From assembly GCA_002269645.1 (NCBI GenBank), contig NIVC01002925.1, positions 62,001 through 126,000 on the forward strand: a stretch of DNA of 64,000 nt, in the 5' to 3' direction. A program made the position numbers and the translations under genes. Positions 1-64,000 of the stretch are shown in pieces. Under the pieces are notes generated by a model, which saw only the letters and a program-made list of their open reading frames with translations, had not been told where the DNA came from and did not search any database. Origin of the DNA: Macrostomum lignano (taxonomy: Eukaryota). Within the stretch, counting starts at the first letter, position 1. The number at the start of each line of letters is the position of its first letter.

Positions 1-34
1 AAGCCCGAGCAGCCGTCTGCTTCTCCTGTTGCAG

Positions 35-96
35 GAACGGAAGAGTATAATGAGATCTCGGACTTGCCAACAGCTGCTGGAGTACACGTGACCTGA
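35..96 (+). CDS. Possible terminal exon of an upstream gene (xTEEYNEISDLPTAAGVHVT*)
   Basis: Pyrimidine tract plus CAG acceptor (cttctcctgttgcag) ending at 34, a stop-free frame to TGA at 94-96, and AATAAA near 200. No recognisable homology. Confidence 0.3.
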
Positions 97-1414
97 TGCA
101 GCCCGACTGTCTAAAGGCTTGAGCTGTTCAACTTATTTTCTGACAGTTAAATCTCAATGTGATAAGCTGAACTTCTTATAAAATTCTGAATCCCAGTGAA
201 ATAAAGTCCTCGACATGTATTTTGACCAAAAGCACGAACAACATTGCAGGCTGAAACCATTTTATTATCGATCGCCTGACTCACCCGAACCCCCACCCCG
301 CGCTAGCAAAGTACATTCAGCGAGTGACAGACATCAAAACAACTCTGCAACCCAGCACCCACCCCCGGCGTGCACGCAGGCCAAGTTACCACAGCCAGTC
401 AATTAGCAATCGTCCTTCCGTCTTTTGCTCCTTGTAAAAACGAATTATTCATTTTATACACTCAGCAACCATAGAATCGTCATGTAAAAAATCGTAGAAT
501 CGTCATGTAAACAATCATGGAATCGTCATGTAAAAAATCGTAGAAGCGTCATGTAAACAATCATAGAAGCGTCATGTAAAAAATCGTAGAAGCGTCATGT
601 AAACAATCATAGAAGCGTCATGTAAAAAATCGTAGAAGCGTCATGTAAAAAATCGTAGAAGCGTCATGTAAAAAATCGTAGAAGCGTCATGTAAACAATC
701 ATAGAAGCGTCATGTAAACAATCATAGAAGCGTCATGTAAAAAATCGTAGAAGCGTCATGTAAACAATCATAGAAGCGTCATGTAAAAAATCGTAGAAGC
801 GTCATGTAAACAATCATAGAAGCGTCATGTAAACAATCATAGAAGCGTCATGTAAAAAATCGTAGAAGCGTCATGTAAACAATCATAGAAGCGTCATGTA
901 AACAATCATAGAAGCGTCATGTAAAAAATCGTAGAAGCGTCAAGTAAAAAATCGTAGAATCGTCATGTAAAAAATCGTAGAAGCGTCATGTAAAAAATCG
1001 TAGAAGCGTCATGTAAAAAATCGTAGAAGCGTCATGTAAAAAATCGTAGAAGCGTCAAGTAAAAAATCATAGAATCGTCATGTAAAAAATCGTAGAAGCG
1101 TCAAGTAAAAAATCATAGAATCGTCATGTAAAAAATCGTAGAAGCGTCATGTAAAAAATCGTAGAAGCGTCATGTAAAAAATCGTAGAAGCGTCATGTAA
1201 AAAATCGTAGAAGCGTCAAGTAAAAAATCATAGAAGCGTCATGTAAACAATCATAGAAGCGTCATGTAAACAATCATAGAAGCGTCATGTAAACAATCAT
1301 AGAAGCGTCATGTAAAAAATCGTAGAAGCGTCATGTAAACAATCATAGAAGCGTCATGTAAAAAATCGTAGAATCGTCATGTAAAATATCGTAGAAGCGT
1401 CATGTAAACAATCA

Positions 1415-3641
1415 CCCGTATAAAACGAAACGGTCACAAAAAGGGGCTGTGACCGTTCCACTTGTTACCGTGGTCTGTAATGCTTGTGACCGTTTATTGT
1501 GACCGTTCATGTTCATGATAATAAGGTAACATGATACCGTTCATAGTTACCATATATGTGACCGTTTGTTCAGGGTCACATGTGACCGTTCAATGTGACC
1601 GTATTTTGTGACCGTTTTGCCTAGGGTAACTATGTTACTGTTTACTTTTGCCATATTTTGTGACCGTTTTGCTTAGGGTAACTATGTTACTGTTTACTTT
1701 TGCCATATTTTGTGACCGTTTTGCTTAGGGTAACTATGTTACTGTTTACTTTTGCCATATTTTGTGACCGTTTTGCTTAGGGTAACTATGTTACTGTTTA
1801 CTGTTACCATATTTTGTGACCGTTTTGCTTAGGGTAACTATGTTACTGTTTACTGTTACCATATTTTGTGACCGTTTTGTGATCTTGTGTGTTTTTTCTG
1901 ACTATCGATCAACAGTATGTGCAAAATAATGTGCAAATAAGTAACAGGGAATACAAATCAGCAGTAATATATTAGATGTGAAGTAACCAGTAATTGCGGC
2001 AATTAAGCTTTATATACGCAAAGCGCGCTATTATTAAAATGCATTATTATATGGTACATAGCGATCGCAGAAGTGCGCCAAAAAGAAGTAGTTGAATTAG
2101 TGGGACATCGCAGAAGTGCGCCAAAAAGAAGTAGTTGAATTAGTGGGACATCGCAGAAGTGCGCGACCAAAAGTTAAGCAGTTTTAGAAACCCATTGTAC
2201 TGCGACGTTTAGGTTTAGTTTAGCTTTGTTTAGTTTAGCACAATGATATGTTGCATACACAAATTTCTCCCTCCCACTCTCTCCATTTTCTTTCATTATT
2301 CCCGATAAGATCAGAAAAAGCCCAGTAAATAATAAAATGCCCGAAATGGCTGCATTTCAGTCTGGTACACTTCGACTCATGGATTTGCAGATGGATGAGA
2401 GGCTGCAGCTTCGTCGTCATTGTAGCTTTCGGTAGCTTCGCTGGCATCGCCGGCTTCACTGGCAGTTTCGCTGGCATCGCCGGCTTCACTGGCAGTTTCG
2501 CTGGCAGAGCTTTCGGTAGCTTCACTGGCATCGCCGGCTTCACTGGCAGTTTCGCTGGTGGAGGCTTCGCCGGTAGATGGCGGTTGTGAAGTAGCTTCGC
2601 CGGTAGATGGCGGTTGTGAAGTAGCTTCGCCGGTAGATGGCGGTTGTGGAGTACCTTCGCTACCGATGTCGTCGTCTGGATGACGGCGCTTATTACCACG
2701 ATTCGTCTGTGGATTTCCAATGGCGGCGCCCATTGCAGTCGTTCCAGATTGCAACCACTGTTGTCGCCTTTGAAATAGAAGCTGCACTGTCTTGCGTTCT
2801 CGAAATCGTTTCACTCTTAAACGATTCATAATGGCGCGGCGTTGCTGGTCTTCCATGATAGAGATTTTTGTTCTTAATGATTCTTATCCTCTGCAAAAGT
2901 GGCAAACGTTCATGAGAAATTAGTCAGTTGCTTCGTGGGTTACCGTCACTTCTCCTTATATACTGATTTGAAAGAGAACGTATCCCTGGGCATAGGTAAT
3001 AAATTTGCTTCCCTATTCATAACTATCACTTGTCCATACCTAACTATATATAACTGGGTATCCATGTGACCTATTTCAGGAGAGGCTACTCTGTAAAATT
3101 GTAAAGTAAAAATTCAGGCAACAATAACACGTGCGTCGCGCCGCACTCAAATGAGGCAACATAGTAGCAGCCTATTATGCAATGAAGACGACAACAGTTG
3201 GTAGAAAGCGACAAGTAGTAAACTCCACAACAGAACAAAACGGTCACAAAATACGGTAACAGTGAACGGTAACATGTGACCCTGAACAAACGGTCACAAA
3301 ATACGGTCACATTGATCGGTAACATGTGACCCTAAACAAAACGGTCACAAAATACGGTCACATTGATCGGTAACATGTGACCCTGAACAAACGGTCACAA
3401 AATACAGTCACATTGAACGGTCACATGGTTACCCTAAACAAAACGGCCACAAAATACGGTCACATTGATCTGTAACATGTGACCCTAAACAAAACGGTCA
3501 CAAAATACGGTCACATTGAACGGTCACATGGTTACCCTGAACTAAACAGTCACAAATACGGTAAAAAATGGTAACTGGTGACCGTAACGGTAAAAAAACA
3601 CGGTAACAGCCCCTTTTTGTGACCGTTTCGTTTTATACGGG
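1415..3641. mobile_element. Non-autonomous TIR DNA transposon, probably CACTA/CMC-EnSpm type (2227 bp)
   Basis: Perfect 36-bp TIRs (cccgtataaaacgaaacggtcacaaaaaggggctgt); 3-bp TSD TCA at 1412-1414 and 3642-3644; many subterminal TGTGACCGT motifs, direct at the left end (including 52-bp tandem units near 1600-1880) and inverted at the right end. No transposase seen. Confidence 0.85.
2377..2856 (-). CDS. 159-aa ORF inside the CACTA-like element (basic N-terminus, then acidic S/T/E/A repeats); coding status uncertain
   Basis: ATG-started ORF from the track: NRLRVKRFRERK, then QPPSTGEATS x3 and ETASEAGDAS repeats. No domain recognised. Confidence 0.35.
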   Translation of the reverse strand: MEDQQRRAIMNRLRVKRFRERKTVQLLFQRRQQWLQSGTTAMGAAIGNPQTNRGNKRRHPDDDIGSEGTPQPPSTGEATSQPPSTGEATSQPPSTGEASTSETASEAGDASEATESSASETASEAGDASETASEAGDASEATESYNDDEAAASHPSANP

Positions 3642-4159
3642 TCATAGAAGCGTCATGTAAACAATCATAGAATCGTCATGTAAAAAATCGTAGAAGCGTC
3701 ATGTAAAAAATCGTAGAAGCGTCATGTAAACAATCATGGAATCGTCATGTAAAAAATCGTAGAAGCGTCATGTAAAAAATCGTAGAATCGTCATGTAAAA
3801 AATCGTAGAATCGTCATGTAAAATATCGTAGAAGCGTCATGTAAACAATCATAGAAGCGTCATGTAAAATATCATGGAAGCGTCATGTAAACAATCATAG
3901 AATCGTCATGTAAAAAATCATGGAAGCGTCATGTAAACAATCATAGAATCGTCATGTAAAAAATCGTAGAAGCGTCATTTAAAAATCATAGAATTGCGTC
4001 ATGGTTCCACTCTCCAGAGAGATGAATTTTTCTTACGGCATACTTACGCAACTTACGGCATAACGGCACGCGCGCGAAGCTTATTGCCACTTAGGGGTTG
4101 TCCAGGATGACGGCACACCAAGCCGATGCTAGTAGTCAACTGAAGGAACTGCCTTCCTG

Positions 4160-4345
4160 AAGACTTCCTAAAACGCAGCATTCGAAAATAAATCCACCAC
4201 AGAATGTGGCGGAGCTGCGTCATGTCATTGAAAACGCTTGGCAGCAGCTTCCCCAGGACTTTCTGCGCCGCCTCATCCTGGGGATGCCCCGCAGAATCGC
4301 CGCACTTCTGCGTGAGGGGATCCCACACGCGTTATCGCAATTCTA
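4160..4345 (+). pseudogene. Tc1/mariner transposase C-terminal remnant
   Basis: With two small frameshifts the plus strand reads LKRSIRK.NPPQNVAELRHVIENAWQQLPQDFLRRLILGMPRRIAALLR.RGSHTRY, matching the Tc1 ending P.N..EL...I...W..IP...I..LI.SMPRR..A.I...G.HT.Y. Confidence 0.75.
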
Positions 4346-5796
4346 ACTGCATATTGCATAAAGAATAAATTGTTATGATTTCGTTCGAGTGACGTATATT
4401 ACTGATTCAATCAACTTTCCCTTCCTCGCGGCGACTTAGTTGCGTAACTTGGGGGTTGGATTGTGAGTGAGTGAGAAGTTGTCGCAATTAGTTAGAAAAT
4501 TTTCATCTTCATCTTGCTTTGGGGGTGAAATTTTTGACTGTTACTGAATACTGAGTATAATTTTAGCAAGCGCTACTACATTCAAGTTCGTGTTCAGAAA
4601 TTTTCACTGCATCTACTGCAAGGCCAGTTCCCGATTCGCAGGAGTCCAGTTTTGCACCTGATCCGGGCCCCACCTAGCTGCTTTTACACTAGAAATCAGT
4701 CAGCTGATGAGACCATCTACAGAGATGCCACTAGCTAAGGTTTTTCCACTCTAAAAACAGGAGCCAAGCAGACGGCGGGTTTCACTGGTTCGCAGTGCAG
4801 CTGAAAGAGCCAGCGATGATCAGCTCTGTGACTGTGAAGGGCAGAGAGGAACAGCCGCTCACTTAACTGGGGACACAGCTTTATCTTCACATAAAGTGCC
4901 AAGATCAGTGAATTTAATGCCCAAAGTGGCCGGTTAAATGTTCACTCAGATTATAGAACAGAACTCCAGCTACACCGTGAGCTGCTCGCTGCACTGCGAA
5001 CGCTCGGATGTGAGATGTCGGATGCAGGGATCTGGGATCACGACTACCCTCAATGTCAGCTAAATTTTGATGGACCTTCCAAGGTCGTCCGAGGCTGCCT
5101 CCGAGACCATCAGCCGCCGGCAGCGAGTACGAAGTCATGACTGACGCCCGCATCATCGCTGACCTTTTCTGCCTCCCTCCCCGATGTCTTACCGCCGTGC
5201 TTGGTAATTGTCAATATTGTCAATCAAACTGAACTATTGTCAATATCTGACCAATCAGAGGTTATTCATAGGTGAGAACTGGCTCAGCCGGCACGAAAAG
5301 TATCTGGTACAAGCTTTGAAATTTTTTCAACAATTATATTGCGCAACTTTCGAGCGATTGCTAACATAAAAATCGCTTCAAAATCGTTGCACGCTACTTG
5401 TTAGTAAGCGATGTCTGTACGAATAAACGAAGGTGAACAGTTAAAAAAACAGATAAAAGTACATTCTTGATTTAAAAAGCTAAAGACAGGAAAATATGAT
5501 AAAATTATTGTAGAATGCTGGTAGCAAGGCGCTTGAAGAATTAGAAATATTGAAAACGAAAAAGCCTTAACAAGGGTGGGTTGATGCGCATACAAATAGG
5601 TGAGATTCGAACACAACTCGTAGCAATAGGTCAGGGTCTGTTTTTTTAGTTCTTCGTCGTTGTGAACTAGTGCCTTCAGTCCACTGGGAGGTGTCCTCAC
5701 CTGTAGACGCACAACACAATAAAGTTTTCCATTTTCTCCGAAAGTAAAGAAATTCGTTTAGCATTCTTATCTTGCTACTGTTCAGTAGACGATTTC

Positions 5797-8700
5797 TTAG
5801 TCTATCTGCCGTGTTGAACTCTTCTCAATGCCGTTCGGCTCAGTAAAGATTGCCTGCACATCGTTATGCAGGAAACTGTAGATGTCCTGCAGGCTGATTC
5901 TGGCAACATGGTCTGGCTCCCAGCAGCGCTGCACCAGGCCCTGCAGACGTGGCGGCACCGAATCCAATGGCAGCAGGTACTTCTGCGGCTTCTTTTTCAC
6001 GTACTCGACCAGATGCAAGGGTCCATTGTCCCTGGAAGGGTTGACGTAGAATGCCTCCAGCACTGGAATATGGCTGAACATCTCCCATATGAGGGTGCCG
6101 AAGCTCCAGCTGTCTGTGGTTGGGTAGATCTTAGTCTGCAAGTCCGTGGGCGGCAGGATGTACATGGGGAACTTTCGGTTGTCCTTCGGCAAGGTGTAAT
6201 ACAGGTACTCGGCATCAGCTCGCTTCTGAAACATCCCGGACAGACCGAAGTCGCCAATCTTCAGCCTGGGCGGCCCGGGGCTCAGGTTCTCCATCAGCAC
6301 GTTGCGGGCAGCCAGGTCGCAGTGGAACACTCCGTAATCGGAAAGAAACCTCATGCCCTGCAGTCGACGGGGGTTCACATGCTCTGCGTCTCTTGTGCCG
6401 GCCTATGCTTGCTAATCCATCTGTATCCCTAATCTATCCATGCTAATCTCTAATCTATCCGTGTTAATCCCTAATCTATCCATGCTAATCCCTAATCTAT
6501 CCGTGTTAATCCCTAATCTATCCGTGTTAATCCCTAATCTATCCGTGTTAATCCCTAATCTATCCATGCTAATCTCTAATCTATCCGTGTTAATCCCTAA
6601 TCTATCCGTGTTAATCCCTAATCTATCCATGCTAATCTCTAATCTATCCGTGTTAATCCCTAATCTATCCGTGTTAATCCCTAATCTATCCGTGTTTATC
6701 CCTAATCTATCCGTGTTAATCACTAATCTATCCATGCTAATCCCTAATCTATCCATCCTAATCTCTAATCTATCCGTGCTAATCTCTAATCTATCCGTGC
6801 TAATGCTTAATCTATCCATGTTAATCCTAATCTATTCGTGCTAATCCCTAATCTATCCATGTTAATGCCTAATCTATCCATGTCAAATGCCTAATCTATC
6901 CATGTTAATGCCTAATCTATCCATGTTAATGCCTAATCTATCCATGTTAAATGCCTAATCTATCCATGTTAAATGCCTAATCTATCCATGTTAAATACCT
7001 AATCTATCCATGTTAAATGCCTAATCTATCCATGTTAATGCCTAATCTATCCATGTTAAATGCCTAATCTATCCATGTTAAATGCCTAATCTATCCATGT
7101 TAATGCCTAATCTATTCATGTTGATGCCTAATCTATCCATGTCAAATGCCTAATCTATCCATGTTAATGCCTAATCTATTCATGTTGATGCCTAATCTAT
7201 CCATGTCAAATGCCTAATCTATCCATGTTAAATGCCTTATCTATGTGCATTAGTTCCGAATCTATTTATTTTAATCGCTAATATATGTGTTAATCCCTCA
7301 TCTATCCACTATCTGTGCTCATAAATCCCTGCTAATGTCTAATTTATCATGCAGAGCTAATCAAATTATGAAAAGGTATCAGCTAATCCCTTAAAAGCCT
7401 TGGGATTCTACTTCTCCATATCCCTATGCGGCTATTCCCACTCCAAAATCGATCTACCAAGCGGCTCACACTGGCAATCTGCCGCAGAAAGTCGAGTGCC
7501 CGGCCGTTAGGACTGCACAGCTCGGAGCGGTGGCTGGCCAGGTATTTGTCCAGCGCCATCTCCATGTAAGGAGTGATGAGCTGCTGCTCACCTGGGGGCA
7601 GGTGTTGGATGGCGCTGCTGCTTGCTGGGAATACTCACTCACTCTGACATACATGCGCAACCTTGGGAATCACTCGGCCGTTTCTATTGGCAACACACAC
7701 ATGTAAGTCGCTATTGGCTGAGAGCAGTCACGTGACTACTATTCCGTCCAATAGCGACTTACATGCGTGTGTTGCCAATAGAAACGGCCGGGTGAATCCC
7801 TAGGTTGCGCCCAAGCATGTCACTCACCCACTCACTCACTCACTCACTCACTCACCCACACACTCACATACCAACTCACTCACTCACCCACACACCAACT
7901 CACTCACTCACTCACCAACTCACTCACTCAACCACACACCCACACACCAACTCACTCACTCACCCACTCACTCACCCACACACCAACTCACTCACTCACC
8001 CACACACTCACTCACCCACACACCAACTCACTCACTAACCCACACACCAACTCACTCACTAACCCACACACCAACTCACTCACTAACCCACACACCAACT
8101 CACTCACTAACCCACACACCAACTCACTCACTAACCCACACACCAACTCACTCACTCACCCACTCACCCACACACCAACTCACTCACTCACCCACGCACC
8201 AACTCACTCACTCACCCACTCACCAACTCACTCACCCACGCACCAACTCACTCACTCACCCACGCACCAACTCACTCACTCACCCACGCACCAACTCACT
8301 CACTCACCCACTCACCAACTCACTCACTCACCCACTCACTCACTCACCCACACACCAACTCACTCACTCACCCACTCACTCACTCACCCACTCACTCACC
8401 CTCCGAAACCTTCAGCAGCTCCAGTATATTCTCGTGCTTCGGCAGACTCGCCTGCGTGAGGACCTCCTTGACGAATTGGCTGTTGGAGGCGTCGCTGCGG
8501 AGTGTCTTGACGGCCACGCTGACCCTGCGGCCGTTGAGCTGCAGGGAGCCGCGCACTACGGAGCCAAAGCAGCCGGAGCCCAGCTTTTCGCCGGTGAGCA
8601 GCAGATCGGACGGATTGAACTGCAGGTGCTGCGGGATCTCGGACACGCCCAGGCACTGGCCGTCGGACTCGCTGGGCAGAGGCAGCGGACAGCCCACGGG

Positions 8701-11700
8701 AAGCACAGGGTGATGGAGGACTTCACGAATCTCTGAAGGCACAAGGTTTGCAATTTGGTTGTCTGTACATATACAGCTTGCTTACTGCCTACTGCTCAGC
8801 GTACCGTATGACTCACTGCCTACCCAACATGCTCACTGCCTACCCAACACGCTCACTGCCTACCCAACACGCTCACTGCCTACCCAGCACACTCACTGCC
8901 TACCCAACATGCTCACTGCCTACCCAACATGCTCACTGCCTACCCAACATGCTCACTGCCTACCCAACATGCTCACTGCCTACCCAACATGCTCACTGCC
9001 TACCCAACATGCTCACTGCCTACTACTCAGCGGAACGTATCTGACTCACTGCCTACCCAACATGCTCACTGCCTACCCAACATGCTCACTGCCTACCCAA
9101 CATGCTCACTGCCTACCCAACATGCTCACTGCCTACCCAACATGCTCACTGCCTACCCAACATGCTCACTGCCTACCCAACATGCTCACTGCCTATCCAA
9201 CATGCTCACTGCCTACCCAACATGCTCACTGCCTACCCAACACGCTCACTGCCTACCCAACATGCTCACTGCCTACCCAACATGCTCATTGCCTACCCAA
9301 CATGCTCACTGCCTACCCAACATGCTCACTGCCTACCCAACATGCTCACTGCCTACCCAACATGCTCACTGCCTACCCAACATGCTCACTGCCTACTACT
9401 CAGCGAAACGTATCTGACTCACTGCCTACCCAACATCCTCACTGCCTACTACTCAGCGAAACGTATCTGACTCACTGCCTACCCAACATGCTCACTGCCT
9501 ACCCAACACGCTCAACTAGCGCTCACTTGTCTTATCCAGAGCATTGGTCTCCGCAACCAGCTCGAGCAGACAGGCCTCCTCGTTGCCCTGCGGAGCAGCC
9601 TTTGCCTTGACCAGCCGCATCACTGGCAGCAGTAGGTTGCATTCGCCGCAGGCGCTCGCCTCTCCATGACTATCATTGCACAGCAGTTCATCGTACAAGC
9701 AGTGGTGCAGCTTGTTCAAGTCGTTGGCAACAGACTCCTGCGTCGAAGCCGGACAAGCAAGGTCGCACAGCCGGACATTAATGGCGTTAGAGTCCAGGTA
9801 GTCGATCAAGATGTTCGACAGCTTGATGTTGTTGTGGTGCCTACTGTCCGACTGCAGAGTTCAATGCGTTCATGTGCACCACAATGAACACCAATACACT
9901 CCTGTACACCCCAATGAGCACCAATGCACTCCTGTACACCCCAATGAGCACCAATGCACTCCTGTACACCCCAATGAGCACCAATGCACTCCTGTACACC
10001 CCAATGAGCACCAATGCACTCCTGTACACCCCAATGAGCACAAATGCACTCCTGTACACCCCAATGAGCACCAATGCACTCCTGTACACCACAATGAGCA
10101 CCAATGCACTCCTGTACACCCCAATGAGCACCAATGCACTCCTGTACACCCCAATGAGCACCAATGCACTCCTGTACACCCCAATGAGCACAAATGCACT
10201 CTGTACACCCCAATGAACACAAATGCACTTTGTACACCCCAATGAACACAAATGCACTCCTGTACACCCCAATGAAGGAGTCCTATAAGCGCCACTTACA
10301 CAGGTCTGCCTGAGCAGGTACAGGAGTGCGCTGAGACACTGCCTGAGCATGCTGACCAGGTGAGCAACAGTGAAGTGAACTTTGCGCTGCCTGCTGGCGA
10401 GCAGAGTGGCACAGGAGGCGAGTCGCAGCTCTGAGATGATGCCAAACTCAGGCTCCAGGGTGAGCGCCAGCACCGGGTTGATGTGAGCGCAGTTCAGGCG
10501 GCAGGACTGGCTGGCGAGGGACATCAGGCGCCGCGTCTTCGCGAAGTTATTGAACTCCGGGGAGGAAGGCGGGGAGTTCAAAGGCAAATATATCTTATGG
10601 AATTACAGCCCCGTTCTTTCGTGATCCTATCTCCCCTGCTCATGATCCATTCCCCTGCTCATGATCCCATCTCCCCTGCTCATGATCCCATCTCCCCTGC
10701 TCATGATCCCGTCTCCCCTGCTCATGATCCCATCTCCCCTGCTCATGATCCCATCTCCCCTGCTCATGATCCCATCTCCCCTGCTCATGATCCCATCTCC
10801 TCTGCTCACGATCCCATCTCCCCTGCTCATGATCCCATCTCCCCTGCTCATGATCCCATCTCCCCTGCTCATGATCCCATCTCCCCTGCTCATGATCCCA
10901 TCTCCCCTGCTCATGATCCCATCTCCCCTGCTCATGACCCCATCTCCCCTGCTCATGATCCCATCTCCCCTGCTCATGATCCCATCTCCCCTGCTCATGA
11001 TCCCATCTCCCCTGCTCATGATCCCATCTCCCCTGTTCATGATCCCATCTCCCCTGCTCATGATCCCATCTCCTCTGCTCATGATCCCATCTCCCCTGCT
11101 CATGATCCCATCTCCCCTGCTCATGATCCCATCTCCCCTGCTCATGATCCATTTCCCCTGTTCATGATCCCATCTCCCCTGCTCATGATCCCATCTCCCC
11201 TGCTCATGATCCCATCTCCCCTGCTCATGATCCCATCTCCCCTGCTCATGATCCCATCTCCCCTGCTCATGATCCCATCTCCCCTGCTCATGATCCCATC
11301 TCCCCTGCTCATGATCCCATCTCCCCTGCTCATGATCCCATCTCCCCTGCTCATGATCCCATCTCCCCTGCTCATGATCCCATCTCCCCTGCTCATGATC
11401 CCATCTCCCCTGCTCATGATCCCATCTCCCCTGCTCATGATCCCATCTCCCCTGCTCATGATCCCATCTCCCCTGCTCATGCTTCAATTACCCGCGCACA
11501 GATTACACACAGTACACAAATCACAAAGTTAAATTGATTTCCAAGCAACTTTCGCAGCTTACCGACGGAATTCGCTTGAGCACAAGCCGGCTAGGAAGGT
11601 GAAACTTGTTGATCGTGAGGCTGATCCTCACAACTGTTTAGAGTGCATTTTGGCAATTTTCGTTTAAATTGGAGAAGTTAAGAAATGTAAAAAAAGGAAG

Positions 11701-14700
11701 ACAAAAATAAAGAAGTGGGTCGCTGACCTTGTCGATTCTCGTGATGGTTGTCAGTGAGCACCTGGAACTCGTTGGGCTTCAGCACCGGCAGGGTGTCCGG
11801 CCGGACCGCAAAGCCGTCCATGGGCAGCACGTCGGACAGCAGGCCCTGCAGCAGACGGCCGCAGCTGGCCCTGGCCGCCAGGGTTGGGTCCGCCATCCAG
11901 CCCACCTGGTGGGCTTTGTTGCCGTCAGACGGGTCCGACAGTGTCAGGCGGGGCTGCTCAGGATCTGAGCAGTTGAATGCTGTGAGCTGCAGGTTGAACT
12001 CGCACTGCTGCTCTGGGTCGGGGCCTCTGCCTGGGATGAACGGAGCTCTGCGAGAGGGTTGGGGATTGTCATGGGTGACCCACCCTTATCAGGGCTAATT
12101 AGCACCTGCACTCACTCACACTGGCCTGGGTGACCCACCCTTATCAGGACTAATTAGCACCTACACTCACTCACACTGGCTAAAAATGATACACCCTTAT
12201 CAGGGCTAATTAGCACCTGCACTCACTCACACTGGCTGAAGGTGATACACCCTTATCAGGGCTAATTAGCACCCACACTCACTCACACTGGCCTGAGTGA
12301 CACACCCTTATCAGGGATAATTAGCACCTGCACTCACTCACACTGGCTGAAGGTGATACACCCTTATCAGGGCTAATTAGCACCCACACTCACTCACACT
12401 GGCCTGAGTAACACACCCTTATCAGGGATAATTAGCACCTGCACTCACTCACACTGGCCTGAGTGACACACCCTTATCAGGGATAATTAGCACCTGCACT
12501 CACTCACACTGGCTGAAGGTGATACACCCTTATCAGGGCTAATTAGCACCTGCACTCACTCACAATGGCATGGGTGACCCACCCTTATCAGGGCTAATTA
12601 GCACCTGCACAGCACGGGTGACATCTAAACCACTCACATTCCTAGCACAGGCCTGTAGAGCTGCAGCAGTTTGGGCAGCAGCAGCCGGCTCTCCAGGGCC
12701 CCGTCAGGCTCCAGCATGGACTGGCTGAAGCTAACAGCCAGCAGCCGGTGCCGCTGCAAGTACCAGGCCATGGCCAGGGCCTCCCACTCGGAGCTGAACG
12801 CCATCACGTTCTGTCGGGTTCGGGCAGGCGAAAACTTTGTCAAATAATTCCGCATAGAAACCCGAAACTGGTTATTTACGCATGAAGTTGCAACGGTAGC
12901 TCACATAGTCCTTGTCCGCATTACTCGTGAACTCGCAGAAAACTGCTCGAGAATCGTTCGCCAGCAGCCGCAGACAATGGAGCTCCGCCTGCTTCGGCCG
13001 CCGCTGCTGTTGCTGCCTCGGCTCAGCGTCCAGGGACGGGATAGTGGGGAAAACCCTGCGGGAAGACAGGAACAATGTTGCATAACATTACTAACTAATG
13101 GGCTGCAGCTGACTAACTAATGGACTTCAGCTGACTAACTATTGGGCTGCAGCTGACTAACTAATGGGTTGCAGCTGACTAACTAATGCACTACAGCTGA
13201 CTAACTAATGGGCTACAGCTGACTAACTAATGGGCTACAGCTGACTAACTAATAAACTACAGCTACAGCTACAGCTGAACTACAGCTGAACTACAGCTGA
13301 CTAACTAATGAACTACAGCTACAGCTACAGCTGAACTACAGCTGAACTACAGCTGACTAACTAATGAACTACAGCTACAGCTACAGCTGAACTACAGCTG
13401 AACTACAGCTGACTAACTAATATATACAGCTAACTAATGGGCTACAGCTGACTAACTAATGAACTACAGCTGACTAACTAATGGGCTGCAGCTGACTAAC
13501 TAATGAACTACAGCTGACTAATGGGCTACAGCTGACTAATGGGCTACAGCTGACTAACTAATGAACTACAGCTGACTAATGGGCTACAGCTGACTAACTA
13601 ATGAACTACAGCTGACTAATGGGCTACAGCTGACTAACTAATGAACTACAGCTGACTAATGGGCTACAGCTGACTAACTAATGAACTACAGCTGACTAAT
13701 GGGCTACAGCTGACTAACTAATGCACTACAGCTGACTAATGGGCTGCAGCTGCACGCACCCAATGGCTGTGTGCGGCGGCTCCCAGGAGAGCCGGGCCAG
13801 CCGGGCAAAGCCGTCCTGACACATGAGCTGCTTCCAGTGCACAGTCTGCGACAGGCAGCTGTTCAAGCAGCCGCTGAACTCATCCAAAGGCAGGCGGCAC
13901 AGCGCTTTGTCCAGCTTCAGGCGGAGCGGCTCGTTCGCTAGCACAATTTCTAGGAAAGTCTGGAGGAAGCTGGCGCCAACGCATCTACGCGAAGTCGAGT
14001 CGCCGCTGCCTTCGGAGCGGTGCGACGCAGTCAGCTGCAACAGCTGACGCTGGCGCTCCTGGTACCACGGCTTGAACTCGCTCCAGCGGCGCTTGCTGAC
14101 GGCGCGATAGTCAACGGAGACGTCGGGCGAAAGGCGCCGCTTGCGGCCAGCCAGGTAGCGCCGGTGCAACAGCGTGTGGAGGCGCTTCACCCCGGCTGGG
14201 ATGTCGCCGCTGCTGCGCGTGGAGGCCGCCAGGCTCAGGCAGCTAGCGGCGCCGTCGGCAGCCGGCGTGAGGCCGGCCAGCCTGGGGATGGCAGTTTGTG
14301 GGATAAGCATTGGCTTTCTCTGAGTGGGGGATTGGGATTCTTTAGCTAAGACAGGGATAAATATTCTGAGGATGGGAATTGGGATCAATATTTTGAGGAT
14401 GGGGATTGGGATAAATATCCTGAGGATGGGGATTGGGATAAATAGTCTGAGCATGGGGATTGGGATCAATATCCTGAGGATGGGGATTTGGATAAATATC
14501 CTGAGGATGGGGATTTGGATAAATATCATGAGGATGGGGATTTGGATCAATATCATGAGGATGGGGATTGGGATAAATATCCTGAGGATGGGGATTGGGA
14601 TAAATATTCTGAGGATGGGAATTGGGATCAATATCCTGAGGATGGGGATTGGGATAAATAGTCTGAGCATGGGGATTGGGATCAATATCCTGAGGATGGG

Positions 14701-17700
14701 GATTGGGATAAATAGTCTGAGCATGGGGATTGGGATCAATATCCTGAGGATGGGGATTTGGATAAATATCCTGAGGATGGGGATTGGGATAAATATCCTG
14801 AGGATGGGGATTTGGATAAATATCCTGAGGATGGGGATTTGGATAAATATCCTGAGGATGGGGATTTGGATAAATATCCTGAGGATGGGGATTTGGATAA
14901 ATATCCTGAGGATGGGGATTTGGATAAATATCCTGAGGATGGGGATTTGGATAAATATCCTGAGGATGGGGATTTGGATAAATATCCTGAGGATGGGGAT
15001 TTGGATAAATATCCTGAGGATGGGGATTTGGATAAATATCCTGAGGATGGGGATTTGGATAAATATCCTGAGGATGGGGATTTGGATAAATATCCTGAGG
15101 ATGGGGATTTGGATAAATATCCTGAGGATGGGGATTTGGATAAATATCCTGAGGATGGGGATTTGGATAAATATCCTGAGGATGGGGATTTGGATAAATA
15201 TCCTGAGGATGGGGATTTGGATAAATATCCTGAGGATGGGGATTTGGATAAATATCCTGAGGATGGGGATTTGGATAAATATCCTAAGGATGGGGATTTG
15301 GATAAATATCCTGAGGATGGGGATTTGGATAAATATCCTGAGGATGGGGATTTGGATAAATATCCTGAGGATGGGGATTTGGATAAATATTCTGAGGATG
15401 GGGATTTGGATAAATATTCTGCGGATGGGGATTTGGATACATACGAGTATCATGAGGATGGGGATATTTATAAATATCCTGAGGATGGGGATTGGGATAA
15501 ATATTGTAAGGGTCATCATTAAGATTAACATCGCTGAAGGCCGCAGGGTCTCGCCTAAGGTTGGCACTCACTCATGCTCATCCAGCAGCAGCAGGCCGTA
15601 GATGAAGAACCAGAACGGCCTGGACGGGTAAGTCTCGTCAAAGTCGAAGCCGTACTTCTCATCGAGAAGCATCACCATAACCTGCTGGGCTACGTACATC
15701 AATAGCGATGGGTTCTTGCTCAGCACCTGCTGAATGAGAGACTTCCACCGATTGGGGAAGTCGCAGAACTTGCCGAGGTGGGCGCTGAAGCAGAGCCACC
15801 AATCGCAAGGCGACGGTTTGTCGCTGACTGAGTGGCGAGGTCGCTTCGGCAGCAGATCGAAAAACACCGAATAGAGGGGGTCAATGCCCACCTCGCTGAG
15901 AGCGCGACCAATGTTTGCATCGTGGCGTTGCGACTCAGGAATTTCGAATTGCTTGCCGCTGGACCGGTCGCCGAAATTGCTGACCGAAAAATACGAAGCG
16001 TAGCTGAATACCTTCTGAAAATTTAAGATTTACAAAGCATTTTTTCGATACATATCGGAAAACTGATTCGGCTGCTGTAAGTAGTTTTGCGTTAAAATAC
16101 TAGGCTATTTTTCTATTAGTTATTACTAATAGATAGATCAAGCCCAATATATGCTAGTTCTAGTTAGTAGAAGCATTAGATTCTAGAAAAAAACAATTTA
16201 ATGGGACTAATGTTGCATATGGCAATACCAGAGCCTTAAATAAAAAAGCCTAATTCTCAAATACTCCAAAAAATCTAAATATAATAGATCTCTAATATTT
16301 GTTTGTATGCTTGTTTATGCTAAAATTTAAATCTATAAATTTATTAACGAATCCAAAAAAATACTTTTTGGAAAAAAACGTTTGACTTTATATTTTAAAA
16401 AGTTGCATCGGCCGGGAATCGAACCCGGGCCGCCCGCGTGGCAGGCGAGCATTCTACCACTGAACCACCGATGCTTGACATTGTATCGAATTTTTTTGCA
16501 ATTTATAGCAAAACCTCAGCGCAAAGGGAGTAATTGAAACTTGAAGGAAGAGCAGAGCGCCTTTGCATCCTACCTTACAAAAAAGGGTCTGTCAACTTAA
16601 GCTCATAAAGTGGAGCTCGAGTGACCTATGTACACAAATGATGCATCATTCAATTCTGCCCACAGTGACACTAGGAACCTGGCTGCTGGGTTTGGCAAAA
16701 TGACAAATATTGAACTTGGCTTGGGAGGCTACTAGTCACTTTGGCAACAAGACACTTGGGCGATAGACACTTCTATCAATGATTAGTGACTATTATATCA
16801 ACTTAATCTCATAAAATATAGCAACCAATGCGCTAAAGTTAGATATGCTAATAAATTTGAAATTATTGATTGTAATTGCCAGAGTATTAATCAGAGTTAT
16901 TCAAAGTATAAAGTTGTCTCTCTTGAGGCATTGTACATTAAATAGATAAAGCCCACCACAAATATTCAACTTGGTGGTAAAAGGGCTAATGTCTATCTAA
17001 GGGTGTTCTGACCCCATGCACTTGCCTCTTATTTAGGGCTATCTAACTCTGCTACCCTTACTTGCATCATTTTGGCTTACTAGACTTTAAATAGTACTTT
17101 TATGCTACTTACTTAAATATGCCACAAGATAATATTGTTTTTCATTTACAAAAGGATCTTTCTCTTTATAACAATCAAAAATGGAAGCAAAAATATGTTT
17201 AGTGCACATTTTGCTTTAAAATTTTGACCTAAAAGCTTAAAAATTTGTATTTTTCTGATCCCAGGATTGGCTAAATATTGGGATTAAATCCTGGGATCCC
17301 AGGATCACAAAAAACCAGGATTTTGCAATCTCTAACCTTACCTCAACTAAACTATATTTATAGGCAATCTTCAAGTTTTGTTCGTTAAATTATTTTTTCA
17401 ATGATTCCTGAACTATCTTGCTCTGAGATGATTATTTTTGAGCTCTCCAGTGTACCCAGCCCTTTCCTAGTTGAGAAAGTAGCAGCTTAGTAGCATTTAT
17501 AATACTAATAGGCCTATAGTTAAATATTCCTAACATGCAGTAAAACATAAAAACAATACTAAAATCAATGCGTTTGTGTAAGAATCAAAATTATAACATT
17601 GATTTATTTTTGGTTTTCTAATCTAACGCAATATATATAGTAGGTATCACTATCATGACACGTATCAGATTATCCTAATATAATATCCAGACATTAATGC

Positions 17701-18045
17701 AAATGGATCTAGATGTATTAAAACCTGAAAGTAAAAAGTATTACACTGTCATTAAGCGTATCAAAGCCTTGCTGTAAAAAGTCCAGCCGTTGAACTAATG
17801 TTCAAAACGACAACTTGAAACAAAATTTGTGTAACTATACTTGGAACCATGCTTGGGCGCAACCTAGGGATTCACCCGGCCGTTTCTATTGGCAACACAC
17901 ACATGTAAGTCGCTATTGGACGGAATAGTAGTCACGTGACTGCTCTCAGCCAATAGCGACTTACATGTGTGTGTTGCCAATAGAAACGGCCGGGTGATTC
18001 CCAAGGTTGCGCATGCATGCTTGGAACACTTACTGCTATAGTCAT
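5797..18045 (-). CDS. JAK: Janus kinase (JAK)-like non-receptor tyrosine kinase, 12 exons, about 1119 aa
   Basis: Exons in transcript order: 18045-18034 (MTIA, least certain), 16014-15572, 14281-13760, 13055-12905, 12810-12638, 12047-11728, 11633-11563, 10593-10300, 9851-9527, 8732-8400, 7624-7470, 6357-5797. All junctions are GT-AG and phase-compatible; total 3360 nt. FERM-like motifs GIDPLYSVFFDL, FPNRW, SLLMYVAQQ and FSSEWEAL. Pseudokinase motifs LVLKR, LSALLYL, HHNNIKLSNILI and VRLCDL. Kinase motifs LGSGCFGSV, VAVKTL, QIASGMRFL, HCDLAARN, KIGDFGLS, EYLYY, DSWSFG and RCW. Confidence 0.8.
6418..7240. repeat. About 21-bp minisatellite (ctaatctatccgtgttaatcc) in the last JAK intron
   Basis: Direct tandem units; source of spurious ORFs 6412-6819 and 6440-6844. 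Confidence 0.95.
7648..7819. mobile_element. 172-bp hairpin MITE, copy 1 (hAT-like)
   Basis: Near-identical reverse complement of 17848-18019; about 63-bp inverted arms around a spacer with the palindrome agtcacgtgact. The TSD is not cleanly preserved here. Confidence 0.85.
7820..8399. repeat. (ACTC)n-based compound micro/minisatellite; reads GTGAGT-rich on the JAK sense strand
   Basis: cactcactcacccacacaccaact-type units run up to the exon donor at 8399. Confidence 0.95.
8800..9510. repeat. 20-bp minisatellite (catgctcactgcctacccaa)
   Basis: Direct tandem units filling JAK intron 8733-9526. Confidence 0.95.
9880..10273. repeat. 30-bp minisatellite (ctcctgtacaccccaatgagcaccaatgca)
   Basis: Direct tandem units filling JAK intron 9852-10299. 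Confidence 0.95.
10635..11480. repeat. 21-bp minisatellite (catgatcccatctcccctgct)
   Basis: Highly homogeneous tandem units in JAK intron 10594-11562. Confidence 0.95.
12070..12610. repeat. About 56-bp minisatellite (cacccttatcagggctaattagcacctgcactcactcacactggc...)
   Basis: About ten tandem units in JAK intron 12048-12637. Confidence 0.95.
13090..13752. repeat. Compound ctgactaactaatgggctacag / gctaca minisatellite
   Basis: Tandem units of about 18-22 bp filling JAK intron 13056-13759. Confidence 0.9.
14350..15505. repeat. 27-bp minisatellite (ggataaatatcctgaggatggggattt)
   Basis: Tandem units with a homogeneous core in JAK intron 14282-15571; explains the 9-aa periodic ORFs. Confidence 0.95.
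16404..16474 (-). tRNA. trnG-GCC: tRNA-Gly (GCC)
   Basis: Reverse complement GCATCGGTGGTTCAGTGGTAGAATGCTCGCCTGCCACGCGGGCGGCCCGGGTTCGATTCCCGGCCGATGCA: cloverleaf, A and B boxes, GCC anticodon, downstream T tract. Confidence 0.97.
17848..18019. mobile_element. 172-bp hairpin MITE, copy 2 (hAT-like, 8-bp TSD)
   Basis: CATGC...GCATG ends, exact 8-bp TSD cttggaac (17840-17847 and 18020-18027), about 63-bp arms with 2 mismatches. Confidence 0.9.
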
Positions 18046-18422
18046 ATCGCACGGGCCACGTGCGAGGAAGGTGAAAACGAAAAACGAAAATAGTTCAAGC
18101 TTACATTTCTAGTAAATTCAAAATAAAGTTATTGAAAGTGAAATTGTTTTTTTAATTAAGTAGTAAAAACAAGATTATACTTTCTTATAAATAGGTAAAA
18201 ACACTTTTGTATTTGTTTTAGTATGTTTTTGTTTCTAACCCGGCCGTTCATATTATTTAAATGACCGCAAAGGCTCTTGAACTTGCACCAGCCACGAGCA
18301 AAGTAAAAGCGTCTTCTGGTAACACATTTAAAGCCTTATCTTGTTCTTTTCGTGCCTCGTAGCACTTCGTGCCGGGGTTAAAATTACTTTACTTTTTCTT
18401 TGTCTGCAATTGCAAAAGCAAG
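18046..18422. promoter_or_regulatory. Putative bidirectional promoter between JAK-like and CDV3
   Basis: The divergent ATGs at 18045 (minus, inferred exon 1) and 18423 (plus) are 377 bp apart. Based on gene geometry only. Confidence 0.45.
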
Positions 18423-21400
18423 ATGGGTGATCTCGATGACTTTTTTGCAAAGAAGGACAAGAAAAAGGGGAAAACTAAGATTGTTGCTGCCAATCTCCTG
18501 GATGAAATGAAAAAAGAGAATGAGGCTAAAAAGGAAAAACAGAAGAAGAAACAACTGCTTGAAAGTAATGAACAGGCACCGCATGTTCTAAAGAAGACTA
18601 AGGTATGTGACTATTGAGATAAGATTTATTTGAGAGTAGACTAATTAACAAGGCCTCGATAAATAATTTGTCCTTTAGCTTGGTTAATGTTTCATTTTTT
18701 ATTCATTACTCGCTGTTATTAAACTTATAATGCAATTTATATATAGATATTGACAAATAAGATATTGTTTATCTAAGCCTAAAAACTGCCATTATAATCT
18801 ATTATAATTTGTAGGCCTATATAATTATAAGTATTTTATCTAATGAATGGCAATTAGGAAATACAAAATCTTGGGATTCCTGGGATTGGGATATCTTGGA
18901 CTTTGCTAATCCTAGGATCCCAACAAATTGGGCTAGGATCCCAAGATTCAAGCATTTAAAAAGTTTCTAATCTTTGTTAATGCAATTTGGCTTTATGTAG
19001 CCATCTAACCTGATTTTAAAGGGCTTTCAATAATAAAGAATAGAACAAAATATTTTACAAACAAGAAACTAACAATGAGCCCTGAATTGGAATATAATAT
19101 ATAAGCTGATATATTAAATATGCTTATTTATATGCTAGTATTAGCTTAGGAAAATCACACTTAATTGTGATATAACCTAGGGAATGATAGCTTATAGAGC
19201 TATAGCCAAGGCCAGAGGTACTAATATCAAGATAGAAGGGGAATCTAGGCAGGGGATTAGACCTTACTTTCTTAAAGGCCCTACCCTAGATAAAGAACTA
19301 GTAGCTTAGGTTGTAGTTTAATAGCAAAGTGCCAATGTTCTAATCCCTACTATGGCCAAGGAATTTTAAAGGTAGACTGCTTAGGCAATAGTACAGTTTC
19401 GTTCACAAAATTATTTTTCATTTAAATTTGAAAGTTCAAAACCAGAAAACAAAAACAACAATGTTTTAAACCATTCTAGCGACTATGCCAAAGCTCACTG
19501 GTCATGGAACTTTAAAGCAAATGGGCACTCTATTAATATACTTTTTTGATTAAATCTGTTCCACGTTCGAATGCTACTTGAAATGCAAGTTGTCTATGGA
19601 AAAAATATTTTAAAAAAACGCCATGACTAGGGACACGGAGAACATGATTTGATACATGTACGTAGGTAGCTCGAATGTCACCAGTAGTGTTCGTAAAGAC
19701 AGTTAAATATTGTGTCGATCAATCTTTTCCAATATACTAAAACTCATAAGTATATAACTGTGTCGTGGATCCAAGTTTGTCTTTTGGTCAAATAGGCTGT
19801 TTTTTCACTTCTCCGATTTTCACCCAAATCTAACAACCGCCGTGCCCCCAGGCATGTGAGTGGTAGATTACTAGGAACACGGCTGCTGTGTCCCCATATA
19901 CAGAGCTAGGGACACGGTGGCCGTGCCGCGAGTCCACACAGCTAAAGACACAGCTGCCATGGCTCTAGGCACAGAGTAGTGTGGTAGCTATGGACACGGC
20001 GGCCGTGTCCTTAGACATAGAGTTAGAGGCTCGAAAAATCAAAAGGGGCTCAAGTGGGGGGGGCTTGAACTGTTTCCCTTTACCTGAGAAGCTGCTAATA
20101 TCTGCTTTTTCTTTTGGACAACATATTGTATCATGGCTAGACGACCACCAAGACCCTCGTGGATAATTCCGCTGAATGAAGTGCTGCTAGCAAATGCTCT
20201 ACCGCAACTAGAGCTAAATGCGTGCGACCTGATGGCTGCCACGGTCTCTGCCACAATCATTAGAATGGTTTAAAACATTATTTTTTATTGTTGTTATTGT
20301 TTTCTGGTTTCAAACTTTCAAATTTAAACAAAAAATAATTTTGCAAACGAAACTGCACTATTGCCACTGCTTAAAGTACATATAGTTTGCTACCAACCCT
20401 ATGTTAGGCATCTAAAAGGTGTCTTGATAGTGCTAAGAATAAAGTCTTTTGTATTAAAAGAGGGCTTTTGATCTGCGCAAAGTTGAGACCCCCTGATTTT
20501 AACCTAGGTTTGAGATAAAAAGGTAGTTCAAATGAAAAAATGATTTGACTCCTATCCTGGGTTTTTTAGGCCATACGGGGTTTTTGGCCCCTTGAAAATC
20601 TTATTGGCAACTGGATTTTTGGCATCAGAGGCCAATCAAATGATGCCACTTCATTTTTCCTATGCCAGTTGCCAATTTAAAAAAAAGTTGTAAATATAAT
20701 ATTTATATATTCATATAAGATTTTGTAAATATAATAAAATGCCATATAAATTGATATGATAGAATTGTTAGTTGATATGATAAAAAAAAGCAGGACAACT
20801 GGGTTATGATTTTCACCTGACAGTAGCTCAGTTGCAGATATTACTACTTAGAATAAATGGTTGAATTATTTTAGATTAACCTGTTTTCAGATTTAGTAAC
20901 TTTGTAGTATTGAGTACCATTGACACATAATATCCTAAATATTATTTATCTTAGTGCCCTGATGCTTTAAATTTGTCATCAGTGTCTATTTTTAATATCT
21001 TATACTTTTACCTTTTATATTCAATATAAATTTTCTATGTATTAAATCTTTTTGATTTACCAAAATCCCATCTTTTTCGGTCTAGCCATAGAAACTAAAA
21101 TTCTCATTATAGTCCAGTTCTCATTAGGCTACTGTTAGTAGACTGTGCCCACTGTCTCCCCATCCAACCCAGGAGGATGACGACTGGGAGGACTTCGACG
21201 ACCCATCAGGCCTCAACCTCGAAGGCCTCCGCGTGGTGAACCTGGCCGAGCGCCAAGCCCAGGAGGCCAGCAGCGAGGGCGGCTCTGGCCAGGATGGCGG
21301 CGAGGCCGGCTCCGTTGACGAAGGTCCCTGGCGTCGCAAAGCTGCTGAATCAGCCGCTGCGGCCGCCGCTGCCGCTGCACCCGCAGAATCTGCTGCTGCG

Positions 21401-21901
21401 GCTGGCGGCGAGGCCGGCGGCGGCGAAGCTCCGGCAGCGTCAGCTGCTGCTGGCGGCGGCGCCAGCGCTGATTCGCAGGCGGCCTCGGCTGGCGGCGGCA
21501 GCGGCGAGGCTCCGTCGGCGCCGCGGGCCACCCAGTACGTGCCGCCGCACCGGCGCACGGCAGCAGCGGCCGTCAGCGGGCGCCCGGCTGCCGACCTGTT
21601 CGCTGCCAGGCCGCTGCCGCGCGGCTCCGGCCGACGCGACAAGAACGCGCCGAACATCAACGACGTGGAGGAGTTCCCCACACTGGCGCCGGGCGTCAGC
21701 GGCGGAGCTGAGAGCAGCGAAACGTCGGCGACTGCCGGCCGGCCGGGTGTGGAGGACAGCCGGCCATTTGAGAGCGTGCGAGACCCGGGCGGCCGCCGGA
21801 GCCACCCGGCGCACTCGCAGGCGTTCGGCGGCTCGGCCAAGCCCGAGGCCGTCCAGGTGAGCAACCGGTGGAACGCGCTGAGCGAAGACGGGGCCAGCTG
21901 A
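18423..21901 (+). CDS. CDV3: CDV3 homolog, 2 exons, 302 aa
   Basis: Exon 1 18423-18602 (MGDLDDFFAKKDKKK, donor AAG|gtatgt); exon 2 21173-21901 (cag|EDDDWEDFDDPSGLNLEGLRVVNL, YVPPHRR, APNINDVEEFPTL, VSNRWNAL). These match CDV3 family motifs and the join is phase 0. Confidence 0.92.
19384..20365. mobile_element. 982-bp non-autonomous TIR element with 8-bp TSD (Merlin- or Mutator-like) in the CDV3 intron
   Basis: Ends GGCAATAG...CTATTGCC, imperfect inverted repeats of about 95-105 bp, exact TSD actgctta (19376-19383 and 20366-20373), internal ggacacgg/gtgtcc motifs. No ORF recognised. Confidence 0.8.
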
Positions 21902-23306
21902 CGCGGCCTTTCCGGACCAGCCTGCTTGGCGCCGTTTGTTTGGCCTCGACTGACGCCTCGTCTCGTGAATGGCCCCATCACGCCTGAGCTGCTCCTCTGT
22001 CCCCCTCTCTCTCTCTTAACATTATTTCTCGTCAATCTCTTCGTCAGCATCCGTAGTTCATTAAAAAACATTTCTTAAGAATGAATCGCGCCCAGAGCAT
22101 GCTAACTTCTAACTCACTCATTCGTGCCGAGTACCGCTCGTCAGCAGCCAGTTTGGTGATCTGGACTGATCCCGTGTGTCCTTCCTAATGCCCTAAAATC
22201 TCTCCCCCATTGCAGTGGGTGCGGCCGCTGTGCTTTGTGTCCTCGTGCTTAAAACATGAATCAGAGTGTTGGTGTAGCTTTCGTTGACTGTTTTCCGGAG
22301 TAATTGGCAATTTACTAAATAAAACGAGAAAAAAATCTTTAACAAGTTAATAGAGCCAAATATTTTTGCCTTGCTGTTGTTTCTTTTTCTAACATTTTTA
22401 TTACTGTAAGTAGCGCTTGCGGCGTTCTGATTTCGCTTTCAATCTGACCTCGGTTTTACTGATAAATCAGCTAAAAAAATCCATCTTAGCAAATTGCTCA
22501 GTCCTTGGCTTCTCACTTATTGCTTTTGAAGCCGGCGGGCCTGTTCCGCTTGTTACCCTGTCTGTCCCTCATTTCTGTACAGGATTCAATTTGGCAATCG
22601 CAGCCCCATCTCCAGTTTGTCTGCAGCATCTGGTTCAAGTTTATTGCATGCGATTTAGGTTACATTTGATTCGGCTTTGAACCTAGGTTAGTGCTAGTGC
22701 AGGGGGACTTTATTGGAATTTATGTATGCCTTGTTGGTTGGGCAGAGTTGGGGGTTAAGCGGAGCTGGTCATGGTTAGTGCGCAGCTGAATAGGCTGTCT
22801 GCCCCTGTGACACTCCCCCCACTAAGGCACCCACCGTGAGCTGAGCTTGAGTCGATGTGACTCTGATGAGACATTTTGAGCGTATTAGTCTCACCAACAG
22901 ACTAAAAACTTGGTGCTCCTCCAGAATCACTTTTTGGCAATGAATGGAGTCAATATAAACGCCCTTATCAAGAGATATTGCTTAGTTGCTGTAAGAAGTT
23001 GCACCTCAGCGAAATGCGACGGAAAGCCTTGGTTGGTTCCTTCAGTCCCATCCAATCAGAAACCGTTTAACGATAGTTTCTTTCTGCCAAGTTGCATGTC
23101 TTATGCATGCTACATAAGCTGGATCTTTCATTCTATATTACTCTTGCGTTATCCTGCGATTACTAAAGGTCGTTTTTAAAGGGCCGGAATTGTTGCGAGC
23201 CTCTGTTTAGCTACTGGTAAGACAGCCGCCTTTTCTACATATGTACGTGTAATTGATCATTGTCGCTTATTAGAAGTGCCTTCAAATTGTAGGGAAATTT
23301 CTGGAA

Positions 23307-25232
23307 AACTGGGTGTTTGTAGCGTCCACCGGAAGCTGGGTGTTTGTAGCGTCCACCGGAAGCTGGGTGTTTGTAGCGTCCACCGGAAGCTGGGTGTTTG
23401 TAGCGTCCACCGGAAGCTGGGTGTTTGTAGCGTCCACCGGAAGCTGGGTGTTTGTAGCGTCCACCGGAAGCTGGGTGTTTGTAGCGTCCACCGGAAGCTG
23501 GGTGTTTGTAGCGTCCACCGGAAGCTGGGTGTTTGTAGCGTCCACAGGAAGCTGGGTGTTTGTGGCGTCCACAGGAAGCTGGGTGTTTGTGGCGTCCACA
23601 GGAAGCTGGGTGTTTGTGGCGTCCACAGGAAGCTGGGTGTTTGTGGCGTCCACAGGAAGCTGGGTGTTTGTGGCGTCCACCGGAAGCTGGGTGTTTGTAG
23701 CGTCCACCGAAAACTGGGTGTTTGTGGCGTCCACAGGAAGCTGGGTGTTTGTAGCGTCCACAGGAAGCTGGGTGTTTGTGGCGTCCACCGGAAGCTGGGT
23801 GTTTGTGGCGTCCACCGGAAGCTGGGTGTTTGTGGCGTCCACAGGAAGCTGGGTGTTTGTGGCGTCCAAAGGAAGCTGGGTGTTTGTAGCGTCCACCGGA
23901 AGCTGGGTGTTTGTGGCGTCCACAGGAAGCTGGGTGTTTGTGGCGTCCACCGAAAGCTGGGTGTTTGTGGCGTCCACCGGAAGCTGGGTGTTTGTGGCGT
24001 CCACCGGAAGCTGGGTGTTTGTGGCGTCCACCGGAAGCTGGGTGTTTGTGGCGTCCACCGGAAGCTGGGTGTTTGTGGCGTCCACCGGAAGCTGGGTGTT
24101 TGTAGCGTCCACCGAAAACTGGGTGTTTGTGGCGTCCACAGGAAGCTGGGTGTTTGTAGCGTCCACAGGAAGCTGGGTGTTTGTGGCGTCCACCGGAAGC
24201 TGGGTGTTTGTAGCGTCCACCGAAAACTGGGTGTTTGTAGCGTCCACAGGAAGCTGGGTGTTTGTAGCGTCCACAGGAAGCTGGGTGTTTGTGGCGTCCA
24301 CCGGAAGCTGGGTGTTTGTGGCGTCCACAGGAAGCTGGGTGTTTGTGGCGTCCACAGGAAGCTGGGTGTTTGTAGCGTCCACCGGAAGCTGGGTGTTTGT
24401 AGCGTCCACAGGAAGCTGGGTGTTTGTAGCGTCCACCGGAAGCTGGGTGTTTGTGGCGCCCACAGGAAGCTGGGTGTTTGTAGCATCCACCGAAAACTAG
24501 GTGTTTGTGGCGTCTACCGAAAACTGGTTGTTTGTGGCGCCCACCGAAAACTGGGTGTTTGTGGCGCCCACCGAAAACTGGTTGTTTGTGGCGCCCACCG
24601 AAAACTGGTTGTTTGTGGCACTCACCGAAAGCTGGGTGTTTGTGGCGCCCACCGAAAATTGGTTGTTTGTGGCGCCCACCGAAAACTGGGTTTTGTGGCG
24701 CCCACCGAAAACTGGGTGTTTGTGGCACCCACCGAAAACTGGTTGTTTGTGGCGCCCACCGAAAACTGGGTTTTGTGGCGCCCACCGAAAACTGGGTGTT
24801 TGTGGCACCCACCGAAAACTGGTTGTTTGTGGCGCCCACCGAAAATTGGGTGTTTGTGGCGCCCACCGAAAACTGTTTGTTTGTGGCGCCCACCGAAAAC
24901 TGGTTGTTTGTGGCGCCCACCGAAAACTGGTTGTTTGTGGCGCCCACCGAAAGCTGGGTGTTTGTGGCGCCCACCGAAAACTGGTTGTTTGTGGCGCCCA
25001 CCGAAAATTGGGTGTTTGTGGCGCCCACCGAAAACTGGTTGTTTGTGGCGCCCACCGAAAACTGGTTGTTTGTGGCGCCCACCGAAAACTGGTTGCTTGT
25101 GGCGCCCACCGAAAGCTGGGTGTTTGTGGCGCCCACCGAAAACTGGGTGTTTGGTGCCCACCGAAAGCTGGGTGTTTGTGGCGCCCACCGAAAACTGGTT
25201 GTTTGTGGCGCCCACCGAAAACTGGGTGTTTG
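23307..25232. repeat. 27-bp minisatellite (gctgggtgtttgtagcgtccaccggaa grading to aactggttgtttgtggcgcccaccgaa)
   Basis: About 70 head-to-tail units with no spacers; source of the many 9-aa periodic ORFs. Confidence 0.97.
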
Positions 25233-26934
25233 TGGCGGAACTGCGGGTGATTTTCGTCAGCGCCTGTTGGTACATGCACAACTACAGATTTGCAGCATGT
25301 GGCAACCAAGGACCACTAGCAGTATATCAGATATCAGTAGTTGTCCTTGGTGGCAACTGGGTGCCTGCAACACCTGAGTAGCTTAAAAGTACATGTATGG
25401 GTGCATATGAGCTGTCACGCCTGGCTTCGTGACTCACGGAGCATACAACAGTGACACCTGCAACGACCTGCAAGATTAAAGATCCTCGGAGCGGATCTGC
25501 CGAGCTGCACGCTCTTACAGCTGGTTGAGCAGGCAAAAACAATGTGGGCTGAAAGAAGCTGCAAATGAATGCTTCTTTCCTGCTGAGCAGCCCACGCGAA
25601 AAAGCTTTTCGGTGAGACGGCTGGCAGTAGGATTTTTAGGGATTAATTTGATACGCGTCTTGCGTGCGTGTCAGCAGGGTGACGGGGCGATGAGTCTGTT
25701 GCTGATCAGCTAATCAGGGCCTGGCTGAGGAGTTTGGCCACTTCCGTCTGGCCTTCCCATCAGCCGCGGGTCGCACCGCACTTTGCCACGCAGACTCACT
25801 TTGCCACGCAGACTGCGGCCAGATCTTGCAGGCTTTTGTGCCCCCGCGCGCAGGACAGGAAGATGCGGCTGTAGCGGGATGAGGCTGTAAGGAAGAGAGG
25901 GGATGCTGAGAACTGGGTGAAGGGGGAATTGTGTGAGAGAGATCCCGCGGACCTGAATCTGCGGCATGTCAAGCAGGGCGACTTACAAGGGCCGCGTGCC
26001 CGGGCTCCTGCAAGACTCTGCTTCCACTCTACAACCCTGCGCGGCCCGCGTCTGTGTCACGTCACGGCATTCCAAATGAAAAAAGAGGCTGTGAGAGGCT
26101 GGGGGTCGCGCGGCAGGCCTATGAGGAGGAGATGGAGAGGCGATGCAGAGAGGAGAGGGGAATTCGCTGCCGAGGAGCTGGCGCGTGCGATAGCGCATGA
26201 AGTGCTGAAAGTGGGTGAGGAGAGGCCGGGGCCGGGACTCCACTGTGTCTACACCTCCTAAGCCTCGCCTCCTCCGGCCCTCATCGTCTTGGCGCTTAAG
26301 CTGCCAAACTCTGTGGGCTCTTCTTCTTCTTCTTCTTCTTCTTCTTCTCGCTTTTTGTCGCCTTTCGGCATAGCTCACCGGGAGTCCCTTACTCCAGCTC
26401 TTACGCTTCGCATTGCCGATCTTGTCTCTCTCGCCTGCTCACTCCGGTGATTCACGATGGTTTTGTTTAAAGAGGTCCCACGGTTCGTTATGCCGTGGTC
26501 ACTCTGCCGGGTGCGGTTTTGCCCGCGGGACGTGGTTTTCAAATCACGGCCGCGGGCCTCACCGCCCCCCCGGTTCCTTATTTGCCAGACTGGCACGCCA
26601 GTCTGCCCGCTTGGCACCAATCGTGGAGGTTGGGAACCATCGCCAAGCACTCTGTGGGCTCTCGATTAAATTGCCCGGCTTCGTCATCATCTTTTATGGT
26701 TTGCAACTTGTTTAGAAATCGTTTTTCCTCCACAGTGGCGGTTTGAATTTGTCCAGGTCGAGTTTGTACACGTATGATGCCGTGGTGATTCGCACAATGC
26801 TGCGGTTTGCCATGCGAATTGAGCCAATTCAGGGGTATCTTCAACGCGGCATCGGAGAAAGGATGCTACTAAATTTATAAGACATGCAGATTGAATTCTA
26901 TAGGAACTGCTTTACTAGCAACAAAGCTAACTGT

Positions 26935-27640
26935 AGGTTGCCCAGCTGCTGGCCCAACTGTGAGACTCTGTATCGGAGCATGGAGTGACCCAGCTGCTGG
27001 CCCAACTGTGAGACTCTGTATCGGAGCATGGAGTGACCCAGCTGCTGGCCCAAGTGTGAGATTCTGTGTCGGAGCATGGAGTGACCCAGCTGCTGGCCCA
27101 ACTGTGAGACTCTGTATCGGAGCATGGAGTGACCCAGCTGCTGACCCAACTGTGAGATTCTGTGTCGGAGCATGGAGTGACCCAGCTGCTGACTGTGAGA
27201 TTCTGTGTCGCAGCATGGAGTGACCCAGCCGCTGACTGTGAGATTCTGTATCGGAGCATGGAGTGACCCAGCTGCTGACCCAACTGTGAGATTCTGTGTC
27301 GGAGCATGGAGTGACCCAGCTGCTGACCCAACTGTGAGATTCTGTGTCGGAGCATGGAGTGACCCAGCTGCTGACCCAACTGTGAGATTCTGTGTCGGAG
27401 CATGGAGTGACCCAGCTGCTGACCCAACTGTGAGATTCTGTGTCGGAGCATGGAGTGACCCAGCTGCTGACCCAACTGTGAGATTCTGTGTCGGAGCATG
27501 GAGTGACCCAGCTGCTGACTGTGAGATTCTGTGTCGGAGCATGGAGTGACCCAGCCGCTGACTGTGAGATTCTGTGTCGGAGCATGGAGTGACCCAGCTG
27601 CTGACCCAACTGTGAGATTCTGTGTCGGTGCATGGAGTGA
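26935..27640. repeat. 48-bp minisatellite with 42-bp variants (ctgtgagattctgtgtcggagcatggagtgacccagctgctgacccaa)
   Basis: Direct tandem units. Confidence 0.95.
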
Positions 27641-28587
27641 CTCCAAAGGGACACTGAGAGTGGAGCAAGCCGCGTGTATAAAAGCGTGACTCTGGGATCC
27701 AACATTATTTCAAATCATCTACAGAAGCCTCCCATAAGCACTCGGGTGGATCCACCCGGGTGGATCATTCAAGTGAATAGTGCAAAGAGACACGAGCGGG
27801 AGAGACGAAGGGACGGAGCGAGTTGCATTGCAATCAATTTTATAACACTGGGAAGTGAGCCAATATTTCTTCACCCGGATGCTGGGTGGCTGTACTCATC
27901 GCGCTCCGGCCCCCCCCCCCGGACCCGAACTTTCACCCAGAAGCAGCTGTGACCCTTCAGCGACTCAGCTTAGGCACCAACCAAGGGGCGACCGCGCAGC
28001 TTTCACCGTCGCGCGGAGGGTGGTAAAATAAATGGGAAAATTCCATTAATTTCCCTCACGACTGTGGGATCTGGCCAACGAATGAGAGAGTGAGAAAGAG
28101 GCCGGCACGCGGCATAAGCTTGAGAATGCCAATTATTATTATTAATAACCTTCCAATGGGAAAGCGGCTCGAGCTCCATTTGGCGAGTGAACTCGTGTAG
28201 GTGCAGCTCTAAAACCCATGCAGTCTCGGCATATTTCTGATGCGGCTCAGAAGAGGAGGCTGATGGTTCCTTCTCTTCGGCTAATCCGGGGACACGGGAG
28301 CGCCTCTATCTTAGTTTGTATCTTTCCAGCTTCCCCCGGGGAACTGGGGGCCGGATAGGAGGGATTTTAGGCTCTCGGCTAAAGTGTTCGAATTGCTGCT
28401 AGTGTTCCGCAAACGCTGCAAAAGAAGTTTCCATGCAGAAGCAGTGAGAAATGGGCGCACTTGTCTGTCTGGCTTATCCCCACTCCATCTCTCTCGCATG
28501 CGTGGATCGGCAGGCTGACGGAATTTCAACTCGTTCTTCGCGTTTTTTGTTTATCTGGAGACGTTTGTATCGGTGCAAAAAAGTTGC

Positions 28588-28658
28588 TGCATCGGCCGGG
28601 AATAGAACCCGGGCTGCCCGCGTGGCAGGCGAGCATTCTACCACTGAACCACCGATGC
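28588..28658 (-). tRNA. trnG-GCC: tRNA-Gly (GCC) variant with a T-loop substitution; possibly a pseudogene
   Basis: Same as the other copies except GGTTCTATT instead of GGTTCGATT in the B box/T-loop, and CAGC instead of CGGC in the variable loop. Confidence 0.85.
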
Positions 28659-29845
28659 TTGTTATCCAAGAGACACTCGGAGCCGTTTGATAGGACCTGC
28701 GCCCCAAGTTAGGCAGTGTACATCTCTTGTCAGTAGGCGCACTGTACAAGCGCAATATATGTACTTATAGTTAGTTGCCTATAGTAAAAAAAACACATTG
28801 CAAATCAATATGAATCTCGCCAAACATGCTTTTTTGACGGACAGACAAGGCGACGAATGGTGAACGGGGTGGATCAGGAAAAATCAAACGCAAAATCAGC
28901 CCAGGCTGCACAGGAGCCGAACAGACAGTCCCGGGCTGTGCAGTCAGTCACGCGATGATGATGAAGTAGCAAGAATCGATGTTTTATAACAGCCGCATCA
29001 GCGCCATTCAGTATGAGGGAACACAGTACATGATTTACCTTGTCCGCTACGCTTCTCCATTCGATAACATTGCCTTGGCATTGATTTTTCGTTCGACGCT
29101 TTGCCTTGCTTCACACGGACGATCTGCTCAGCGTGCTTGCTGGTGCTTGCGGTTGTCCAAATACAGAGCTATCAGTTTTCTCAGCGAACATCATACATAC
29201 AGCTTCTGAAGGGAGTATATGAGATGAAGGAGAGTCAATGGATTGCTAGAGAGGAGACTCGAGCGGACTCAAGAGACTAGCATCCGGATGGTTGTCTAAA
29301 ATTTAACATTTCAAATGCTTAAAATATTGCTTTTTTAGTTTTTGCTCTTCTAAAACTTACGTTCTATGTCTTCTACTTCAAGTAGCAAAATTCGAATCTC
29401 TTCTTAAGAAAAATCTGAGTAACCTTTTGTCGTAAAGATAATGCATTTTTTGTAATTTTTTAAGACTTACGGGGGTCGTTTCACAAATCCAATTTTTCAC
29501 AAAGTCGAAAGACACTGCCTTTCACAACCTCGAATTTACATAAGACCGAAATTTTACAACATTGAAAACCTTAAGCTTAGCCAGCCATTTCACAGCATTG
29601 CAAATACATAAACCCAAAAATTTTACAAACCTGAAATTTAAACAAAGTCGAATAGCCTCCTTTCTCTTCAGCGTATTTCGACATTGTGAAATTTCGGGTT
29701 TATATGAAATGTTAGTGAGGCTGAGCAAAACTCAAGGCTGGACGCAGCAATAAGCGGTAGCATTAAATTAGTTAAGAAAATATGATTATTTTTTCCATTA
29801 TTACAGAATTTAACACTTGATGAGACACCAGTAGAAAAAAATTAT

Positions 29846-29916
29846 TGCATCGGCCGGGAATCGAACCCGGGCCGCCCGCGTGGCAGGCGAGCATTCTACC
29901 ACTGAACCACCGATGC
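29846..29916 (-). tRNA. trnG-GCC: tRNA-Gly (GCC)
   Basis: Identical 71-nt sequence to 16404-16474, with a downstream T tract. Confidence 0.97.
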
Positions 29917-30524
29917 TTGTAGACTGAAGCGACTCGCGGAGCTGGTTAATTGGACCAGCCCTAAGTCAGACAGTGTACATCTCTACTTATCAAGTGTACA
30001 TTCTGAGCGCCAATCAGCAAGCTGCACGCGCTGAACCTAATAAAAGGGTTAGATTTTAGTTTATTGGGCCTATTAAAAATAGTAAAGAAAATTAAAAGCA
30101 TTATCTCACTGGAAAAGTATGATGTACGAGTAGTCAACATGTCTGAGCCGTTGGTTTTAACGAAGAACTTACGCATGCTAAGCTCGATTAACGAAGCTTT
30201 TAGGCATCTTCAAAATGTTCCCAAGAAATGGAGTGTACCGCACTTCTGCTTTTCAATTATCTGTTAAAAAACATGTATGCCATGTACATTCTAACAAAAA
30301 ATACACTAAAAACACATCGAAGAGAAGCATACTCTCTCTACAACCCTTACACAGCAGTTGCAGAGGATGAGGCCGCATCGGTGCTGCGACTGCCGCTGCA
30401 GCTTCGCATGGGCTGGCACTGCAGATGATCGCTCTGAAACAGCAGGTCAGTGAATCCTATTCCATGGCGGCGAGGTCATAAACTCTGCTAGCAGATGAGT
30501 TTTCGATGACTGGATGAGCCTGAG

Positions 30525-31065
30525 CTTCTGTCACCGTATTCCTTCTGTCACTGTAACTTCTGTCACTGTGTCACTTCTGTCACTGTGTCACTTCTGTTAC
30601 TGTGTCACTTCTGTCACTGTGTCACTTCTGGTACTGTGTCACTTCTGTCACTGTGTCACTTCTGTCACTGTGTCACTTCTGTCACTGTGTCACTTCTGGT
30701 ACTGTGTCACTTCTGTCACTGTGTCACTTCTGTCACTGTGTCACTTCTGTTACTGTGTCACTTCTGTTACTGTGTCACTTCTGTCACTGTGTCACTTCTG
30801 GTACTGTGTCACTTCTGTCACTGTGTCACTTCTGTCACTGTGTCACTTCTGTTACTGTGTCACTTCTGTTACTGTGTCACTTCTGTCACTGTGTCACTTC
30901 TGGTACTGTGTCACTTCTGTCACTGTGTCACTTCTGTCACTGTGTCACTTCTGTCACTGTGTCACTTCTGTCACTGTGTCACTTCTGTCACTGTGTCACT
31001 TCTGTCACTGTGTCACTTCTGTCACTGTGTCACTTCTGTCACTGTGTCACTTCTGTCACTGTCAT
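30525..31065. repeat. 17-bp minisatellite (ctgtgtcacttctgtca)
   Basis: Direct tandem units. Confidence 0.95.
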
Positions 31066-31622
31066 CTTCACCCTTTGCATCACCTTTTCGCCATCAATGT
31101 GCTGCAGTTCAAGGCCATGGAAAATTACCTTGTTTCAGTTGAAGCTCTGAACTACTAAGACAGCTTCCAGTGTGTCTGCCCAGAGACCGCCTTGATCGCA
31201 CTGCGATTTCCATTGTTTCCTGAAATCCCCACCAGATCCCCCACCGCTCCAATCATTGGCCTCAGCCCCGGGCAGTCCAATCCCGCTCCCCAGAAGCGAC
31301 GCTCGCTTCCTCACAAAATATTGAATTCACCACGAGAGCCTCGAGGTTAACCGGTGATCGCTTTATCATCTTCTGCCCGCAAAAAGCAGCAATAACTTCC
31401 TGGCGGTAGATTGTAGTCAGTTGGGATCTGAGTCGCCCGTGATGAATGAGCCAGCAAATTCCCGCTGTACCGCCGAGCCAGTGGTATAAGCTGCTGTCCA
31501 CCTGGCAGTGGATACCATCGCCCCTGCAAGTTTATTCCCCATCAAACTCGACTCCCAACTCTGGCCGGGCGCCAGAATCCTCAGTTTCCTCGCAAGAGTC
31601 GTTGGGCCGAGCTGGCAGCGGG

Positions 31623-34600
31623 ATGAGCGCCCCATGCTGCTGGCAGCGGCTGCTGATTCTGTGCTGCACCGGACTGCTGCTGAGCCAGGCAGTTCAGCAA
31701 GGTGAGTCGAGCTCGAATTGTTATTTCATTCTCTCCCGGTGCTGTGCAATGTGTTCGCATCTTTGAAACCGGATTGATCTCAGCCGGAGCAGAAGGTGGC
31801 GCCAGCGGCGACAACCGCGACAGCGACGGAGATGCACCGGGCTTCTTGAGACTGTACTGCCAGCAAGACGAATTCACGTATGCTAGTGATGCAAGTAAGC
31901 TGTAGTAGCCTAATTAACATATGCTAGTGATTCTAGTAAGCTGTAGTAGCCTAATTAACATATGCTAGTGATTCAAGTAAGCTGTAGTAGCCTAATTAAC
32001 ATATGCTAGTGATTCTAGTAAGCTGTAGTAGCCTAATTAACATATTCTAGTGATGCAAGTAAGGCTGTAGTAGCCTAATTAACATATGCTAGTGATTCTA
32101 GTAAGCTGTAGTAGCCTAATTAACATATGCTAGTGATTCTAGTAAGCTGTAGTAGCCTAATTAACATATGCTAGTGATTCAAGTAAGCTGTAGTAGCCTA
32201 ATTAACATATGCTAGTGATTCTAGTAAGCTGTAGTAGCCTAATTAACATATTCTAGTGATGCAAGTAAGGCTGTAGTAGCCTAATTAACATATGCTAGTG
32301 ATTCTAGTAAGCTGTAGTAGCCTAATTAACATATGCTAGTGATTCTAGTAAGCTGTAGTAGCCTAATTAAAATATGCTAGTGATGCAAGTAAGCTGTAGT
32401 AGCCTAATTAACATATTCTAGTGATGCAAGTAAGGCTGTAGTAGCCTAATTAACATATGCTAGTGATTCTAGTAAGCTGTAGTAGCCTAATTAACATATG
32501 CTAGTGATTCTAGTAAGCTGTAGTAGCCTAATTAACATATGCTAGTGATGCAAGTAAGGCTGTAGTAGCCTAATTAACATATGCTAGTGATGCAAGTAAG
32601 CTGTAGTAGCCTAATTAACATATGCTAGTGATTCTAGTAAGCTGTAGTAGCCTAATTAACATATGCTAGTGATGCAAGTAAGCTGTAGTAGCCTAAATAA
32701 CATATGCTAGTGATTCTAGTAAGCTGTAGTAGCCTAATTAACATATGCTAGTGATGCAAGTAGAACCGGGAGCTAATGTAAGTCCTCGCAGTGGACACGC
32801 AGTGAAAATGAAATCCATGCGATAGATTTCACCTTAAAATAGAGACTGTAAAAGGACAAACTGAAGGCTGAGGAATATAAGTCGCATTCCTCACTTGGCT
32901 GAAATCTTCCCAATTTGTCGGCCTTGGGGTGGCGGAGCGAGGGCGATAACGGAGTACTGCCTCACAGCTGACTGGGCAGCGAGATTGCCAGCTGATTTGA
33001 GCACAGCTTACCGAGAGTGCGAGTTATTTGGGGATGAGGGAGAGGGGTATGAGTAAACAACAAGTTCACTGCTCTGCCCTCATGTGTGTCAGTGGATAAA
33101 CACATGAATGTATTGCTAAGCTAGCCAACACCACCGATGCAGGAATAGAATGGATTGCTAATCTAGCCAATATCACTGATGAAGGAATAGAACGGATTGC
33201 TAATCTAGCCAACATCACTGATGAAGGAATAAAATGGATTGCTAATCTAGCCCAGCACCCAAAGAGACCAAGTTAATGCAGTGCACAGGATAATAATACC
33301 AACGGACAGCGTTTCCAGGAAGGCCTAATGATTCATTCCCCTTTCGCCACCAGCAGCCGGGTTTAACAGGACTTGGGCTGGCAGGGGGGCACAGTGTACG
33401 CACGCACTGATTCAGGCAGCAGTGCGTCACTCTTCACTCAAATGTTGACTGGGTGAAGAAAAGAAGCAAGATCTCCAGTTGCTAGCACTAGCAACCGTTG
33501 GTTGCGAGGTCAGGCTTCGGGTCAGGGGGGGGGGAACTGAGCGGGAAAACAGATCCGGCCGATTTCGAAATCCCGGCCCCATTAAAGTATGGAAACGGGG
33601 ACCCGGCCGGAGCAGGCAGCTTTCACCGCTAATCCTTCCCACCAGCTGCCGGCCGCGGAAGTACCATCAGATGCGGTGGCGGCGCCGGAATTTCTTTTTT
33701 GAAGCAAATAAACGTACTCATATGAGCTTGTGGTCTTAACTGACTCAGCTCAGCGGGTGAGCACATGCACGCCCTTGCACAGTGTTTCCTTTTGCTCAAG
33801 CCACCTCCACTTCCATTCCATCCTCGTCCCTGCACGGGGGGGGGGGGCTAATTAGTGCCACGATAATTAGATTTGATTTGCGAGAGGGGGCGAGGGAGAG
33901 GGAGAGGCTGGGGGAGCGCAGAGCTGTCACCGCCGAAGCACTAGCAGAAGTCCGCACTTTTCCTGATCCCTTTCCTGCCGTGGTGCTCCCTGGCGCCTCA
34001 TATTAAAACTATCAAGGGCTTTAGGGGCTGCTGCTACGTGCATCAACCAATTAGCCTTGCCAAACAAAAGCGTCATCGTCATGGATAAATGGGCGGTGGC
34101 TGCTGCACTGCAGGGGGCCGGGGGGCTACGTTAGGTTAGGGATTTAAGAGGCATGAATGATCGAGTCCCATCTGAATTTCTGTAACACTTCGTCAATAAA
34201 TGGATGGCTACACATTACTACAAGCCGACATGGTGTTAGGCTGGAATTGACATTGCTATGAGTTCCCGATGGGAATTCAAGGGTTGGGATCTAGGATGTA
34301 AGCGTGGTAGAAAAAGCCATAAAAGTTGCTTATAGCTACGCTGGTACCCAGTAATTTTTTGAATAATATAATAGTCAAGCTGTCTATATAAATAGTATGG
34401 TAAAGTTAATAAAGACAAGATTTGAATTGGCTTAAAGAGAAGTATCGATTTTTTGTCTATTGGCTTACTGCACACTGTACAGTCTTTTGGGCGTGAGGAA
34501 TTTTCCTATCCTCGGTTAAGAACTGAATGTAAATGCACCGGTTTATCAATGTACATCGCTGAAGGTTGGCTTGACTGGGAGTGGAGCGTGGGGTAGAATT

Positions 34601-37600
34601 CTCGATGCTTTATCTGATCAGCCAGTACGGCTAGCCGAGCGTGGGTTCAGCCGGGGGTTTCTGACTTGTGGATTACACGGCTAGCCATCAGCCGCGAGCT
34701 GCTTTATCGATTTAATAATGAATGTACAGATAGCCTCTCCTACTATTTGCCGAGGGCATCATGTACATTAGTGTGGCTGCCCTGATTACGCGGCGTAAAT
34801 GTACATTTGTTTATAATGAATTTACTGGTGTGTCTCATACAATGTACTCTAAGACTTCAAATTTCGTTCTTTTGGCTTACTGCGTACTGTACTGTACTGT
34901 TTGCTGCTTTCTGCTCACTTAAAATAATTAATAAAAGTGGACCGCGGGATTTCTAATCTGAAGTTTAGCCATAAATTTCCTATTTTCTCGGTCTTCTCAT
35001 CTCCTTACCTCATTTGCAAATGCCGAATTTCTTTTATCTAGTCTAAGTGGTGAAGATGGCAGCCTCAATCCAAAGTCCAAACCAAACTGCGGTGGCAATT
35101 TATTAGGGGCATTGCGAGTCTTGCGACCTAGGCTCATTATATTAATTACTATATGGTCGACCTTTAGAATGAAGCTGAGCAGAATGCGAGATTCGCTCCC
35201 GTCCCCACAGCGGTTAGTACGAGTATAATATTTAATTTTGTATTTAAGTTAACTTACTTCTTCAACTACGAACTTCCAACCAATGTGCTTCCACAACGGC
35301 CAACAAGATACTTTTCATTTTTTAAACTTAAAGCTGTAGCCTGCAGCCTGTTTCGATGCCAGAGTCAATTTCTTAATGCCTCGTATCACTTCAAATTCGC
35401 ATTTTCATCCATCTATCCATCATTGTCGCTGGTTGCAACTTGCAGTGCCTCGGGGGTGGGGGGTTGTTTAAGTCGCACTGGGCCTGGCTGGAATCCATCA
35501 TCATCATGACATGATATGAGAAGAGGAGAGCACTTAGTAGAATTGATAGTTGGCTGGCCATCGCTTCGATTAGACAGGCAGCATTTGATACAATTTAGCT
35601 AATAGAAATTTGGAGAGCAATTTTAGGCTAGGGCTACTATAGTGATGGAAGTTTAATATGATCAAATATTTGCTTTTAGGGGCAGAAAAATCTACAGTCC
35701 ATTACAGCCACCATTTCCTGTTGTTTGTAGCAATGGCAACCTTGGCAATCACAGGAATCAGACACATTTCTGGGGGATGCAGATGGAGGGTAAGGTTGCT
35801 TGGGACGCTTAAGGTCACCAAAGTGGAGGTCATTGTTGGCTTGTTGATAGGGACGCCAAGGTGACACATTTGTTGCTAGGGGTTGCCAAAGTTGCTAGGA
35901 AAATGCTGCTAGGGACGTTAAATTTTCTAGAGTTATGTTGCTAAGGACGCAATGGGAGCGTACACATGATCTCTAAGAACGCTAAAAGCTTAATTTGTAA
36001 TCATATCTATAAAGCAAAGCTTTCATTCATGTACATAATTTATTAAATACCGGTACGTAATACATAGGAAATTATAAACAATAAATCTCCAAATTCTCAT
36101 CCCCACAGGCTGCCGCTGTCGGCAGTTTCAAAGCGCCCGCACCAAAAAGTCGGGCGTGTTCAAATCTCCGAGGCACCCGCAGCCCTACCCGCTGCAGCTG
36201 CCCTGCCTGCTGTACGTTTTTGTTGCCGACGTGGGCGAGATCGTGCACCTCAGCTTCCAGGAGTTCTCGCTCAAGCCTAAGCGGCCGGGGAACTCAAGGT
36301 GAGTCAGCGGATGGGGAATGGAGTAGAATATCTGGAGTAGAATATCTGGGGTAGAATATCTGGAGTAGAATATCTGGGGTAGAATATCTGGGGTAGAATA
36401 TCTGGAGTAGAATATCTGGAGTAGAATATCTGGGGTAGAATATCTGGAGTAGAATATCTGGGGTAGAATATCTGGAGTAGAATATCTGGGGTAGAATATC
36501 TGGGGTAGAATATCTGGAGTAGAATATCTGGAGTAGAATATCTGGAGTAGAATATCTGGAGTAGAATATCTGGAGTAGAATATCTGGGGTAGAATATCTG
36601 GAGTAGAATATCTGGAGTAGAATATCTGGAGTAGAATATCTGGGGTAGAATATCTGGAGTAGAATATCTGGGGTAGAATATCTGGAGTAGAATATCTGGG
36701 GTAGAATATCTGGAGTAGAATATCTGGAGTAGAATATCTGGGGTAGAATATCTGGAGTAGAATATCTGGAGTAGAATATCTGGGGTAGAATATCTGGAGT
36801 AGAATATCTGGAGTAGAATATCTGGAGTAGAATATCTGGAGTAGAATATCTGGAGTAGAATATCTGGGGTAGAATATCTGGGGTAGAATATCTGGAGTAG
36901 AATATCTGGAGTAGAATATCTGGGGTAGAATATCTGGAGTAGAATATCTGGAGTAGAATATCTGGAGTAGAATATCTGGAGTAGAATATCTGGAGTAGAA
37001 TATCTGGGGTAGAATATCTGGAGTAGAATATCTGGAGTAGAATATCTGGAGTAGAATATCTGGAGTAGAATATCTGGGGTAGAATATCTGGGGTAGAATA
37101 TCTGGAGTAGAATATCTGGCTACACAACGAGCCCCAACAGAAACTGGGAACTCAGTTCGCACAGAGAATGCATAAAGGCAAGGTAGCCAGTTCCAAGACT
37201 TCAGGGCAGAGCCATACTAAGTGTATTTGTGCTCAAACCTAGTATTACTGCAGGCTGATCGCTCAGCCGAAAGCACCTGCCACCTCCCTGTGAGCAGTGG
37301 TGCAGTCCCTCGGGGCTGGTCAATGAGACCATGAGCTAGACTTTGGGTTAGCAAATATTTCTCTTATTGAATTTCAAGCAAACATCAAAACAATTGGGAT
37401 TGTCATGCATGGGATTTCTGAGCTGGTCTCGATGCAAAGTTAGAATGAATGAAAAACATTGTGTTAATGCGCTCGCAATGTTCGAAAAGCGACACAGTAG
37501 GAAGTTTCAAGTTTTTAGATCCCCTTGAACTGGGATCGGGACTATGCATTCGACTCTGAAACTCCTCCAGTCAACACCCCACCCTGTAATTAGCTTGGCC

Positions 37601-40600
37601 GCCCAGCTCGCTGTGATCAGCTCAGTGCAGCAAATCCCTAGCTGCCCTAGCAACCCGGGATCCGAGCTTTGAAGAGTTCAGTCCAACTTGCTTGCCGGAC
37701 TGGCGGCACAGCTCTTAAATTTGAAAAACTGCCCTGTCGTTTAAGTTCTTTGCTGGTTTCTTATCTGTTTTAGGTGTGGCTTAGGTGTGTTTTAGGTGTG
37801 GTTTAGGTGTGTTTTAGGTGTGTTTTAGGTGTGTTTTAGGTGTGGCTTAGGTGTGGTTTAGGTGTGTTTTAGGTGTGGTTTAGGTGTGTTTTAGGTGTGG
37901 TTTAGGTGTGTTTTAGGTGTGGCTTAGGTGTGTTTTAGGTGTGTTTTAGGTGTGGCTTAGGTGTGGTTTAGGTGTGTTTTAGGTGTGGCTTAGGTGTGGT
38001 TTAGGTGTGTTTTAGGTGTGGTTTAGGTGTGTTTTAGGTGTGGCCTAGGTGTGTTTTAGGTGTGTTTTAGGTGTGTTTTAGGTGTGGCTTAGGTGTGTTT
38101 TAGGTGTGGTTTAGGTGTGTTTTAGGTGTTTTTTAGGTGTGGTTTAGGTGTGTTTTAATAATGTTTTATTTAGTAATGTTTCAGGTGTGTTTTAGGTTTT
38201 AGGTGAGTTATGGTGACTTAGGGTTCTGAGTTGGTGACTCACAGTATGAACTCAGAAATCCAGGAACGAACATTCCCCAATTTTCGTGCTCAAACCGGCC
38301 GCAGGTGCGAGGACTTCGTCCGCCTCTTCCTCGACAGCCCTCGAGCCGAGCTCAGCCCCTCGGACCGGCCAAACTCCGAGCTCTGCGGCCATCGGCTGCC
38401 GCAGCGGAACTTCTACTCGTCCACCAGGATTCTCATGCTGGAGCTGCACACCGAATACCAGCCCGTGCGGCGCTACTCAGGGTTCAGGGGATCCTTCCAT
38501 TTCATCCCGGTTGGTGAGTCCCCTTCACTGCTCACACAGCCTCCCTGCTCACACAGCCTCCCTGCTCACACAGCCTCCCTGCTCACACAGCCTCCCTGCT
38601 CACACAGCCTCCCTGCTCACACAGCCTCCCTGCTCACACAGCCTCCCTGCTCACACAGCCTCCCTGCTCACACAGCCTCCCTGCTCACACAGCCTCCCTG
38701 CTCACACAGCCTCCCTGCTCACACAGCCTCCTTGCTCACACAGCCTCCCTGTTCACATAGCCTCCCTGCTCACACAGCCTCCTTGCTCACACAGCCTCCC
38801 TGCTCACACAGCCTCCCTGCTCACACAGCCTCCCTGCTCACACAGCCTCCCTGCTCATACAGCCTGAAAGACCGGCCTTCTGCTTAAATGTTTTGCAGTT
38901 TCTCTCCCCTATCTTGCCACAATTCGAATATACCGAGCAGCCCTGTCTCCGGGTCCTCACCGAATCTCCTAAAGCCATTTCCCGAATTTCAAGCGAGTAG
39001 TTTCTGAGACAAAAAATCAATGCTAATTAAAGGCCGTATGCAAAGTTGTCTGCAGCATGAAAAAGGCTTGGCAGTGAGATGCCCGGGGAGCATGCAGCCT
39101 CTTCATTAAAATATCCGGCATACCAGGAATTGAGTTCCGCGTCACTGCGGACTGCTCAATATTGCATCTGAGATTGACAGCCAAGCAGCACTGACACACA
39201 CTGTGTCCTCTCCCTCACCCGGCAGAGCAGCACTGACACACACTGTGTCCTCTCCCTCACCCGGCAGAGCAGCACTGACACACACTGTCCTCTCCCTCAC
39301 CCGGCAGAGCAGCACTGACACACACTGTGTCCTCTCCCTCACCCGGCAGAGCAGCACTGACACACGCTGTGTCCTCTCCCTCACCCGGCAGAGCAGCACT
39401 GACACACACTGTGTCCTCTCCCTCACCCGGCAGAGCAGCACTGACACACACTGTGTCCTCTCCCTCACCCGGCAGAGCAGCACTGACACACACACACACA
39501 CTGTGTCCTCTCCCTCACCCGGCAGATCAGTACAAGTCGGACGGTCAGCCGGTGCCCAACTCAGACTGCGACCAGCAGTTCCTGAGCAGCCAGCAGACGA
39601 AGTCTGGCCGGTTCTTCTCGCCCAGGCACCCGCAGAACTACCCGCCGGGCATCGCATGTACTTTCGTGTTCCGCGCGCTGCCAGGCGAGCGAATCCGTCT
39701 GGACCTTCAAGGCCTGAGCCTGGGCAGCGACACGGACGCCGACAACGGCACCGGCTGCCGACTCGCCGACCCTCCCAGCCAGGACCGAGTGCTCATCTTC
39801 GACTCCGACAAGGAAGACGCCAACCTGCTTGCCAGCTTCTCCACCCGCTGCGCCCCCGCCTCCCGGCAGCAGGTGGTGAGCCCGGCCGGCCTGCTCAAGC
39901 TCCGCTTTCGGGCCAACTCAGATGAGCACACCGGTTCTGGCTTTGCTGGTCGGTTCGCCTTTGTTGCCAGGCACATGCTGCAGCCCACCCAGCCTATGGA
40001 CAGGCTGGCTGCGGGAGCGGCGCTTGGAGAAGGTCAGAATTGAGGGAGTCATTGGTTGGGGATTTGGGGAAAGCCTGCCTAAGATGTCTTTTGAAGTTCC
40101 TGAGGATTCGGGAAGCGGGGCCTTCTGAAGTTCTTGAGAATTCGAGAAGGGGGACCTTGTGGAGTCCCTGAGGATTCGGGAAGCGGGGCCTTCTGAAGTT
40201 CTTGAGAATTCGAGAAGCAGGGCCTTCTGAAGTTCCTGAGGATTCGAGAAGCAGGGCCTTCTGAAGTTCCTGAGGATTCTAGAAGCGGGAACTTCTGAAG
40301 GACTTCGGGATTCGAGAAACAGGACCTTCTGAAGGACCTCAGGATTTGAGAAACGGGACCTTCTGAAGTTCGTGAGAATTCGAGAAGCGGGACCTTCTGA
40401 AGGACCTGAGGATTCGAGAAGGGGGACTTACTTGACTTAGCTGCAGGGTGGTCCGTAGACACAGCGGGGAGGCGAGGGTCGCCCATTCCGCTAGCCCCTG
40501 AAGGCCCGCAGACAGGCAGAGGCGTGGGGCCGGTCAGGGTGGTCCGCCGGTCCGTCCTGCAGCGTGATCTTCCGTTGGGAAGAAATTGGCTCGTCTAGTC

Positions 40601-43600
40601 GCCCGAAGGAACTGGATGAGCCGTGAGATACTGTCGGGCTGGCAGACCTCGTCAATGGACGGGTTCGGCCTGAGGTAGCGTAGCCGGTCTCTGGTAAAGA
40701 AAGGGCAGTGACAGACAAAGTGCTGAGCATCTTCATTGTCGCACTCGCAAAAGGGGCAAAGTTCGCTCTCGAGGTCGCCTCGGAGGAAGCAGTGCCTGGC
40801 GAGGTAGCCATGGCCGGTAAGGGTCATGACAAGGGCTCGGATATCCTTCCGATTCTGGTTCAGAAGGATGTTTCTGAGCCTGTGAGACGGGCAAGGAACC
40901 GCGGCACGAGATTGCCGGCAGTTTTGGGTGCCCGCCCATCTGTCCCTGTGGAGGGAGTCAGCCCAGTCGTCGATCTGACGATTGATGACTGTCAAGGGCA
41001 TAGGGACCAGGGGGGCAGGGCCGAAGAAAGAGCCAGAGCCGCCCCTCTTGGCGAGGGTGTCTGCCAGCTCGTTCCCCGGAAACCCTGCGTGCCCTGGGAT
41101 TCGAGAAGGGGGATCTTCTGAAGTTCCTGAGAATTCGAGAAGCGGGACCTTCTGAAGGACCTCGGGATTCGAGAAACGGGACCTTCTGAAGGACTTCGGG
41201 ATTCGAGAAGGGGGATCTTCTGAAGTTCCTGAGAATTCGAGAAGCGGGACCTTCTGAAGGACCTCGGGATTCGAGAAACGGGACCTTCTGAAGGACTTCG
41301 GGATTCGAGAAACGGGACCTTCTGAAGGACCTCAGGATTTGAGAAACGGGACCTTCTGAAGTTCCTGAGGATTCGAGAAACAGGACCTTGTGAAGGACCT
41401 CAGGATTCGAAAAAAACGGGAACTTCTGAAGGTCCTGCAGTCCCACCCACTCCAGCCCACCTGTCAATCTGAACTGCCCCAACCGCCGCGCCGCCCCCAG
41501 GCTACCCAACGAAACGGCCGCGGCAGTACTCGGAGCGCCAGCTGCAGTTCTTCAGCAGCAGCGGGAAGAAGGAGGGCGCGGTCACCAGCCCGGACTTTCC
41601 CAGCGCCTACCCGCCGCTCACTCGGGTCATCTACCGGTTCTTTGCCGAGCCTGAGGAGACCGTCTGCATCAGCTTCAGCAGCTTCAGCCTGGGCACCGGA
41701 ACTGGGTGAGCCGATGGAGCTCAAATCCACACATTTTTCAAATCCCAACTTTTTTCAGATCCCAAATTTTCTAAATCCCAAAAATCCTGATCCGACTTTT
41801 TTAGATCCGAAAATTTTCAGATCTTAAAATTTTTAAGATCCCTAATTTTTCAGATCCTTAATTGTTTTAATCCTGAATTTTTCAGATCCTAAAATTTTCC
41901 AGATCCCAAAATTTTCAGATTTGGGATTTGGGATTCAGATCCCGAATTCTTCAGATCCCAAATTTTCTAAATCCCAAAAATCCTGATCCGACTTTTTTAG
42001 ATCCGAAAATTTTCAGATCTTAAAATTTTTAAGATCCCTAATTTTTCAGATCCTTAATTGTTTTAATCCTGAATTTTTCAGATCCTAAAATTTTCCAGAT
42101 CCCAAAATTTTCAGATTTGGGATTTGGGATTCAGATCCCGAATTTTTCAGATCCTAAATTTTTCAAATCCCACAATTTTCAGATCCCAAAAATTTTCAGA
42201 TCCTAAATTTTTAAATCCCGAGTTTTTCTGTTCCTAAAATTTTCGAATCCTAAATTTTTCAGAACCCGAGTTTTTTAGATCCCAAGATTTTCAGATGCCG
42301 AAAAGTACAAGCATGTTTCTAGGAAACCAGCTCCGCCGCCACCCCGCCGACAGGACCTGCGGCCTGGACTTCGCCGGCGACCGCCTGCTGATCTTCGACG
42401 GGTACGGCGCCGACTTCAGCAACCGCGTGTCCGCCCGCTGCGGCAGCCGCTCCGTCGATGACTTCTGGTCGGAGGGCCGCTACCTGACACTCGAGTTCCG
42501 CTCCGACGGCGTCGTCGGCCCTGGCGAGCTCGGCTTTGCCGCCACCTACCGGTTCTTCCGCCGGTCCGCTGTGCCGCCGGAGCCGCCGCGGCCTTCGCCA
42601 GCGCCACCCGTCTCGGAGCCGCCCGCAGCCGACCGCGGCCGCCGCAGCCGTCGACCGCTGAAGCCTCCTCACCCGACTGTCCGGCAGAGCCGGTGGTCAT
42701 CCGGGGCTCCGCGCCGATGTCCGGGGTGGCTCGAACTCGCGACTTTCCTCTCGGCTATCGTCGCGGAGTTTGCACCTGGGACCTGCGGGCGGCCGGCGGC
42801 GAGCGGATCGTCGTCGAGCTGCGGCACGTCGACCTCGAGCCGGCGCCAGCGACCGGCGGCGCTCTGAGCGGCTCCGGCTGCAGCGCCAGGAGCTCCGCGG
42901 ACCGGGTTCTGGTTACAAAGTTCCTGAAGGAGCCCGGCAGGGAGCGGCAGGAGGCGGCGCCACCGCTGGCCTTCTGCCAGGTGAGCCGCGACCACCCGGT
43001 GCGCGTCATGAGCTCGAGTCTGGGCCGCCTGCTCGTCACTTTCAATGCCACGGCCGACTCGAGGACTCGCGGCGGTCTTGAGTTCGCCTACAGCTTCGTA
43101 CGGGGTGAGCTCGAGGGCCCGCGATTGGCTGGGAGGCCTGCGATTGACTGGGAGGCCTGCGATTGGCTGGGAGACCAGCGATTGGCTGGGAGGCCTGCGA
43201 TTGGCTGGGAGGCCTGCGATTGGCTGGGAGGCCTGCGATTGGCTGGGAGGCCTGCGATTGGCTGGGAGACCAGCGATTGGCTGGGAGGCCTGCGATTGGC
43301 TGGGAGGCCTGCGATTGGCTGGGAGATCAGCGATTGGCTGGGAGGCCTGCGATTGGCTGGGAGGCCTGCGATTGGCTGGGAGGCCTGCGATTGGCTGGGA
43401 GACCAGCGATTGGCTGGGAGGCCTGCGATTGGCTGGGAGGCTTGCAATTTGCTTGGAGGCCTGCGATTGGCTGGGAGGCCTGCGATTGGCTGGGAGGGAG
43501 GGATTGGTCCTTATACAGCTTACAAATACTTGTACCGCTTGCTCTTGAACCGCAGACTTCGGTGTGAGCGGCGAGTTCAAGGTGCAGAACCGCAGCGTGG

Positions 43601-46055
43601 GCTGCTACTTCGAGTTCCGCAGCTGGCAGAGCTCCACGGGCAGCTTCACCAGCCCCAACTACCCGCACGCCTACCCGGAGAGCCTGGCCTGCCACTACGT
43701 GTTCTTGGCCAGGCCTGAGGAGCGAATCAGGATTGAGTTCACCAACTATGACACCGAGTCCTCCCGGCTGTGAGTGCGGTTGGGAGATTCTGCCACCCTC
43801 CGAGGTTCTTGGTCACGATCCTAATTAAGTCTCTTTGTGTCTGTTTTTGTTACTCCTTCTTGGTTTCTGTCACTCCCTGTCGGTTTCTGTAACTCCCTGT
43901 CGGTTTCTGTCACTCCCTGTCGGTTTCTGTAACTCCCTGTCGGTTTCTGTCACTCCCTGTCGGTTTCTGTAACTCCCTGTCGGTTTCTGTAACTCCCTGT
44001 CGGTTTCTGTAACTCCCTGTCGGTTTCTGTAACTCCCTGTCGGTTTCTGTAACTCCCTGTCGGTTTCTGTAACTCCCTGTCGGTTTCTGTAACTCCCTGT
44101 CGGTTTCTGTAACTCCCTGTCGGTTTCTGTAACTCCCTGTCGGTTTCTGTAACTCCCTGTCGGTTTCTGTAACTCCCTGTCGGTTTCTGTAACTCCCCTG
44201 TCGGTTTCTGTAACTCCCTGTCGGTTTCTGTAACTCCCTGTCGGTTTCTGTAACTCCCTGTCGGTTTCTGTAACTCCCTGTCGGTTTCTGTAACTCCCTG
44301 TCGGTTTCTGTAACTCCCTGTCGGTTTCTGTAACTGCCAGCTACTCTCGGTCACTCCCAGTTGCTCTCAGTCACTCCCAGCTATTCTCAGTGACTCCCAG
44401 CTGCTCTCAGTCACTCCCAGCTGCTCTCAGTCACTCCAAGCTGCTCTCAGTCACTCCAAGCTGCTCTCAGTCACTCCAAGCTACTCTCAGTCACTCCAAG
44501 CTGCTCTCAGTCACTCCAAGCTACTCTCAGTCACTCCAAGCTGCTCTCAGTCACTCCAAGCTACTCTCGGTCTCTCCAAGCTGCTCTCAGTCACTCCAAG
44601 CTGCTCTCAGTCTCTCCAAGCTGCTCTCAGTCACTCCAAGCTACTCTCAGTCACTCCAAGCTGCTCTCAGTCACTCCAAGCTGCTCTCAGTCTCTCCAAG
44701 CTGCTCTCAGTCACTCCAAGCTGCTCTCAGTCTCTCCAAGCTGCTCTCAGTCACTCCAAGCTACTCTCAGTCACTCCAAGCTGCTCTCAGTCACTCCAAG
44801 CTGCTCTCAGTCTCTCCAAGCTGCTCTCAGTCACTCCAAGCTGCTCTCAGTCACTCCCAATAAAAAATCCCCCCGTCACACCAGCTGCTTGCCAGGCGAC
44901 AGTGACTACGTGCTGGTGGAGGAGTGCCACCGACCCAACTACAGGCTGCAGACGTTCTGCGGCAAGCCGGAGCCGGGCACCGCCTACTCGGTGACTCGGC
45001 GGACCTCCTGCCTGCGGCTCAGCTTCGTCAGCAACAGCCACTACTCCGCTGCGGGCTTCCACGCGAACTACTTCTTTGAGGGGCGAACCAGTGAGTGACC
45101 GGCATTCGCTCCTTAGCATGTGACGGGTGTCAGTGAGGGATGTGATGGGTCAGGGGGTGTCAGTGAAGGATGTGATGGGTCAGGGGGTGTCAGTGAGGAA
45201 TGTGATGGGTCAGGGGGTGTCAGTGAGGAATGTGATGGGTCAGGGGGTGTCAGTGAGGGATGTGATGGGTCAGGGGGTGTCAGTGAGGGATGTGATGGGT
45301 CAGGGGGTGTCAGTGAGGGATGTGATGGGTCAGGGGGTGTCAGTGAGGGGTGTGATGGGTCAGGGGGTGTCAGTGAGGGATGTGATGGATCAGGGGGTGT
45401 CAGTGAGGGGTGTGATGGATCAGGGGGTGTCAGTGAGGGGTGTGATGGGTCAGGGGGTGTCAGTGAGGGATGTGATGGGTCAGAGGGTGTCAGTGAGGGA
45501 TGTGATGGGTCAGGGGGTGTCAGTGAGGGATGTGATGGGTCAGGGGGTGTCAGTGAGGGATGTGATGGGTCAGGGGGTGTCAGTGAGGGATGTGATGGGT
45601 CAGGCAGGGGGTATCAGTGAGGGATGTGATGGGTCAGAGGGTGTCAGTGAGGGATGTGATGGGTCAGGCAGGGGGTATCAGTGAGGGATGTGATGGGTCA
45701 GAGGGTGTCAGTGAGGGATGTGATGGGTCAGGGGGTGTCAGTGAGGGATGTGATGGATCAGGGGGTGTCAGTGAGGGATGTGATGGGTCAGAGGGTGTCA
45801 GTGAGGGATGTGATGGGTCAGGGGGTGTCAGTGAGGGATGTGATGGGTCAGGGGGTGTCAGTGAGGGATGTGATGGGTCAGGGGTTTCAAGGGTGTCTTA
45901 GACTAGCTCTGTGATTCAATCACGAACCGTCCCGCCCCGAAGGTACAGGCGTACTTTTTTCCGGTCTCAACAATGGAGCTCCTCCGGCCGCCGAGTGCCC
46001 TTGGCTGAGCCGTCAGCTTGCTGCACCGCTGTTGCTGATGGCATGGCAACTCTGA
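31623..46055 (+). CDS. Secreted or GPI-type protein with five CUB domains, suppressor-of-lurcher (SOL-1)-like, about 824 aa; one frame break near 42630
   Basis: Exons: 31623-31701 (signal peptide MSAPCCWQRLLILCCTGLLLSQAVQQ), 36109-36298, 38305-38513, 39526-40032, 41501-41705, 42354-43104 (frame break inside), 43556-43769, 44885-45090, 45943-46055. All junctions are GT-AG and phase-compatible. CUB motifs: CRCRQF..GVFKSPRHPQPYP, CDQQF..GRFFSPRHPQNYP, GAVTSPDFPSAYP, CTWDL..ERIVVEL, GSFTSPNYPHAYP, and GF.A.Y ends. The C-terminus is hydrophobic. Confidence 0.82.
31878..32762. repeat. 40-41-bp minisatellite (tgctagtgattctagtaagctgtagtagcctaattaacata)
   Basis: About 21 tandem units in the first intron of the CUB gene. 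Confidence 0.95.
33110..33250. repeat. Three copies of a 42-bp unit (gattgctaatctagccaacatcactgatgaaggaatagaatg)
   Basis: Direct tandem triplication. Confidence 0.85.
36320..37118. repeat. 14-bp minisatellite (tggagtagaatatc / tggggtagaatatc)
   Basis: Direct tandem units starting about 20 nt after the donor at 36299. Confidence 0.96.
37770..38195. repeat. 10-11-bp ttaggtgtgg / ttaggtgtgtt minisatellite
   Basis: Direct tandem units. Confidence 0.93.
38525..38865. repeat. 17-bp minisatellite (cctccctgctcacacag)
   Basis: Direct tandem units just after the donor at 38514. Confidence 0.95.
39185..39525. repeat. 42-bp minisatellite whose last unit supplies the splice acceptor at 39525
   Basis: Units cagagcagcactgacacacactgtgtcctctccctcacccgg; the final cag is followed directly by the CUB2 exon. 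Confidence 0.93.
40085..41430. repeat. 34-bp minisatellite (ttctgaaggacctcaggattcgagaaacgggacc), interrupted by a LINE fragment
   Basis: Units at about 40085-40426 and 41097-41430. Confidence 0.92.
40427..41096 (-). mobile_element. 5'-truncated non-LTR retrotransposon (RNase H-bearing I/R1/LOA-group), 3' end of ORF2 plus 3' UTR
   Basis: The minus strand reads PGHAGFPGNELADTLAKRG (end of RNase H), then W..CRQ, LTGHGYL..H and CPFC...EDAQHFVCHCP (C-terminal zinc knuckle), a stop at 40534 and a taagtcaagtaagt tail. It is flanked by a 17-bp direct repeat ggattcgagaaggggga, a candidate TSD that is ambiguous inside an array. Confidence 0.88.
41735..42295. repeat. Degenerate gatcccaaaattttca-type repeat with an internal duplication of about 197 bp
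   Basis: Units of about 18-20 bp; the blocks starting near 41758 and 41955 are near-identical. Confidence 0.88.
43120..43500. repeat. 19-bp minisatellite (ggaggcctgcgattggctg)
   Basis: Direct tandem units filling intron 43105-43555. Confidence 0.95.
43865..44335. repeat. 20-bp minisatellite (ctccctgtcggtttctgtaa)
   Basis: Very homogeneous tandem units. Confidence 0.96.
44340..44857. repeat. 20-bp minisatellite (tcactccaagctgctctcag)
   Basis: Direct tandem units abutting the previous array. Confidence 0.96.
45122..45882. repeat. 30-bp minisatellite (gggtgtcagtgagggatgtgatgggtcagg)
   Basis: Direct tandem units filling the last CUB-gene intron. Confidence 0.96.
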
Positions 46056-46274
46056 TCTGAAACCCGCTGATCAGGGCGCACCAAATGCAACTGCAGAAGT
46101 TCATCTGTGCCATTCATTTGTGCATGCCTGACATTAATGTCAATTTCATGGGTCTCTTGTCTTCGAAATCAAATCAATTCCTGACATCGTTAACATGTTA
46201 AACTTGAAACTTCATAACACTGCGATCAATCCTAACATAGCTCTCATCGCAAATCTCACCATTAATCTTTTTGT

Positions 46275-46630
46275 TCCCATCTCTAATCTCATCATGAACC
46301 TCATTGATCCCATCTTAATCTCATCATGAACCTCATTGATCCCATCTCTAATCTCACTATTAATCTCATTGGTCCCATCTCTAATCTCATTGGTCCCATC
46401 TCTAATCTCATCATGAATCTCATTGATTCCATCTCCAATCTCACCATGAATCCCATTGATTCCATCTCCAATCTCACCATGAATCCCATTGATGCCATCT
46501 CTAATCTCATCATGAATCTCATTGATCCCATCTCTAATCTCACCATGAATCCCATTGATCCCATCTCCAATCTCACCATGAATCTCATTGATCCCATCTC
46601 TAATTTCATCGTGAATCTCATTGTTCCTAT
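46275..46630. repeat. About 33-bp minisatellite (atcccatctctaatctcaccatgaatctcattg)
   Basis: Degenerate direct tandem units. Confidence 0.9.
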
Positions 46631-47061
46631 GTCTAATCGCTATGATTAATCTTAGTCATTTCTTCATTCTTATCTCATGATAAACCTCGCCTTTTCCTGC
46701 CTACCTCTTGTGCTGCACCTGTAAGAAGAGAAGGATTAGAAATTTTACTGACCGGATAGTCACGGCTGAGCTGTATTCTATGACAAGCATTATTATTATG
46801 CTTTCCAGTACTGGCACTGTCTGCTCACTCAGTATTGCAAATGTTTAGAAATTATCAAATTTTTCTCTATTGAATACAGCATTGAAATACAGGCATATGG
46901 CTGACAACTATTAATACAGCAAGTATTCATTTCTGTTTAATTTCAAGTTATTCTGCTACTGCTTCTGGCTGACTACTTTTAGTAATGCAAATATAAAATA
47001 TCTGAAAATCAGCTTTTTCTGATGCAAATCAAGAATGGTAAATAAAATAGAAATAGCGGTA

Positions 47062-47400
47062 AGCACCCTGCAGTCAGACTGGTCAGCACCCTGCAGTCAG
47101 GCTGGTCAGCACCCTGCAGTCAGGCTGGTCAGCACCCTGCAGTCAGGCTGGTCAGCACCCTGCAGTCAGGCTGGTCAGCACCCTGCAGTCAGACTGGTCA
47201 GCACCCTGCAGTCAGACTGGTCAGCACCCTGCAGTCAGGCTGGTCAGCACCCTGCAGTCAGACTGGTCAGCACCCTGCAGTCAGACTGGTCAGCACCCTG
47301 CAGTCAGACTGGTCAGCACCCTGCAGTCAGACTGGTCAGCACCCTGCAGTCAGACTGGTCAGCACCCTGCAGTCAGGCTGGTCAGCACCCTGCAGTCAGG
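47062..47400. repeat. 23-bp minisatellite (cagcaccctgcagtcaggctggt)
   Basis: Direct tandem units. Confidence 0.95.
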
Positions 47401-47869
47401 CCAGTTCCCCATAACCTGGCGAATCCCGTCAGCTGTGCAAAAGCACGCGACAAAACAAAGATAAGCAAAGCTGCCTCAGTGCCACTCGCAAATTCCCTAT
47501 ATGAATTTTTAATATCCCGTAAGTGCCAGCCAGGGGCGGCAGCGCTAGCGCAATCCAGACTCCCAGAGGATCTTTGATAAAAAATGAAATCCCCCAACCC
47601 TGCCCGGCTGTCCAAAGTGGTGAAGCTGTGGCACACGCAGCAGACGGCAGAGATGAAGAATCTGCCCTTTGCCTGCCGCGGGCAGCACTGCAGGAATGCC
47701 GACGGCACACGAAATGAGGAAATTTGCTGAAGGTAATGAAAATCACAAGCACCGCCTGTTTGTCAAAAAATGAACCGAAAAATACTTCGTATTGGTTCGT
47801 GTTGATGAAGATAGCTTGTGCTGCAACAGTCACACTGCCGTACTTGCACCTCGAACTACCCTCCATCAA

Positions 47870-49372
47870 AATGCTTTACCCTCTGCTCCAATGCTTTACC
47901 CTCTGCTCCAATGCTTTACCCTCTGCTCCAATGCTTTACCCTCTGCCCCAATGCTTTACCCTCTGCCCCAATGCTTTACCCTCTGCCCCAATGCTTTACC
48001 CTCTGCCAAAATACTTTACCCTCTTCCAAAGTGCTTTACCCTCTTCCAAAGTGCTTTACCCTCTGCCTCAATGCTTTACCCTCTGCCCCAATGCTTTACC
48101 CTCTGCTCCAATGCTTTACCCTCTGCCCCAATGCTTTACCCTCTGCCCCAATGCTTTACCCTCTGCCAAAATACTTTACCCTCTTCCAAAGTGCTTTACC
48201 CTCTTCCAAAGTGCTTTACCCTCTGCCCCAATGCTTTACCCTCTGCCAAAATACTTTACCCTCTTCCAAAGTGCTTTACCCTCTTCCAAAGTGCTTTACC
48301 CTCTGCCCCAATGCTTTACCCTCTGCCCCAATGCTTTACCCTCTGCCCCAATGCTTTACCCTCTGCCAAAATACTTTACCCTCTTCCAAAGTGCTTTACC
48401 CTCTTCCAAAGTGCTTTACCCTCTGCCCCAATGCTTTACCCTCTGCTCCAATGCTTTACCCTCTGCTCCAATGCTTTACCCTCTGCTCCAATGCTTTACC
48501 CTCTGCTCCAATGCTTTACCCTCTGCTCCAATGCTTTACCCTCTGCTCCAATGCTTTACCCTCTGCTCCAATGCTTTACCCTCTGCTCCAATGCTTTACC
48601 CTCTGCCCCAATGCTTTACCCTCTGCCCCAATGCTTTACCCTCTGCCCCAATGCTTTACCCTCTGCCCCAATGCTTTACCCTCTGCCCCAATGCTTTACC
48701 CTCTGCCCCAATGCTTTACCCTCTGCCCCAATGCTTTACCCTCTGCCCCAATGCTTTACCCTCTGCCCCAATGCTTTACCCTCTGCCCCAATGCTTTACC
48801 CTCTGCCCCAATGCTTTACCCTCTGCCAAAATACTTTACCCTCTTCCAAAGTGCTTTACCCTCTTCCAAAGTGCTTTACCCTCTGCCCCAATGCTTTACC
48901 CTCTGCCCCAATGCTTTACCCTCTGCTCCAATGCTTTACCCTCTGCCCCAATGCTTTACCCTCTGCCCCAATGCTTTACCCTCTGCTCCAATGCTTAAAC
49001 CTCTGCTCGAATGCTTTACCCTCTGCTCCAATGCTTTACCCTCTGCTCCAATGCTTTACCCTCTGCTCCAATGCTTTACCCTCTGCTCCAATGCTTTACC
49101 CTCTGCCCCAATGCTTTACCCTCTGCCCCAATGCTTTACCCTCTGCCCCAATGCTTTACCCTCTGCCCCAATGCTTTACCCTCTGCCCCAATGCTTTACC
49201 CTCTGCCCCAATGCTTTACCCTCTGCCCCAATGCTTTACCCTCTGCCCCAATGCTTTACCCTCTGCCCCAATGCTTTACCCTCTGCCCCAATGCTTTACC
49301 CTCTGCCCCAATGCTTTACCCTCTGCCCCAATGCTTTACCCTCTGCCCCAATGCTTTACCCTCTTCCCCAAT
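47870..49372. repeat. 20-bp minisatellite (atgctttaccctctgcccca) with higher-order variant blocks
   Basis: About 75 units; a recurring three-unit variant cassette (gccaaaatact / ttccaaagtgct). Confidence 0.97.
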
Positions 49373-49814
49373 GCAACCGCCGAGAAAATTTCAACAAGCC
49401 TGCCCATCATCAAATTGAGAACAATCAGGGAACTCCAGCTTCATCGCTTATCGTATCGATCTGTGCCAAGCTCAGATCCCGCTAAGCTGGCAAAAGCACT
49501 TGCAGTGAGTTTATTGCGACCCAGTAATGCAGAGACAACACCGAAAATAACATATTGAATAGTCATTCAGTAGAGAAAGGCAACAAAGGTAAATTAAATA
49601 TATTAAGTTTCAATAAAAAATGTTCCTGTTTAAAATAGTACTGAGTTTTTTATAACACGGCGCAACCAATTTCGTTATTAGCCATAAAGCCGGAAAACTA
49701 TGAAGTTTGGAACAACAGTAAAAGCGACCGAGAATCCAATCAATACGAGTAAAACAAATTTAGGGGAATTTAAACAAAAATATGTTTGAGAAACGATTCG
49801 GCTTGAAAAAATTG

Positions 49815-50385
49815 GTCAGAAAGGACTGACAATTGGTCAGTAAGGACTGATAATTGGTCAGTAAGGACTGATAATTAGTCAGGAAGGACTGATAATTGGT
49901 CAGTAAAGACTGATAATTGGTCAGTAAGGACTGATAATTGGTCAGTAAGGACTGATAATTGGTCAGTAAAGACTGCTAATTAGTCAGGAAGGACTGATAA
50001 TTGGTCAGTAAGGACTGATAATTGGTCAGTAAGGACTGATAATTGGTCAGTAAAGACTGCTAATTAGTCAGGAAGGACTGATAATTGGTCAGTAAGGACT
50101 GATAATTGGTCAGTAAGGACTGATAATTGGTCAGTAAAGACTGCTAATTAGTCAGGAAGGACTGATAATTGGTCAGTAAGGACTGATAATTGGTCAGTAA
50201 GGACTGATAATTGGTCAGTAAGGACTGATAATTGGTCAGTAAAGACTGCTAATTAGTCAGGAAGGACCTATAATTGGTCAGACTGATAATTGGTCAGGAA
50301 AGACTGATAATTGGTCAGTAAAGACTGGTAATTGGTCAGTAAAGACTGATAATTGGTCAGTAAAGACTGGTAATTGGTCAGGAAA
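49815..50385. repeat. 21-bp minisatellite (taaggactgataattggtcag)
   Basis: Direct tandem units with periodic variants. Confidence 0.95.
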
Positions 50386-51034
50386 GTACGCACCCATGGT
50401 CAGTCCCAGTGGATTAAATAAGGAGAGCATAAAGTTTATAGTAGATTACGCGTAATTAGAGGTGAGGTAAAGTTTATGTTGCAGCTGGAAATTTGAGTCA
50501 CAAAAGTGATCAAGAAAATTTAGACAGCAAGCAAAGGTTCAAAGTTCAAAGGTTGCATAGCACTGCAAGACTGTGAAAAATGTCTGACTTTGTGACTAAA
50601 CCAAATGAATTGAGATTCGCATGCATCATTGCTGTGAATATAAACAACCCACAAATATTGTAGTCGGAAACCTGCGCAGAGTCAAACGACGGAGTGCCTC
50701 GGGGACTTTCGCTACTAACATAAGTAGCTTTGATAGCGCATTCCAGTAAAAAGTGTAAAGAAAATTTATTCAAAAGCTATAGAAGCGCACAATATTCGGA
50801 ATAGCGAGGAAAAGACAGACGGGTACATTAAGAGAGCGTTGTATTAAACAGCGATACAACACGAATATTGGTTAGACTGAGCGTAAGGAAATTTATGTAT
50901 ATATATATATAGACAATGCTTCGATAACAATACCATACTACTAACACTTCAGCAGTAGGCAAATCGGACCAGAGTTGCTAAAAATAGAAGGATAGAAGAT
51001 AATTAGATAATGTAGAGGCTAACAGAGCACAGGA

Positions 51035-52276
51035 TCAGACATCTACCACCATCTTTTTGTGAACGTCCAGACCGCTGACCAAGTCGCAGAACTCCTCATA
51101 GGAGATTCTGCCGTCCCCGTCTTTGTCAGCAAAGATGATGGTTTTGTCAACAATCTGCTGCAACTGAGTGTCCTTCAGATTGTTGCCGACCATCATTTTC
51201 AGCACCTGGCGGTGAATGAGTGGGTGGCTCGTGAGAACAGCAGTTCACTCTGTGAACAGTGTGTGAGAACAGCAGTTCACTCTGTGTGAACAGTGTGCGA
51301 GAATAGCAGTTCACTCTGTGTGAACAGTGTGCGAGAATAGCAGTTCACTCTGCGTGAACAGTGTGCGAGAATAGCAGTTCACTCTGCGTGAACAGTGTGC
51401 GAGAATAGCAGTTCACTCTGCGTGAACAGTGTGCGAGAATAGCAGTTCACTCTGTGTGAACAGTGTGCGAGAAAAGCAGTTCACTCTGTGTGAACAGTGT
51501 GCGAGAATAGCAGTTCACTCTGTGTGAACAGTGCGTGAGAATGTTCACTCTGTGTGAACAGTGTTGTGAGAATAGCAGTTGAATATGTGTGAACAGTGTG
51601 CGAGAAAAGCAGTTCACTCTGTGTGAACAGTGTGTGAGAATAGCAGTTCACTCTGCGTGAACAGTGTGTGAGAAAAGCAGTTCACTCTGTGTGAACAGTG
51701 TGCGAGAAAAGCAGTTCACTCTGTGTGAACAGTGTGCGAGAATAGCAGTTCACTCTGTGTGAACAGTGCGTGAGAATGTTCACTCTGTGTGAACAGTGTT
51801 GTGAGAATAGCAGTTCACTCTGTGTGAACAGTGCGAGAATAGCAGTTCACTCTGTGTGAACGGTGCGTGAAAATAGCAGTTCACTCTGCGTGAACAGTGC
51901 GTGAGAATAGCAGTTCACTCTGATCAGGCCCCGAACATACCTGGAACAGCTCGCCATTGCTGATGAAGCCGTCCTTGTCAATATCGTAGATCTTAAACGC
52001 GAAACGCAGTTTGGCCTCCTTGTCGCCCTTCACAGAGAACTGGGAAACGCCGTCAATGAACTCTTTGAAGTCCACCTCGCCATTCTGGTCTGTGTCGAAG
52101 ATGTCGATGACACGCTGGACCAGCGGGTTCTGCTGCAGCTCAGGCAGAGACATGAATTCGTCCACCGAGAGGCTTCCAGACCCATCGATATCCAGCTTCT
52201 TGAATCGCTTGCCCAGCCGCTTCAGCTCCTCCATGTCGAATGTGGAGCACATGTCTGCCGGCAACGTGTTTCCCAT
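51035..52276 (-). CDS. PPP3R1: Calcineurin subunit B (protein phosphatase 2B regulatory subunit), 2 coding exons, 168 aa
   Basis: Exon 52276-51941 ([10 protein letters not shown]...[23 protein letters not shown]...[25 protein letters not shown]...NGELFQ|gtatgt) and exon 51205-51035 (cag|[39 protein letters not shown]...KKMVVDV*). Four EF hands. Confidence 0.97.
51232..51920. repeat. 34-bp minisatellite (gagaatagcagttcactctgtgtgaacagtgtgc) filling the calcineurin B intron
   Basis: Direct tandem units, each containing a gttcac...gtgaac hairpin. Confidence 0.95.
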
Positions 52277-53567
52277 GACTATTAGTGGGTGTTCAGCTTA
52301 ACTGTAAAAAAAAACAGAAGTGGACCAGTGGGTATTTGGTGTATCTATTTAATGTGTTGTATTCATGGATGGGTATAAAACTTTATCATTTTGTGGTCAT
52401 AAAATCAAATTTTCATTATTAATAAAGGGACTTTAATTAAAAATACAAAATGGAGAAAATTGAATGGTTTTAAGATTAGCAGACATAATGCACATTATGA
52501 TTGCTGTAATAGCCAGCTTAATTAAAACCTAAAATTTCTATCAATTATTAAACACAATAGTATTTGATAATTTGTAAAGCCAACATTAACAATTGCTGAT
52601 ATGTGAAAGTTACTAGTTACTTTCTTCAATTTTTTTATAGTTCTATATTTAATTAGGAAATTAAAATTGAACTACTATGCTACAAACTCCAATAATTGAT
52701 TAAATTTGGCAAACTCATTTTATACTGAAAGTCTTAGTTTGAACCTACAACTAATTAAGGGAAATTTTAAAAACAACTCTTAAAATTCAAATTAAATTTA
52801 AATTAAAAATAGTTACAAATAAGTTTGAATTTGTTAAAATAAAGTCAATAAAAGCATTCAATAAAACACAGAGCTATGCCCAATTGGCCATATATGTACG
52901 TGTGCATGTATGAAGGTAAGGTGAAGCACTTAGAAAAAAGAGCAAATGTATATCAAAAAAGCCTACACAGTACAAATCTATGAAACTTCCTGATAAATAT
53001 CTTGAGTCCTGTGTGGACGCATAAAATAGATAATTAAATATAAGCAATTAATAGTCACTAAATGGTTAGAATTAATGAATCAATGTTGAATGGCAGTATA
53101 CTATAATTTAAAACTCAAATGGTTATGGAAGACACTCCTAAATGGCTAGGATTTTTTAGTTTTGTCAAATCCTTTTTGATTTAAAAGCCGAAAACTAACT
53201 TGTTTCAAAGGTAAAAGCAGAATAGCTAACAGTTTTTGTAATCACTATCAAGTAAAATGCAAAACAATCTTAAATTCTAAATTCGTAGAAATGCTAGCAA
53301 ACAAAAAAGTTGCTTTTTGATATCGCATAAAATTTTCTGAAAATAATACGATAATAAAGCTGCTATTAAGTTAAGTAACAATTTTATAAATTATTTTTAG
53401 TAACCTTAACTGTTTGTTTGCACGATTATTAATTCAACAACCAATGTAAACGTTTGTTTTAACATGCCTCTTAACGAAACAAATACCGTAACTGTGATTA
53501 AACCTGGAATTTTAAGATAGGAAGAAAAAGAACCATTACGGCGAGGAGTTATTCTAAAAACTGAGAT

Positions 53568-53753
53568 CAGTGGCGCAACCGGGAGGGGGCGGGGGGCCGT
53601 CGCCCCCCCCCTTAGCCAGGGGACCGAAAAAAAATCACAGGGGGACCAAGCGAATTTTCGCTAAAAACAGAGCCACCCCACCGCCGCCCCCCCCCTCCCG
53701 GGACTTTACCCTCAGAATCCGCCCCCCTTGAAAAATTTCTGGTTGCGCTACTG
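53568..53753. mobile_element. 186-bp hAT-type MITE
   Basis: TIRs cagtggcgcaacc / ggttgcgctactg (1 mismatch); 8-bp flanks actgagat / attgagat match at 7 of 8. Confidence 0.78.
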
Positions 53754-54069
53754 ATTGAGATGATCGTGAAAAAATGCAGTAAAAAATTTCACGATTTTTC
53801 TGTTTACTTAAGTTTGTATTTTAGGAGCACTCTTGCGTTTATTTTTGCCACAGTTTTTACGCAAGAGTTTTTTCGATGTTGTACCTGAAAATTATAAGAC
53901 TGCCCCGCTTTTTGCACCTCGATTTTTGAACTCTACAAGATTTAAAAATCAAAATTTAAATTTATTTTGTACTTTTTTGTTTGCTGCTTCTGATTCTGAT
54001 AAATGTAGATCGTTCCTACAAACCTTTTTGTCACAAGCAACACATCGAGATAGTTTCTTGAGAGTTAAC

Positions 54070-55098
54070 CAAGGACTTCTAGACTAACAGGACGTAAAAC
54101 TCAAAGATCGTGCAATTTTTTGGAGGCCACGATTTCCTGGAAAAAATACACTGCGAAGATAGGAAAAAATCTGTTTTTCGTCACAAAATCTGTGATTGTA
54201 TTTGATCTGGGGCAGTGAAGACTACCATTCTTTTAATTTACCATGCACAACATGTTACTCTATTATATTTTCATATAGCTGTGTAGTGAAGTTTTCATTT
54301 TCATATTGTTTTCACTTTATTTCATAAGCCTAAAGTTGCAAACTCACAAGTGGCATTAGCCAAACTTTTTGTGTTGTTCTTTTTAAAATAAAGTATAAAA
54401 ACATTGCAAGTAGGTACTCTTAGTCTTAAGCTATTATTGTAGGTTTAGTAACTATACTAATTCCTAGGCCTACTAGAACTAGACCTATCACTACACTATC
54501 TAGCCTAATAAGTAATTAAATTTAGACAATGATTTTTTTATTATATATAGATTACCAATACATAGTTTCATATGGTTGGTTACCTAGGCTTGAGAAAGCT
54601 GTATTATCAGTTTTTAAGCTAAGCCTATATTTAAGACTAAGATTTAAGAAGAATAGACTTAATCACAAAAATAGGCCCTAACCATTTTTACTAGGTATCT
54701 ATAAGAAAAAACATTGATTAGTCCTTTTATAATTTTTATTTTAAAGGCTAAAAATATTATTATATTACAAATTTGAATAGCTTTTCTTTTCTTGAATTTG
54801 ATATTTGGCTAATGCCACTTGTGAGTTTGCAACTTTGGGCTTATGAAATAAAGTGAAAACAATATGAAAATTAAAACTTCATTACATAGCTATATGAAAA
54901 TATAATAGAGTAACATGTTGTGCATGGTAAATTAAAAGAATGGTAGTCTTCACTGCCCCAGATCAAATACAATCACAGATTTTGTGACGAAAAACAGATT
55001 TTTTCCTATCTTCGCAGTGTATTTTTTCCAGGAAATCGTGGCCTCCAAAAAATTGCACGATCTTTGAGTTTTACGTCCTGTTAGTCTAGAAGTCCTTG
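54070..55098. mobile_element. 1029-bp foldback element with TIRs of about 295 bp, P-element superfamily-like (Galileo-type architecture)
   Basis: 54070-54364 is the reverse complement of 54804-55098 with few mismatches; ends CAAGG...CCTTG; exact 8-bp TSD gagttaac (54062-54069 and 55099-55106); AT-rich non-coding spacer. Confidence 0.85.
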
Positions 55099-55516
55099 GA
55101 GTTAACATGTACGGGATTAGAGAATTCAGAGAAAATGGGGTATGTACATGGCAGCAGTGAAGCTTGAGATTAATTGCGTAGTGTAAAATCGAAAAAAATA
55201 ATGTACTGATCAGCTTTTGAGGCAAGAGTCAACCTTGCAGCTTACTTAGCTGACCTACATGTATATACATCTAGCTGTACCAGGCAAGAAATTTCGAAAA
55301 TTTTACTTACATGCAATCTGGTGATTCTATAAGGAAGACATGTATCTCGGAGTTACCTCATGAATTAAAGTCATATGCACTTAATTCATTATTTCAGTCG
55401 GACTTAGCGACAGATGAAAAATGCCACTGACCCGAAGCAATTGCAAATACAAAACATGATTCAATGTACATGTAGCACTATCAGATAGTGCATAAATACT
55501 AAATATAAATCTGTGA

Positions 55517-57726
55517 TGTAACCACGCTCTGGTCGCGGGATAGGGCATGGGAACTTTTTCGAAAGTGCCTCCTATCCCGTGCACCCTCTGCACAGAGCTG
55601 TCGAGACTCGGCCAGGTCTCCGACCGGGCCTGGAGACTCCCGCTCTGCTGCACCCCTCCTGCTGCCTTGGTCCCGTCTCTCCTGCCGCCACACCTGCCTT
55701 TCCGGAGCCCCTACCCCTTTCTGTACCTCCCCCTCTACCCTATCTCTTCTGTTCCCGCCCTATTCTTCCTGTACTTTCTCTACCTCCTCCCTTTTTTTGT
55801 CTCCCTCTGCACTCTTTTCCTGCGCTGTCCCCTCTTTCCCTGTGTCTACTTACAGTACTTTGTGTGCTCACCGTCTCCCCATCCCCTCTCAAACTCCCAA
55901 ACGGTGACGCAAGTCGTGTGACCCCTTCTCCCCCTCGGTGACTCATCGATGACTCATCCCCCTCTCTTGCGCAACCTTTTCTCACGCTATTGTTCTCCTT
56001 CCCAAATTTCTCATGTGACACCCACCCCACCTCCGCTTCTATTGTTCTCGTTTTTGCTTCTTTTGTTCTCTCGACCCCCACCAATTATCACATTTTCTCC
56101 GATTTTCTCTTTCTTTTGTTCTCGTTTTCGCACCTAATTATCACCTTTTCTCCAATGTTTACTTTTCCATTGTTCTCAGTTTTCCCCAATGATCCCCGAT
56201 TTCCAATTCCTTTGTTCTCGACCCCAGCCCTATTGTTCTCAATGTTTGCTTGCGCAACACTTTCGCGACCACCCGCTGCGCCAATTATCCCCCCACCCCA
56301 CCTCCGGATTGCGCAATTTCCCGATTTCTCATGTTGCTATGCCGGTCTCATGCTTCTCATCATGACTCATTCTGACGTCATTCTGCCGGCAGCCAATCAG
56401 AGAGAGGGAGCCATGGTAACGACCTTGAAGAGGCGGCTGTGAGGTCTATAAAAGGAAGCGATTTCGGCATGAGAATACTCAACTGAGTTTATCTCTGTTC
56501 CTCTCCTCGTCCTTCTTTGGACTTGCTGTCAGATTGAGTTCTGACCCATTCGTCTATAAGACGAATCCCTGCCGGTCCGCGGTCTGTTACCGCCAAGTTA
56601 TCCTTAGCTCCCCAAGTGAGCTCGCCTATCGGCCAGCGGTCTGATACCGCCCAGCATCATCAGCATCGCCTGATCTACATCAGCGCCTCGCGCTCCAGCG
56701 CATCGCCGCTTCACCGTCTGCCTGACTGCAGCCTACAGCCGCCCTCGGTCACTCCGTCTCTCTCTCTCTCTGTGCAGCTGCCGGTAAGTTCCTGCTACTA
56801 ATTTGTGCTCTAATTGCCTTTGCTTATCCGGGGTTTGCCTATTTTCCATTGTCTGATTAGAGAGCTGAGCCAATTGTGATACCGTATCTTTTGCTGTATT
56901 TTACTCAATAGTGAAGCCGCCTAATTGCCTACTTATTTGCCTAAGGGCCTAATTATTAACTATTAACTAACTTCATCATTATTCAATCTTTCACCATCAT
57001 TTCACTCATGGCTTGCTAAGCCTTTCTCCCGGGGTGGCAAAGCATAAGGAAGTTTGGGTAAGCTAATGGCCTCTCCCCGTGCAAAGCCCGCCTGTGAGTG
57101 CGTGCTGCGGGGCCGCGTGTGCGTGCAGTAGAGGGATTAGCGAGTCTTGGCACAGAATGGCAGTAGGAAGGTTGCAACCCCATGCTAACGCGTCCCTTCG
57201 CCCTGAGCAATCTAAACTGTAGACAGTACATGTTCGCCTCATACTACTCTTAGTAATCAAAGTCGCAAGTCAGCCTCGCTCACAGCCACAAAGGATCCCC
57301 TGCTGAGAAATCCTCCAGGATTGAGCCCAGAGTTCCCGATCATGCCCCAAGCAGAGTCCCTGTACTCGGCTGCATGCGTCTCCCCTGCTAGCCTAAATCC
57401 CCTGGTAACCAATCCAGGCGGGGCTCTAGCCTCGAGAGGTCTGGTAGAAAGATCCAGGTGCGCCAGGTCACATAGAGTGGTGGCAGCCACTCGGTCATAC
57501 CATGACCGAGTGACCAACTATTGCACCTTGGCTACAGGTGGGGTCCATGTGGGTCCTTGGCCCTCTGGTCACGAAGCGCTACCAAAGCTACTAATCATGT
57601 GGGCGGGACAGTCTGGTGCTGGAGGTCCGTCAGGTCATTGCCCGGTCATAGGCAGCCTACGGTCATTGCCCCTCTAGCCATGCGTTCGTCTCTCTACGGA
57701 GCGGACAGGCGACAAGGGCGGTTACA
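55517..57726 (+). repeat. 5' LTR (about 2.2 kb)
   Basis: Starts tgtaacc and ends ggttaca (7-bp terminal inverted repeat, TG...CA), 6 nt before the PBS; internal CCAAT and TATA. The left boundary cannot be confirmed without the 3' LTR. Confidence 0.7.
56390..56454 (+). promoter_or_regulatory. LTR promoter: CCAAT box and TATA box
   Basis: gccaatcag near 56392 and tataaaag at 56447-56454. Confidence 0.6.
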
Positions 57727-57732
57727 TCAAAA

Positions 57733-57750
57733 TGGTGGCAGCGGTGGGAT
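57733..57750 (+). other. Primer-binding site complementary to the 3' end of tRNA-Leu
   Basis: tggtggcagcggtgggat is the reverse complement of ATCCCACCGCTGCCACCA, the 3' end of common eukaryotic tRNA-Leu isoacceptors. Confidence 0.85.
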
Positions 57751-60081
57751 CTGGTGCAAACAGCGCTGAGTTTCGGACTGGTGGTTTAGATGTGACAAGC
57801 GCACCTGTGGCATCCCTCAGAATGGTGGCCGAAGCGCAAAGAGTGCCATGTCTAAATCTACCAATCGTAAAAATCGCCAATCGTCATTCTCTTCTCCCAT
57901 GGCGTGAGGCAACAAAATCCAAAAATATTAATGTAACTTTTCAAATTTTTCGGGCTGCGAATTCGTTCAATTCATTCGAAATTTCCAAATTCATTCATTC
58001 GCCAAAAGCCCCTGATTCAATTTAAAATTAATTTAGCCGATCAGTTTCAGCGCTAGAAAGTGTGAAGTGGTAGACGAGCGGATTTGATTACAATCAGAAT
58101 AGCTACCTGGTAACGTAGTGTGTGAAGAACTGCGAAAGTGAATTTTCCGGACTCACTTTCTATTTCATGGTAATATGCTTTATTTCCCCTCCCTTTCTTT
58201 CTCTCGCCTAGCCTACAGCAGAACTGTGTGAGTGTTGAGGTGGACAGCCAGCCAGGTACGGAAGCCTCATCACGCAAGCACAGGGAAGCTGGAAGCGAAG
58301 CATTTCTTTCCTTTGTCCTACCTCTTTCTTTTACTCGGGGGAGTGTAACAGTCGCTCTCCCTGATCGCTCAGTTAATCCTAGAAATGCGTAGAGACCGGA
58401 GCGTGTTTTGTTTGTCCATTAGAATGAACAGCTATCAAGGGCTATGGGGAACTCGCTATATATGCATAGTAAGGGAAGCAGTAGTCATGGCCTTGGAAAC
58501 ATTGGGGGATACCAAAGTCTCGCAGGAATGGGAATAGCGGTGTGATTGTATCTCTGTAGGGTATCAGTGTGACTCAAAAATCTCGGGCTAAAAAAAGTGT
58601 CACCTCCTATGGAATACCTGCGATCAGCCCGGACCTGAATTCTGCGGTAACCCCTGGTGCCTTCATGGCTGGGATTCGATCCCAACGTGTCTGCTGACTC
58701 TCCCCACTGTATTGCAGACCCGGTAGTAACTGCTTTGGTTGCATTTGGGCTGGTGCAGTGGCTGGAAATAGTAGATCCCATAGTATCCTATTGATAGTGG
58801 AGTTCAGTGAGTATTGGAATGGTGTACTGGAAGTCTGGTGGCCCCAGTGATCTCGTAATGTTTCCTGCTGCATTCTCCTCCTTTAGTAATTCCTCCCCCC
58901 TGCTGTCAGTCTGATAGGGGAGGTGGGTGTGCCAATCAGCCCGACCCGGTAGAACGGCGCTCCTGCCCGACTTGTCAGCCTGGCCCAGGAAGGCGCTATT
59001 GCGCAACTCTTTTCCCCTCTGGCCACTGCAGCCCACTAAGCGCTTAGACGCAGGGTTGCATGCAGTCCCCTAATGTAAAGCCCCGGTACATAGAGTGCCA
59101 CCCCAGTGCCCCGCAAGGTCAATAAGACGGGTTGACGTCTCTGGCAACTTGGAATAACCTAGATGGAGGTACCGCTGTCTCCTGGTAGAACCGGGCGTTC
59201 AAGTACAGTAAAGTGGAGAGGCTGACAACTGTAGGACTTTCTCCGCCATCAGATAAAGGTCCCAAGTATGCTATTTCGAGCTGCAGCAAAGGTGGAGTAT
59301 CGGAGGGGCAAGCATTTCAGGAAGATACTCACTTAGGTCTGTTTATCCTAGGAAAGCGGGCGAGAGTTTCAGGCTTGTAATCCGCCTAACCTGAAAACTT
59401 CGGGGACAGTTTAGTCTGGACTCCCGCTGCGCGCCTTCGCTCTGAACAGAAGGGGGAGGTCTTGGTTTTTGTGGATTCTGCTAGACGTAGGGGAGCTGGA
59501 TTCCCGCCTTTTGTGAAGCTGCGTGTACAAGATTGGTAGTCCTGAGGTGGAAGCCCCACTGGACTCCGACGGTTTTCCGGCTGTGCAAGGGCAGTAAAGT
59601 GGGAGGACCTCCATGGGGATTGCTCCCGCCACTTGGGTTTTTGGGTCCAGGCGCCAACGCTTCTTCGTAGTAGCTTTCTTAAGGAAATGGGGTCCGGCGC
59701 GCAACCCTAGGGGAGAATTTGTACAGGTGCCGTAAGTCCGTTTACGGTCGGCATTTGGGTTCCCTAGCATGGCCGCAAAATGAAGGTCAAGTCTCTCTGA
59801 ATAGCCAATTTTTCCCTGTCAGGATGTGCCATAGACAACTGGTAGTGGTAGCCGCAGTTTGAGTCAGTGTGCTTTGCCGAGTGAAGCCGTTAGGACTGCC
59901 TAAATGGAATTATGTGGAGCCACCCGTTTTTCAATTTGTTTTCTTCGACGCCGCAAGTGTGTGAGTTTTGTCTGTGTTTGTGTGTTTCGGATCAACTTTT
60001 CGGTCTTTACCTGTAGTTGCCCCGGTTTTCTTTTCTTTTCCTTCCCGGTAGTGGGTACTCCCCCAGCTATCCGGCTTTCAC

Positions 60082-63000
60082 ATGTCACGGGCGCGTGGAG
60101 ATAGGGTCGTAGAAGCTGTGTGCGCAGACGCCCCTGGTCAACCACCCTCGGCCGCTGACACCCCAGCAGTTGCCGCCCCCGCAGCCGCAATGGCCGCAGC
60201 CGCTGGTAATCAGGCCAACCAGCCTCCAGATGCAGTAGTTACTGATGAGCCTGACATAGGAGCTGCCGCTCCTAACCCAGAATCAGGGGGGCATGTCGCC
60301 GTTGCGGCTCCTCCCGTTTGTCAACCTTCTTCAGTCATCGTCCTAGAACCGAAGGTACGCCCCCAGTTTCATCTCGACCCATTCAATGAGTCACGGGACA
60401 ACATCTTCCTGTGGGTGGGGCGGCTCGAATTCAAGTTCAAAGTGGAGGACATCAGCACCGATGCCGATAGAATCCTCACCCTAATCAGCCACCTACAAGG
60501 CGAACAGCAAGATATCGTCGTCGGCCAGGCGAGGCGGCTTGGCACCTATTCTCAGCTGCGTGACATGCTGGTGGAACGTTGCGTAAGTGTGTGGAGCCCC
60601 ATGGCCCGACACTGCTTCAACCAGACGCTGGAGCAGGAGCCCGAGGAGAGTGACTTCCGCTTCGCGACCCGCCTGCTCCGCACCCTCCAGTGGACCATGC
60701 GTGGCCGGCCGCCGGACGAGATTGATCTGGAAGCGCAACTTGCCTATATGTCCAAGGCCCGGATGCCGCGAGATGTGCGAATTCAGCTCCTGGCGCAACG
60801 ACAGTTCCCCGATGTGACCGCTCTCGTGACTCGTCACCAGGAGCTGAGCGAAGCCGTACAGTTGGCGGAGGCCTTCGACACCGACTCGCCGGCCCAGCCA
60901 GAAGAAACCGAACCCGACCAGCCAACACCGTCTCTACCTTCGCCACCGCCGCCGTCTCCTCCGAAGGCTTGGTGGGTGGCGACGGGAGGCGATATGGAAC
61001 TAACACCGTGGTCGGAGACTACCGTCAGAGTGCGAGGGCGACCTTGGGAAGGCGACTGTCTGGTGGAGGGAGTCGACATGGAAGCCTTCCCGGAGATCGC
61101 GGTCAGTCGCTCGTTGGACCAAGCCGTAGACGGGTGGGTCCGAGTTCGCCTCATCAACTGGTCCGAAGAACCGGTACAGCTGCCCGCTGGCACGGTAGTA
61201 GCGCAGGCGAGCGCCTTAAAGGAAGTGGCCCTGGTCAACCGGATTACGCCAATGGGCAACACCGGGCCCGGCCCCACAGCCACTCCAAAGGATTCAACAG
61301 CTGCCAGGAAGCCGCCGGACTGGATGAAAGACCTGGAGATGGGCAGTCAACTCTCTCCCCAGGAGCGGCAACGGCTATTACGCCTACTCAACGACAACAC
61401 CGATGTCTTCGCCGAGGAGGAGAACGACCTGCGGGTCACCGACGTCGTCACACACGAAATCAAGTTGACGGACTCGAGGCCCGTCAAGATGCATCCAAGA
61501 CGCCTCCCTCAGGCCTACCAGGAAGAAGTGCGGCACCAGGTGCAGGGCTGGCTGGAGACCGGCAAGGTAAAGGTCTCCAAGAGTCCTTACTCCTCCGCGT
61601 TGGTCTTGGTCCCCAAAAGCGATGGATCGTTACGAGTGTGCATCGATTTCCGGGAGGTCAACGAGCGCAGCGTGGCCGAGGTAACCCCTCTGCCTCGAAT
61701 CGATGAGCTGCTGGCTTCGCTGGGCGGGTCGGCGTACTTCACGTCCCTCGATCTGCGGAGCGGTTACCACCAAGTGCCCATCCAGCCGGAATGCCGCCCC
61801 TACACTGCATTCGCTGTGCCCAATATGGGGCTGTTTGAATGGAACGTAATGCCGTTCGGACTGAAGGGCGCCCCAAGTACCTTCTCTCGGCTGATGAACC
61901 TGGTGTTGGCCGAGCTCCAACCCGCAATCGCAATGGCCTACATTGACGATGTCATCGTGCATTCTCGCGATTTTAGCACCCACCTGAATCACCTGCAACT
62001 TGTCTTTAACAAATTAAGAACAGCAAACCTGCGGCTGAAGCCGTCCAAGTGTGCTTTCGCCAAATCCGAGGTCACCTTTCTAGGATATGTGGTCTCGAGA
62101 GAGGGCGTCGCACCCTGCCCGCACAAGACGTGTGCCATTGACACCTGGCCGCGGCCCCAGAGCGTCACGGAGGTCCGCCAATTCTTGGGGAAGGCCGGAT
62201 ATTATCGGCAGTTTATTCCCGACTACAGTGAGGTGGCCGCACCACTGCACGCCCTGACTAAGAAAGGGACGAAGGACATCCCGGGTCGCTGGGGGCCCGA
62301 GCAGGAACAAGCATTCGAGAAGTTAAAGCGCGCCTTGGTTACCGCCCCGGTGCTGCACCACCCAGATTTCGGGCCTCAGGCGGGCATCTTCGTGCTCGAC
62401 TGCGACGCGAGCTTGAATGCCCTGGGTGCAGTCCTCAGCCAGAGGCAAGCGGACGGAAGTGAGCGGGTCATCGCCTACGGGAGCCGAAGTCTGGTGTCTA
62501 GTGAGCGTAACCACTGTGTCACCAAACTGGAGATGCTCAGCCTAGTGTTCTTTACGCGACAATTCCGGTATTACCTGCTAGGTCGCCGCTTCATCGTCCG
62601 CACTGACCACCGCTCTCTGACGTGGCTAAGAAATTTCAAGGAGCCGACCGGATTGATCGCTCGCTGGTTTACTCACCTCGCTGAGTACGATTTCGAAGTG
62701 GAATACCGCCCTGGGCGGCTACACACCAACGCCGACGCGCTCAGTCGCCGGCCTGCACACCAGCATGGGGACTGTCCCATCTGCCGACCGCCAGAGGACG
62801 CCCGACCACCAGGGGAGCTGGACGAGGACTTGCGAACTTTCCGAGTGGAGACAAAGAGGCGTCTGCTGGAACAGCGGGACCTCCTCAGCAAGGCGGAGCT
62901 CATGGAAGCGCAAAGGAAGGACCCTGCCTTGGCCTGGATCATGCGACGACTAGGAGAAGGTGCAGAGAAAGCCCCGCCAGCTGGGACGGAATTGTGCCCA

Positions 63001-64000
63001 CCCTTGGTGCGCCGGGTGGCCCCTTTTTGGGGCTTGCTCAGTGTGGACGAGGGCGTACTAAGGATTGATGTGGAGGGGGTCGCGGCCAAGAAGAAAATCG
63101 TGTTGCCCGAAAGCTTGGACCAGAAGGTGTTCCGGTTGCTGCACGACGATCCTCTGGCCGGGCACTTTGGGCGAAGGAAAGTGGACGAGCGCTTTCGCCA
63201 ACGGTTCTGGCGCCCCGGCCTGCACCGACGGATCGCCGAGATGTGTGCGGCCTGCGAGTGCTGTTTGCGGTCCAAGCCGCACAAGCGGGCCAAAGCTTCG
63301 CCGCAATCTCTTGAACTTAGCGAGAAGTTCTCTCGCATTCACTTGGATTTTGTGGGGCCCCTGGGTCGAGGCCAGAAGTCAAGGAAGGGGAACACCAGTA
63401 TCCTCACGGTGACGGACAGCTACACCGGCTGGGTCGAAGCTTACCCTACCCGGGACCAGACATCGAAGACCGTCATCCGTCTGCTGGTGCAGGAATACAT
63501 ACCGAGGTTCGGAGTACCTGACTGGATACACACGGATCAGGGACAGCACTTTGAGTCCCGGGACTTCCAGCGCTTTTGTGACTCTCTGGGTATCCGCAAA
63601 ACCCGCACGACGCCATACCATCCTCAATGCAATGGGAAGGCCGAAGTCCAGCACCGCACGATCCGGGCCCTGTTGACGGCGCAGCTGGAACAGGACCACG
63701 ACTTGTGGGATGAGAAGCTGCCGGCATGCCTCCTGGCGATGCGTTCCAGCCTGAACCGCATGACGGGGTATTCCGCGTTCAGCTTAACGTACGGGCAAGA
63801 GGCTCGACTGCCCTTGGACGTCGCTCTCGAGCCAGCTGAGGCCGCTCCCGGGCATGCTGCCTACGCGGCCCGTCTGGCGGCGTATCTCGATCAGGCGCGC
63901 GCAGATATCGAGGAAAAGTTCGAGACCCGAGTTCAACACCAAGCGCGCCGACCGCAGAAGTGCCGCAGCCTGGACATCGGTGACATTGTGTTCTTGGCCA
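60082..64000 (+). CDS. Single gag-pol polyprotein (capsid-like, dUTPase-like, RT, RNase H, integrase), over 1306 aa, open to the window end
   Basis: Absent from the ORF track because there is no stop in the window. ATG 60082 follows an in-frame TAG at 60049. Hand translation is stop-free: RT (SPYSSALVLVPKSDGSLRVCIDF, LDLRSGYHQ, MPFGL, YIDD at 61939-61950), RH (DCDAS, TDH, NADALSR), IN (H..H..C..C from 63142, HLDFVGP, HTDQG, NGKAE). Confidence 0.95.
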   Translation, partial: MSRARGDRVVEAVCADAPGQPPSAADTPAVAAPAAAMAAAAGNQANQPPDAVVTDEPDIGAAAPNPESGGHVAVAAPPVCQPSSVIVLEPKVRPQFHLDPFNESRDNIFLWVGRLEFKFKVEDISTDADRILTLISHLQGEQQDIVVGQARRLGTYSQLRDMLVERCVSVWSPMARHCFNQTLEQEPEESDFRFATRLLRTLQWTMRGRPPDEIDLEAQLAYMSKARMPRDVRIQLLAQRQFPDVTALVTRHQELSEAVQLAEAFDTDSPAQPEETEPDQPTPSLPSPPPPSPPKAWWVATGGDMELTPWSETTVRVRGRPWEGDCLVEGVDMEAFPEIAVSRSLDQAVDGWVRVRLINWSEEPVQLPAGTVVAQASALKEVALVNRITPMGNTGPGPTATPKDSTAARKPPDWMKDLEMGSQLSPQERQRLLRLLNDNTDVFAEEENDLRVTDVVTHEIKLTDSRPVKMHPRRLPQAYQEEVRHQVQGWLETGKVKVSKSPYSSALVLVPKSDGSLRVCIDFREVNERSVAEVTPLPRIDELLASLGGSAYFTSLDLRSGYHQVPIQPECRPYTAFAVPNMGLFEWNVMPFGLKGAPSTFSRLMNLVLAELQPAIAMAYIDDVIVHSRDFSTHLNHLQLVFNKLRTANLRLKPSKCAFAKSEVTFLGYVVSREGVAPCPHKTCAIDTWPRPQSVTEVRQFLGKAGYYRQFIPDYSEVAAPLHALTKKGTKDIPGRWGPEQEQAFEKLKRALVTAPVLHHPDFGPQAGIFVLDCDASLNALGAVLSQRQADGSERVIAYGSRSLVSSERNHCVTKLEMLSLVFFTRQFRYYLLGRRFIVRTDHRSLTWLRNFKEPTGLIARWFTHLAEYDFEVEYRPGRLHTNADALSRRPAHQHGDCPICRPPEDARPPGELDEDLRTFRVETKRRLLEQRDLLSKAELMEAQRKDPALAWIMRRLGEGAEKAPPAGTELCPPLVRRVAPFWGLLSVDEGVLRIDVEGVAAKKKIVLPESLDQKVFRLLHDDPLAGHFGRRKVDERFRQRFWRPGLHRRIAEMCAACECCLRSKPHKRAKASPQSLELSEKFSRIHLDFVGPLGRGQKSRKGNTSILTVTDSYTGWVEAYPTRDQTSKTVIRLLVQEYIPRFGVPDWIHTDQGQHFESRDFQRFCDSLGIRKTRTTPYHPQCNGKAEVQHRTIRALLTAQLEQDHDLWDEKLPACLLAMRSSLNRMTGYSAFSLTYGQEARLPLDVALEPAEAAPGHAAYAARLAAYLDQARADIEEKFETRVQHQARRPQKCRSLDIGDIVFLA

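What the first reader, a model, noticed from the sequence alone, without database searches (positions are those of the whole stretch)
5797..18045. Full-length, highly divergent Janus kinase gene hidden among minisatellite introns
Seen: 12 phase-compatible exons give about 1119 aa with two kinase-fold domains in tandem, the first catalytically degenerate (HHNNIKLSN in place of HRD, CDL in place of DFG). Known: FERM-SH2-pseudokinase-kinase at about 1100-1150 aa is diagnostic of JAKs, and GIDPLYSVFFDL and FSSEWEAL resemble the JAK FERM motifs GITPVYHNMFAL and LSSLREAL. Inference: a true JAK ortholog with a barely recognisable SH2 region. JAK distribution is patchy in some invertebrate lineages, so if the host is a flatworm this bears on where JAK-STAT signalling was kept. 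The ORF track shows only fragments of it.
Basis: partly seen in the sequence, partly recalled or inferred. Interest (0 to 1): 0.75.

Follow-up and report, generated by a model that had tools for sequence, protein, structure and literature searches.

The report
Flatworm tandem-kinase gene, JAK identity unproven
This is a real, already annotated gene of the flatworm Macrostomum lignano; its protein has a degenerate kinase-like domain followed by a tyrosine kinase, as Janus kinases do, but no test I could run shows it to be a Janus kinase.

Summary
The window is Macrostomum lignano contig NIVC01002925.1. The finding is gene BOX15_Mlig009938g2 (PAA54357.1, "hypothetical protein, partial"). On the minus strand, 11 GT-AG exons (16014..5797) reproduce that protein exactly. 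Eight of the ten introns are filled with minisatellites.

The C-terminus is a clear tyrosine kinase (Pfam E 2e-44). A degenerate kinase-like domain (HHNNIKLSN, CDL) lies upstream, but its support is weak (Pfam E 7e-4; hhalign E 2e-4).

All three genomic copies are annotated from the 16014 acceptor. The M. lignano spliced leader ends in ATG and would supply an in-frame start codon there.

The JAK reading is not confirmed. The 525-residue N-terminus matched no FERM or SH2 in Pfam, PDB sequences, 1.84 billion proteins or hhalign against JAK1/JAK2/JAK3/TYK2. The quoted motif matches are at chance level. The kinase domain is no closer to JAKs than to Eph, SYK or MET. Both AlphaFold models failed (pLDDT 34).

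The architecture is JAK-like, but membership is unproven (about 0.3).

The parts
16015..16016 (-). AG of the acceptor TTTTCAG|AAG. Proposed spliced-leader trans-splice site. The leader's terminal ATG would be in frame: ATG|AAG GTA TTC = M-K-V-F.
   Evidence: The annotated models of all three copies begin at or within 3 nt of this site. The spliced-leader sequence ends in ATG (PMC8629364). There is no in-frame genomic ATG upstream before a stop. The trans-splicing itself is inferred, not shown.
15572..16014 (-). Exon 1 (443 nt). N-terminal orphan region; contains GIDPLYSVFFDL and FCDFPN.
13760..14281 (-). Exon 2 (522 nt). Orphan region.
12905..13055 (-). Exon 3 (151 nt). Orphan region.
12638..12810 (-). 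Exon 4 (173 nt, annotated acceptor GACAG|AAC, 94-nt intron); contains FSSEWEAL. An alternative in-frame acceptor at 12867 (37-nt intron) would add 19 residues.
   Evidence: The homologue P0009 lacks the 19 residues.
11728..12047 (-). Exon 5 (320 nt). End of the orphan region and start of the kinase-like domain.
11563..11633 (-). Exon 6 (71 nt micro-exon, VVRISLTINKFHLPSRLVLKRIPS). Putative beta2-beta3 of the kinase-like domain.
10300..10554 (-). Exon 7 (255 nt). alphaC to alphaE of the kinase-like domain. The annotated g2 isoform uses an alternative acceptor at 10536, which drops FNNFAK.
9527..9851 (-). Exon 8 (325 nt). Degenerate catalytic loop HHNNIKLSN, CDL in place of DFG, and a short C-lobe.
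8400..8732 (-). Exon 9 (333 nt). Linker and N-lobe of the tyrosine kinase (GSGCFGS, VAVK).
7470..7591 (-). Exon 10 (122 nt). Hinge to alphaE of the tyrosine kinase.
5797..6357 (-). Exon 11 (561 nt including the stop at 5797-5799). Tyrosine kinase C-lobe (HCDLAARN, DFG, YLYY).

Best explanation
The locus is the expressed 11-exon gene Mlig009938.g2 of Macrostomum lignano.

Start codon. The mRNA most likely starts by spliced-leader trans-splicing at 16014, with the leader supplying the AUG.

Protein. It is about 1085-1092 residues, with no signal peptide or membrane segment visible by eye, and has three parts:
- A 525-residue N-terminal region with no detectable relative outside Macrostomum-like sequences.
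- A roughly 230-residue degenerate kinase-like domain. It has no glycine loop, an Asn in place of the catalytic Asp, CDL in place of DFG, and a short C-lobe.
- A tyrosine kinase domain at the extreme C-terminus. It keeps the glycine loop, VAVK, an alphaC Glu candidate (by eye), HCDLAARN and DFG, so it is probably active.

Proposed mechanism (inferred, not shown). The protein is a non-receptor tyrosine kinase. The adjacent pseudokinase regulates its catalytic domain, and the N-terminal region docks it to a partner. In other words it works like a JAK.

Origin. Whether it descends from JAK is unresolved. On the evidence here it is best filed as an unclassified, fast-evolving, lineage-restricted tandem pseudokinase-tyrosine kinase, not as a demonstrated JAK.
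For: - Exon model: it equals PAA54357.1 exactly, and the window equals NIVC01002925.1.
- Three intact genomic copies: all splice sites are kept, there are no indels, and dN/dS is 0.2-0.3 overall and 0.12-0.15 in the kinase-like domain.
- Tyrosine kinase domain: Pfam E 2e-44. Best PDB matches are Eph, MET and EGFR at about 1e-23.
- Kinase-like domain: Pkinase E 7e-4. CDK13 aligns alphaE, the catalytic loop, the DFG position and alphaF. hhalign against a 20-member tyrosine-kinase profile gave E 2e-4 over 103 columns.
- Spliced leader: its sequence ends in ATG, and annotated gene boundaries are set at trans-splice sites.
- Lineage restriction: the only relatives found are M. lignano copies and one 43%-identical transcript fragment.
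Against: - The kinase-like domain rests on sub-threshold scores.
- No structure could be predicted for the N-terminus or the kinase-like domain (pLDDT 34).
- Trans-splicing at 16014 is inferred from annotation boundaries, not from reads I could see.
- The tyrosine kinase has unusual HCD (not HRD) and PPT (not APE) motifs, so its activity is not certain.
- The overall architecture is otherwise known only from JAKs, which argues for JAK descent rather than an independent origin.
Confidence: 0.6

Rival explanations
1. It is a true orthologue of JAK/Hopscotch. Its FERM, SH2 and JH2 domains have diverged beyond sequence recognition, and it keeps the JAK mechanism: receptor docking through FERM-SH2, with JH2 regulating JH1.
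For: - A roughly 525-residue N-terminus, then a pseudokinase, then a C-terminal tyrosine kinase, in about 1090 residues. This architecture is otherwise known only from JAKs (established knowledge; domains).
- The catalytic Asp is replaced by Asn in the upstream domain, as in the JAK JH2 motif HGN.
- The tyrosine kinase has tandem tyrosines in its activation loop. It also has 9 extra residues between alphaF and the CW motif (63, against 54 in most tyrosine kinases and 68-69 in JAK JH1), and part of the extra length aligns within the JAK-specific insertion.
- JAK exists in molluscs (PMC13203501).
- A STAT homologue is reported in the planarian Schmidtea mediterranea (PMC8797187), so a flatworm JAK would make sense.
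Against: - No FERM or SH2 signal in Pfam at E<=10, PDB phmmer or profile search, 1.84 billion proteins or hhalign against JAK1/JAK2/JAK3/TYK2 FERM-SH2 (probability 1%; global z 0.6).
- JH1 scores higher against EPHA3, SYK, MET and ZAP70 than against any JAK. It was never sister to JAK JH1 in 200 neighbour-joining bootstraps.
- The upstream domain has a Ser/Thr-type IKLSN loop. It fits generic tyrosine-kinase or CDK profiles better than JAK JH2.
- DDR1 also has an insertion at the same site.
Confidence: 0.3
2. The long gene model is an artefact. Either it fuses two genes (an orphan N-terminal gene plus a kinase gene), or it is a decaying pseudogene whose ORF was stitched together.
For: - The N-terminal half has no recognisable domains.
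- The GenBank models are flagged partial.
Against: - Eleven exons have compatible phases and canonical splice sites, and are conserved without indels in three copies.
- dN/dS is below 1.
- The annotations are transcript-based.
- An independent transcript fragment (P0009) runs from the N-terminal region into the first exons of the kinase-like domain.
- The UniProt models also join the N-terminus to the kinase.
Confidence: 0.03

Closest known systems
Janus kinases (JAK1/JAK2/JAK3/TYK2, Drosophila Hopscotch)
   Same: - A cytoplasmic protein of about 1100 residues.
- A long N-terminal region, then a catalytically degenerate kinase-like domain (catalytic Asp replaced by Asn, no DFG), then a tyrosine kinase that ends the protein.
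- Tandem tyrosines in the activation loop.
- Extra residues after alphaF, partly at the site of the JAK-specific insertion.
   Different: - No detectable FERM or SH2.
- The upstream domain is shorter, has a Ser/Thr-like IKLSN catalytic loop and shows no affinity to JH2 profiles.
- The tyrosine kinase is about 30% identical to JAK JH1, the same as to many other tyrosine kinases, and does not cluster with them.
- HCD replaces HRD, and PPT replaces APE.
Generic metazoan tyrosine kinases (Eph, MET, SYK/ZAP70, ACK/TNK1, VEGFR)
   Same: These are the best sequence matches of the C-terminal domain (29-35% identity). The HxDLAARN tyrosine-kinase signature is shared.
   Different: None of these families has an upstream pseudokinase or this N-terminal region. 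No family-level affinity was resolved.
FAK/PYK2 (FERM plus tyrosine kinase)
   Same: Non-receptor tyrosine kinases with a long N-terminal docking module.
   Different: FAK has no pseudokinase and carries a long C-terminal FAT region after the kinase. FAK is among the weaker matches of this kinase domain.

Membership tests
Protein tyrosine kinase (TK group) | Kinase domain matching PK_Tyr_Ser-Thr above threshold, with an HxDLAARN-type catalytic loop, the VAxK lysine and DFG. | tested here: met
   Pfam PF07714 E 2e-44, 152 bits against a cutoff of 23.1. HCDLAARN, VAVK and DFG are read directly.
JAK | N-terminal FERM domain (F1, F2, F3). | tested here: inconclusive
   No hit at E<=10 in Pfam, PDB sequences or 1.84 billion proteins. 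hhalign against JAK FERM-SH2 gave probability 1%. The AlphaFold2 model is unusable (pLDDT 33.8). There is no positive evidence, but the fold is not excluded.
JAK | SH2-like domain between FERM and JH2. | tested here: inconclusive
   The same searches as for FERM gave no SH2 signal in residues 400-525. No structure is available.
JAK | Pseudokinase (JH2) immediately upstream of the tyrosine kinase, related to other JH2 domains. | tested here: inconclusive
   A kinase-like domain is weakly supported (Pkinase E 7e-4; tyrosine-kinase profile E 2e-4). It has no affinity to a JAK JH2 profile (probability 2.8%). Its catalytic loop is Ser/Thr-like (IKLSN).
JAK | The C-terminal kinase (JH1) groups with JAK JH1 rather than with other tyrosine-kinase families. 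| tested here: not met
   phmmer scores: EPHA3 89.6, SYK 79.6, MET 79.0, ZAP70 76.3, JAK2 73.7 bits. In the neighbour-joining tree it is a long branch basal to all tyrosine kinases and was sister to JAK JH1 in 0 of 200 bootstraps. Its hhalign score is higher against the non-JAK tyrosine-kinase profile than against the JAK JH1 profile. Caveat: this is a crude distance tree with human sequences only. The comparison sequences were written from memory. I checked JAK1 JH1, JAK3 JH1 and JAK1 JH2 against PDB sequences; the other kinase domains, including the rest of the JAK set, EPHA3, SYK and MET, were not checked.
JAK | JAK-specific insertion after alphaF in JH1. | tested here: inconclusive
   There are 63 residues between DxWSFG and CW, against 54 in most tyrosine kinases, 68-69 in JAKs and 62 in DDR1. 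Only part of the extra length aligns with the JAK insertion.
JAK | Pathway partners in the same genome (STAT, box1/box2 cytokine receptor, SOCS). | not testable with these tools
   The M. lignano genome could not be searched here. The literature reports a STAT in a planarian and says JAK and STAT are not detected or not known in Platyhelminthes.

The most novel reading that the evidence does not exclude
This is the missing flatworm Janus kinase. It would be a JAK whose receptor-docking FERM-SH2 half has diverged beyond all sequence recognition, retained in an early-branching flatworm lineage. No flatworm JAK is reported in the papers I read, although a STAT is reported in a planarian.
Probability: 0.3. 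Interest if true: 0.65.

Novelty: new variant of a known kind. Interest (0 to 1): 0.4.

Why it matters
In the papers I could read, JAK is described as undetected or unknown in Platyhelminthes (PMC13203501), while a STAT homologue is reported in a planarian (PMC8797187). A flatworm protein with the JAK domain order is therefore the obvious candidate for the missing kinase.

If it is a JAK, it shows how far the FERM-SH2 module can drift, and it restores a JAK-STAT axis to a regeneration model that has transgenesis. If it is not, it is an independent pseudokinase-tyrosine kinase tandem, which would be an interesting case of convergence.

Either way, the gene is currently labelled only "hypothetical protein". 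Its start codon appears to come from the spliced leader, which explains why all database models are flagged "partial".

Tried and rejected
1. Structure route. AlphaFold2 on residues 1-525 (3-sequence alignment) and on the kinase-like domain both gave pLDDT of about 34. I did not run fold search on them, because matches to such models are meaningless.

2. Deepening the alignment. The word-indexed search and the exhaustive search of 1.84 billion representatives found only M. lignano copies and one 43%-identical Logan transcript fragment (P0009, SRR30276804). That is too few sequences for AlphaFold2 or for strong profiles.

3. Profile-profile comparison. hhalign against JAK FERM-SH2 (JAK2, JAK1 and TYK2 sequences checked against PDB; JAK3 from memory) found only an 18-column, out-of-order match, FCDFPN (E 0.055). 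Shuffle controls gave z 0.6 (global) and 2.1 (local). I rejected this as evidence.

4. Equal or better ungapped matches occur in 87% and 98% of shuffles. I rejected these as evidence.

5. Kinase classification by pairwise scores, a neighbour-joining bootstrap tree and family profiles gave no family placement. The sequence is a long branch.

6. The only candidates are a 4-27 residue ORF with a GTAAGT donor, lying beside or inside a copy-specific MITE. I rejected it in favour of the spliced-leader start.

7. The 37-nt intron between exons 3 and 4, which I first chose. I replaced it with the annotated 94-nt intron, because P0009 lacks the 19 extra residues and all three GenBank models use the 94-nt intron.

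8. A literature search for Mlig009938 found nothing.
Full report
**What is there.** Stop-to-stop ORFs on the minus strand between 16.0 and 5.8 kb form a chain of coding segments. I read each junction directly. Eleven exons (16014-15572, 14281-13760, 13055-12905, 12867 or 12810-12638, 12047-11728, 11633-11563, 10554 or 10536-10300, 9851-9527, 8732-8400, 7591-7470, 6357-5797) join through canonical GT-AG introns with compatible phases. They give one uninterrupted ORF. CDS GC3 is 0.79, while the flanking sequence at 16-20 kb is about 35% G+C. Eight of the ten introns are each filled by a different minisatellite with a period of 20-55 nt. The other two introns are 94 nt long.

**Identity of the locus.**
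- A protein search with the first 808 residues returned one cluster: "hypothetical protein BOX15_Mlig009938g1/g2/g3, partial" of Macrostomum lignano, together with UniProt "protein kinase domain-containing protein" entries.
- The window is 100% identical to NIVC01002925.1 of assembly GCA_002269645.1.
- With acceptors 12810 and 10536, my exons translate exactly to PAA54357.1.
It is annotated, though without a family name.
- The other two genomic copies keep all eleven exons, all splice sites and the frame, with no indels.
- dN/dS between copies is 0.2-0.3 overall and 0.12-0.15 in the kinase-like domain. The counts of differences are small.
- The lengths of the minisatellite introns differ between copies (for example 5586, 808 and 857 nt for one intron). 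The two 94-nt introns are constant.

**The 5' end.**
The only ORFs there are 4-27 codons long and end at a GTAAGT donor.
- The sequence just downstream of 18045 (17848-18019) is a 172-nt palindromic MITE-like element with a 98%-matching copy at 7648-7819. It is absent from the two paralogous loci.
- All three GenBank models begin at, or 3 nt from, the acceptor TTTTCAG|AAG at 16014. M. lignano gene boundaries were set from trans-splice sites (PMC5730564).
- The M. lignano spliced leader is CGGTCTCTTACTGCGAAGACTCAATTTATTGCATG (PMC8629364). Joined at 16014, its terminal ATG is in frame: M-K-V-F-S-Y.
- This explains the "partial" flag and removes the need for an upstream exon. It is an inference; I could not see the reads.

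**Domains.**
- The C-terminal 270 residues are a tyrosine kinase (PF07714, E 2e-44). It has GSGCFGS, VAVK, HCDLAARN, DFG and a YLYY activation loop. The HCD and PPT motifs (in place of HRD and APE) are unusual.
- Upstream, residues of about 526-753 give a sub-threshold Pkinase hit (E 7e-4).
- That region also gives a CDK13 alignment covering alphaE, HHNNIKLSN, CDL and alphaF (E 0.11).
- hhalign gave E 2e-4 over 103 columns against a profile of 20 tyrosine kinases.
- I accept the region as a degenerate kinase-like domain at about 80%.
- The first 525 residues match nothing.

**Is it a JAK?** I tested each defining feature that I could.
- FERM and SH2: no Pfam hit at E<=10, either on fragments or on the whole protein.
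- PDB sequences, which include JAK1, JAK2 and TYK2 FERM-SH2: no relevant hit with the single sequence or with a profile.
- Exhaustive HMMER search of 1.84 billion representatives with residues 1-753: only a self fragment and P0009, a 43%-identical transcript fragment.
- hhalign against an alignment of the JAK1, JAK2, TYK2 and JAK3 FERM-SH2 regions: probability 1%. The only match is an 18-column FCDFPN segment in the wrong order. Shuffle controls gave z 0.6 (global) and 2.1 (local). The JAK2, JAK1 and TYK2 sequences were checked against PDB entries 4Z32, 5IXD and 4PO6.
- Kinase domain: about 30% identical to JAK JH1, the same as to DDR1, CSK, EPHA3 and ACK1. It scores higher with EPHA3, SYK, MET and ZAP70 than with any JAK. 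The large-database hits were VEGFR-like, TNK1 and ACK1. In a neighbour-joining tree it is a long branch outside all human tyrosine kinases.
- Upstream domain: no affinity to a JAK JH2 profile (probability 2.8%). Its catalytic loop, IKLSN, is of the Ser/Thr type.
- AlphaFold2 failed on both the N-terminus and the kinase-like domain (pLDDT 33.8 and 34.0), because only three sequences were available. No fold comparison was possible.

**What speaks for JAK.**
- The architecture itself is otherwise known only from JAKs: a 525-residue N-terminus, a pseudokinase, and a tyrosine kinase that ends the protein.
- The catalytic Asp is replaced by Asn in the upstream domain.
- The activation loop has tandem tyrosines.
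- There are nine extra residues after alphaF, partly at the JAK insertion site.
- There is biological context. JAK occurs in molluscs, while it is reported as undetected or unknown in flatworms (PMC13203501). A STAT homologue exists in a planarian (PMC8797187).

**Verdict.** I file the gene as an unclassified, fast-evolving, lineage-restricted tandem pseudokinase-tyrosine kinase that probably works like a JAK. I put the probability that it is a true JAK descendant at about 0.3.

**Limits.**
- All protein-search quotas were used.
- Most comparison kinase sequences were written from memory. I checked the JAK2, JAK1 and TYK2 FERM-SH2 regions, JAK1 JH1, JAK3 JH1 and JAK1 JH2 against PDB sequences. 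The remaining kinase domains were not checked.
- The tree is a crude distance tree without invertebrate JAKs.

Noticed in passing
window 7648-7819 and 17848-18019: A 172-nt element that is itself palindromic (63-nt arms) occurs twice in inverted orientation at 98% identity, once in an intron of the kinase gene and once upstream of it. The upstream copy is missing from the two paralogous loci, so it is a recent MITE-like insertion.
   Followed up: partly
window 16404-16474, 28588-28658, 29846-29916 (all minus strand): Three tRNA-Gly(GCC) genes. One sits 390 nt upstream of the kinase gene's first acceptor, on the same strand, inside what would be the outron if the gene is trans-spliced.
   Followed up: no
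window 5797-16014; loci L003 and L004: Eight of the ten introns each carry a different minisatellite. These introns differ in length between the three genomic copies (for example 5586, 808 and 857 nt for one intron), while the two 94-nt introns are invariant. The exons differ by only 0-3%.
   Followed up: partly
window 12810/12867 and 10536/10554: Two pairs of in-frame alternative acceptors, 57 nt and 18 nt apart. The annotated g2 model uses 10536, while g1 and g3 use the equivalent of 10554.
   Followed up: partly
window 21176-21901 (+) and ORF from 18411 (+): A CDV3 homologue (Pfam PF15359, E 9e-11). A separate short ORF at 18411 begins MGDLDDFFAKKDKKKGK, which looks like a CDV3 N-terminus by eye but has no Pfam hit. 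It is divergently oriented to the kinase gene.
   Followed up: partly
window 51884-52297 (-): An exon encoding an EF-hand protein (EF-hand_7, E 2e-18). It looks calcineurin-B-like by eye.
   Followed up: partly
window 23171-25237, about 47737-49300, and 54069-54364/54804-55099: Two very large minisatellite arrays (27-nt and 20-nt periods), and a 296-nt inverted repeat pair at 99% identity separated by 439 nt, possibly the ends of a transposon.
   Followed up: no
L001 (Logan SRR30276804 contig, 1228 nt): This is the only non-M. lignano-annotated relative found. It is a transcript fragment 43% identical over residues of about 180-560 and lacks a 30-residue loop of exon 3. Its species is unknown, and it appears to run into the intron after the micro-exon equivalent.
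   Followed up: partly
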